Shown here in pieces: positions 1 to 64,000 of a stretch of DNA of 64,000 bases. Origin of the DNA: Anaeramoeba ignava BMAN (taxonomy: Eukaryota; Protista; Anaeramoebae). A model generated the notes under the pieces. It was not told where the DNA came from, did no database searches, and saw nothing but the letters and a program-made list of their open reading frames with translations. Every line of letters starts with the position of its first letter. The first letter of the stretch is position 1. The translations under genes and the position numbers were made by a program. Location of the stretch: the NCBI GenBank assembly GCA_028826165.1, contig JAPDFW010000060.1:496001-560000 (forward strand). The letters run 5' to 3'.

Positions 1-3000
1 AATGAAATATTCCAGAATGCTCCACATCCATTTTCTTGAATTTCTTCATTTTCTGGGAATTTATTCATTGCTGACATTATTGTTTCAACTCCTTTCACTT
101 CTTTATTTTCTTTTAATTTTAATTTTGATTTTAATTTTGATTTTAATTTTAATTTTAATTTTGATTTTAATTTTAATTTTAATTTTAATTTTAATACTAA
201 ATAAGATATTCATAAAAATCGCACATCCATTTTCTTGAATTTCTTCATTATTTATAAAAATTTCCATTGATTTTAGAACAATATCAATTCCATTACTTTC
301 ATCAAAATGTTTTTGTTTTTCTTTTTTTTTGTGTTTATATGTAAATTAATATCTTTCTTTTTCTCATTTGTTTTTGATTTTTTTTAAAAAGATAACTCAC
401 TTTCATTATTAAATGATAAAATATTCAATATTAATCCTAATCCATTTATTTGAATTCTTTCACTATTTGGAAAATTCTTCATTATTTGAATTATCATTTC
501 TATTCCATTCAGTTCAGATATTTTGGTTCCATTTTCTGTTTTATTTTTATTTTTATTTTTCAGAAAAAGAAAATGTGCTTATTTGATAATTTCCAAATCT
601 TTATTTACCTTCTTCATATGCAATGTTCATTAAAGCTCTACTTCCTTTTTCTTGAATTTGTTCATTTTTTGAAAAATTATTCATTGCTTGTAAAATTGTT
701 TCAATTCCTTTCATTTCTCTAATTCTTATTTGATTTTCTAATTTGAATTTGATTTTGATTTTGAATTTGAATTTGGATTTGATTTTGAATTTGGTTTTGA
801 TTTTGATTTTGATTTTGAATTTGAATTTGATTTTGATTTTGAATTTGATTTTGAATTTGATTTTGAATTTGAATTTGAATTTGATTTTAATTTTGATTTT
901 GATTTTGAATTTGAATTTGAATTTGAATTTGATTTTGAATTTGAATTTGATTTTGATTTTAATTTTGAATTTGATTTTGATTTTGATTTTGATTTTGAAT
1001 TTTGGATTTGATTTTGATTTTGATTTTGATTTTGATTTTGATTTTGAATTTGAATTTGATTTTGAATTTGATTTTGATTTTGATTTTACTTTTATCAAAT
1101 GCAAGATTTGCTAATGCACTAAATCCTTGAAATTGTATTTCTACTCGATTTGAAAAATTATTCATTGCTTGTAAAATTGTTTCAATTCCTTTCATTTCTC
1201 CAATTCTTATTTGATTTTCTAATTTGAATTTGAATTTGAATTTGAATTTGAATTTGAATTTGAATTTGATTTTGAATTTGAATTTGATTTTGATTTTACT
1301 TTTATCAAATGCAAGATTTGCTAATGCTCTAAATCCTTGAAATTGTATTTCTACCCGATTTGAAAAATTATTCATTGCTTGTAAAATTGTTTCAATTCCT
1401 TTCATTTCTCCAATTCTTATTTGATTTTCTAATTTGATTTTGATTTTAAATTTGGATTTGAATTTGAATTTGAATTTGATTTTGATTTTGATTTTGATTT
1501 TGATTTTGATTTTGAATTTGATTTTGATTTTCATTTTGATTTTTCTTTTTTTTTTAAATTACCTTTGCTATTAAATCCAATATTAGATAAACATAAACAT
1601 CCTTGATATTGAATTTCCATTCTATCTAAAAATCTATTCATTGTTTCAATAACTCTTTCGATCCCTTTTAATTCAAATATTTCTTTTCGATATTCTTTGA
1701 TTTTTAATTTCAATATCATAATTTAGTTTTGGATTTTCTATTTTTAGATTTTTTTTTTGTTAGTTTTACCCTCATCATCTCCAATAACACTTAAAATTGC
1801 ACACCCATTTTCTTGAATAATTGGATTATCCACAAATTTATTCATTACTTTAATAACTATTCCAATTTCTTTCATTTTTATAATACCAAGGTCATTTTCT
1901 TGTTCTTGTTCACTTTCTTTTTCAAAAAAAAAAACAAACAAATTTAATTTTTGGATAAGTTTTGAAAATAATTTAGATTTACCTTTAAATCTTAATAAAT
2001 TTAATGAAACATTCCTTAATACTCCACACGCTCTTTCTTGGATATATACATTTTCTGAAAAATTATTCATCATTTTTATAAGAATTTCAATTCCTTTCAT
2101 GTTTCTAATTTCTTTCTGAATTTCTTTTTTGATTTGTGAATTTTTAAGTTTTTAATCTTGAATTTTTAAATTTTTTCATCTTTACCTTGTTCATTAAATG
2201 AGAGAATTGTTAATAATTCACATCCTTTTCCTTGAATTTTCCCATCATTTTCAAATTTAATCATTATCTTAAAAATTGTTTCAATTCCTTTCAATTCAAA
2301 TATTTCTTTTTTATTTTCTTGTTTTGTTTTGTTTTGTTTTGTTTTGTTTTTCAACAATTAAATTGAATTAAATTTTGTAATTTCTTTTTTTTCATTATAA
2401 ATACGTTTATTCTGAAATGAAATGTTCAATAAAGCTCCAAATGCTTTTTTTGAAATTTCTTTATTCTCAGAAAAATTATTCATTGCTTTAATGATTGTTT
2501 CAATTCCTTTAGAATCTCTAATTTCATTTTGTTTCTCTGATTTTCATTTTGATTATTTTAGAATAATTTCATTATTATTTATTTTTATTTAATTTACTGT
2601 TATTAAATGCAATATTTCTTAAAAATTCGCATCCTTTATATAAAATATTCTGATTGGATGAAGATTTCTTCATTGTTTCGATAATGATTTTTTCGATTTC
2701 TTGATCTTCAAAAAATTCTGAATTTTTTAAATTTTAAATTTTAAATTTTAAATTTTTATTTTTGATTTTGAACAAAATTACCTTTGTTTTCATGAGAAAT
2801 ACTTGCTAAAATACAAAATCCATTTTCTTGTATTTCTTGATTATTTGGAAATTTATCCATTGACATTATTATTGTTTCAACTCCTTTTAATCTCAAAATT
2901 TCTTTTTGATTTTCTTTTAAATTATATAAATTTTCGTTATTAATTTCCTAAATTTATTTTTCTGGTTTTAGTTTTATTATTTTTTTTACTAATATTGAGA

Positions 3001-6000
3001 GAAGAAATACTCAATAAAGCTCCACATCCTTGGGATTGAATTTCTTGATTATTTGGGAAATTTTCCATTGCTGTTAGAATTGTTTCAATTCCTTCCAATT
3101 TTCTTATTTTTTGTTGGTTTTCTTTTAAATTATATAAATTTCCATTATTAATTCTCTAAATTTATATTGTTTTCTTTTTCAATTAATTTTTTTTACTAAT
3201 ATTGAGAGAAGAAATACTCAATAAAGCTCCACATCCTTGGGATTGAATTTCTTGATTATTTGGGAAATTTTTCATTGTTGTTAAAATTGTTTCAATTCCT
3301 TCCAATTCTCCAATTTTTTTTTGGTTTTCTTTTAAATTATATAAATTTCCATTATTAATTTCCTAAATTTATTATTTTGTTTTCCCAATTTTTTTTATAC
3401 CTTCATTATTTGAAGAAATATTTAATAAAGCTCCACATCCTTGGGATTGAATTTCTTGATTATTTGGAAAATTATTCATTAATTTAATAATTAATTCAAT
3501 TCCTTTCAATTCTCCAATTTTTTTTTTGTTTTCTTTTAAATTATATAAATTTCCATTATTAATTTCCTAAATTTATTATTTTGTTTTCCAATTTTTTTTT
3601 ATACCTTTATTATTTAAAGAAATATTTATTAAAACTTCACTTCCTTGATACTGAATTTCTTGATTATTTGGAAAATTATCCATTAATTTAATAATTAATT
3701 CAATTCCTTTCAATTCTCCAATTTTTTTTTGATTTTCTTTTAAATTATATAAATTTCCATTATTAATTTCCTAAATTTATTATTTTGTTTTCCAATTTTT
3801 TTTTATACCTTCATTATTTAAAGAAATATTTAATAAAGCTCCACATCCATAATACTCAATCAGTTGATTATTTGGAAAACTGTTCATTAATTGGATAATT
3901 ATTTCAATTCCTTCTAATTTTCCAATTTCTTTTTGGTTTTCTAATTTTTTTTTTTTTGAAAATATGAATTAATTTCAAAATGTGGAATTTGAATTTGATT
4001 TGCGTTTTTTTTACTTTCATTATTAAAAGCAAGATTTAATAAAGCTCCACATCCATTTTCTTGAATTAGTTGATTATTTGGAAAATTGATCATTGCTTTT
4101 AAAATTAATTTAATTCCTTCTAAATTCCCAATTTTTCTTTGGTTTGCTAAATTTTTTTTTTTTGAAAATATGAATTAATTTCAATCTAAATTTTGATTTA
4201 ATTTAATTTGTATTTTTTTTACTTTCATTATTAAAAGCAAGATTTAATAAAGCTCCACATCCATTTTCTTGAATTTCTTGATTATTTGGAAAATTGATCA
4301 TTGATATAATAATTGTTTCGATTGCTTTTAATTTGCTAATCTTTTTTTGATTTTCTATTTTTTTCTTTCAGTATTTTATAATTAAATAATAACAAAAAAA
4401 ACATTTTTTTACCTTCTTCAAATGAAATATTTAATATAACTCGACATCCATAAAATTGAATTTCTTCATTATTTAAGGAATTATTCATTGTATCAAGAAT
4501 TGTTTGAAGTTTTTCTGTTTCTGAAAATATAATTTGAAATTCTTTCATTTCCATAAATAAATAAATAAATAAAAACAGATTAAATTCGTAAAATAATCTT
4601 CATAATAAAATGATTTTGATTTTGATTTTGATTTATTTTACCATTTGAAAGTGTTATATTTCCCAAAGTATATAATCCTTGTGATTGGATATATTTTATA
4701 TTTGGAAAATTCGATAATAGTCTTATTACTATATCAATTCCATTTGATTTTTGGATTTCAATTCTATTTGCTAATTTTATTATTTTTAATTTTGAATTTC
4801 ATTTTGAATTTCATTTTGTATTTGATTTTTGATAATTTACTTTCACTAATAGCCATGTTTGCTAAAGCTCCACATCCATAAAACTGAATTTCTTCATTAT
4901 TTGGGAAATTTTCCATTGCTTCAATAATATCATCAAATGCTCTTAATTTCCGAATTTGAGATAGATTTTCTATTTTTTGATTTTTTGATTTTTTGATTTT
5001 TTGATTTTTTGATTTTTTGATTTTTTGATTTTTTGATTTTTTAAAATAATACTTTTATTATTAAAAGCAAGATTTCCTAAAATACCAGCTCCTCTGTATT
5101 GAATAATTTGATGATCTTTGAATTTATTCATTACTTGTTGAACTTTTTTAATTCCATCCAATTTGTCAATTTCTTTTTTACTTTCTTTTGATTTAATTTA
5201 ATTTAATTTAATTTGATTTAATTTGATTTTGATTTGATTTTGATTTAATTTAATTTGATTTTGATTTGATTTGATTTTGATTTTATTTGATTTTATTTAA
5301 TTTAATTTGATTTAATTTGATTTAATTTTGATACCATAATGAACTGAAAGAGATAATAAAGCACCAAGTGCATATTCTTGAACAATTGAGTTAAAAGAAA
5401 AATCATCCATTTCTTTCATAATAATTTCAATTCCATTTAGTTTTAGTATTTCATTTTGATTTTCTGTTTATTTTTAATATGTAAAAAAAAAATTTAAGAA
5501 TAAATTCTTTTGGGTTTATTATTTTTACTATTTTTTTTTTGATTAATTACGATTATTATTTTCAGCAATATTCATCAGTGCATAGCATCCTTTCCATTGA
5601 ATATCTTGACTATTAGGGAAATTCTTCATTGATCTGATAATGAGTTCAATTCCTTTTAATTCACGAATTTCATCTTGACTTTCTGTAAAATACACAAAAA
5701 AAAAAGTATATTAAAGATAAAATTACAATTATATTATAATATCAAAATGAAAAACATCTTCATTTTATTTACCATAATCAAAAGCAATATTCAATAAAGC
5801 ATCGCAACCTTTCTTCTGTATATTTTGGTTATTTGAAAAATTGTTCATTGATTTAATTATAGTTTCTATTCCTTTCAAATCTCGAATCTTTTTTTGATTT
5901 CCTTTATTATTATTATTGATTATTGATTATTGATTATTGATTAAAAAACTTTGTTTTTTCTTTTTGTTTTTCTTTCTTTGTAATGTAATATTTGAAATTT

Positions 6001-9000
6001 TTGATTTACGGTTATTTTGATTACTAATTTCAACCAAAGAATGAAGTCCCATAAGTTGAATTTTTTCATTAAATGGGAAATTATTTAATGCCTTAAGGAT
6101 AAGTTGAATTCCATCCAAATTTCCAATTTGAGTTTGATTTTCTATTTATTTTTTAGTTTATTATTTAGTTTTTCTATTTTTTTAGTTTTTATGAATTTTA
6201 TTATACCAATATTGCCAGTAGATAAATGTAGCAACGTTATACATCCATATTCCTGAATTCTTTTACTATTTGGAAACTTTTTCATCGCTTCAATTACTGG
6301 TTTAATTCCATCCAATTTTCTCATTTCAATCCGATTTTCTGTTTTTATTTTTTTTGAAAAATTGTTTGAATTATTATTATCATTTCAAAAAAAAAATTAT
6401 GTTCAATAAATTCTAGAAATTTGTTCTTACGATTATTTTCTGCTAGACTCAATATAAACCTGGATCCATATAGTTGAATTTTCTTATTATTAGGAAAATT
6501 ATTGATTGACTGAATAACTGGTGTAATCCCTTTCAGGTTTTTAATTTCGATTTTATTTTCTATTTTTTTTTTGTTTTTATAATATGAGTTATAAATTAAA
6601 ATTTGCCAGGAAATGTTTTCTTTTCTTTTCTTTTCTTTTCTTTTCCTCCAAATACCATGATTATTTAAGCAATTATTTATCAAAATTAAAAGTGATTTTG
6701 ATTGAATATTTTCATTATTAGGGAAATTTATTAATAATTTAAGGATTGTCTCGAATCCTCTTAATTCACGAAATTGTACAGGAAGTACTATTTTTCAATT
6801 TATTATTATTTATTATTTATTATTTATTATTTTTTATTAATGGTAAAAAATTACAATTTTCATCATAAAAACTATTTATTAAAAAATCACATCCATCAAT
6901 CTGAATTTTTTCATTATTTGGGAAAGTATTCATTGATTTAATGACTGATTCCATCCCTTGATTATTTATGGCTTCAGTTTTATTTTCTGGTTTATTTCAG
7001 TTTATTTCAATTAAATCTAAATAATCAAACAATTTCTTTTTCTTTTTCTTTTTCTTTTTTTTTTTTTTACCTTGATTATTGTAAACGAGATGTGACATCA
7101 ACTCAACTCCAATTTTTTGGATATTTTGATTATATATTGAATTATTTAATGTTTTAAGAATTAATGGAATTCCTTCTAATTTTCGAATTTGATTTTGGAT
7201 TTCTTATTTTATTTTCAATAAGGAAAAAAAAAATTTTCTTCTTCAATTTCAATTTTAATTTTAATTTACCAAAATTTTGATAAGTAATAACTATTAAAAT
7301 CTTAAAAACTTGATCAATTAATGTTTGATTGTTAGGAAAATTCTTTAATATTCTCAAAACTTTTTGAGATCCATTAAGTCTTGTAAATTCATCTTGATTT
7401 TCTAGTAATGCAAAAAAAAAAGGATATTATTTATTATTTATTTTGATATTTTGATATTTACCTTTAATATGTGAAATAATATGATATAAAGCTCCACATC
7501 CTTTGAATTGAATATTTTCATCTAATTCAAATTCATCTATAGCTTTAAATATTGCTAAAATTCCGTTCATTCTCCTAATTTCATTTTTGTTTTCTTTATT
7601 TTTATTGAAATTTAAATTGATTTAAATTTTCAAAACTATTTCCTCATTTTTTTTTTTCAAAAATACCTTCATTATCAATAGCAAAATTCCAAAAAGCTCC
7701 ACATCCATATTCTTGTACTTGTTGAAAATTTTGGTGAGTATTCATTGCTGTGACAATCTTTGGGATTGCATTCAATTTTCTAACTAAAAGTTGTGTATCT
7801 TTATTAAATGTAAATTTGTTTAATAAATGCAAATTTGTTTAATAATTGCGAATTTAATCACTTTTGTTATAAGGAGTGATATTTAACAAAGAATTGAGTG
7901 CTCTTGATTGAATAACTTCATTGTTTCGGAAATTATCCATTGCTTTAGTTATTTGTTCAATTCCTCCCAGTTTTCCAATTAAATTTTGATTTTCTATTAA
8001 TGGTTATGGATTAATCAAATTGGAAGAAGTAAAAGAAAAACGAAAAACCTTATTTTTTATTTTGTTTATAATTTACCCAAATTTTCAGCTCCAAGATTCA
8101 AAATTGCCATAAGTGATACTTTTTGGAGATTTTCATTGTTTGGGAAATTAGTCATTGATCTGATTATTGGTTCAATTCCTTTGAATTTTCGAATCTCATC
8201 TTGTGGTTCTTTTTTTGTTTTGTTTTGTTTTGTTTTTTTGTGAATTTTTAATTTGTTATTTTTTTAAACAAATCACCTTTTTCATTAGCAAGTAATCCTA
8301 GAATTTGACAAGAATATATTTGAATACTTGGTTTACTTGGGTGATTATTCAATGCTCTGACAATTGGTTCAATTCCTTTCAATCTAAAAATTTCTTTGGA
8401 GTTTTCTGTTGTTGTTTTTTTATTGCAATTAATTTAATTATGAAATTGTCTTGTTTTAAATACCTTTATTCCCAAAAATAAGATGTAATAAACAAAATAT
8501 TCCATTTTGTTGAAGTATTTGATTATTTGGGAAATTATTCAATGCTTTTATAATAATCTCAATTCCATTTAATCCTATAACTTGATGATGAGTTTGATTT
8601 ACTTTGTTTTGTTTTTTGAATTTCAATTTGTTTGTTTTTTTTTTTAGAAAAGGAAGATTATCAACAATAACCATTATATATTATTCATTTTTTGATTAAA
8701 TCAATTTACTTTGTGGAGTAATATATATTGATAATATTTCCATTCCAAAATCTTGAATAAGTTCAGTCATTGAAAATTTTGACATTGCTCTAATTACTGC
8801 TTCAATTCCGTTTAATTTTTCTACTTCCACTTGATTTTCTGAAATTGTTTTTTTTTTTTTTTTGGAATGAATAAAAAAATTTTTTTTTGATTTTTTTGGA
8901 ATGAATAATTTTTACCTTTAAGAGAAGAAATAGTGGCTAAAGATCCACATCCAACAAATTGAACTTCATCATTATTTGGGAAATTATTCATTGCCTTGAT

Positions 9001-10210
9001 TATTGGTAGAATTCCATTCAATTTTGGAATTTTGATTTTATTTTCTATTTATTTAATTTTTGAAGAAATTTGAAATTTAAAATTGATTTGATTTGATTTA
9101 ATTTAATTTTTAATTTGATTTAATTTGATTTGATTTGATTTTTACGAGAATCAATAGCAAGATTTCCCAAAGCACGACATCCATAAATTTGGATATTTAA
9201 ATGATTTGGAAAAGTATTTATTGCTTTCAAAATTATTTCAATTCCTCCAAGTCTTCCAATTTCACTTAGAATTTCTTATTTTATTTCAAATTTTATTAAA
9301 TTGTATAAATAAATTGATTTCTTTTTTAAGAAAATTATTTATTCATTCATTCATTCATTCATTCATTCGTTTGTTTTTACCTTTATTATGAAAAGAAGAA
9401 GCCCATAATGCAGTACATCCTTTTTGTTGAATATCTGAATAACTTAAGAAATTATTCATTGCTTTTAAAATTGTTTCTATTCCTCCAAGTCTTTTAATTT
9501 CATTTTGATTTTCTGTTTGATGATCTTATTAATTATATTATATTAATTTTTTTCTTTTCGAAATTTTTGGATTTTGGAAATTTTACTTTCATCATTTTGC
9601 AAAATATCTATTAAAAAATCTAAACTTTGAGATTGGGCATCTGGATCATTTGAAAAAAAATTCATTTCCTGAATAATTTCTTGAATTTGGTTTATTTCTT
9701 GATATTGGGATTGATCTAGAACTGAATAATAATTTTAGATTTTTAGATTTTTATATTTTTAGATTTTTAGATTTTTAGATTTTTAGATTTTTAGATTTTT
9801 AGATTTTTACAATAATTTGTTTCATTCATTCCTTGATAACCCATAATATCATTTAAAGGATTAAATATATTTTGTTCTTGAGGAAAAACTAAGGAAAGGA
9901 AAAGAGAAAATTATTTCAATAATAAGTAATTGATTGAAAAAAATTTACATTCAATAAAATTTGGTTGGCTTGAACTTAATTGATTTAAATTTGGTTGTTG
10001 ATTTAAATTTGATTGTTGATTTAAATTTGGTTGATTTAAATTTGGTTGATTTAAACTTGTTTGATGATTTAAATTTGTTTGTTGATTTAAATTTGGTTGT
10101 TGATTTAAATTTGTTTGTTGATTTAAATTTGGTTGTTGGTTTAAATTTGGTTGGGAGAGACTCTGTAAAAGAATTTGTAAAAGTTCTTCATCTGATAATT
10201 TTTTCGACAT
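1..10210 (-). CDS. Armadillo-repeat protein (LRRK2-N/aardvark-like ARM array), at least 47 exons, 3' end outside window
   Basis: ATG at 10210. Exons 10210-9949 (Q/N-rich), 9888-9811, then one ARM-like repeat per exon, e.g. 9721-9587, 9512-9381, 9274-9146, 9044-8916 ... 3328-3197, 3121-2990 ... 1428-1300, 1218-1090, 737-609, 535-401, 320-198, 109-<1. Repeat consensus ENQKKIxELxGIExIIxxMxNFPNNxEIQxxGCGALLNIxxNN. All introns GT-AG and frame preserved. Confidence 0.88.
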
Positions 10211-10713
10211 TTTAATTAAATTTTTATTGAAAATTTTTTGTTATTATTATTATTGTTGTTATTATTAAAATTAAATGAGTGAAGTTTAAAAAAAGATTTT
10301 GTAATTGAGAATTTTATTTTGTTTAAAAAGAAAAGAAAAGAAAAGAAAAGAAAAATGAAATTCAAAAACAGAATTTTTTTTTGGTTTTTTTTTATTTTTT
10401 TTTTTTGAAGTATTTAAAAGAATTTTGCTTTCGTGAAATTGATCAGAAAAGAAAATAAAAGAAAAAGAAAAGAAAAGAAAAGAAAAAAAGAAAAAAAAAG
10501 AAAAAAGAAAAAGAAAAAAGAAAAAAGAAAAGAAAAAGAAAAATTTTTTCAAATTGAAATAAGAATTTCAACAAAATTACTAAAATAACAAATGAAATTT
10601 ATATAAATAAACGAAAATAAAATGGTACTCTTTTTTGTTTTCTTTGAGAAATCTATTTTTAATTGATTATTTTTAATTGATTCTTTTTAATTTTTTGTTT
10701 TGATTGATTATTT

Positions 10714-13031
10714 TTAATTGATTCTTTTTGATTTTTTGTTGAGAAAAACACGAATAATTCCTGTAAAATCACAAGTAATAAAAATCATTCCAAATGAATT
10801 ATTATCATTATTTTGAATTTGATTTGTATTTGTATTATTTGTATTTTCATTTTGATTTTGATTTTGATTTTGATTTTGATTTTGATTTTGATTTTGATTT
10901 TGATTTTGATTTTGATTTTGATTTTGATTTTCATTTTGATTTTGATTTTGATTTTGATTTTGATTTTGATTTTCATTTTGATTTTGATTTTGATTTTCAT
11001 TTTGATTATTTTTTGTTTCTTGATCTATTGATTTTGTGTTTCTTTTTTTGTTTTCATATTTATTCATTGGATAATGATAAATATTAGAAATATTTTTTGG
11101 TGTAAAAATTGCACTTGTAATAATATTTTCTGAAATTTGAATTTTTTCATATGATTCATTTCTATATTGTTGTTTTTTAGCAATTTTTTTAGAAATTGTT
11201 TGATCTAGATCTTTTTCCCAAATATAAACACAACCATCTTCAGAACCACAAATAATAAAGTTATTATAACTTTATAAGTGAATTTTTTTTTAAAAAAATT
11301 GAAATGTTAATTTTTTTGAATTATTTTGAATTTTTTTGGTAAATTTACGAAAGAAAAGCTTTAATTTGATTTTTTGTGTTTTGATGTCCTTGATATTTTC
11401 GAATTAATGAATAATCAGATAGTTGATATAAACGAATACGAGAATCATTTGATGTAAATAAAATATATTTATCATCTTGAGTAAATTCAATCCCAGTAAT
11501 TTTCTTACCAGATTTATTTTTCCCTCTTTTAGAACGAACATGAAGTCTTGTAATATATTCCAAATCCTATTAGAAGAAAAAGGAAGTTTAAGTTTTTAAA
11601 TAAATTAATAAATAAATTAATAAATAAAATAATAAATAAATTAATAAATAAATTAATAAATAAATTAATAAATAATTTAATAAATAATTTAATAAATAAA
11701 TAAATTAATAAATAAATTAATAAATAAATTAATAAATAAATTAATAAATAAATTAATAAATAAATTAATAAATAAATTAATAAATAAATAAATAAATAAA
11801 TTAATAAATAAATTAATAAATAAATTAATAAATAAATTAATAAATAAATTAATAAATAAATTAATAAATAAATTATTAAATAAATTAATAAATAAATTAA
11901 TAAATAAATTAATAAATAAATTAATAAATAAATTAATAAATAAATTAATAAATAAATTAATAAATAAATTAATAAATAATTTAATAAATAAATTTAAATA
12001 AATTAATAAATAAATTGTTAAATAAATTAATAAATAAGTTGTTAAATAAATTTTTAAATAGAATTTTGATGTTTAAATGGATGATTAAATGAATTTGGAT
12101 GTAAATCAACCTTGGATTCATAAAAATGACACATTCCATTATATGAAGCAGTAGTAATAATATTTCCAAGGTTACTAAAACAAGCAGCAGTAATTAAATC
12201 CTTTGTATCAACATAATAAAGAATTTTTTTATCTTGAATACTCCAAATACGGATTTTATCATCAAAACAACCTGTAATAAACAGAAGATCACTTTTGGGA
12301 TGAAATTGGACAGAAGTAACGAAGTCAGGATGTTGGAAAACAAGAACAGATTGATGATTTTTTTTGTCCCATCTTCTGACAGTTTTATCAATTGAAGCTG
12401 TCAAAATTGTGCCATTTTTTCCCCATGAAATATCCAAAATATCAGCAGAATGACCATGAAATTCATGGATAGGATCCTGTGCAAACAACGGAAATTCAGA
12501 CGCAACTGCCTGTTTAAATTTCAGTTGGTCTTGTTCTTGTTTGATTTTTTTTTTCAACTTTCGACCCAATTTAACTTTTTCATTTTCTTCAACTTCTTTG
12601 CTTTTTTTCCCCTGTTGTTTTTGAACTTCAAGAATGATTTTGCGCTGCTCATCATGCTGCTCTTGTTGCGTAGTTAAAACCTTCCAGACCCTCAACACCA
12701 TATCCTGTCCTCCAGTTGCCATTTCAAAGCCATCGCAACTGAACTTAACTGCCCAGATGGCGCCTGTGTGACTATCTATTTCCTGAATGCAGTGCACGTT
12801 GCCAAAATTCCCCTGTTTTTTCTTGTGCAATGCATTCCCAAAGAAATTGTTATGTGTGTCTTTCTGTATTTTCTCTGTTTCATTGGCAACTTTTGTTGGC
12901 CCGAAAATGTCTTCGGGATCAACAGCTTTCTCAATTTTTATATCAATTTCTGATAGTGTTATAATTTGGTTTGTGTTGATATTCTTTACAAATGAAAACT
13001 CACTTGGATCTTTTGGTGGCGGATCAGTCAT
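10714..13031 (-). CDS. WDR44: WD40-repeat protein, WDR44/Rab11BP-like
   Basis: Exons 13031-12111, 11566-11349, 11269-10714. WD motifs HTGAIWAVKFS, GHSADILDISW, FQHPDFVTSVQFHP; DLEYITRLHVRSKRGKNKSGKKITGIE and IICGSEDGCVYIW match WDR44-family sequence. Confidence 0.82.
11600..12055. repeat. Intronic 12-nt tandem repeat (TAAATAAATTAA)n
   Basis: Read directly; fills intron 1 of the WD40 gene. Confidence 0.9.
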
Positions 13032-13269
13032 TTATTTTAATTTAAATTTATAAATAAATATGAAGATTAAAAAAAAAAAATGAAAAAAAAATTAAAAAAA
13101 AAAAGTTTTTTAAATAATAAAATTAAAAGGAAAAAAAATTTTTTTTTTTAATCAAAAAATTTTTAATAATAAAAATAAAAAAATTGGACAATTTTGATTT
13201 AATTAATTTAATAGATTTAATTTAGATTTAATTAATTTTAATAAATTTAATTTTGATTTAATTTTGATT

Positions 13270-15516
13270 TTAATTTAATCCCTCTAAGAATTTTTTTATT
13301 GCTTTTTTAAAATGTAAAAAATCCACTTTTTCTGTTTTAATATCTATATTCAAAGCTTCAAAAACAGCCAATTGACTTACTGTTTGAAGATCGCTACAGG
13401 TCCATCCATTCGTGAGATTTACTGTTTCCGTTTTCTCTTTTTGTGTTGCTTGACAATGAATTTGTTTGAGCAAAATGTCCAAGATCTCACTACGATCTTC
13501 CATGTTTGGAAGTGGAACAGAAACGACTTTCTCCAATCTCCCTGGACGTACCAGCGCCTCATCAATAAGATCTATTCTGTTTGTGCAACTGATCACGAGT
13601 AAATGTCCCCTATCACTAACGCCGTCCATCTCAGTTAATAATTGACTTAAAGCTCTTTCTTCAATTCCTACTTTTTGATCTTGATCAAATTGTCTCTTGA
13701 TCCCGATAGCGTCGATCTCGTCAAGAAATATCACGCTTGGCGAAACAGCTCTTGCACGTGAGAAAACTGTACGGATTGCGCTTTCTGTGTCTCCTACATA
13801 TTTGGAAAATAGCTCAGTTGAATTTACTATTAAACTTGGTATTTTCATTTCTGAAAGTGTTGAAATCACCAGTTCAGTCTTTCCGCATCCACTTGGTCCA
13901 TAAAGTAATATCCCAGACGGTACAACTAATTTCTGCAAACTCTCTGTCTTGTTTTCTTTTTTTATTTTCTGCGTAGATTGTTTTGTCTTTGCTAGAAAAT
14001 GCAATATTGTTTGTTTTAGCATTTTTTTGATTTCGAAATAACCTCCTAATTTCTCTAAATCCTTTACATTTCCTGGTAATTGAAACTGGGGATCAATTTC
14101 ACTTGGGCTTATCTCACCAAGGGCTTGTTCGAAATCGCCTTTTTCTATTTTCAAATTTGATTTTATATTATCATCTTTATTGCGAAGTGCACAATTCAAA
14201 TGCGCATTTTTAACAAGAGATACTATATCTTTTGGTGTGAAGCCCCGTGTTTTTGTGGTGAGAAACTCAATTAACATATTTTCATCTTCTTGAATCTCCC
14301 ATAAACTTGATTTTTGATGTTCTGTCGAGATCCAAAACTTCAACAATTTCTTTCGACATTCTGCATTTGGAATATGAATTTGGATCTCATCAATAAACCT
14401 CCCAGTTTTATACAAATTAGAAACTATACCTGGATCAGGTTCTGTTCTTGTTGCTGCTAATAGAAATAATTTTCGATTTGGGAAATTTTTTTCAATCAAA
14501 ATCATTAATTGAGAAAATGCAAATTGATTTTTTTTGAGATCAAGTAAATCATCAAATTCATCTATAACAATTAGGCACGGTTCTTTTTCGCATGCCTCGT
14601 ATATTTTCTTTTCTAAATAGTTTATATTATCTTCATTTCCATATCTCTTCTCAATAACTTTATGACTTGATATTTTAACTGTATTAATATTCATTTGCAA
14701 AAAACATATTCTACAAACAATTTTTAACAGTAAAGTCTTTCCAATACCATGTGGCCCATAAATAACAGCACCATTTCTTTGGGTATTTTTATTTATTATT
14801 GAATATTTTTCATCTTCTTCATTATTTCCTTTGAATTTTTGATCGATATACTTAAATATTTTTTTAAGTGGTTTTGATAAATGTGAAAAATTTTCAATCA
14901 TATCCAAATTCTTAATTTGTTTTTGGTAGGCATAGCGTGCTATATTCAGCTCAAAAAGTTTTTGAGGTGCTATTTTTGTTTCTACTATGATATTCTTTGC
15001 AATTATATATTGATATTTCTGGAGATTTTCTTCTCCATCTTGACTTATTTTAGTAATAATGAATTGAATTTCTTCTCCAAATAAATTTTCAAATAATATC
15101 CCATTTTTAGAAAGGACTTTATTTTGGAATCTTCGAGAAAGCAAATTGTTAATATTTGCAAATTGTGATTTTTTTTGGTTCATTTTCAAAAATCCTTCAA
15201 TTTTAATTGGATTATTTTCATCCACAATTCCAATATTTTCCAATTTTTCAACTTCAATTTGATCATTTAATTTAAGATTAAATAAAGAGATCACATTTTT
15301 TGAAACATAAATTTCATTTTCTAAAATTCCCTCAAAAGGAAATGCATTTACTATCATTTCTATAAAAGATTTTTCAGTTTTGATTTTTAAAAAAGTATGA
15401 AGTGATAATTTTTCTCCAAATTTCGATAATGTTTGGGGATGAATAAAAGTATTCCAAGGAAATGGATCTTTATTTGATAAAGGAGACAAACCGGTTATAA
15501 TTTTTAATTTTTTCAT
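13270..15516 (-). CDS. Double-AAA ATPase, CDC48/AFG2(SPATA5)-like, intronless
   Basis: 748-aa ORF. D1 Walker A GPHGIGKT and Walker B IVIDEFD; D2 GILLYGPSGCGKT, SKYVGDTE, IFLDEID, SRH CTNRIDLIDEALVRPGRL. Confidence 0.85.
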   Translation of the reverse strand: MKKLKIITGLSPLSNKDPFPWNTFIHPQTLSKFGEKLSLHTFLKIKTEKSFIEMIVNAFPFEGILENEIYVSKNVISLFNLKLNDQIEVEKLENIGIVDENNPIKIEGFLKMNQKKSQFANINNLLSRRFQNKVLSKNGILFENLFGEEIQFIITKISQDGEENLQKYQYIIAKNIIVETKIAPQKLFELNIARYAYQKQIKNLDMIENFSHLSKPLKKIFKYIDQKFKGNNEEDEKYSIINKNTQRNGAVIYGPHGIGKTLLLKIVCRICFLQMNINTVKISSHKVIEKRYGNEDNINYLEKKIYEACEKEPCLIVIDEFDDLLDLKKNQFAFSQLMILIEKNFPNRKLFLLAATRTEPDPGIVSNLYKTGRFIDEIQIHIPNAECRKKLLKFWISTEHQKSSLWEIQEDENMLIEFLTTKTRGFTPKDIVSLVKNAHLNCALRNKDDNIKSNLKIEKGDFEQALGEISPSEIDPQFQLPGNVKDLEKLGGYFEIKKMLKQTILHFLAKTKQSTQKIKKENKTESLQKLVVPSGILLYGPSGCGKTELVISTLSEMKIPSLIVNSTELFSKYVGDTESAIRTVFSRARAVSPSVIFLDEIDAIGIKRQFDQDQKVGIEERALSQLLTEMDGVSDRGHLLVISCTNRIDLIDEALVRPGRLEKVVSVPLPNMEDRSEILDILLKQIHCQATQKEKTETVNLTNGWTCSDLQTVSQLAVFEALNIDIKTEKVDFLHFKKAIKKFLEGLN

Positions 15517-15616
15517 TTTATGAAGAAGAAAAATAAGTTTTTATTTTTTTTCATTTTTTATTTTTCATTTTTCTTATTAAAAATAAAATTAATTAATTTC
15601 AATTTTGATCTTTAAA

Positions 15617-18600
15617 ATGTTAAAATTTTTTAGAGAATCAATTACAAAAATTCTTGAAAAAGATTCACTTATTATTTCTCCTGATGGTTTTGATAATTTT
15701 AAACTTTTAACAACTTTAATTAGTTTATATTGTTCTCCTCCAAATTTAACTTATGTTTTAAATTTTGATAATGAAGATTTTAATAAAATAAATGAATCTT
15801 TATCACTTCAAGGATTAAATTTTCTTCCTAAATTTATTAATAATCAATTTCCTGCTAAAAACAGGTTTTTTTTAAAATCAAAATTAAAATCAAAATTAAA
15901 ATCAAAATCAAAAATCAAAATTAAAATTAAAATTAAAATTAAAAATAAAATTAAAATCAAAATCAAAATTAAAATTAAAATCAAAATCAAAATTAAAATT
16001 AAAATCAAAATTAAAATTAAAATCAAAATCAAAATCAAAATTAAAATTAAAATCAAAATTAAAATCAAAATTAAAATTAAAATTAAAATCAAAATTAAAA
16101 TCAAAATTAAAATTAAAATTAAAATCAAAATTAAAATCAAAATTAAAATCAAAATTAAAATCCAAAATCCAAAATCAAAGAATTGAACATTATAAAACTG
16201 GAGGTGTAATTTTTACAACAGCAAGAATTTTAATAGTTGACTTATTAAAACATAGAGTTCCACTTAACAAAATATCAGGATTCTTCATTTTAAATTCACA
16301 TTTATTATCATACCCAAGTTTAGAAGCATTTATAATTGAAATATTTAGAGATAATAATAAAGAAGGATTTGTTCGTGGATTTTCAAATTCACCAAAAAGT
16401 TTTTTAAATAACGAAGATAAAATCAATCAAATACTCCAAACTTTACATGTTCAAGAAATTCTTGTTTTGACTCCTTCTTTAGAGGATTTTCCTCAAATTG
16501 ATTTAATAGAGATAGAAATTTCTCTTTCAAAAAATCTTCAGCGTATTCAAGATTGTTTATTGAAAATAATTGAATATTGTTTGATTGAATTAGTAGATAT
16601 TTATGGGATAGAAGATATTAGTTTGGAAAGAGTTCTAACTCATCGATTTAGGGATATTTTTAAAGAAATCAAAAAAAATGATCCAAATTCTCAACAAAAA
16701 ATACAAAACTTTTTCACAATTAAAAATTTATTAAAAAAATTCTTCTCACTTGATTCTGTTAGTTTTTATCAAGAATTACTAGTTTTGAAACAATATTATA
16801 CAACACAAGGAATTTCTCACATTCCATTTTGGATGTATTTAACAGAAATGAATGATATTTTTGAAATTTCCAAAAATGTTATTTTTACAAATTATTTGGA
16901 TGAATTTTCAATTAATGAAGAATATGAACAAAAAGATATTCTTGAAAAACAAGATCCCATTGAAAATTTCTTTCGAATTCAAAATTTGGTTCCTCTTTAT
17001 CAAGCAAATCCAAAATGGGAAATTCTTGATGGTATTTTATCATTAATTGAAGAAGAAATTGAAAATGATAATATTTTGAATAACGAAAAAAATGATATGA
17101 AAAATTTAAATCCAAATAATTATGTTTTAATTGTTGTAAATGATTTTAAAATTGCTGAAGAATTGAAACTTTATCTTCAACAAGGAAAAAAACAATTTCT
17201 ACAAAATAAATTGAAGAGATATTTTATTAATTCTGAAGATTTTCGAATAATGAAAAGGAATGAGAAGGAAGAAAAACAGAATTTGAAAAGAATAAAATCA
17301 AATAATAACAATAATAACAATAAAAAATCAAAGGAAAAACAAAACAAAAAGAAACAAAAACAGAAAAAGAAAAAGAAAATGCCAGAACGTACAAGTTCAC
17401 AAATTGAAATTACATTTTATTTTGCACAAAATCAAAATAAAAATCAAAATCAAATTGGAAATGAAAATGAAAAACAAAATCAAAATCAAATTGGAAATGA
17501 AAATGAAAAACAAAAACAAAATCAAAATCAAAATCAAAATCAAAATCAAAATCAAATTGAAATTGAAAATGAAGATGAAATTGAAAATGAAATCAACCTT
17601 GAATTTTTTTCTTTATTACCTTCTCAAGAACTTCATTTAATAATTCAACCATTTGAAAATTTTCAGCAAACCCTTTATGATTTAAAACCAAGATTTATCG
17701 TTTTAATGTCTCCTTGGATTCAATTAATTCGACAAATAGAATCTTTTCTTTATGAAAATACAGAAATTGAAACAAAAGTTTTTTTAACTGTTTATACTAA
17801 TTCATTTGAATCACGATGTTTTAATTATTTATTAACTGAAGAAAAGCAATCTTTTTCTTTTCTAAAGGAAATTTCCAAAAAAATAAACAATCAAAATAAT
17901 GAACAAAATATTGAACAAAATAATGAACAAAATATTGAATTAAATATTGAACAAAATATTGAATTAAATAATAAACAAAATAATGAACAAAATATTGAAC
18001 AAAATAATGAATTAAATATTGAACAAAATAATGAATTAAATATTCAACAAAATAATGAATTAAATAATGAACAAAATATTCAACTAAATAATGAACAAAA
18101 TATTGAACAAAATATTCAACAAAATAATGAACAAAATATTCAACAAAATATTGAACTAAATAATGAACAAAATATTGAACAAAATATTCAACAAAATATT
18201 GAATTAAATAATAAATTAAATAATGAACAAAATATTGAATTAAATAATAAATTAAATAATGAACAAAATATTGAATTAGATATTGAACAAAATAATGAAT
18301 TAAATAATGAATTAAATAATGAACAAAATAATGAATTAAATAATGAACAAAATATTCAACAAAATATTGAATTAAATAATGAATTAAATATTGATTTAAT
18401 TAAAGATGATAAAGTGAAAAAAGAGAAAAAAACACAAAAACAAATTGTACTTGTAGATAATCGAGAATTTATAGGATCTTTAGTTCCTTTTATGCTTTAT
18501 AAAAAAGAAGTTGAAGTTATACCACTAAACCTTGAAATTGGAGATTATATTCTTTCATCTGAATTGTGTGTTGAAAGAAAAACAATTTCTGATTTGATTT

Positions 18601-19115
18601 CTTCATTCAAAAGTGGAAGACTTTATAACCAATTAAAAGAAATGAACGAACATTATAAAAACCCTATTTTATTAATTGAAATGGATTCAAAAAGAAAACA
18701 AGAATTAAATGAACCATCTCAAATACTAATCTCAGATCCTACAACTAATATAATCTCTAAAATTACAACTCTTGTTAAACAATTTCCAAATATGAGAATA
18801 ATATGGAGTCAAAATCCAGATTTAACTGCAAATATATTTCTTAATCTTAAATCAAATCATTCTGAACCAAATACTAAAGATGTGAAGAAATTAACAAAAT
18901 CTACTCATTCAGCTTTTAAAATGTTAAAGAAAATGCCAGGAATTAATGATAAAAATTCAAAATTAATTCTTTCTAGAATATCCAATTTTAAAAAATTAGT
19001 TTCTACTCCATTGAAACAATTAGAAATTTTATTAGGAGAAAAAAATGCGAAAGATTTATATAATTTTCTTCGTTATAAAGCTAATACTGAAGACGAAGAG
19101 GATCAAGACAATTAA
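15617..19115 (+). CDS. ERCC4: DNA repair endonuclease XPF (ERCC4/Rad1/MEI-9)
   Basis: Exons 15617-15864 and 16181-19115. Helicase-like YKTGGVIFTTARILIVDLL; nuclease motifs VDNREF and GDYILSSELCVERKTISDL..S..SGRL; C-terminal HhH LKKMPGI. Confidence 0.92.
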
Positions 19116-19119
19116 TTTT

Positions 19120-19705
19120 AAATTTTGAATTTGATTTTAATTTTGATTTAGATTTTGATTTTGATTTTGATTTTGATTTTGATTTTGATTTTGATTTTGA
19201 TTTTAATTTTGATTTTAATTTTGATTTTAAATTTTAAATTGATTTTGATTTTAATTTTGATTTTGATTTTGAATTTAAATTTTAATTTGATTTTGATTTT
19301 GATTTTGATTTTGATTTTGATTTTGATTTTGATTTTGATTTTGATTTTGATTTTAATTTTAAATTTGATTTTAATTTTAATTTTAATTTTAATTTTGATT
19401 TTGATTTTAATTTTGATTTTAAATTTTAAATTGAATTTGAATTTTGATTTTAATTTTGATTTTAATTTTAATTTTGAATTGATTTTGATTTTGATTTTGA
19501 TTTTGATTTAGATTTTAATTTTGATTTTGATTTTGATTTTGATTTTGATTTTAATTTTGAATTTAAATTTTAAATTTTGATTTTGATTTTGATTTTGAAT
19601 TTAAATTTTGATTTTGATTTTAATTTTAATTTTGATTTTGATTTTGATTTTGATTTTGATTTAGATTTTGATTTAGATTTTGATTTTGATTTTGATTTTA
19701 AATTT
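19120..19705. repeat. Intergenic (ATTTTG/ATTTTA)n hexamer microsatellite
   Basis: Read directly. Confidence 0.9.
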
Positions 19706-19759
19706 GAATAAATTTTTTTATTTTTTTTGCTTTTCATTTTTTTTTTCATTTTTTTTTTG

Positions 19760-21371
19760 ATGGCTCAGTTAGGAACAATAAAATCATTATTTTCAGCTTT
19801 AAAACAAGATGGAACAGTATCATGCATAAGATTATTAATTGACGAAGGAGCGAGTGTTAATGAAAAAAACAATGAAAAAGATACACCTTTGCATGCAAGT
19901 TTAAAATATAGATTATCATATAATGTTATTAAGTTATTAATTGAAAATGGGGCAGAAGTAAACACAGCAAACAATCAAGGAGACTCACCTTTACACATTG
20001 CCTTGAGAAAAAACTTATCATACGATATCATCAAATTACTTGTTGATGAAAACGCTGATTTAGTTGCTAGAAATAAAAAAGATGAAACACCTTTTAATTA
20101 TGCTTTCAAATCAAAAGAAATATCGAATCAAATCAAAATTTTATTTCTCAAGAATATCAATTTTCTTTATTTGGATAGAAATGAAATCCCTCGCGAAATG
20201 ACTAATTTTGCTAAAAAAGCCTATTCAATAATTTATGATATGCAAAACTTTTTGGAAGAAAATGAATTTTCAGATATTCTTATAAAATCTAATGATAGTA
20301 TTCAATTCCATGTTCACAGTGATTTTTTAATGATGAGATTTGATAATAATAAATCTATCTTGAATAAATTTATTGAAATTTGTAAAAGAAAATCTGGGAT
20401 ATTTGTTAGGCTTGCACTTAATTTTCTTTACACTGGATTTCTTGATTTTGATAAAGAATTCAATCAAATTTTTCAAGCTGAAAATAATAACAATAATAAT
20501 AATGATAATAACAACAATAATAATGATAATAATGATAATAATGATAATAACGATAATAATAATAATAAGGATAATGATAATAATTTTGATTTTGATTTTG
20601 AAAGGCAACTTTCACAATCATTTGATAATCTTTTAAATGATGGATTTAGTATTGAAGAGATAATCATTATACAACAACAAATGCTTGATTTATATCAAAA
20701 ACCAGATCAAAATCAAAAATCAAAATCAAAATCAAAAACCAGATCAAAATCAAAATCAAAATCAAAACCAAAATCAAAATCAAAACCAAAATCAAAATCA
20801 AAATCAAAATCAAAATCACCAAGATATCAAAGAAATACAAAAAGAATATTTTATTAACGAAGGAATAATTGAAGATTTATTTAAGCAACTTGGATTAGAT
20901 CCAGAATGGATTAAACCAAAATCAGGAATAAAAGGAATATTAAGAGATTTACATCATTTATTTGAAGATGATTCAACAAAAGAAATAACAATAAATTGCA
21001 AAAAAAATGAAATAAAAATTCATAAAATGATATTATTAATAAGAACAAATTCATTTAAAGAGATGGTTCAAAAAAATCAAAATCAAAATCAAAATCAAAA
21101 TCAAAATCAAAATCAAAATCAAGATCAAAATCAAGATCAAAATCAAGATCAAAATCAAGATCAAAATCAAGATCAAAATCAAGATCCTTTAAAAGAATTT
21201 AATGATTCTTCAAAAAATTCTTTTGAATCATTCAATCAATTAATTCATTTCCTTTATCATGATGAATTCGAAGAAATAAAAATTGATCAAAAAATGAAAG
21301 AAGAATTTAAGGATTTAAAGAAGTTTTATCAATTAAATGAAAATTCCGTTTTGGATTTAATTTTGAAATGA
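19760..21371 (+). CDS. Ankyrin-repeat + BTB/POZ protein, apparent +1 frameshift near 20716
   Basis: Ankyrin repeats DTPLHA, DSPLHIA, ETPFNYA; BTB-like FSDILIKSND..FHVHSDFLMMR; second BTB-like segment EIKIHKMILLIR...LIHFLYHD in the 20685-21371 frame. The frame switch falls at an extra A in a CAAAAT run. Confidence 0.8.
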
Positions 21372-21461
21372 TTTTTTTTTTCACAAAGAAACAAAGAAAA
21401 TTAAAAAAAATTTTTTTCATTTTTTCATTTTTCATTTTTCATTTTTCATTTTTTTTTTAAA

Positions 21462-22354
21462 ATGCAAAAAAATCTAATTTTAGAAATTTATCAAAATTCT
21501 ATTCAAGATTTTGTTTCAGAAGTTAATCCAAAAAACCAAAATCAAAATCAAAATCAAAATCAAAATCAAAATCAAAATCAAAATCAAAATCAAAATCAAA
21601 ATCAAATTCAAAATCAAATTCAAAATCAAATTCAAAATCAAAATCAAATTGAAAATCAAAATCTAAATCAAATTCAAAATCAAATTGAAAATCAAAATCA
21701 AAATCAAAATCAAAATCAATTTAAAAATCAAAATCAAAATCAAAATCAAATTGAAAATCAAAATATAAATCAAAACCAAAATCAAAATATAAATCAAATT
21801 CAAAATCAAATTCAAAATCAAAATCTAAATCAAAATCAAAATAAATCAAAATCAAAATCAAATTCAAAATCAAAATCAAAATCAAAATTCAAAATCAATT
21901 CAAAAATCAATTCAAAAATCAATTTAAAAATCAATTCAAAAATCAATTCAAAAATCAATTTAAAAATCAATTCAAAAATCAATTTAAAAATCAATTTAAA
22001 AATCAATTCAAAAATTCTCATCTTTCAAACGATCCAAAAATTGAAATTCCTATCCAATTACCTTCTTTTCCACAATTTCCACAATTTTTATCTTTAAATA
22101 GAAATGAAAATGAAAATAGAAATGAAAATGAAAATAGAAATGAAAATGAAAATGAAAATGAAAATGAAAATGAATCTTTATCAAATCTCTTGCTTTCTTG
22201 GTATTATTCTGGTTATTACACTGGTGCTTTTATGGTAAATAAATAATCATTAATTTTTCTTTTCATTTAATATCTTAAAATAACTAAATACTTATCTAAT
22301 AATTATTTTTTATATTTTTTTCTACTTATCTAAATTTAGGCAAAAAAAAATTAA
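21462..22354 (+). CDS. SMN: SMN-like protein (Gemin2-binding-like N-terminus + YG box, no Tudor), apparent frameshift near 21841
   Basis: C-terminal LSNLLLSWYYSGYYTGAFM (22178-22234) matches the SMN YG box; N-terminal LILEIYQNSIQDF resembles LIKAYDKAVASF. Intron 22235-22339, last exon AKKN*. Confidence 0.65.
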
Positions 22355-22422
22355 AAATTAAAAATTAAAAATTAAAAATTAAAAATCATTTTTCCTTTTC
22401 TTCTTTTCTTTAAATCCAATTT

Positions 22423-24431
22423 ATGCAAAATAATTCACTTGAAATTATTGGAAGAAAAGAGCAAATTAAAACTCTTTTAGATTATTTTGGTTCAGTATAA
22501 TATAATAATATACATCTTTTTCTTTTTATTTTTATTTTTCTTTTTCTTTGAAAATTTATTTTATAAATAAATCCAACAATAAAAAGCCTCAATCTCTTTG
22601 TCCTTCTTTATTTATTTTTGGACAAAGTTCAACTGGAAAAACATCTTTAATACTTTCTATGATGAAATCTTATCCACATTGCTTTATTAATTGTATTGAA
22701 TCGAATACTGAATTATCTATTTTTAGAAAAATAATTCAAACAACTCTACAATTTGTTTCTTCAGAACCTAAAAAAAAGCAATTAAAACTTTCTAAATGTT
22801 CTGATTTAAATCAATTTTGTAGAAAATTAAATGAATATTCTGTATTTGAAGAAACATATTATATTGTATTTTTCTTCCCCTTTTTTTTATCATTATCGTT
22901 ATTTAAATTGATTTAGATTCGTTTTAAAAATTAAAAAAAAAAACAGATTCTTGATGATGCACACAGAATTCTTGATATTCCTCAAAGTTCTAATCTTGTT
23001 AATTTTTTCCTCAATATTCAACAATTTGTAAACAATTTCTTTTTCTTTTTATTTTTATTTTTATTTTTATTTTTATTTTTATTTTTATTTTTATTTTTCT
23101 TTTATTTTTATTTTGGTAATCAGACAAAGAAAAATATTACAACAATTTTCATCTCAAAAATTTCTTGGGAACATTTTATTGGGGAATGCTTGATCACAGA
23201 GCCAATTGTTATTTTCTTTCCAAATTATACTGAAAGTAATAATTCAATTATAAATTCTTGCTTTCCTTTTCTTAAAAAAATTTCAATTTAAAATTCAAAA
23301 TTAAAATAGATGAAATTATAGAAATTCTGTCTCATCAATGTCCTCAAAAATATCAAGAATTAAAAGAATATTACATCGATTTTGTGCGATTATTATATGG
23401 ATTTGTCAACAATTCTTGCCGTGATCTAAGCGAAATTCGCTATTTAACAAATACATTTTTCCCCAAATATATTGAGCCAATTAAAGAAAAAAACCAAAAC
23501 CAAAAGACACTACTCTTCAGAAATATTAAACCTTATCTCGAGCATCTCCTTGATAAATCATATTTACGAACAATTTCATATTCAGAAATTGCGAATGATC
23601 GGAGTGTTTCTTTCAATGAAAATATAGAAGATCAATCTAATAAACAAAATGAAATTGATCTTCCAAAAATCACCAAATTCATTTTAATTTCAGCATATAT
23701 TGCTTCTTATGTATCTCCATCTTTTGATTTGAGACTTTTTACATCCACAAAAACGAAAAAAGTTAGCAAAAGAAAAAAACAAACACAAGTAATTAATTAA
23801 ATAAATAAATTTTCTTTTTATTTCAACCAAATTGATTGGATTTTTTATAATAATAACAATTCGAGAAGCAATCAAAAAAAATAGATATGATTTTCTAATT
23901 TTAATCCCAAATTTGAGAACATAAACGAACAAAATAAAAAAAAATGATCAAATTGGGAAAAAATTTTTTTATAAATTCATTTCAGAAAAATGATTGCTTT
24001 TCAAATTGTTATTTTTATTGAAATTCCAATTATTTATTTTGAGTTGAAAAATTAATATTATTAAAAATATTAATATTAATAATAATAATAAATAGATTTC
24101 AGAACTTTTTTCTGGACCTTCAACTTTTTCATTAGATCGATTAATTGGAATTTTGACTTTTTTAATAAATAATGAAACTGAAATTGAAAATGAAATTGAA
24201 AATGAAAATGATCATGAAAATGATCACAACAAAAAAAAACTTCCTAATATTACTTCATCTGGTTTTGTTTTACAACAAATTACCAGTTTAGTTTCTTCTG
24301 GTTTTCTTTCTAAAATATCAAATAATTTCCAATTTAATAAACCATATTTTAGATGTAATGTTTCTTTTGATATGATTAAAAGAATTTCAGAATCAGAAAA
24401 ATTTGAAATTGAAAATTATTTGATAAAATAA
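22423..24431 (+). CDS. ORC5: Origin recognition complex subunit 5
   Basis: Exons 22423-22494, 22587-22865, 22947-23027, 23124-23235, 23310-23788, 24096-24431. PSLFIFGQSSTGKT, YIILDDA, LPKITKFILISAYIASYVSPSFDLRLF, GPSTFSLDRLIGI. Confidence 0.88.
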
Positions 24432-24860
24432 TAAATTTTTTAATTAAATTAAAAAAAAAATAAAATAAATTTTTTAATTTAATTTGACTTTTACAATTTG
24501 ACATTTTTTAAATTAAAAAAATAATAAATAAAAAAATATTTTGATCAATTAAAAAATTAATAAAAAAAAACAAAATAAAACGTTATTTTAATTTTAATTT
24601 TAATTTTAATTTTAATTTTAATTTTAATTTTAATTAAAAAACTTAATTTGTGAAAATTTAATTGTGGGCAAAAAAGAAAAAAAAAAATGAAAAAAAAAAA
24701 ATAATTCTCTTCATTTTTTTTTTAATTTTTTTTCATTTTTCATTTTATTGAAAAATAAAGAAACCATTCAGTTTCTCTTTTTACTTTTTTTCTTCTTTCA
24801 GTTTTTTTTTCTTTTCATAAACAAAACAAACTTAAAAAAAAAACCAAATTAACCAACAAA

Positions 24861-26957
24861 ATGGGAATAACACAATCAAAACAAACAGAACAAATTATTC
24901 AAAAAACACCTTATTCTTCCAAAAATAAAAGAATAGATGGTTATATTCCTGAACAATTTCCAAGAATTGTTGAAAAAGAAGGTCAAAAATTTTATTCTTG
25001 GAATTATCAACAAAATGGTGAAACAATTTATCGTTCAAATTTAGCTAAAGATGGTTTACTTTCGAAATGGAATGAATCAGTTTCAACTTTATATGAAAAT
25101 CTTGAAGTAACAACAAAATCAGCTCCTGATAATCAACTTTTTGGAACAAGAAAATACAATAAAACAACTAAAAAATATGAAGATTATGAATGGAAAACTT
25201 ATAAAGAATTTGGTGAAGAAAGAACTTATTTTGGAAGTGGATTAATTAATTATGGAATTAAAAAAGATGATAGAATTGGAATATTTGCAAAAAACAGATA
25301 TGAATGGGTTCTTACTGAACATTCTGCTTATGCTTATTCATTTTTATTAGTTCCTTTATATCATACTTTTGGAATTCCAAATATTCTTTATATTATTAAT
25401 CATTCAGAATGTAAAGTTGTTATTACTGAAATGAAATATGTTTCTAAATTAAAACAAATTTGTGAAGAATGTAAAACATTAAAATCAATAATTGTTCTTG
25501 ATGATCCTGAAGAAGATATTGATAAATTTTTAGAAGAAAATGAAGATATCAAATTTCTTAATTCACATAATATTAATATTTATAAATTCAATGAAATATT
25601 TGAATCAGGAAAACAAAAACAATATCCTCATCAACCAAATAAAGCTGATGATCTTTGTTCTTTAATTTACACAAGTGGAACAACTTCACAACCCAAAGGA
25701 GTACTTACAACTCACAAAAATCTAATTTCAACAATTGCAGGATTTTATTATATTGGATATGATTTTAGTGATAATGAATCTTATTATAGTTATCTTCCAT
25801 TAAGTCATGTTTATGAAAGAGCATTGGAAGGTACAATGATTTCAATAAGTGCACGTATTGGATTTTCTAGTGGAGACAATACAAAACTTGTTGAAGAAAT
25901 GCAACTTGTTAAACCAACAATATTTACAGGAGTTCCACGTATTTATTCCAAAGTTTATGATAAAGTTACACAAGGAATCAAAAAGAAAAGTATTTTCAGT
26001 CAATATCTTTTTCAAGTAGCATATGAAGCTAAAAAGAAAGCAATCGAAAATGGAGAATCATATGATTTGTGGGATAAATTAGTATTCAATAAAACAAAAC
26101 AACTTCTTGGAGGAAGAATTGAGTTACTGATTTCAGGAAGTGCAGCATTACTTCCTTTACATCAAGAATTTTTCAAAATACTTTTCACTCCTCATTTTGT
26201 TCAAGGATGGGGATTAACAGAAACAGCATCAGGAGGAACTGTCCAGAATCATGAAGATACTATTTGTAATGGAGTAGTTGGACCACCTTTATGTTCTTGT
26301 GAAATCAAACTTGAAAGTGTTCCTGAACTTAATTATAATGTTAATGATAAACCTAATCCAAGAGGAGAGCTTTTGGTTAGAGGACCAAATGTTCTTGAAG
26401 GATATTATAAAAATCCAGAAGCAACAAATGAAGTTATTATTGATGGATGGTTTCATACAGGAGATATTGGAGAAGCACTTCCAAATGGACATCTTAAAGT
26501 TATTGATCGTAAAAAGAATATTTTCAAATTATCACAAGGAGAATATGTTGCACCTGATGTTCTTGAAGGTCTTTATTCAAATTCTCAATATGTTATGCAG
26601 CTTATGGTTTATGGAAATTCACAAGAAGATTATTTAATTGGAATTGCTGTTCCTGAAAAAGAAATTATTTTAGATCATTTCAAAAATGAAAAACAAGAAA
26701 ATGAAAATTCAGAAGAATTTTTTCAAAGAATTTGCCAAGAAGAAAAAATCAAAGAATTAATTTTAAAAGATATGGAAAAAATTGGAAGAGGAGCTAATCG
26801 ATTTGGATTTGAAATTCTTAGAAATATTATAATTGAAACTGAACCATTTTCTGTTGAAAATGATTTACTTACAACAACAATGAAATTAAGAAGAAAAGCG
26901 ATTGAAAATCATTATAAAAAACAATTATTAGATTTATATTTAAATAAGTCTAATTAA
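24861..26957 (+). CDS. ACSL: Long-chain acyl-CoA synthetase, copy 1
   Basis: 698 aa. IYTSGTTSQPKG (AMP-binding), YLPLSHVYE, GWFHTGDIG, IDRKKNIFKLSQGEYVAP. Confidence 0.93.
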   Translation: MGITQSKQTEQIIQKTPYSSKNKRIDGYIPEQFPRIVEKEGQKFYSWNYQQNGETIYRSNLAKDGLLSKWNESVSTLYENLEVTTKSAPDNQLFGTRKYNKTTKKYEDYEWKTYKEFGEERTYFGSGLINYGIKKDDRIGIFAKNRYEWVLTEHSAYAYSFLLVPLYHTFGIPNILYIINHSECKVVITEMKYVSKLKQICEECKTLKSIIVLDDPEEDIDKFLEENEDIKFLNSHNINIYKFNEIFESGKQKQYPHQPNKADDLCSLIYTSGTTSQPKGVLTTHKNLISTIAGFYYIGYDFSDNESYYSYLPLSHVYERALEGTMISISARIGFSSGDNTKLVEEMQLVKPTIFTGVPRIYSKVYDKVTQGIKKKSIFSQYLFQVAYEAKKKAIENGESYDLWDKLVFNKTKQLLGGRIELLISGSAALLPLHQEFFKILFTPHFVQGWGLTETASGGTVQNHEDTICNGVVGPPLCSCEIKLESVPELNYNVNDKPNPRGELLVRGPNVLEGYYKNPEATNEVIIDGWFHTGDIGEALPNGHLKVIDRKKNIFKLSQGEYVAPDVLEGLYSNSQYVMQLMVYGNSQEDYLIGIAVPEKEIILDHFKNEKQENENSEEFFQRICQEEKIKELILKDMEKIGRGANRFGFEILRNIIIETEPFSVENDLLTTTMKLRRKAIENHYKKQLLDLYLNKSN

Positions 26958-27260
26958 TCAATTAATTTTAATTTCAATTTTAATTTCAATTTTAATTTCA
27001 ATTTCAATTTCAATTTCAATTTCAATTTCAATTTCAATTTCAATTTTAATTTCAATTTTAATTTTAATTTTAATTTCAATTTCAATTTTAATTTCAATTT
27101 CAATTTTAATTTTAATTTCAATTTTAATTTCAATTTTAATTTAATTTTAATTTTAATTTCAATTTTAATTTTAATTTCAATTTCGGAATTAAATTTCAAT
27201 TTCCAAAATTTCATTTTTCATTTTTCAATTTTTTATTTTTTTTTAAAATTAAAGTTTTAA

Positions 27261-29030
27261 ATGTCAAAAGGTTCAGCATTACAATTTCTTTCACAAAAAA
27301 AATGGCATGTTCAAACAACACAAAATCAATTAAAAGTATGGCTAGCAGAACAAAAAGAAAAACAACAACAACAAAGGGCATTAGATAGACAAAAAGAATT
27401 TGAAGAAGAAAGAGAATATTTAAAAAATTTGTTTGCTATTATTATTATTTTTTATCAAATAAATAAATCAAATTAAATAATTTTAAATAACTTATCAAAT
27501 TTAATAATAAAAAAATAATTTACAGGCAAATGATTGAGAGTTCAAATCCAGAAGATAAAATTGAAAAAATGAAACAACCACTTCGATTTATGTATGAACA
27601 ACCAAAACAATTAGAACAAAATGATAAAGAAAAACAAGGAGAGAATAAAAATGATTTAAAAAATGTTGATCATCGAACTCTTGATATTCGAGAAAAGTTT
27701 CCCTTTTTAAAAAATGCACCTACAAAAGGAAATTTACAAAGTGGAACAAATCTCAATTTTAAACCTTTGGGAATTCTTGTAAGAAATGTAAAATGTTTAA
27801 GGTAAATTTTCTAATTCTTTTTTTTTTTTAAAATAATTCTTTTTTTAATTAATTAATTAATTTAATTGATTAGATGTGGAAATTTTGGACATCAATCTGG
27901 AGATCGAGAATGTCCAATGTATAATATTAATCCTAATGGTAAATATTTAAAATTCAAATTAAAATTCATTTTAAAATTAAAAATTAAAATCAAAATTAAA
28001 ATTAAAATCAAATTAAAATTAAAAATCAATTTAAAATTAAAATCATTTTAAAATTAAAAATCATTTTAAAATTAAAAATTTGTTCATAAAATTAGATGAT
28101 TTCAGACAAAGAATTGAAGATCCATTATCAATTATGGAAACTCAAAATGCACTTGATGGACTTGAAATTGATTCAAGTTCAACAGGAAATAAATTTAAAT
28201 TAAAATTATCACAATATTTAGCATATAACTCACTTCAAGTTGATGAAAAAAAACAATTAGAAAGTGTAAATATAGAAGATGATACACTTGGCCAAAGTTT
28301 ATTAGCTGGTTTATCAAATCTTGAAAAAAAGGCTCTAATTCAAATGATTAAGCAAATGGAAAAAGAAAAAAAAGAAGAACAAAAAAAAATAAAGAATAAA
28401 CATAAACATAAACATAAACATAAACATAAACATAAACATAAACATAAACATAAACATAAACATAAACATAAAGATAAAGATAAACATAAACATAAAGAAA
28501 AAGATAAAGAAAAAGATAAAGAAAAAGATAAAGATAAAGATAAAGAAAAAGATAAAGATAAAGATAAAGATAAAGATAAAGAAAAAGATAAACATAAACA
28601 TAAAGAAAAAGAAAAAGATAAAGATAAAGATAAACATAAAGAAAAAGATAAAGATAAAGATAAAGAAAAAGATAAAGAAAAAGCTAGAAAGAAAAAGAAA
28701 AGAAAAGATATTTTGGAAGAAAATGAAATATCAGAAAATGACTTAAAAATAAATTCAAATTATGATTTAGATTTGAAGAAAAGAAAAAATGAAAAATATC
28801 ATTCAAATAATTCAAATCATTCACATAATTCAAATCATTCAAATCATTCAAATAATTTAAATCATTCAAATCATTTAAATCATACACATCATTCACATCA
28901 TTTAAATCATTCAAATCATTCAAATCATTCAAATCATTTAAATAATTTAAATCATTCAAATCATTCAAATCATTCAAATCATTCAAATCATTCAAATCAT
29001 TTAAATCATTTAAATCATTTAAATAATTAA
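27261..29030 (+). CDS. CIR1 N-terminal domain / RP9-like zinc-knuckle splicing-associated protein
   Basis: Exons 27261-27430, 27526-27801, 27874-27938, 28096-29030. FLSQKKWHVQTTQNQLKVWLAEQ (Cir_N); KPLGILVRNVKCLRCGNFGHQSGDRECP (CCHC knuckle); HK/DK and NHS low-complexity tail. Confidence 0.8.
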
Positions 29031-29581
29031 AATAATTCAAATCATTCAAATAATTCAAATCATTCAAATCATTCACATCATTCAAATAATTCAAATCATT
29101 TAAATCATTTAAATCATTCAAATCATTTAAATCATTTAAATAATTCAAATAATTCAAATAATTCAAATCATTCACATAATTTAAATCATTTAAATAATTC
29201 AAATCATTCAAATCATTCAAATAATTAAAATAATTCAAATCATTAAAATCATTTCATTTAAAATAATCAAAAATTCAAATAATTCAAAAATTTCATTTTA
29301 AAATTAAATAATTTTAAAATTTAAATAATTCAAATCATTTCTATTTTTATTTCATTTTTCTTTAAAAAATTCTTTTTTATTTTTCAACATTTTCAAAATT
29401 CTTTTTAAAAACAAAAAAACAAAATTTAAATCCAAATCAAATTAAATAAAACTTTTTTTTAAATAATATTTAAAGAAAGCAAAAAAAAAGCAAAAATTAA
29501 ATTTCATTTTTTTTTTCTCCTTTCAGTTTTTTTTTCTTTTCATAAACAAAACAAACTTAAAAAAAAAAGCAAACCAACAAA

Positions 29582-31679
29582 ATGGGAATAACACAATCAA
29601 AACAAACAGAACAAATTATTCAAAAAACACCTTATTCTTCCAAAAGAAAAAGAATAGATGGTTATATTCCTGAACAATTTCCAAGAATTGTTGAAAAAGA
29701 AGGTCAAAAATTTTATTCTTGGAATTACAAACAAAATGGTGAAACAATTTATCGTTCAAATTTAGCTAAAGATGGTTTAATTTCAAAATGGAATGAATCA
29801 GTTTCAACTTTATATGAAAATCTTGAAGTAACAACAAAATCAGTTCCTGATAATCAACTTTTTGGAACAAGAAAATACAACAAAACAACTAAAAAATATG
29901 AAGATTATGAATGGAAAACTTATAAAGAATTTGGTGAAGAAAGAACTTATTTTGGAAGTGGATTAATTAATTATGGAATTAAAAAAGATGATAGAATTGG
30001 AATATTTGCAAAAAACAGATATGAATGGGTTCTTACTGAACATTCTGCTTATGCTTATTCGTTTTTATTAGTTCCTTTATATCATACTTTTGGAATTCCA
30101 AATATTCTTTATATTATTAATCATTCAGAATGTAAAGTTGTTATTACTGAAATGAGGAATATTTCTAAATTAAAACAAATTTGTGAAGAATTTAAAACAT
30201 TAAAATCAATAATTGTTCTTGATGATCCTGAAGAAGATATTGATAAATTTTTAGAAGAAAATGAAGATATCAAATTTCTTAATTCACATAACATTAATAT
30301 TTATAAATTCAATGAAATATTTGAATCAGGAAAACAAAAACAATATCCTCATCAACCAAATAAACCTGATGATCTTTGTTCTTTAATTTACACAAGTGGA
30401 ACAACTTCACAACCTAAAGGAGTACTTGTAACTCACAAAAATCTAATTTCAACAGTAGCAGGATTTTATTATATTGGATATGATTTTTCTGATAATGAAT
30501 CTTATTATAGTTATCTTCCATTAAGTCATGTTTATGAAAGAGCATTGGAAAATACAATGATTGCAGTAAGTTCACGTATTGGATTTTCTAGTGGAGATGT
30601 TACAAAACTTGTTGAAGAGATGCAACTTGTTAAACCAACAGTATTTGCAGGAGTTCCACGTATTTATTCCAAAATTTATGATAAAGTTACACAAGGAATC
30701 AAAAAGAAAAGTATTTTCAGTCAATATCTTTTTCAAGTAGCATATGAAGCTAAAAAGAAAGCAATAGAAAATGGAGAATCATATGTATTATGGGATAAAT
30801 TAGTATTCAATAAAACAAAACAACTTCTTGGAGGGAAAATTCAGTTCATGCTCTCAGGAAGTGCAGCATTACTTCCTTTACATCAAGAATTTTTCAAAAT
30901 ACTTTTCACTCCTCATTTTGTTCAAGCATGGGCATTAACAGAAACAGCAGCAGGAGGAACACTTCAATATTATGAAGATACTATTTGTAATGGAGTAGTT
31001 GGACCACCTTTATCCCTCTTGTGAAATCAAACTTGAAAGTGTTTCTGAACTTAATTATAATGTTAATGATGAACCTAATCCAAGAGGAGAACTTTTGGTT
31101 AGAGGACCAAGTATTTTTAAAGGATATTATAAAAATCCAGAAGCAACAAATGAAGTAATTATTGATGGATGGTTTCATACAGGAGATATTGGAGAAGCAC
31201 TTCCAAATGGACATCTTAAAATTATTGATCGTAAAAAGAATATTTTCAAATTATCACAAGGAGAATATGTTGCACCTGATGTTCTTGAAGGTCTTTATTC
31301 AAATTCTCAATATGTTATGCAAGTTATGGTTTATGGAAATTCACAAGAAGATTATTTAATTGGAATTGCTGTTCCTGAAAAAGAAATTATTTTAGATTAT
31401 TTCAAAAATGAAAAACAAGAAAATGAAAATTCAGAAGAATTTTTTCAAAGAATTTGTCAAGAAGAAAAAATCAAAGAATTAATTTTAAAAGATATGGAAA
31501 AAATTGGAAGAGAAACTAATCGATTTGGATTTGAAATTATTAGAAATATTATAATTGAAACTGAACCATTTTCTATTGAAAATGAATTTATTACAACAAC
31601 AATGAAATTAAGAAGAAAAATTATTGAAAATCATTACAAAAAACAATTATTAGATTTATATTTAAATAAGTCTAATTAA
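29582..31679 (+). CDS. ACSL: Long-chain acyl-CoA synthetase, copy 2 (+1 frameshift at CCC 31014-31016; sequencing error or pseudogene)
   Basis: Near-identical to copy 1. ORFs 29582-31024 and 30999-31679 join if one C is removed (TTA TCC TCT TGT GAA vs copy 1 TTA TGT TCT TGT GAA). Confidence 0.85.
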
Positions 31680-32050
31680 TTAATCAATTTTAATTCCAAT
31701 TTTAATTTCAATTTTAATTTTAATTTTAATTTCAATTTCAATTTTAATTTCAATTTTAATTTTAATTTTAATTTCAATTTTAATTTTAATTTTAATTTTA
31801 ATTTTAATTTTAATTTTAATTTCAATTTTAATTTTAATTTTAATTTTAATTTTAATTTTAATTTTAATTTTAATTTTAATTTTAATTTTAATTTTAATTT
31901 TAATTTTAATTTTAATTTTAATTTTAATTTTAATTTTAATTTTAATTTTAATTTTAATTTCGGAATTAAATTTTAATTTCCAAAATTTCATTTTTCATTT
32001 TTCATTTTTCATTTTTCATTTTTCATTTTTTTTTAAAATTAAAGTTTTAA

Positions 32051-32190
32051 ATGTCAAAAGGTTCAGCATTACAATTTCTTTCACAAAAAAAATGATATTT
32101 TCAAACAACATAAAATCAATTAAAAGTATTGTTTATCAGAACAAAAAGAAAAACAAAAATAACAATCATTATATAGACAAAAAGAATTTA
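32051..32190 (+). pseudogene. Truncated duplicate of the first exon of the CIR1-like gene
   Basis: Identical start ATGTCAAAAGGTTCAGCATTACAATTTCTT..., then TGG>TGA and CAA>TAA stops and indels; similarity ends after about 140 nt. Confidence 0.88.
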
Positions 32191-32399
32191 ACAACTAATT
32201 TTAAAAAGCAATTTTAAAAAGACATTTTAAAAGCAATTTTAATTTTTTTAATTAATTTAATTTTAATTTCAATTTAATTTTCATTTTCAAAAGCAATTTT
32301 TTTCATTTTTCATTTTAAAATTTTAAAAAAATTTTAAAAATAAATTCAAAAGGTTTAAATCAATTTTTTTCACAAAAATTATTTCAAATTTTAAAATCA

Positions 32400-33570
32400 A
32401 AAAATCAATTTATTTTATTTCACAATTTAAAAACAAATCAATTTAATTTTAAATCAATTTAATTTTAAATCAATTTCAAATAATTTTTAAAAACTAATTT
32501 TAAAGCAATTTTAAAAAGACATTTTAAAAGCAATTTTAATTTCAAATTAATTTAATTTCAAATCAATTTCAAAGCAATTTTAAAAGCAATTTTAAAAGCA
32601 ATTTAAAAAGCAATTTTAATTTTAAATTAATTTAATTTTAAATCAATTTATTTTAAATCAATTCATTTCCAAATCAATTTAATTTTAAATCAATTTATTT
32701 CCAAATCAATTTAATTTTAAATCAATTTATTAATTTCCAAATCAATTTAATTCCCAAATCAATTTATTTCCAAATCAATTTAATTCCAAATCAATTTAAT
32801 TTCCAAATCAATTTAATTCCAAATCAATTTATTTTTAAATCAATTTATTTCCAAATCAATTTATTTTTAAATCAATTTATTTCCAAATCAATTTATTTTT
32901 AAATCAATTTATTTCCAAATCAATTTAATTTTAATTCTAATTTAATTTTAAATCAATTTATTTTTAAATCAATTTATTTTTAAATCAATTTATTTTTAAA
33001 TCAATTTATTTCCAAATCAATTTATTTCCAAATCAATTTATTTTTAAATCAATTTATTTCCAAATCAATTTAATTTTAAATCAATTTAATTTTTAAATCA
33101 ATTTAATTTTAAATCAATTTAATTTCCAAATTAATTTATTTCCAAATTAATTTATTTCCAAATCAATTTAATTCCAAATCAATTTATTTCCAAATCAATT
33201 TAATTTCCAAATTAATTTAATTTTCCAAATCAATTTAATTTTAAATCAATTTAATTTTAAATCAATTTAATTTTAAATCAATTTAATTTCAAATCAATTT
33301 ATTTCAAATCAATTTAATTTCCAAATTAATTTAATTTTAAATCAATTTAATTTTAAATCAATTTATTTTTAAATCAATTTAATTTTAAATCAATTTATTT
33401 TTAAATTAATTTAATTCTAAATCAATTTATTTCCAAATCAATTTAATTTTAAATCAATTTAATTTTAAATCAATTTATTTCCAAATCAATTTATTTCCAA
33501 ATCAATTTAATTTTAAATCAATTTAATTTTAATTCTAATTTTATTTTAATTCTAATTTAATTCTAATTCT
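32400..33570. repeat. About 16-nt minisatellite (AAATCAATTTAATTTT / AAATCAATTTATTTCC variants)
   Basis: Read directly; lies between ACSL copies 2 and 3. Confidence 0.88.
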
Positions 33571-34060
33571 AAAATTCCATTTTCCACTTATTCTATTCAA
33601 TTCTATTATAAGATAAATTCCAAACTGAAACAATAATATAAAATTATAAACTTAAAATTTGTTTTCTTTCAATTTTAAATTAAAATTCTTTTATCAAATT
33701 TAATTCCAAAAATTGAATCTTTGAAAAAAAAAAAGAAAATCCACATTTCCAAAACATTCTAAATTAAAATTTAAACAAAAAATGCCAAATTAAATTTAAA
33801 ATTTATCCTTTTATTCAGTTTTTCCAAGTATCAAAATTTTCTTTCTTTAATTTATTATTTAAATTTTTTATTTTATTCTTTTTTAGTTATGTTAATTCCC
33901 CGATCTTATTAACCAATTTAAATTCTTTTGTAAATAAATTAAAATTTTGCTTTTAAAAAAAACTCATAAAACTAAAAATTTTTGATCAAAAAAAAAAAAA
34001 TTAACTTAAGGAAAAAGAAACCAAAAAAAAATTTATTTTACAACTCTCAAAAAAATAAAA

Positions 34061-36211
34061 ATGAGTATAACTCAATCAAAAAAACAAATTGACAAAACAA
34101 ATGAAACTGAAAAAGTAAAACACACTGAAAAAACAAATGAAACAGAACAAACTCTCCAAACTTTACAAAAGAGCAAAAATAAAAGAATAGATGGTTATAT
34201 TCCTGAACAATTTCCAAGAATTGTTGAAAAAGAAGGTCAAAAATTTTATTCTTGGAATTACAAACAAAATGGTGAAACAATTTATCGTTCAAATTTAGCT
34301 AAAGATGGTTTAATTTCAAAATGGAATGAATCAGTTTCAACTTTATATGAAAATCTTGAAGTAACAACAAAATCAGTTCCTGATAATCAACTTTTTGGAA
34401 CAAGAAAATACAACAAAACAACTAAAAAATATGAAGATTATGAATGGAAAACTTATAAAGAATTTAGTGAAGAAAGAACTTATTTTGGAAGTGGATTAAT
34501 TAATTATGGAATTAAAAAAGATGATAGAATTGGAATATTTGCAAAAAACAGATATGAATGGGTTCTTACTGAACATTCTGCTTATGCTTATTCGTTTTTA
34601 TTAGTTCCTTTATATCATACTTTTGGAATTCCAAATATTCTTTATATTATTAATCATTCAGAATGTAAAGTTGTTATTACTGAAATGAAGAATATTTCTA
34701 AATTAAAACAAATTTGTGAAGAATTTAAAACATTAAAATCAATAATTGTTCTTGATGATCCTGAAGAAGATATTGATAAATTTTTAGAAGAAAATGAAGA
34801 TATCAAATTTCTTAATTCACATAACATTAATATTTATAAATTCAATGAAATATTTGAATCAGGAAAACAAAAACAATATCCTCATCAACCAAATAAAGCT
34901 GATGATCTTTGTTCTTTAATTTACACAAGTGGAACAACTTCACAACCCAAAGGAGTACTTATAACTCACAAAAATCTAATTTCAACAATTGCAGGATTTT
35001 ATTATATTGGATATGATTTTTCTGATAATGAATCTTATTATAGCTACCTTCCATTAAGTCATATTTATGAAAGGGTAATACTCAATTCAATGATTGCAGT
35101 AAGTTCACGTGCTGGATTTTCTAGTGGAGATATTACAAAACTTGTTGAAGAGATGCAACTTGTTAAACCAACAATATTTATAGGAGTTCCACGTATCTAT
35201 TCCAAAATTTATGATAAAGTTACACAAGGAATCAAAAAGAAAAGTATTTTCAGTCAATATCTTTTTCAAGTGGCATATGAAGCTAAAAAGAAAGCAATAG
35301 AAAATGGAGAATCATATGTATTATGGGATAAATTAGTATTCAATAAAACAAAACAACTTCTTGGAGGGAAAATTCAGTTCATGCTCTCAGGAAGTGCAGC
35401 ATTACTTCCTTTACATCAAGAATTTTTCAAAATACTTTTCACTCCTCATTTTCCACAAGTATGGGGATTAACAGAAACAGCAGGAGGAGGAACACTTCAA
35501 CATTATGAAGATACTATTTGTAATGGAGTAGTTGGACCACCTATAGCCTGCTGTGAAATCAAACTTGAAAGTGTTCCTGAACTTAATTATAATGTTAATG
35601 ATGAACCTAATCCAAGAGGAGAACTTTTGGTTAGAGGACCAAGTGTTTTTAAAGGATATTATAAAAATCCAGAAGCAACAAATGAAGTTATTATTGATGG
35701 ATGGTTTCATACAGGAGATATTGGAGAAGCACTTCCAAATGGACATCTTAAAGTTATTGATCGTAAAAAGGATATTTTCAAATTATCACAAGGAGAATAT
35801 GTTGCACCTTATGCTCTTGAAGGTCTTTATTCAAATTCTCAATATGTTATGCAAGTTATGGTTTATGGAAATTCACAAGAAGATTATTTAATTGGAATTG
35901 CTGTTCCTGAAAAAGAAATTATTTTAGATTATTTCAAAAATGAAAAACAAGAAAATGAAAATTCAGAAGAATTTTTTCAAAGAATTTGTCAAGAAGAAAA
36001 AATCAAAGAATTAATTTTAAAAGATATGGAAAAAATTGGAAGAGAAACTAATCGATTTGGATTTGAAATTATTAGAAATATTATTATTGAAACTGAACCA
36101 TTTTCTATTGAAAATGAATTTATTACAACAACAATGAAATTAAGAAGAAAAATTATTGAAAATCATTATAAAAAACAATTATTAGATTTATATTTAAATA
36201 AGTCTAATTAA
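34061..36211 (+). CDS. ACSL: Long-chain acyl-CoA synthetase, copy 3
   Basis: 716 aa, same motifs as copy 1, with an extended N-terminus containing a KTNETE duplication. Confidence 0.93.
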   Translation: MSITQSKKQIDKTNETEKVKHTEKTNETEQTLQTLQKSKNKRIDGYIPEQFPRIVEKEGQKFYSWNYKQNGETIYRSNLAKDGLISKWNESVSTLYENLEVTTKSVPDNQLFGTRKYNKTTKKYEDYEWKTYKEFSEERTYFGSGLINYGIKKDDRIGIFAKNRYEWVLTEHSAYAYSFLLVPLYHTFGIPNILYIINHSECKVVITEMKNISKLKQICEEFKTLKSIIVLDDPEEDIDKFLEENEDIKFLNSHNINIYKFNEIFESGKQKQYPHQPNKADDLCSLIYTSGTTSQPKGVLITHKNLISTIAGFYYIGYDFSDNESYYSYLPLSHIYERVILNSMIAVSSRAGFSSGDITKLVEEMQLVKPTIFIGVPRIYSKIYDKVTQGIKKKSIFSQYLFQVAYEAKKKAIENGESYVLWDKLVFNKTKQLLGGKIQFMLSGSAALLPLHQEFFKILFTPHFPQVWGLTETAGGGTLQHYEDTICNGVVGPPIACCEIKLESVPELNYNVNDEPNPRGELLVRGPSVFKGYYKNPEATNEVIIDGWFHTGDIGEALPNGHLKVIDRKKDIFKLSQGEYVAPYALEGLYSNSQYVMQVMVYGNSQEDYLIGIAVPEKEIILDYFKNEKQENENSEEFFQRICQEEKIKELILKDMEKIGRETNRFGFEIIRNIIIETEPFSIENEFITTTMKLRRKIIENHYKKQLLDLYLNKSN

Positions 36212-36425
36212 TTAATCAATTTTAATTCCAATTTTAATTTCAATTTTAATTTCAATCTCAATTCCAATTCCAATTTTAATTCCAATTTTAATTTTAATTT
36301 TAATTTTAATTTTAATTTTAATTTTAATTTTAATTTTAATTTCAATTTTAATTTTAATAAAAAAAAACAAAAAAATTGTTTTGGAAAAATTTATTGTTCA
36401 ATTCTAATGATTCTAAAAATTTGAT

Positions 36426-39400
36426 CTATTTTTCTTGTTTTGATTCTATTTTTTGTTTTGTTTTTGTTTTAAAAATTGAAAAATTAAAAATTGAAAATTT
36501 AAATTTTAATTTCAAACCCCATTTTGGAAAAACTCTTTTATAAAGACTCATACAAACTGTATCTTGATTACTTAAAACATCACTAAATAAGCATTTCATT
36601 AAACCATGAGTTCCTAAAAAAATAATTAAAAAATTAAATAAGAATTAAAAAATTTATTAAAAATATTATTTTTAAATAATAAACCTAATGATTCCCTAAT
36701 ATGCCCAGATCTTCCATATTTTGTCCAAAGTTCAACTGGTTTAAAATAAAGAATGTCTTCAGGATTAAAAAACATATAACGAACAACCACACTTTTTTTA
36801 TGAATTTTAAAAGGATTTCCTGTTAAAATATATCTTTTTATAATTAACCGATCAGGATCTGAATCAAAAAAGATACCATTTGCAACAAAAATACCAAAAT
36901 TTTCATCTGAAAAAAAGAGTTTTTGATCATCATCATTATCAATATCATTATCAATATCATTATTATCAATATCATTTTGATTTTCATTTTGATTTTCATT
37001 TTGATTTTCATTTTGATTTTCTTCTTTCATTTTTTCATCATCTTCTTTTTCATCATCATTTTTGGATTTTAAAAACAATAAAACTGGTGGTGAACCATAT
37101 GTTGGTTGTGCATAGACACTTGCAATAATAGCTCTTTCTGACTGAAGAAATCTTTCATATTTATATTTATCTCCAATTTTACTATCTTGAGAAAATATTG
37201 GTTTTGCGACAAAATTACGAAATCCACATCGAAATAAAAGTTCTGTTTTGGATTCAATTGGTTTTGAATATGCTTGATGTTTTTGAATTGAAAAATGAAT
37301 AACACTGATTTTGTTTTCATATTTAAACAACCCACAAATTATTAGTGGTGAAATTTTTGATAATGATTTATATGAATTAGATCCAAAATTTTTAATGTGA
37401 ATTCTGATATAATTTCCAGATGAAACTGTTTGAGATTCTGAATTGTGTTGTTCAATTATAAGCTTTTGGGTTTTTGAAAAATTCTCAAATGAGAAAATGC
37501 GTGAATAATCAGTTGGCAAATTTTCTTTTGGATTCCAAGGTGAATTTGTAAAGGATTTTAAACCACGAAACCTAAAAAATAAATATAAATGAATTGAAAA
37601 AAATGAATTGAAAAAAATGAATTGAAAAAAATAATATTGAAATACTTTTGGAAACGTATTCTTGCTGGTTGTGTAAGTGGAGTATCAATTTCATCAGGAA
37701 ATTCCATGTCTTCTTTAGCTCTTTCTTCCAAAAGAACTGGTTTTTTGGTATTTTGTTCAAATTCAAAGTTTTCATTAATATCAAATGATTCCAAAAGAGA
37801 TTCAAACTCCTCATCTTTGATGTCATTTGATTGGGAATCAAGGAAATCTTGGTTTTCTTTATCAACAGAAGAAGGAACAAATTGCACCGAAAGTTGTTTG
37901 AATTGATTTGAAATATTATCTGTTAAATCAACAATTGGTGCTTCTGCTGATTTGATTTCTTCTTCTGTTGGCCAAGTCTGTTCATTCATCATAAAATCTT
38001 GTTCTTTTTCCGATTCAAGTGATTCTTGAAGTGAAGGGTCTGGAAATAATGTGGATTGAATATCCTCTTGGTTTTGTTTTTCTTGTTGTTTTTCATGGTT
38101 TTTTTGTTTGGATAATAAAGGATCGTTAAAAATCTCAATTTTTTCCATTTGATAATCACCAAAATCAGGAACATGAATTAGTCCATTAACATCCAATGAT
38201 TTTCCTCTCAAATAACCAGAAACTAAAAGTGTTCCAAATTCGTTTGATGAATAATTTTGGAAATCAATATTATCCACAAGCAAATAGGGTCTAATTTCCT
38301 TCCAATTCAAAGACTTAATTTTCATGCTTGAAATTCGCCTTAAAAATGCATCAATTCCACTTTTATTTTGAATCCAATCAATTAAATCCTTAGGATTGTA
38401 TTTTTGATGTTCATCCAGAGAAGAATTTGCAATAAATTGTTCCAACTCAAAATGCTCAATATTTGAGACTTTTACTTCTTGCGCAAAATGCGATTGAATG
38501 TGTTTGATTTGGAAATTTTTTGTTGTTTGTTGATCTTTAGAAGGAAATTTTGAAATGTTTTGAACCACACTGACAAAAGAAGGAAGGCCTTGTGCATGTA
38601 AAGCGCTTATTGAATGATTTCCGAAATTGTCAATTGCTTCACCTCCATCGCAAACAAACACGATTATATCTGATGTTTTTCCTACTTCTAGTATTGATGA
38701 AAGTGTTCTTTTTGCTTCAATGATTGTGAAATTTTGTTTGTATTTGCCTGAATATACTGTCACTGGTGATTCTAAGGTGTTAGTTGTTTCATTGCAATAA
38801 ATTTGTATTAATTCAGATAGTATTTTTGTATTAGCCATATTATCTAATGGGATTAATCCCTTTTATTTGTGAATTAAAAAAAATTATTTATAAAATTATT
38901 TATAAAATTATTTATAAAATTATTTATAAAATTATTTATAAAATTATTTATAAAATTATTTATAAAATTATTTATATAAAATTATTTATAAAATTATTTA
39001 TAAAATTATTTATAAAATTATTTATAAAATTATTTATAAAATTATTTATAAAATTATTTATAAAATTATTTATAAAATTATTTATAAAATTATTTATAAA
39101 ATTATTTATAAAATTATTTATAAAATTATTTATAAAATTATTTATAAAATTAAATATAAAATTATTTATTAAATTATTTATTAAATTATTTATAAAATTA
39201 AATATAAAATTAAATATAAAATTAATTATAAAATTATTTATAAAATTAAATATAAAATTAATTATAAAATTATTTATAAAATTATTTATAAAATTATTTA
39301 TAAAATTATTTATAAAATTAAATATAAAATTATTTATTAAATTACAAGAATTTTTGGAGGTGAACCTAAAACTCCTAATTTCCTTTTTTCTTGTATTGTT

Positions 39401-39606
39401 TTTTCTCTTTGATTTTTTCTTATTTGGTGACGTGCATTTTTTCGAGATTCTTTTGTTTCCTTTATTCTTGTTTGATTTGATTGCGTTATAATATCTTTAT
39501 TCTTTCTTCCTTTATTTTTCTTTTTTATTTCACCTTTTGTTCTAAATCTTGCTTTATTCTTTTTATTAACTTGTTTTAGTTTATTTTTATGGATAACTTT
39601 ACTCAT
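36426..39606 (-). CDS. TSR1: Pre-40S ribosome biogenesis factor TSR1
   Basis: Exons 39606-39346, 38859-37646, 37571-36685, 36613-36426 (possible extra 72-nt intron 36517-36446 gives the same stop). [65 protein letters not shown]. Confidence 0.93.
38875..39340. repeat. Intronic 12-nt tandem repeat (TATAAAATTATT)n
   Basis: Fills TSR1 intron 1. Confidence 0.9.
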
Positions 39607-39607
39607 T

Positions 39608-39655
39608 ATAAAAAATGAAAAAATGAAAAAATGAAAAAATGAAAAAATGAAAAAA
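39608..39655 (-). promoter_or_regulatory. Tandem TCATTTTT x5, candidate initiator-like core promoter of TSR1
   Basis: Sense-strand motif immediately upstream of the ATG; similar tracts precede most genes in the window. Confidence 0.4.
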
Positions 39656-39703
39656 TAATTTGTTTTTTTTATTTAAGAAAAAGAAAAAGAAATAAGAAAA
39701 CAA

Positions 39704-40162
39704 TTATTTTCTTTTATTATGATTTTTTTTAGGAGATTTTTTATGATTTTTTGAATGTGAATGTGTATTTGAATGTTTATGTGACTTTGACTTTGATTTT
39801 GACTTTGATTTTTGTGGATGTCGATGTTGATTTCCTGTGTCATTGTTACTTGTGTTTTGATTTTGAAATTGATTTGGTTGATTTTGAAATTGATTTGGTT
39901 GATTTTGAAATTGATTTGGTTGATTTTGAAATTGATTTGTTTGATTTTGAAATTGATTTTGTTGATTTGGAAATTGATTGTATTCATTTGGAAATTGATT
40001 TTGTTGATTTGGTTGATTTTTTTGTAATGTCATAAGAACTTGTTGTGCTTCTTGTTGAATTACGCTCTGAAATTGATTATATAAATTTATTCTTGCGTTT
40101 GATTCAGGTTGTTTTGGATAATAATTAAAAGATTGATAAGCTAAACTTTGAAAATGAGACAT
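39704..40162 (-). CDS. Hypothetical 152-aa protein, Q/N-rich with (QNQPNQF)n and basic S/H/K tail
   Basis: Single ATG-to-stop ORF with a non-repetitive N-terminus and the same upstream TCATTTT tracts as neighbouring genes; no recognisable domain. Confidence 0.55.
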   Translation of the reverse strand: MSHFQSLAYQSFNYYPKQPESNARINLYNQFQSVIQQEAQQVLMTLQKNQPNQQNQFPNEYNQFPNQQNQFQNQTNQFQNQPNQFQNQPNQFQNQPNQFQNQNTSNNDTGNQHRHPQKSKSKSKSKSHKHSNTHSHSKNHKKSPKKNHNKRK

Positions 40163-40394
40163 TAAAAAATTAAAAAAATGAAAAAAAATGAAAAAAAAAT
40201 TAAAAAAAAAAGGAAAAAAAAAAAGGAAAAAAAAAAATAAAAAAGAATTATTTTTTCTCCTTTTTAAATTATTATTTTTTCTCCTTTTGTTTTTTTTTTA
40301 ATTAAATTATTTTTTTTTTCGATTTTTCATTTTTCATTTTTTTAATTATTTTTTTTAAATTTTTTATTTGCCAAACAAATTTATTTATTCATTT

Positions 40395-43300
40395 ATGGAT
40401 CCAACTTCACTTACTTATTATCTTTCACAACTTGGATATGATCGCAGAGAAATAAGAAAAGCTCTTCGAGAAACAAAATCGACAAATGTTGATGAGATTG
40501 TTATGTATATTAACAACTCCAAATACGATGCGCAAAAGAAAAAAGATGATGAAGAACAAGAAAAGCAAAAACAATTAAAACTTGAAGAAGAAAAAAAGCA
40601 AAAAGAACAACTTGAAAAAGAGAACCAAGAAAAAGAACAAAAAGAAAAAGAAAAAAAAGAACAAGAACAAAAAGAAAGAGAATTAAAAGAACAAAAAAAG
40701 AAAGAAGAAATTGCAAAAAAAAAGTTAGAACGTAAAAAGAAAAAGAAAAAACAATCTTATTCTGATTCTGATGATAATAAGGAATGGAATGATTCTAATT
40801 CTTATGAATATTCTGGAAATGATTTAAGTGGTGATTCTGAGCAAGAAAATGAAAATGAAAATGAAAATGAAACTGTAAATCTATTTCGAATAATTTTTAT
40901 TATAAAATTAAAATTCATTTATAAAATTAAAATTAAAATTAAAATTAAAATTAATATTAAAATTAAAATTAAAATTAAAATTAAAATTAAAATTAAAATT
41001 AAAATTAAAATTAATATTAAAATTAGAATTAAAATTAAAATTAAAATTAAAATTAAAATTAAAATTAAAATTAATATTAATATTAATATTAAAATTAAAA
41101 TTAAAATTAAAATTAATATTAAAATTAATATTAAAATTAAAATTAAAATTAAAATTAATATTAAAATTAAAATTTAAATAAAAATTATAATTAATATTAA
41201 AATAATAGCTAAAACCAGAAGATACAGAAACACCAACACCTTATCCAAATGATTTTGAAAATGATGATGATGGATTAGATGTTTTAATAGCCGAAGAAAA
41301 AAAGAAAATTAAAACAAGTGTTTTAACTGAAGATGAATTAATTAGAAAACAAGAAAAATTAATTTCCAAAGTTTCAGAAATAATTGATAGAAATTATGAA
41401 GAAACACGTTTATTATTAAGAAAAAATCAATGGAATGAAGAAAAATTTCTTTCAAAGTAAAAAAATTGAATTAAAAATTAAAAATTAAAAATTGAATTTA
41501 AATTTAAATTTAAATTTAAATTTGAAAAGATATTTTGCTAATCCACAAACTACATGTCAAGAAGCTGGTATTAAATATACAGGAAAATCTACAAAAAAGA
41601 AAATATCTTCATTTATGTGTGGAATTTGTGGAGAAGATTTTGAAGATAATCCTGATGAAATGTTTGCTTTAGATTGTGGACATGCATTTTGCAAAGATTG
41701 TTGGAGAAATTATTTAAATTTAAAGATTAAAGAAGCACAAGTACATTTAATTCAAAAAATAATTTAATTTAAGAAATAATTTAATTTAAGAAATAATTTA
41801 ATTTAAGAAATAATTTAATTCAAAAAATAATTTAATTCAAAAAATAATTTAATTCAAAAAATAATTTAATTCAAGAAATAATTTAATTTAAATTAATTTA
41901 AAATAATTTAATTTAAGAAATAATTTAATTTGAAATAATTTAAAATAATTTAATTTGAAATAATTTAAAATAATTTAATTTGAAATAATTTAATTCAAAA
42001 AATAATTTAATTTGAAATAATTTAAAATAATTTAATTTGAAATAATTTAATTCAAAAATTAATTCAAAAAATAAATCAATTTAATTTAATTCTAGGTTGG
42101 AGCAATTCCTTGTCCTGGTTTTAGATGTCAAAATAAAGTTAGTAGTGAAGTTATTCGATCAATTGTTACAGAAGGAACATTTAAACAATATATCCGTTTT
42201 CAAGCACATTCATTTGTAGAAGAAAATCCAGATGTAAAATGGTGTCCAGCACCAGGATGTGGAAGAGCTGTTCATCCATCTCAAGTACAATTTCATATGG
42301 TAAAATGTGATTGTGGACATCGTTATTGGTAATATATATAAAAATATATTTGAAATTTTAAAGAAAAAAAAAAGCAAAAAAAATTTTTTAATAAGAGGAT
42401 TTGCTAATCCAAATATTTATTCTGGTTTTTCATCATAAAAAATCTTAATTTAAATTTTTTTCATTTAGTTTTGAATGCCAAGAAGAACCTCATGGTCCTG
42501 CAACTTGTCAACAAGTAGAGGAATGGAAAAAAAGAATAAATGAAGGTAAAAAAGATACAGAAACAGATTCTTGGATGAATGAAAATACTAAACCATGTCC
42601 AAAATGCAAAGTGTTGATTGAAAAAAATGGAGGTTGCAAGTAAATAATTTCAAAATTAAATCAAAATTAAAAATTAAAAATTAAAAATTAAAAATTAAAT
42701 TAATAGTCATATGACTTGCTACAAATGCCACTATGAATTTTGTTGGATTTGCTTAGATCCTTGGGCGGGTCATACTTCTTATTATACATGCCTTGCAAAA
42801 GGAACAGAAATTCTCATTTATAGAAATAATAAAATAGAAATTGAAAAAGTTGAAAATGTAAAAAATGGAGACTTACTTGTTGGAGATGATGAAACAAAAG
42901 GAACAAAAAATCAAAGATTGGTTTCAGATGTTTTTAGTCATTCTGGAAAATTATATCAAATAACTCAATCAAATGCTGATCCTTATTCTGTGAATGAACA
43001 CCATCTTTTATCACTTAGATTAACAAAAAACCCTCAAATTGTTCTTTTGCACAATGAAATATTCACAGAATTTAGCTGGATGATTGAATATTTTGATCCA
43101 AAAACTCATAATAGAAAGTATGTTTTGAATGATGTTTTTGAGAATGAAATTTGCCAAATGAGTCAGGAAAAAATGCAAAAATATTGGAAAAAGCAAGAAT
43201 ATTTTGATTCAGATGGAAGTTTTTTTGAAAAAGAATCAAAAGAATTGGGAATTAAATTGGATGCTAAAATGCTGAGGAAACTTCAAGAATCTTTTTATAT

Positions 43301-45698
43301 TGTTTACAAGGAATTAAAGAGAATGATTTTGAAAGGAAAAACTGCCGTTGCAGGAGATGTAATTGATATAAGTGTTCGTAATTATATTCATAAGAAAACA
43401 AATGAATGGAAAGAATTGCATAAAGGATTTCAAGTGAGTGGCTTTTGTGAAAAGCAAACAATATTGTTTGATCCTTATAGTTTTGCATTTGAATTGGCTT
43501 TATCGAAAGCAACCAACTTTCTTCCTGAAAATGTTGTTTATAACTCACCAGAAATACAAGCAAAGGCATTAGCAGGGTTAATGGATTCAATGGCACAAGA
43601 AGAAGATGGAGAAATTGTTTTCCATTTCTCTGTTTTAGATCCATTGGTTGATGATGTTTGCTTCCTTTGCAAATCATTAGGATTAGTTTCCAAACAAGAA
43701 CACTATTTTGATAAAAACCAAAAATCAAGCAGAATTCAAGTCTCAATTTCAGGAAGAAAATTAAAAGAAATTCCAATCAGAAATTTTGAAATTAAAAATC
43801 TTAAATGCGAAGAAGAGAATCTGCAAGATATCGAAATTGATGAGGTTAAGTATAATGTTATTCACAAAGAAAGCGGAAAGAAAATATTTGCAGGAAAAAA
43901 TCACTTGCTGGATTTGGTGTTTGAACCGAATGAAGCTATAAGATATTTAGTTGGTGTAAAAGACTCACAGAAAAGAATAAGAAAATTACAAGCATTTTCA
44001 GATGAAAAAGAAGTGGAAAAATTTGTGTCGTTAAAACAGAAAATGGAAGGAAATGGAAATTATGATAAGAATAATAACAAAAAGAATTTTCAATTAAAAG
44101 GCGAATCTTTTTATCAGCAAAAATTGGAAGAAAAAGAAGGAAGTTTAGTAGTAATCACTTCGGAAAAGAATTTCCCAAACAATCTTATCAATAAAACCGA
44201 GTTTTCAAGTTATATTGCGATTGAAATACAGGAATATTTGAAACTCTCAACAGAACTCAAATCCACATTGAAGTCTTTTTACTACACAAAACAAAATGGT
44301 TTAAATTGTCAAATCAGAAAAGAAAAACGGGAAGAAATTCAAGTGCAAAAGAGTATAAATGGAGAAGGTAGATATTATGGAATAACAGTCGACGGAGATA
44401 AAAGATTTCTTTTGAAAGATTTCACAGTAACACACAACTGCAATCGGTATGAAAAGGCAAAGGAAAACGAAGCAAAACTAAAGAAAGAACTCAATTACGA
44501 TCGGGAAGATGAAAGGAGATACAATCATCATTTCGACCGTTATCAGAACCACAGTCGGTCTTTGGAATTCGAGAACAGAATGCTTAAAAAGGTGTCACAA
44601 GACTTACAAAGAATGAAACCAAAAGACCCTAACTATCGACGAGTAACAACAATTCGAGACGCACTTGATGTTCTTATAGACAACAGATACTCACTCAAAT
44701 ATTCTTATGTGTTCGGATATTACTGTCCAAGAGGAACGGTTCAGGATTTGTTTCTTTTCATGCAAACAGATCTGGAGAAATCAACAGAAGATCTTTCTCA
44801 TTCGATTGAGCACTTACAAAAAGTAGACACAATTTACTTACAAAACTTAACAAAACTCGCAAGTTCACGAAGATATGCATTACTTGAGATCTTGACTGAT
44901 ATTGATAAGGATGGAAACATGATTTACATCCCTGAACAAAAGAGTACAAATCGAACTCCAAATCAAAGCAGATGGGCAGAGGATGACGAGAAACCGCAAA
45001 TAAAAGAAGAACCAATTGTTGAAGAAATTCAAACAAGAAGAATTTTACCAACACAACCAAGAACAAGAATATCACCAACACAACCAAGAACATCACCAAC
45101 AAGAATATCACCAACACAAACAAGAACATCACCAACACAACCAAGAACAAGAATAACAACAACAACAACAACAAGATCAACAGCAACATCCACAGAATCA
45201 GTCAACCCAGATGCACTTGAACGACAACTTCTGAACAATATCACATCGATATTTTCTCAACAACTTCCTCGAATGGAAAGATTAAGAACACAATTTTCTG
45301 ATAGAAGAAATCCTCCGCCTCCTCCTCAAAACCCACCACCACCACCTCAAAACCCTATAAGACCTCCTCCCAATAATCCTTTCCAATTCCAACAACCCCC
45401 ACCACCACCTCCCCGACAAAACAATCCTCCTCCTCCTCAAAATGTTAGAAATCCTCCTCCACCTCCTCCACCTGATTTCTTTATTCCTGAAGATAATAAC
45501 CAAAATCCTATTGCAAGATTCTTTCTTCAACCCAGATTCTGGGCAATTTTGGCTCAAGACGACCGTTTTTCTCAATATCTTACTGATAATGAATTTACAA
45601 GAAAAGTTGCCACAATAAGAAATAATTTATCAACTTTGGATTCTTTTCTTGATGATCAAAGAATTATTCGTTTACTTGAAACTTTTGTTTGGAATTAA
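40395..45698 (+). CDS. ARIH: Ariadne-family RBR E3 ubiquitin ligase (UBA - acidic - RING1 - IBR - RING2 - Ariadne - Pro-rich - STI1/DP-like), intein-containing precursor
   Basis: Exons 40395-40874, 41209-41456, 41530-41740, 42096-42328, 42469-42639, 42707-45698. RING1 CGIC..CGHAFCKDCW..CPGFRC; IBR WCPAPGC..CDCGHRYCFEC..HGPATC; RING2 [37 protein letters not shown](intein)-CNRY; Ariadne RYNHHFDRYQNH..LKYSYVFGYY. Confidence 0.93.
42789..44438 (+). mobile_element. Intein, 550 aa, class-1 (Cys1...His-Asn / Cys+1), with degenerate LAGLIDADG homing endonuclease
   Basis: Block A CLAKGTEILIY; block B YSVNEHHLL; EN remnants DPYSFAFELA, LAGLMDS, LVDDVCFLCKSLG; blocks F/G YYGITVDGDKRFLLKDFTVTHN followed by C. 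Removal restores the Ariadne motif [10 protein letters not shown]. Confidence 0.95.
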
Positions 45699-45811
45699 TT
45701 TGGAATCTTTTTCTTTTTCTTTTTTTCTTTATCTTCTTTATCTTCTTTTATCTTTTTTTCAAATTAAAATCCAAAACGGAATCCAAAACGGAAAAAATTT
45801 TTTTTTTTTAC

Positions 45812-46415
45812 CTTTTATATTGAAAGATTTTGGTTGATTTTTTCTTCAATTTTTTTAGATAATTCAATCAATTTATTTCTTTCTCTTTTTTCTTCTTCTT
45901 CCTTTTTTTTCTTTTTAATCAAATTTTCATTTTTTAATTCTTCAATTTTTTTTCTGTAATTTTTCCTTTTCTTTTTTAAACAAAATTAGAGATTCATTTT
46001 CTTCTTTTTCCATATTTTCAATTTCTTGTTTAATTTTTTCCATTTCAATTTTTATTTGAGGAATTTCTTTTTTTTGGATTTGAAGAGAATTTTTTTGCAT
46101 TTTGAGAATTTTTGAATTTGAAAAAATTTTTTCATTTTGATTATTTTGGAATTTTGATAAATTTTTTTCTGATTCTGAAAATTGAAATTGAAATTCTTTT
46201 TTAAGATAAATTAAGTTGTTTAATAATTGATTTTTCTTTCTTCTCATTTTTTGGATCAATTGTTGATTTGTTTTATATTTTTTAATCTCCATTTCTAATT
46301 GATTTAAATTTTGATTAAATTGGTTTAAAATTCTATTTTCTTTTAAACAACAAAAATTGAATAAATTGGAATTTGTTTGATTTTCTTTTTCATTCCAAAT
46401 TGTTTGATTTGACAT
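45812..46415 (-). CDS. Hypothetical coiled-coil protein, likely extends past 45942 via a poly-A frameshift; 3' end uncertain
   Basis: 157-aa K/E/Q-rich ORF. Removing one A near 45950 continues it as IEELKNENLIKKKKKEEEEKRERNKLIELSKK up to a GT donor at 45811. Confidence 0.5.
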
Positions 46416-46688
46416 TTATTTTTGATTTTATGAATTAATGTAACAAAAAAAAAAAATAAAAATGATTTAATAAATTAAATGTTTTTTTTTGCTTTGTTTT
46501 TTTTTCTGAGAATTGACATTTACATTTTATTTTAAAAAGCAAAAAAAAAAAAGAGAACAAAAAGTGGAATGAAGAAAAAAAAATTTTTTAAATTTCTTAG
46601 TTGGAAAAATAAAGAGATGAATCATTTTTTTTTTCATTTTTTTCATTTTTTTCATTTTTTAAAAAAAGAAAAAAAAAATAAATATAAA

Positions 46689-49436
46689 ATGGAATTTAAA
46701 AAATTTCTTAGTTTTCTTGGACCACCAGGATGTGGTAAATAATAAAAATAAATAATAAATAATAAATAAGAACAGATAATAATTAAATTATTATATTATT
46801 AAAAACAGGAAAAGGAACACAAGCACCAAAAGTGACAGATAAATATCAACTTCAATTTCTTGTAAATTAATTAAAATTTATTTATTTATAAAATTTATTT
46901 ATAAAATTTAAATTTAAATTTATAAGTCAACTGGTGATGTTTTTAGACAAGCAATTAAAGATGAAACTGACTTAGGAAAAAAAGCAAAAGATTTTGTTTC
47001 AAATGGAAAATTAGTTCCTGATTCAATTGTAATTGATATGATTTCTGAGAGAATTTTTGAAGAAGTAAAAAAAACAGAAGGAATTTTATTTGATGGATTT
47101 CCTCGTACTTATACTCAAGCTATTGCTCTTGATAAAATGTTACAGAAATTTAGAGCTCGTGTTCATGCTGTTATTAGTTTTGATGTTCCTGATTCTGTTT
47201 TATTTGAAAGAATTACTGGTAGATTAACTCATATCCCTTCAGGTCGTACTTATCATAAAACTTTTAAACCTCCAAAAATTCCAATGAAAGATGATGTAAT
47301 TTGATTTCTATATTTAAATATATTTATTTAATTTAAATATTAATTAAATTTAAATATATTTATTGAATTTAAATATATTTATTAAATTTAAATATTTATT
47401 AAATTTAAATATATTTATTAAATTTAAATATATTTATTTGGATTAAAATATATTTATTGAATTTAAATATATTTATTTGAATTTAAATATTTATTGAATT
47501 AAAGTATATTTATTAAATTTAAATATATTTATTTGATTTAAATATATTTATTGAATTTAAATATATTTATTTGATTTAAAATATATTTATTGAATTTAAA
47601 TATATTTATTTGATTTAAATATATTTATTGAATTTAAATATATTTATTGAATTTAAATATATTTATTAAATTTAAAATATATTTATTGAATTTAAATATA
47701 TTTATTAAATTTAAATATTTATTTGAATTTAAATATTTATTGAATTTAAATATTTATTGAATTAAAATATATTTATTAAATTTAAAATATATTTATTAAA
47801 TTTAAATATATTTATTTTGGATTTAAATATATTTATTTGAATTTAAATATATTTATTAAATTTAAATATATTTATTAAATTAAAAATATATTTATTAAAT
47901 TTAAATATATTTATTAAATTTAAAATATATTTATTAAATTTAAATATATTTATTGAATTTATATATATATTTATTAAATTAAAATATATTTATTAAATTT
48001 AAAATATATTTATTAAATTTAAATATATTTATTGAATTTAAAATATATTTATTAAATTTAAATATATTTATTAAATTTAAATATATTTATTAAATTTAAA
48101 TATATTTATTAAATTTAAATATATTTATTGAATTAAATTAAAATTTTAAATATATTTATTAGATTAAAATATATTTATTAAATTTAAATACATTTATTTG
48201 ATTTAAATATATTTATTGAATTTAAATATATTTATTTTGGATTTAAAATATATTTATTTGGATTTTAAATATATTTTATTGAATTTAAATATATTTATTT
48301 AAATTTAAATATATTTATTGAATTTAAAATATTAAATTAAATTTAAATATATTTATTGAATTAAAATATATTTATTGGAATTTAAAATATATTTATTAAA
48401 TTTAAATATATTTATTAAATTTAAATATATTTATTAAATTTAAATATATTTATTAGATTTAAAATATATTTATTAAATTTTAAAACATTAATTGAATTTA
48501 AATATATTTATTAAATTAAAATATATTTATTAAATTAAAAATACATTTATTAAATTAAAATACATTTATTAAATTTAAATATATTTATTTGAATTAAAAT
48601 ATATTTATTAAATTTAAATATATTTATTAGATTAAAATACATTTATTAAATTTAAATACATTTATTAAATTTAAATATATTTATTAAATTAAAAATATAT
48701 TTATTAAATTTAAATATATTTATTTTTAATTAAAAATATTTATTGAATTAAAATATATTTATTAAATTTAAAATATATTTATTAAATTTAAATACTTATT
48801 GAATTTAAATATATTAATTAGATTTAAAAATATATTTATTAAATTAAAAATATTTATTGAATTTAAATATATTAATTAAATTTAAATATTAATTAAATTT
48901 AAATATATTTATTAAATTAAAAAATACATTTATTGAATTTAAATATTTATTAAATTTAAATATATTTATTAAATTAAAATATATTTATTGAATTTAAATA
49001 TATTTATTAAATTTAAATATATTTATTAAATTTAAATATATTTATTGAATTTAAATATATTTATTAAATTTAATATATTTATTAAATTAAAAAATATTTA
49101 TTGAATTTAAATATATTTATTAAATTAAAATATATTTATTATATTAAAATATATTTATTTGAATTTAAATATATTTATTGAATTTAAATATTTATTTGAA
49201 TTAAAATATATTTATTTGAATTTAAATATTTATAGGTTACAGGAGAAGATTTAGTTCAAAGAAAAGATGATACACCAGAATATTTAACTAGAAGATTAAA
49301 AGAATTTCATGAAAACGCTGATTTAATCAAAGATCATTACAGAAAATTAGGAGTACTTATTTCTGTTAATGCAAATCAATCAATTAATTCAGTTACAAAT
49401 GAAGTTTTAACTTCAATTAATAAATTACTTAAATAA
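46689..49436 (+). CDS. ADK: Adenylate kinase (long-LID, AK2-type)
   Basis: Exons 46689-46734, 46809-46861, 46927-47295, 49236-49436 (222 aa). GPPGCGKGTQA, STGDVFR, LVPD, FDGFPRT, GRLTHIPSGRTYH..DDVTGEDLVQRKDD. Confidence 0.93.
47296..49235. repeat. 1.94-kb intron composed of an about 20-nt AT satellite (AAATATATTTATTAAATTT variants)
   Basis: GT at 47296, AG at 49234-49235; the repeat fills the intron. Confidence 0.9.
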
Positions 49437-49885
49437 TTGAAATGGTTTTAATCAATTTGATGAAATAATTCCCAAAAACAAAAAAAAGCAAAACGTCCAC
49501 TTTTATTTTCTACTTTTTCTATTCCCTTTTCTTTCAGTTAAAAAATTAATTAATTTCAAAATAAAATTTAAAAAGAGAAAAAAAGAAAAAAAAAATTTTT
49601 AATTTTAATTTTTTCATTTTTTTTTTCATTTTTTTTTATTATAAAAAAAGTAAAATTTTAAATATAATTAAATATACTTTTTGGTTGTGATGATTAACTT
49701 AAAAAGAGAAACTTAAAAAACTCTTGTTTTTAAGATGTTTTTGTTTCAATGAAATCTTTTTTTTTGTCATAGTTAAACTGAACCAAAATAAATTTAAAAA
49801 CAAAAACAAAAAAATAATTTTTTTTTTTAAATTTTTTTTTTTCATTTTTTTCATTTTTATTGAAGGGAAAATAAGAGAAACAAAA

Positions 49886-51722
49886 ATGGAAGATAGTTCA
49901 AATTTAGAAATTGGTCAAGTTGTCGATTTTACATCACACAAAGGAATAATTTATAGAGGAACGATTGCACAAAAAATTCAAGATGAAAGAAAAGTTATTT
50001 TAGAACAAGGTTTGTTTTAATAAATTTTTTTCTTTCTTTTATAAAAAAAAGAAGAAAGAGGAAAAAAAAAATAAATTCAAAATTAAATTTAAAATTAAAT
50101 TCAAAATAAAATTCAAAATTAAATTTAAAATTAAATTCAAAATTAAATTCAAAATTTAAAATTAAATTCAAAAATAAATTAAAAATTAAATTCAAAATAA
50201 AATTTAAAATTAAATTCAAAATTAAATTCAAAATTAAATTCAAAATTAAATTCAAAATTAAATTTAAAAATAAATTCAAAATTAAATTTAAAATTAAATT
50301 TAAAAATTAAATTTAAAATTAAATTCAAAAATAAATTTAAAATTAAATTCAAAATTAAATTCAAAAATTAAATTTAAAATTAAATTCAAAATTAAATTCA
50401 AAATTAAATTCAAAATTAAATTCAAAATTAAATTCAAAATTAAATTCAAAATTAAATTTAAAATTGAATTCAAAATCAAATTCAAAATTAAATTCAAAAT
50501 TAAATTTAAAATTAAATTCAAAATTAAATTCAAAATTAAAAATAAATTCAAAAATAAATTTAAAATTAAATTCAAAATTAAATTCAAAATTAAATTCAAA
50601 ATTAAATTCAAAATTAAATTCAAAATTAAATTCAAAATTAAATACAAAATTAAATTCAAAATTCAAAATTAAATTCAAAATTCAAAATTAAATTTAAAAT
50701 TAAATTTAAAAATAAATTTAAAATTAAATTCAAAAATAAATTTAAAATTAAATTCAAAATTAAATTTAAAATTAAATTCAAAAATAAATTTAAAATTAAA
50801 TTCAAAATTAAATTCAAAATTTAAAAATAAATTAAAATTTAAAAATTAAAATTAAAAATTTGCTATTTTTTTTCAATATGAAAAAATAGTCAGCATAATG
50901 GGAAACCAAAATGGTCCAATTCAAAATTCAACGATTTATCCTCGAGTTTCTTTTGGAATAGACCAACTATTAGAAATTCAAGTCATTAAACAACCAACAG
51001 GAAATGAAATACTACAACAACAACAACTTGAAATTGAATCAATTCCAGAAACAAATCAAACAAAGGAAAAAGAACATAAAAAAAAAACACATTCTAAAGT
51101 ACACACAAAAAAAACGAAAGTAAAAAAACAACAAGAACCAAAAAAAGAATTTGAAGAAAATTCAATGAATCAATATCAATATCCAAATCAATATCCAAAT
51201 CAATATCCAAATCAAGATCAATATCCAAATCAATTTTCAGATCAATATCCAAATCAAGATCAATATCAAGATCAATATTCAAATCAATTTTCAGATCAAT
51301 ATCGATTTTCAGATCAATATTCAAATCAATATTCAAATCAATATCAAAATCAAAATCAAAATCAAAATCAAAGCCAAGAAAAAACCCAAAATCAAAATCA
51401 AGATGAAAAAGAATCAAAACAAGAATATTATAATCCAAATAATTTTTTTGATAAAATTTCCAAAGAAAAAAACTTTAAAAAAAAATCAACTCGTCAAGAA
51501 ACAATGGAAAGAAGAAAATTAGATGAAGAAACATTTGGTCCTACTCCAAATAGATTTTCTAGACAACAAATTGCTCCTCGACAAAAACATGTTTGGAGAT
51601 ATAAAAATACTCAAAATCAAGGTTATCAAAGAAGAAATAATCAATTTAATAGATCTTTCCGTTCAAATCCAAATCATTCTTACAATCCTAATAAATTCTT
51701 TAATTCTTTTGATCAAAATTAA
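49886..51722 (+). CDS. LSM14: LSM14/Scd6-like P-body protein
   Basis: Exons 49886-50009 and 50890-51722. N-terminal LSm domain IGQVVDFTSHKGIIYRGTI...VILEQVSIMG...VSFGIDQLLEIQV; FFD box YNPNNFFDKIS; TFG box ERRKLDEETFG. Confidence 0.78.
50070..50860. repeat. Intronic 12-nt repeat (AAATTCAAAATT)n
   Basis: Fills the LSM14 intron. Confidence 0.9.
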
Positions 51723-52023
51723 ATCGGATGATTGATTTTTTTTTTGTTTTTTTTTTATCAAAAATCATCAGGAAAAAAATATCTTTTCTTTAAAAACAAA
51801 ATTCAGAATTCAAAACAATTAAATTCAAAATTAAATACAAAATTAAATTCAAATTCAAAACAATTAAATTCAAAATTAAATTAAATTCAAAATTCAAAAT
51901 TAAATTCAAAATTCAATTCAAAATTCAAAATAAAATTCAAAATAAAAATCATTTTTTTCATTTTTTTCATTTTTTTCATTTTGTTTTTTTTTTCTTTTTC
52001 TTTTTGTTTTTAAATTGTTAATA

Positions 52024-55000
52024 ATGAACTTTTTAAAAAAAAGAAAAATTGAAGAAAATAATTCAAAAAATAATTTAAAAAATAAAAAAGAAATAAATAA
52101 TAAATCTCCAACAGAAAATATTTTTGAAAAAGAAATGGCATTTATGATTTTAGGAATACCAACATTAATTGCATACTTTTCAATTTGTGGAAAAACAACA
52201 TTTATAATTTACATTTTAGCATTCATTTTAATAACAATAAAAAAATTTATGAATGAAAACACAAAGGATTACTGGATAATTTGGGGAGCAACAATTTTAT
52301 CAATAATAATGCTGCAAATATCAGCAAGATTTAGATTAATTTCAAGATCATGGATTAATATGATAATGAGTTGGAATCTTTTTTGTTTTTCTTTAATTTT
52401 TGCAACTTTCATTTCAGTTCAAAACAAACAATTCAATAACAGAATTCATCCACATTTTATTCTTGCAATAAAAAATGCAATAATAGCTGCTTTTCCTATG
52501 TCAAGTTCTGTTATTCTTGCATGGTCATTAAGCGCAATTTCTAGTCTTCAATACTCTCCGTTTTATTTGCATTTTTTTCTTTCTTTAAATTGCATTCTTT
52601 ATTCAAGGCAAGATTTAAGTCTAAATATTGTTTCAGATTCACTCAATAAATTTGAAAATCCTGAAGATGAAAAAGTAAACTCACAAAACAATATGAATAT
52701 TAATATTAATATGAATACTCACAAAAAGAATGAGGAAACATTTGATAACCAAGAAATCACACAAATTCATCACCAAAAAAATATCGAAAAGGAAAAAGCT
52801 TCAAAAATCACAAAACGTTTCCATTCGATTGCACTTCTTTTATTCCCAACCTTAATCTATCTTTCTTTATTTCATAAAAAAATTATGGATTTGGATCATT
52901 TGGCAAATAGTATTTTATTACTATCTTCTGGATTTCTCGTGGCAATATTCACAAGAAACCTCTGCACAACATTCGCACCAATAACGAAGATGGTTTTGTT
53001 TTCTGCGAGTATTTTCTTGTTGACTACCTCTTTATTGTTTTTGTTTGCCAAAAATTTTCACACTTTGCGAGATCTAGTTTTTTTGTCATTACTTTTCTAT
53101 TCAATTTCAGGGGTTGTTTCGCTACATATATGGCAAATAAACATTGAGGGATTAATTCGCAAGAAAAATTTCAATGTGTCTTTCCATACTTTGGTGCTAT
53201 GTATTGTGTTTTCGATCACACGTCTTCTGTTTTTCCCTTGGATTCTTGTCACATCCTCATTGGTGGCAAGTTTTCTCATCTCGACCTATTATTTCAGGCG
53301 TCAGATGAAACACTATGCAATCTTTCTTGCTTCAGTCTTGATTACAAGCTTCTGGATCATCAGAAAAACCCTTTGGTTTATTGATTACAATTTCGCATTG
53401 TTGGGAATTAGTATGCAAACAGTCTCAATTGTGCTGTTTCTTCTCATGACCATTCTTGCAGTATCTGTGCCCCAACTTTCATCAAACAGAGAAACGACCC
53501 AAGATCAAATGCGTGTGTGTGCATTTGCGCTTCCAGGTCAATTCGCCGGTTTTTTAATCTTCATCCATTCTGTCGGAATGCTTTTTCTTGAGTTTCTTCT
53601 CTATTCCGAATTCCGCAGCAACTCTGCAATCCAACATATCCACTCTTCCAAAATTTTGAGCGCAATAAATCTTATCAAGACAATATTCGACATAAGTCAC
53701 TTTTCTTCTTCCTTGCTTTTGTTCGACATTCTATTCGCTTTTGCGGTTATGATCAAACTCAAAAATAAGCTCAACCCGCGCTTGTTCCGTTTGACAATCA
53801 CATCTGTTCTTTGCAAGTTCTTGATCCCGCTTCATAGTTACTTACAAGTTCATCCTTTTCATCTTGTTTTTCCTTTCGCCATTTTCGTTTTCTTGTTTCT
53901 TGAATTAAATAGTGTTAAAAAAACACCCCCAAATGACCCCGAACAAAACAATCCCCTAATTTTTTTTATTCGCACAAATCCCAAATTACAAAACGACATG
54001 CGCATAATTTTGGAGTTTTCTTTTCTGTTTGGCGTCTTTCTCATCACCTCTTTTTGGTTCATTTTTATGTCAGAATTTTTCTCTTCAATTTCACAAACTT
54101 TCTTGTGCTCTTTAACATGCGCATCTCTAGCCTCACTTCCTTTATCTTTCAAACACTCATTCTCAATGGCTCTAAAAAGGATCAACATTTCTTCCATCAT
54201 CTTGACAAGTTTCTTACTGTATATCAATCCGGATCTATCTCTGGATATTTCGCATAGCGTGGTTTGGTTCTTGCTTGTCTCCGTTTTTCTTTTCTTGCTT
54301 TCAATCACTTCGGTTGCAAACATAAAAACCTCTCCACTCATCCAATTTTTATTTGCTCTTTCATTGGGCAGCGCCATTGGAACATTTCTCGCTGATTTGA
54401 TCCAAAAAGATGTCTCTTCCTCCTCTTTTGCAGAAACGTTGTATTTCCCTCAAAACCAATGGGGAGCATTATCGATCCAAATTATTTACAGTGTTTCTTT
54501 TGCTTGTGCGATTGAGATTATTCTTCTGATTATGTACAACCTCCAAATCGACACCTCTATCCCAGTTGTGTCTCAATCACGAATCATATCACTCCAGTTC
54601 CAAAACAGATCCGCAATTTATGCTCTTTGGGTTTTGTTTTCTTTATTTTTCTCGATTCCGTTCTCGATATTTCTCTTCTTCCCATTTTCATCATTCAAGT
54701 TGAACACATCCCTGCTGTTCACAATCCTCACAATCTCCATTTCGCTTTTTATCAAAATCAAAATCTATCTAGTAACGTGGATATATGAAGAAACAAACCC
54801 TGAAAAAATAGTTGAATTGGCAAACACAAAAAAATCGAGATTGGGTGATCATTTCCCATTTTCGGAACTTTTTCTGGTTCGGGACTTCCATTTTCTTATA
54901 ATGACCTTAAATATCTTTGTTCTGATTAGTTTCATCTCTCTTTGCGCGCTTTCTTGGGTTTTGGATTGGAGTGATTTGACTATTTTTGCCTTTTCTTTGT

Positions 55001-55392
55001 TGCTTCTTTTGCTGAGTCGCGATCCAAAGTACTTGATTCAATTATCAGAACAGAACAGGTTTTTTCCGTCAGTTTTAGGTGTTGTTTCCTTTCTGATTTT
55101 CCGTTCTTTTTCTTGGATTTTCTCGTTCAATATTTTGTCATTGAATTTTGTGAAAGAATTGCTATTTTTGTTAATTGTTGCTTTCCAAAGTGTGAAAAAT
55201 GGCACTTTTTTTCTTTTACCTTTTGATAATCTTTCATTTTTTTGGTGGATTTTAATGCCTTTTAATTTCTTGTGTTTTCTTTTTGGGATTGTTAAATCAA
55301 CAAGAATTCTTGGGATGATGAATATTGGATTTGGATTATATATGATTTTTACTCGAAAATTTCGAAATGAAAAAGGAATGAAAAAATTGTGA
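52024..55392 (+). CDS. Large polytopic membrane protein, probable NEF1 (no exine formation 1)-like, intronless
   Basis: 1122 aa with more than 20 hydrophobic segments. C-terminal IFAFSLLLLLLSRD..LIQLSEQNRFFP recalls the plant NEF1 motif IFFLAPILLLLNQD..FGDKQRYFP (from memory, not searched). Confidence 0.6.
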   Translation: MNFLKKRKIEENNSKNNLKNKKEINNKSPTENIFEKEMAFMILGIPTLIAYFSICGKTTFIIYILAFILITIKKFMNENTKDYWIIWGATILSIIMLQISARFRLISRSWINMIMSWNLFCFSLIFATFISVQNKQFNNRIHPHFILAIKNAIIAAFPMSSSVILAWSLSAISSLQYSPFYLHFFLSLNCILYSRQDLSLNIVSDSLNKFENPEDEKVNSQNNMNININMNTHKKNEETFDNQEITQIHHQKNIEKEKASKITKRFHSIALLLFPTLIYLSLFHKKIMDLDHLANSILLLSSGFLVAIFTRNLCTTFAPITKMVLFSASIFLLTTSLLFLFAKNFHTLRDLVFLSLLFYSISGVVSLHIWQINIEGLIRKKNFNVSFHTLVLCIVFSITRLLFFPWILVTSSLVASFLISTYYFRRQMKHYAIFLASVLITSFWIIRKTLWFIDYNFALLGISMQTVSIVLFLLMTILAVSVPQLSSNRETTQDQMRVCAFALPGQFAGFLIFIHSVGMLFLEFLLYSEFRSNSAIQHIHSSKILSAINLIKTIFDISHFSSSLLLFDILFAFAVMIKLKNKLNPRLFRLTITSVLCKFLIPLHSYLQVHPFHLVFPFAIFVFLFLELNSVKKTPPNDPEQNNPLIFFIRTNPKLQNDMRIILEFSFLFGVFLITSFWFIFMSEFFSSISQTFLCSLTCASLASLPLSFKHSFSMALKRINISSIILTSFLLYINPDLSLDISHSVVWFLLVSVFLFLLSITSVANIKTSPLIQFLFALSLGSAIGTFLADLIQKDVSSSSFAETLYFPQNQWGALSIQIIYSVSFACAIEIILLIMYNLQIDTSIPVVSQSRIISLQFQNRSAIYALWVLFSLFFSIPFSIFLFFPFSSFKLNTSLLFTILTISISLFIKIKIYLVTWIYEETNPEKIVELANTKKSRLGDHFPFSELFLVRDFHFLIMTLNIFVLISFISLCALSWVLDWSDLTIFAFSLLLLLLSRDPKYLIQLSEQNRFFPSVLGVVSFLIFRSFSWIFSFNILSLNFVKELLFLLIVAFQSVKNGTFFLLPFDNLSFFWWILMPFNFLCFLFGIVKSTRILGMMNIGFGLYMIFTRKFRNEKGMKKL

Positions 55393-55429
55393 AAAAGAAA
55401 TAAGAAAACAATTTATTTTTGCAATAAAT

Positions 55430-56865
55430 TTTAAATAAAATAAAAAGTGGAATAAATTTTAAATAAATTTTAAATAAATTATAAATAAATTTTAAATAAA
55501 TTATAAATAAATTTTAAATAAATTTTAAATAAATTTTAAATAAATTTTAAATAGATTTTAAATTAATTAAAAAGTGGAATGAAAAGTGGAATAGATTTTA
55601 AATAAATTATAAATAAATTTTAAATAAATTTTAAATTAATTAAAAAGTGGAATAAATTTTAAATAAATTTTAAATAAATTATAAATAAATTATAAATAAA
55701 TTTTAAATAAATTTTAAATAAATTATAAATAAATTTTAAATAAATTTTAAATTAAATAAAAAGTGGAATGAAAAGTGGAATAAATTATAAATAAATTTTA
55801 AATAAAATATAAATAAATTTAAATAATTTTTAAATAAATTTTAAATAAATTTTAAATAAATTTTAAATAAATTTTAAATAAATAATAAATAAATTTTAAA
55901 TGAATTATAAATAAATTTTAAATAAATTTTAAATAAATTTTAAATAAATAATAAATAAATTTTAAATTAATTATATAAATAAATTTTAAATAAATTTTAA
56001 ATAAATTTTAAATGAATTATAAATAAATTTTAAAATAAATTTTAAATAAATTTTAAATAAATTTTAAATAAATTTTAAATTAATTATATAAATATATTTT
56101 AAATAAATTTTAAATAAATTATAAATAAATTTTAAATAAATTATAAATAAATTATAAATAAATTTTAAATAAATTTTAAATAAATTTTAAATAAATTTTA
56201 AATAAATTATAAATAAATTATAAATAAATTTTAAATTAAATAAAAAGTGGAATGAAAAGTGGAATTAATTTTAAATAAATTTTAAATAAATTTTAAATAA
56301 ATTTTAAATAAATTTTAAATAAATTTTAAATAAATTTTAAATAAATTATAAATAAATTTTAAATTAATTATAAAAATAAAAAGTGGATTAAATTATAAAT
56401 AAATTTTAAATAGATTTTAAATAAATTTTAAATAAATTTTAAATAAATTTTAAATAAATTTTAAATAAATTTTAAATAAATTTTAAATTAATTCTAAATT
56501 AAATAAAAAGTGGAATAAATTATAAATAAATAAAAAAGTGGAATGAAAAGTGGAATAAATTTTAAATAAATTATAAATAAATTTTAAATAAATTTTAAAT
56601 AAATTTTAAATAAATTTCAAATAAAATAAAAAAGTGGAATAAAAAGTGGAATAAAAAGTGAAATAGATTTTAAATAAATTATAAATAAATTTTAAATTAA
56701 ATAAAAAGTGGAATAAATTTTAAATAAATTTTAAATAAATTTTAAATAAATTTTAAAAAATAAAAAAGTGGAATGAAAAGTGGAATAGATTTTAAATAGA
56801 TTATGAATTAAAATATAAATAAATTTAAATAAATTATAAATTAAATAAAAAGTGGAATGAAAGAA
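55430..56865. repeat. Intergenic satellite (ATAAATTTTAAA)n interspersed with AAAAGTGGAAT motifs
   Basis: Read directly; about 17-19 GTGGAA-type motifs by hand count. Confidence 0.88.
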
Positions 56866-57030
56866 TTTTTTTTGTTTATTTTTAATTAAAGATCAAAAAA
56901 AATAAAAAAAGATAAGATTGATGGTGAATTATTCTCTTTAAAAAAAAATAAAAAAAAACAAAATAAATTAAACAATTAAATTCCATTTTTTTCATCAAAC
57001 AAATCATTTTTTAGAAAGAAAAAAAAGAAA

Positions 57031-57101
57031 ATGAAAAGAAAACAATTGATAATTTTAATAATACTTTTAACCATTTTAATAATAAAAACAAAAATAAATG
57101 A

Positions 57102-57165
<64 letters not shown>

Positions 57166-60100
57166 GAAGGAATAGAAGAAGGATATTCAGCATATAGTTG
57201 TACAAAATTTGTAATGCAAGCAAATGGAAGTGATTCAAATGATTGTAGTTCATCTGGAACAGCTTGTGCATCAATAGAAAGAGGACTTCTTCTCACTCCA
57301 CAAGGTGGTGTTCTTTGTGTTTATTCGGGTCATTATTATATTTCTTCCACTTTAAACATTCATATGACCACTTTTACTATGTGGGCTCCTGATGGTCCAA
57401 GTCAAACTATTATTGATGGAGGTAATTCAAAACAATGTGTTAATATTTATGTCAATGGGATGGGAGTTGTCACGATTGATGGTTTTACTTTCCAATATTG
57501 TAATGCTAATGAAGGTATTTTTTATCCAAAATCAAAATCAAAATCAAAATCAAAATCAAAATTAAAATCAAAATTAAAATTAAAATCAAAATTAAAATCA
57601 AAATCAAAATCAAAATCAAAATTAAAATTAAAATCAAAATCAAAATTAAAATTAAAATTAAAATTAAAATTAAAATCAAAATCAAAATTAAAATTAAAAT
57701 TAAAATTAAAATTAAAATCAAAATCAAAATCAAAATCAAAATTAAAATTAAAATCTAAAATCAAAATCAAAATCAAAATCAAAATTAAAATTAAAATCAA
57801 AATCAAAATCAAAATTAAAATCAAAATTAAAATCAAAATTAAAATCAAAATTAAAATTAAAATCAAAATTAAAATTAAAATCAAAATTCAAATTAAAATT
57901 AAAATCAAAATTAAAATAAAAATTTAAAATTAAAATCAAAATAAAAATTAAAATTAAAATTAATTAGGAGGAGCAATAGCTGTTACTTGTTCAATAGTTG
58001 GTTATATCGCAAAGATTAAAAACTGTGAATTTTATCACAATCAAGCAAAAATAGGAGGAGCAATTTATAATTTTCTATGTGCAGCAACCTATGAGAATAT
58101 AATAATTGCAGAAAATTCAGCAAGTGATTCAGGTGGAGGTTTTTCTTGTACAATATCAACCGCATGTCAGAATGTACAGTTAACATGGAATAACATCACA
58201 ATAGTAGACAATACAGGAAATGGAAACAAGAGTATTGATGAAATAGGAAATCCAAATTGTGGGTCATGTTCATGTGTATATAATGGAAATAGGATGTATG
58301 ATTGTGGAGATTGTTATAACGGTGGTAATTGTTTACCAAGTGGATCATGTGTATGTCTTCCTGGATCACATGCTCCAACTCCAACTTGTTCATTTTGTGA
58401 TCCTGGATCTTATTCAACTACTCAAAATGCTGCTTCTTGTACTCTTTGTGAACCGAATTATTACAATACTGGTTATGGTAATACTGGCTGTTCTTCTTGT
58501 CCTACTGATACTTCTAATTCAGGTTCAGGAAATATTGAATGTTCTCCTCCTCAAATGTCTGATCCTACTTATGATTCTGTTACTTCTAGTTCTTTTAATG
58601 TTTATTGGACAACTCCAAGTTTGTTTTCTGTTAGTGGTTATTATCTTAGATATAAATCTACTGGTGATTGGACTTCTTTACAACTTTCTTCAAGTGTTCA
58701 TCAATATAACTTTTCAGATTTATATTCAGGAGATTATACTATTCAAGTTGCTGCATATAATAATGAAGGTGAATTATCAAATAAAAGAAATATCTTAATA
58801 ATAATATTTAAATAAAATATTTTAAATTATATTTGTAAATTTTGTTGAAATAGGAAATGGCACTTGGACTAATGAAATTGTTATAGCTACAAATCCTCCA
58901 ACTCAACCTTCAATCGTTCCAAATATAGCTGAAGTTTTAGAAATGAAATCTTCAACATCATTCGGAGTTAGTTGGGGAACACCTTCAAATGGTGGAAGTC
59001 CTTTAATTTCATATGAAATAAATTATAAACCAGAAAATGGAACTTGGATTAATTCTACAGTTGGAGCAGAAACACATTCATTTCAAGCAACATCACTTCT
59101 TTCTGGCAAATACATCTTCAGAATTCGTGCCAAAAGTAATTATTCATTCGGAGATTATTCTTCAGAACACTCATTCTGGACAAATGAAGCAACATGTCCT
59201 GATGCAATAACAACATTTAACGAAGTAAATCACACACAGGAAACAATATCTGTTAACTGGACAGCTCCAGCTTCAAATGGAGGATCCACTATAATTAATT
59301 ATCAAGTCGCATACTTAAAAGATGGTGAAACTACTTGGTCTTATAAACTTGAACCAGCAAATACTTATGAATCAACAATTGAGGATTTAATTTACGGAAC
59401 TTATACTATTCGTGCTAGAGCAATAACTTCATATTGTAACACATCAGAATTCAGTCAAAATTTATCAATCGAAACAGGTGCACCAACAGAACCTGATCCA
59501 GTTACTTCAATCTCACAAACAGGAAAATCATCAACTTCAATTTTAATTTCTTGGATTGAACCTTGTTCTTGTGGCTCACCAATTATTGGATATCGTTTAT
59601 GGTACAAATATGAAGATGCAGAACCTGCTGAAGATTTTCAATCCATTGATCTTTATAGCACAAATTTATATTACAATTTGGATAATTTACTTTCTGGAAA
59701 TTACACATTCAAAATACAATCAAACAACTCAATAAATTTTTCTGTAAATGGAACAGAATTTTCATTCAGTACAGATCCTGCAACTTATCCTGGAAATATG
59801 CAACCTCCCTATAAAATATCTGGTACATCTTCGGAAATTCAAATTGGATGGGCTGAACCTAGTAATAATGGAGGTTCTGTAATTGTTTTTTACTTTATTG
59901 AATACAAAAAAAATACAACTTCGATTTTCGATCAATTTAATACTTCAAATTCATCAACAAGTTGCACTATTGGTTCACTTGAGGAATTACAATATTACAA
60001 TTTCCGAATCAAAGCTTGCAATGATATTGGATGTAGTGAATCGTGGAGTAATAATGCCACATATATAACTGATGGATCAACAGTTCCAGGAAAAGTTGCT

Positions 60101-62395
60101 CAACCTTCATTTCTTAATTCAACATCAACATCATTTGCATTTAGTTGGACAAAACCAACTGATGGAGGTAAAGATATACTTTACTACACAATATTATACA
60201 AATTAAGCACATCTGGTTCATGGACTGAGATAATTTTAAATGTTGAACCATCAGCAACAAATCTTGAATATGTAATTGATGATATTTACTCAGGAACTTA
60301 TAACGTTAGAATTTCAGCCACTAATGAAAATGGAGAAGGAATATCAAGTGATTCAACTCCATTTTCCACTTCTGCTGCAACAGCTCCAAATCCTGTTTTG
60401 AATCTTCAATTTATCAGTTCATCTTCAACTTCTATTTACATGACTTGGGATCCACCAACTTCAAATGGAGGAAGAGATATCATCAATTTCTTTGTTCAAT
60501 TCGATTCATTGAATCCAAATGGAACATCAGGAAGTGTTTCAATATCAGAATATGTTCTTCAATTCAACCTCACAAACTTGATTTCAGATTCTTATAATAT
60601 CACTGTTTATGCTGCTAATTCAATTGGAAATTCAACAGGAAATCAAGAAGAAATGAACACATTATCACCTCAAATCCCAGATAAAATCACAGGATTCACT
60701 CAAATTTCAGCAACTTCAACTTCAATAACACTTCAATGGAATCAACCCAATAATAACGGAAGACCAATACTCAATTACAACTTCTCAATAACTTCATATT
60801 CAACAAATACAACAGAATACATGATTATTGATCCTCCTCAATCCTCATTCCAATACAAAATATCAAATTTATTATCAGGTGTTTTCGATATTGCGATATC
60901 TGCTATAAATGAAGTTGGATCATCAATTTATAGTGATGTTTTATTAGCTCAAACATCTCAACCAACAGTACCAGGAATAATGGATCCAGTAAATTCAACA
61001 GCAATTAATTCAACATCACTCAATGTGAATTGGACTAAACCAAACAATGGAGGATTGAATATCACATCTTACATTTTATCCTACAGAGAACAAGATACTA
61101 ATATTTCCAATTCAACCCAATTATCTTTTGGTTCATCAACATTTGAATACAATATCACTGGTTTGCTCTCTGGAAATTATTCAATCGCAATGAAAGCAGT
61201 GAATCCATTGGGAAGTTGCAATAGTTGGAGCACTGATACAAATGTTTCAACACTTGATCCTGTAGTTCCTGGAGAAATTGAATCAATAAATGTTGATGAA
61301 ATTAGAAGACATTCTCTCCTATTTTCTTGGGAAGTACCAAATCATGGAGGAAGAGAAATTGAAGGATATAATCTAACATGTGCTCAAACAGATAATCTTA
61401 CTAATTCAGCATTTTCACAAGTTGATTCAACAGTTGGATTTTTTGATAATTTAACAACAAACACAAGTTACACACTCACAATAAGTGCATTTAATTCAGA
61501 AGGATATGCAAATCCAAGAGAATTTGTACTTTGCACACAATCCTATTATCCAAACAAAGTTACAGGGGTTTATTTGAAGAATATTGAGCCTTATATTGCA
61601 GTGATAGGATGGAATGATTTGGATGATATTGATATCACAACATACACAGCTATGATTACTGATGTTTACAACAGAACAAATTTTATCTCACTTTTTTGCT
61701 CATTTGACAGTTTGATTCCAAACACAAATTACACAGTTAAAGTGCGAGCAGAAGTAAGTGAATATATTGGTGATTGGAGCAATGATTTCAATTTCACAAC
61801 AAATAAAACAGTTCCAGAAAAAGTTGTTGATATAACAGCAACTCAAATCGAAGATAACTTGATTAATCTTGAATGGCCAATCCCACGAAACAATGGAGAA
61901 GAAATCACACAATATTACACTCAAGCTTTACTCAATGACGAATTACAAAATGAAGTAATTTCACTTGCAAACAGTGTATCGATTGGAAATCTGAAAGAAG
62001 TAACAAATTATTCAATAAGAATAAGAGCAATTAATTCAATCGGATATTCAGCTTGGAGCGATAATTATTATTTCACAACTCAATCAGCTCCTAAACAAAC
62101 AAGTAAAACAGGATTATATGCAGGTCTTGGAACAAGTTTTGGAGCTTTGGCTATTGTTGGAGGTGTTGCTTTTTATTGGTATAAAAAGAGAAAAGTTGTA
62201 AAAGTAACTCCAACAGTTAATGTTTATTCTGTTAATGATGAAGATGAAGATGGTGATAAAGATAATGAAAATCCAAAAAATGATCCTGTTAATGAAATTG
62301 TTATGGAAACTGTTGAAACTGAAAAAGATTTATATCTTCAAAGTATTGAAAACTCTACTTCAAAACTTACTAATGATACTAACGATAAGAAATGA
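57031..62395 (+). CDS. Type I surface protein: signal peptide, Pmp/beta-helix-like GGAI region, EGF/Cys-rich, 12 FN3, TM, short acidic tail
   Basis: Exons 57031-57514, 57968-58768, 58854-62395 (about 1608 aa). IIDGG, GGAIAV, GGAIYN, GGGF; CYNGGNCLPSGSCVCLPG; CDPGSYS..CTLCEPNYY; repeated FN3 W..P.NGG..I..Y; TM GLYAGLGTSFGALAIVGGVAFYWYKKRK. Confidence 0.88.
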
Positions 62396-62609
62396 TTTTG
62401 GAATTTTTTTGATTGTTTTGTTCTTCTTTTTTTTTGGAATAATTATTTTGGAAAAGGAAGTTTTTTTTTTTTTTCTTTTCTTTTTATTTTCAAATTTTAT
62501 TCCTTTTTCTCTTAATTAATTAAATCCATTTCAAGTTCAAAGAAAAACAATTTATAATTTTTTTTATAAACATTTTCTTTTTTTAATTTTTAATTCTTTT
62601 TTCAATTTT

Positions 62610-63400
<791 letters not shown>

Positions 63401-63512
63401 AAAATGGTGAATAAAGAAAAATAATTTCGTTTTTGTTTTTATTGAATTGTTTGGAAAAAGAAAAAGAAATCACGAAATCAAAATCAAAATCAAAATCAAA
63501 ATGAAAATTGAT

Positions 63513-63953
63513 TCAATTGTTTTGTAATTTTTCTAAAGCCCGTCTTCCATATTTTTGAATATCTTGATTATTTGGGAAATTATTCATTGCATTAATAATA
63601 GGTTCAATTCCTTTTAAATTTCTAATTTCAATTCTGTTTTCTATTTTTTTGGGAAATAATTTGAAATTGAAATTGAAATTGAAATTGAAATTGAATTTTG
63701 GTTTTTTGGAATTTTTGAAATAAATTGAAATTGATTAAATATTTTTTTGATTAATAATTAATAATGAATAATTGATTAAAATATTTGGATTTATAATTTT
63801 ATTTGTTTTTTATTTTTTATTTACTTTTATCAGCAGCAATATTCTTTAAAGCTCCACATCCTTTTTCTTGAATATCTTGATTATTTGGGAAATTATTCAT
63901 TGCTTTAATAATAGGTTCAATTCCTTTTAAATTTCTAATTTCAATTCTGTTTT
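63513..63953 (-). CDS. 3' end of a second one-repeat-per-exon ARM gene
   Basis: Exons 63953-63825 (129 nt) and 63640-63513 (TGA stop). ENRIEIRNLKGIEPII.AMNNFPNNQDIQ..G, the same family as the gene at 1-10210; phase-1 introns. Not captured by the ORF track. Confidence 0.85.
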
Positions 63954-64000
63954 CTATTTTTTTGGGAAATAAATTGAAATTGAAATTGAAATTGAAATTG

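Follow-up and report, generated by a model that had tools for sequence, protein, structure and literature searches.

We have found that the gene for an Ariadne RBR ubiquitin ligase of Anaeramoeba ignava contains a large intein, which is located directly in front of the last zinc-binding cysteine of the catalytic RING2 domain. The window analysed here comprises 64,000 nucleotides of contig JAPDFW010000060.1, in which the insert occupies positions 42789-44438; all features described below are encoded on the forward strand. Sequence and predicted-fold data confirm that the insert is a class 1 intein of the VMA1/PI-SceI type, and its residues predict that it excises itself from the precursor protein.

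Joining of six GT-AG exons yields exactly the 1444 aa NCBI protein P0005. Exon 1 (40395-40874) encodes a weak UBA-like start (Pfam UBA, E 0.003) and a charged region, and exon 2 (41209-41456) an acidic stretch that is probably the Ariadne UBA-like domain; both match P0005, for which PF21235 is listed, a domain that presumably falls into exon 2. RING1 is located in exon 3 (41530-41740; Pfam zf-RING_UBOX, E 9e-9), which is joined to exon 4 in RNA contigs of the samples X3 and X4. Exon 4 (42096-42328) encodes the IBR domain (Pfam IBR, E 4e-11) and is followed by an intron that is likewise skipped in both samples, and exon 5 (42469-42639) contains the end of the IBR domain and the start of RING2 (Rcat) according to Pfam search, alignment with ARIH1 and P0005. 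Exon 6 (42707-45698) contributes the remaining part of the P0005 reconstruction. The codon for the catalytic cysteine (42635-42637, equivalent to ARIH1 C357) was identified in the sequence by alignment to the ARIH1 motif GGCNHM. It is followed by an Asn codon that is split by a 67 nucleotide GT-AG intron (42640-42706), seen in P0005 as well as in the RNA contigs, which stop at 42639 and restart at 42707. An intron is found at the equivalent place in all four Ariadne paralogs. After protein splicing, the distance from the catalytic cysteine to the +1 Cys would be 29 residues, so that the exon model agrees with the positions given for both in the earlier note.

The N-extein part of exon 6 (42707-42788) encodes the end of RING2 with three ligands of zinc site II (ARIH1 alignment; PMC3772753), namely Cys 42741-42743 (position -16), Cys 42750-42752 (-13) and His 42771-42773 (-6). 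It aligns to ARIH1 as far as the RING2 histidine (E 2e-46), and the alignment of the C-extein begins at ARIH1 residue 389 (E 2e-14), which completes zinc site II as its fourth ligand (PMC3772753). The +1 Cys (44439-44441) is equivalent to this C389, which bears out the earlier proposal that the presumed splicing nucleophile is at the same time the last zinc ligand of RING2. Downstream follow the Ariadne domain (44442-44903; Pfam Ariadne, E 7e-8), in which the autoinhibitory residues, equivalent to ARIH1 F430, E431 and E503, are kept (alignment; PMC7904520), and a Thr/Arg- and Pro-rich tail with the stop codon (44904-45698). The tail ends with an STI1/HOP DP-like domain (around 45531-45683), where the Pfam match to STI1-HOP_DP (E 4e-5) is below the cut-off; a comparable end is present in the sister paralog C60. 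With RING1-IBR-RING2, the Ariadne domain and the catalytic Cys and His, the host has the domains and catalytic residues of an Ariadne RBR E3 ligase. The residues required are kept and the A. ignava genome encodes eight cullin neddylation domains; the host ligase is predicted to form a ubiquitin thioester and to be activated by neddylated cullins.

The insert consists of 550 open codons in frame, starts with CLAKGT, ends with VTHN and is followed by CNRY; the insertion described previously could be reproduced within P0005. The Hint domain expected for it was detected with Pfam Hom_end_hint (PF05203) over intein residues 1-549 (E 8e-7), with a score of 29.7 bits that is slightly below the Pfam cut-off of 32.1 because of inserts, and a profile made from 93 relatives scored 196 bits. 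Searches of NCBIfam and of PDB sequences with the intein alone returned nothing useful; the fold search was successful, with the AlphaFold-predicted fold matching PI-SceI (Foldseek E 1e-10) and other inteins too. The predicted model contains a Hint fold, with high pLDDT values across the splicing regions. The match to PI-SceI and the relatives in viruses are in line with the assignment to the VMA/giant-virus type in the earlier note.

The N-terminal splicing region (42789-43016, pLDDT mostly >90) contains block A with Cys1 and block B with Asn69 and His72, and the C-terminal splicing region (44364-44438) contains blocks F and G and ends with His549-Asn550. Cys1, His72, His549 and Asn550 are invariant across 77 aligned inteins and form, together with the +1 Cys, the complete class 1 residue set. 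Between the splicing regions we found an auxiliary region (43029-43445) with a long helical insert shared with the A. ignava CDC14 inteins according to alignment and trees (support 98/96), and, by profile alignment, a degenerate LAGLIDADG homing endonuclease (43470-43780). Block C of the latter lacks Gly-Asp-Gly, block E lacks the catalytic Asp and the following Gly, and about 60 amino acids are absent between them. Pfam Hom_end and LAGLIDADG profiles did not match this region, compared to 69 and 45 of the 77 aligned inteins, respectively. The endonuclease motifs are broken alike in the intein of a paralog, with the catalytic Asp missing from both motifs in both proteins, and homing activity is thus not expected for either.

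The front half of the intein is present a second time at 43842-44288, as a partial, diverged copy with a block-B-like His and an auxiliary region but no block A. The intein is the largest of the family members collected, which have a median length of about 340 amino acids. In what follows, C61 denotes the host gene studied here and C60 its sister paralog. The second copy went undetected in a plain BLAST self-comparison and is visible only by profile, scoring 22 bits in C61 and 39 bits in C60 (maxima of 8.7 and 11.5 bits, respectively, in 500 shuffles). At this threshold, the only other two-copy inteins among 128 were the one in C60 and one mis-cut tandem pair, and none of 66 viral inteins had a second copy. 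In its structure, the model of the second copy resembles Hint domains weakly (best Z 7.5), a likeness that is partly circular because the model was built from the front-half alignment. The second copy stands apart from the first in free trees, and the AU test does not reject a grouping of both (p 0.47). It could have arisen by duplication within the intein or be left over from a second intein.

Two of the four Ariadne paralogs are intein-free. The remaining one besides C61, the sister paralog C60, contains a related intein of 513 amino acids at the equivalent site. Neither the two intein-free paralogs nor the further Ariadne proteins retrieved contain the insertion; these show a matching junction, as anticipated for empty sites, with a His-to-Cys spacing of five residues, as here, in 13 of 20 rows. 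In the two intein-free paralogs an intron is located about 35 nucleotides upstream of the empty site, which is probably too far away to block homing. The C61 and C60 proteins are 50-56% identical in the splicing regions, 23-38% in the rest of the intein and 56-74% in the exteins. The two inteins are sisters (support 100), as are the two hosts (100/100), in trees that are based on short and divergent alignments; this fits with one insertion before the duplication. We saw no sign of a recent transfer between C61 and C60, since fourfold sites, although few in number, have diverged to about the same extent in the intein as in the exteins.

Taken together, the intein is probably an old selfish element that is no longer mobile and most likely splices constitutively. 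A member of a promiscuous intein family of the VMA1/PI-SceI type, common in viruses, would have inserted into the Ariadne gene directly in front of the last zinc cysteine of RING2. Any intein requires a Cys, Ser or Thr at position +1, and here the conserved zinc cysteine would supply this nucleophile. The gene would then have been duplicated together with the intein, giving rise to C61 and C60. Subsequently the endonuclease would have decayed, and the splicing residues would have stayed under selection because exact loss of the DNA is difficult and the host needs splicing. The 1444 aa precursor would follow the class 1 route, in which an N-S shift at Cys1 is followed by attack of the +1 Cys, cyclisation of Asn550 and an S-N shift. 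This should release an 894 aa Ariadne ligase with a complete RING2, which presumably remains autoinhibited unless bound to a neddylated cullin ligase. The earlier note had argued that ligase activity depends on splicing; this is likely, because 64 kDa of intein separate RING2 from the docking Ariadne domain. Its further claim that the precursor is unable to complete zinc site II was left unproven, since Cys1 follows the N-extein in the register which the +1 Cys takes after splicing. The long retention of both inteins despite intein-free paralogs would also fit with a benefit to the host.

A coupling to zinc is conceivable given the three zinc ligands just before Cys1. In this case Cys1 (or the +1 Cys) would join the N-extein Cys, Cys and His in binding zinc, which would idle the nucleophile and set splicing against zinc loading of RING2. 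The ligands lie at -16, -13 and -6, with Cys1 in the register of the native ligand, site II has been described as the weaker site (PMC3772753), and there are precedents in the Cryptococcus Prp8 intein, which is blocked by zinc at its catalytic Cys (PMC6805012), and in mycobacterial DnaB, the splicing of which is inhibited by zinc in vivo (PMC7360933). However, Cys1 is part of the active site of the Hint domain and perhaps unable to reach the zinc site, inhibition by zinc is general to inteins and thus no sign of adaptation, a trap of this kind would be prone to poison its host when the cytosol is replete with zinc, and the intein-free paralogs make regulation partly redundant. We therefore regard a zinc gate as unlikely. 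A little less likely again is the more elaborate version in which Cys1 is the stand-in fourth ligand for the three RING2 ligands, so that a zinc finger of the host gates splicing and, through it, ligase maturation, with the intein itself consisting of one and a half inteins fused to each other. If true, a eukaryotic E3 would here carry a metal switch formed by the exteins. Whether a zinc site in an extein is able to control splicing, a question behind the debate about inteins as sensors, could be tested cleanly at this insertion site.

It is slightly more doubtful still that splicing is inefficient or the intein undergoes cleavage only, in which case C61 and C60 would act unspliced or cut and the intein-free paralogs would do the ordinary Ariadne job. 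The size of the intein with its extra partial copy and the long branch on which the C61/C60 host pair lies in the tree would agree with this. Against it, C61 has retained its splicing residues, catalytic Cys, zinc ligands and autoinhibitory residues, and in both paralogs no part of the intein is better conserved than the splicing regions. A point against the main reading is that the extra copy, about 150 residues long, could disturb folding.

A redox switch, in which a disulfide at Cys1 or the +1 Cys keeps the ligase off under oxygen stress, is very improbable. It would suit the anaerobic host and the several cysteines near the junction, and the MoaA intein of P. abyssi, in which an N-extein Cys bonds Cys1, provides a precedent (PMC10663303). 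But C61 has no Cys at -3 or nearby, and its nearest N-extein cysteines (-13 and -16) are zinc ligands; the six further cysteines of the intein have no conserved counterpart in the paralog, so that a MoaA-type trap is lacking on both counts. In addition, many A. ignava inteins have Ser or Thr at +1, and no general redox logic is apparent. With only Cys1 common to both inteins, no trap at Cys-3 and two intein-free paralogs, the redox or metal switch suggested earlier found no support.

That the insert is an intron or an assembly artefact has practically no probability left: apart from the A. ignava genome being intron-rich, no point speaks for it, the 550-codon open frame lacks GT-AG ends, a diverged copy is present at the equivalent site of the paralog, the insert is unbroken in DNA contigs, and RNA contigs of two samples of unrecorded library type (X3 and X4), the only RNA evidence used, have the upstream intron removed and read through the insert unbroken, which rules this reading out.

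The intein-containing Ariadne protein is already on record: an identical protein (100%, 1444 aa) is named 'intein-containing e3 ubiquitin-protein ligase ari5-related precursor [Anaeramoeba ignava]' in NCBI, and the novelty implied by the earlier note was therefore too high. The main text of Gallot-Lavallee et al. 2023 (PMC10710043) gives 550 aa for the largest A. ignava intein, a size equal to that of the Ariadne intein. The same main text does not discuss the Ariadne host, the zinc-ligand site, the second paralog, the doubled front half, the link to CDC14 or the broken endonuclease of both paralogs. It describes Anaeramoeba intein hosts as mostly replication and repair proteins and does not mention ubiquitin, so that it lends no support to the idea that many of these inteins reside in ubiquitin-related genes, and reports that three other Anaeramoeba inteins splice.

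The front half of the intein is closest to the A. ignava CDC14 inteins (support 98/96), a link that rests on this half, as a quick tree of the whole intein left the grouping unsupported. The family occurs at more than a dozen further A. ignava loci, and relatives are encoded by at least 472 viral stretches, including giant-virus MAGs, where they are mostly located in P-loops. No other RBR ligase with an intein was found among 1.84 billion representatives or the viral loci examined, one of these searches being insensitive, as it also missed intein-free Ariadne proteins. Literature searches on inteins and Ariadne and on tandem inteins yielded nothing relevant. The Ariadne intein is one among about 100 catalogued in A. 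ignava and shows once more that the family also settles in hosts unrelated to nucleotide binding; RBR ligases remain rare as a host type. Two small and apparently new hints, the relation to the CDC14 inteins and the doubling of the front half, bear on how inteins spread to non-allelic sites and recombine with each other.

Several known systems can be compared. The CDC14 inteins (L003 and L006) share the long insert and likewise use a functional cysteine as +1 residue, but are only 267-277 amino acids long, lack an endonuclease and are located before the catalytic Cys of a phosphatase. Cluster 15 of PMC10710043 comprises 24 A. ignava proteins, VMA and Prp8 among them, with 28 sites, as well as nine viral proteins. 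It is likewise a VMA-like, promiscuous family that has members in viruses and occupies many non-allelic sites in A. ignava, and the Ariadne intein may belong to it. The VMA1 intein PI-SceI of S. cerevisiae, the best structural match, has the same class 1 residues, a +1 Cys and the same Hint, auxiliary and LAGLIDADG parts, whereas the Ariadne intein is only about 12% identical, has a broken endonuclease and an extra partial copy, and resides in an E3 ligase. P. abyssi MoaA, C. neoformans Prp8 and M. smegmatis DnaB are alike in that Cys1 chemistry can be blocked by zinc or oxidation; in contrast to MoaA, the Ariadne intein has no junction-adjacent extein Cys. Human ARIH1/HHARI shares with the host the RING1-IBR-RING2-Ariadne order, the catalytic Cys-x-His, all eight RING2 zinc ligands and F430, E431 and E503, whereas the A. 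ignava protein differs in the intein before the C389 equivalent, the N-terminal UBA-like and charged region and the Pro-rich tail with its STI1 DP-like end.

Translation of the window at 42789-44438 gives 550 open codons, running from CLAKGT to VTHN and followed by CNRY, within the last of six GT-AG exons that, joined locally by script, reproduce the public 1444-aa host protein P0005 exactly. Searches used exons and exteins separately, or the whole host under its public id P0005. In the host, Pfam detected RING1, IBR, both parts of RING2, the Ariadne domain and, weakly, a terminal STI1 DP match. The Hint domain predicted by the earlier note was found as Pfam Hom_end_hint, spanning insert residues 1-549 (E 8e-7); the insert is a real intein. 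The N-extein can be aligned to human ARIH1 as far as the RING2 His, and the first C-extein residue corresponds to ARIH1 residue 389, a member of zinc site II (C372, C375, H382, C389) in a domain that requires zinc for folding (PMC3772753). This confirms the proposal that the last zinc ligand serves as +1 nucleophile; the catalytic Cys codon, the intron-split Asn and the 29-residue distance to the +1 Cys were also described correctly. Excision would restore the Ariadne RING2 end as expected, with a junction of the type usual among protist Ariadne proteins. No adaptive explanation is required for the choice of a zinc ligand as +1 residue, because any intein depends on a conserved Cys, Ser or Thr there. 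At 45531-45683 an STI1/HOP DP-like domain, preceded by a Pro-rich linker, ends the ligase; it is shared with the C60 paralog and unusual for the family. Elsewhere the window contains a two-ring AAA ATPase (13270-15516), an ERCC4 nuclease (16467-19115), three consecutive AMP-binding (acyl-CoA synthetase-like) ORFs (24861-36211) and a fibronectin-repeat protein (58943-62395).

Contigs from sequencing runs X3 and X4 have exon 3 joined to exon 4 and lack the intron at 42329-42468, which shows that they derive from spliced RNA. The same contigs are continuous across the insert into the Ariadne domain, and the reading as an intron, to be checked in RNA according to the earlier note, is rejected; being contigs with unrecorded library type, they show the presence of the insert in RNA and not its level. 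At 43513, run X3, from another sample, has T where the window has C (intein Thr242 to Ile, just past endonuclease block C), and X1 and X4 show T>C at 44847.

The intein is already annotated in the public record, where P0005 bears the NCBI name 'intein-containing e3 ubiquitin-protein ligase ari5-related precursor [Anaeramoeba ignava]'. For A. ignava BMAN (42.8 Mb, 147 contigs), the main text of PMC10710043 reports 103 inteins with a maximum length of 550 aa, the length found here. That main text mentions neither ubiquitin, Ariadne nor ligase and gives replication and repair proteins as most intein hosts, so the assertion that many hosts in Anaeramoeba are ubiquitin-related is unsupported.

Cys1, His72, His549 and Asn550 are invariant across 77 aligned inteins, and the AlphaFold model, confident over the splicing regions and the endonuclease, best matches PI-SceI. 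Judged from its motifs, the endonuclease is broken: block C is without Gly-Asp-Gly, ~60 residues are missing ahead of block E, and block E is without the catalytic Asp. Other A. ignava inteins of the family reside mostly in P-loops (L004, L008, L011, L013-L016, L018, L023-L025, L027); an intact block C motif is absent from all aligned A. ignava members, and in L012, L017 and L021 the intein is split across frames or stops.

Profile scores revealed, at 43842-44288 between the endonuclease and block F, a second copy of the intein's front half, diverged and incomplete, with block A missing; its presence helps explain the record length. It scored 22 bits here and 39 in the C60 paralog (shuffle maxima 8.7 and 11.5) and, with the exception of the latter, was not found in the other inteins examined (128 collected and 66 viral). 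Since head-to-tail tandem inteins exist in the family (P0008, P0054, P0124), the copy is possibly the remnant of a collapsed tandem pair. In metagenome proteins (these three, P0035 and P0114) family inteins lie directly head to tail or three host residues apart in a P-loop; a literature search found no paper on tandem inteins. Internal duplication of the front half is not rejected (AU test, p-AU 0.47). P0055, a duplicate of L011, was left out of all trees, and P0124, P0008 and L014 additionally out of the front-half trees and the AU test; one intein tree was computed after removing the second copy by local script.

Four Ariadne genes were found in the A. ignava genome. In the C60 paralog (L002:1210-2748, G000:C60:831299-832837, minus strand) this RING2 site is likewise occupied, by an intein of 513 aa that is ~37% identical to the window intein and also has a broken endonuclease and a second partial copy; the paralog's tail may occupy a separate exon or frame. 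The paralogs on C71 and C81 (L044 and L045, the latter KAJ5072679.1) provide the empty site that the earlier note suggested looking for. Both have an intron ~35 nt upstream of that site and further introns downstream, and the matching region of the two intein-bearing paralogs has none of these. In trees the C61 (window) and C60 inteins group as sisters, as do their hosts, thus a single insertion before gene duplication is the simplest history. The two inteins are 50-56% identical in the splicing regions versus 23-38% in the remainder, a pattern that suggests selection for splicing.

Class 1 splicing, following its established chemistry, would turn the 169-kDa precursor into an 894-aa ligase and a free intein of 64 kDa. 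According to alignment with ARIH1 the Ariadne domain retains the equivalents of F430, E431 and E503, which would keep RING2 closed as long as no neddylated cullin is bound; the genome encodes eight cullin neddylation domains. RING2 has to dock on the Ariadne domain and makes large movements in the course of the cycle (PMC7904520), so normal ligase function probably requires splicing. The dependence claimed earlier is therefore likely to hold, however its proposed cause, a missing fourth zinc ligand, is uncertain, because Cys1 stands after the N-extein in the register that the +1 Cys would take. This register opens the idea of a host-built zinc gate on splicing, for which Prp8 and DnaB inteins offer precedents, and which we regard as quite improbable. 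As for the redox switch of the earlier note, the extein cysteine required for a MoaA-type disulfide trap is absent, and Cys1 is the only conserved intein cysteine. A conditional-splicing switch is unsupported for the Ariadne intein.

Viral relatives of the intein are numerous and mostly occupy P-loop sites; giant-virus MAGs and helicases of Salmonella phages are among their carriers, and none of the viral relatives examined has a RING host. No other RBR with an intein was present in the best 150 of 1.84 billion representatives, although a high rank would be expected for an RBR carrying the same intein family. The nearest relatives of the front half are the genome's two CDC14 inteins (L003 on C71 and L006 on C102), which are 267-277 aa long, endonuclease-free and located directly before the catalytic Cys; in trees they cluster with it (support 98/96), and the alignment shows a long insert common to both. 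This relationship fits the non-allelic spread described in PMC10710043, and the CDC14 and Ariadne sites are alike in that both use a functional Cys as the +1 residue.
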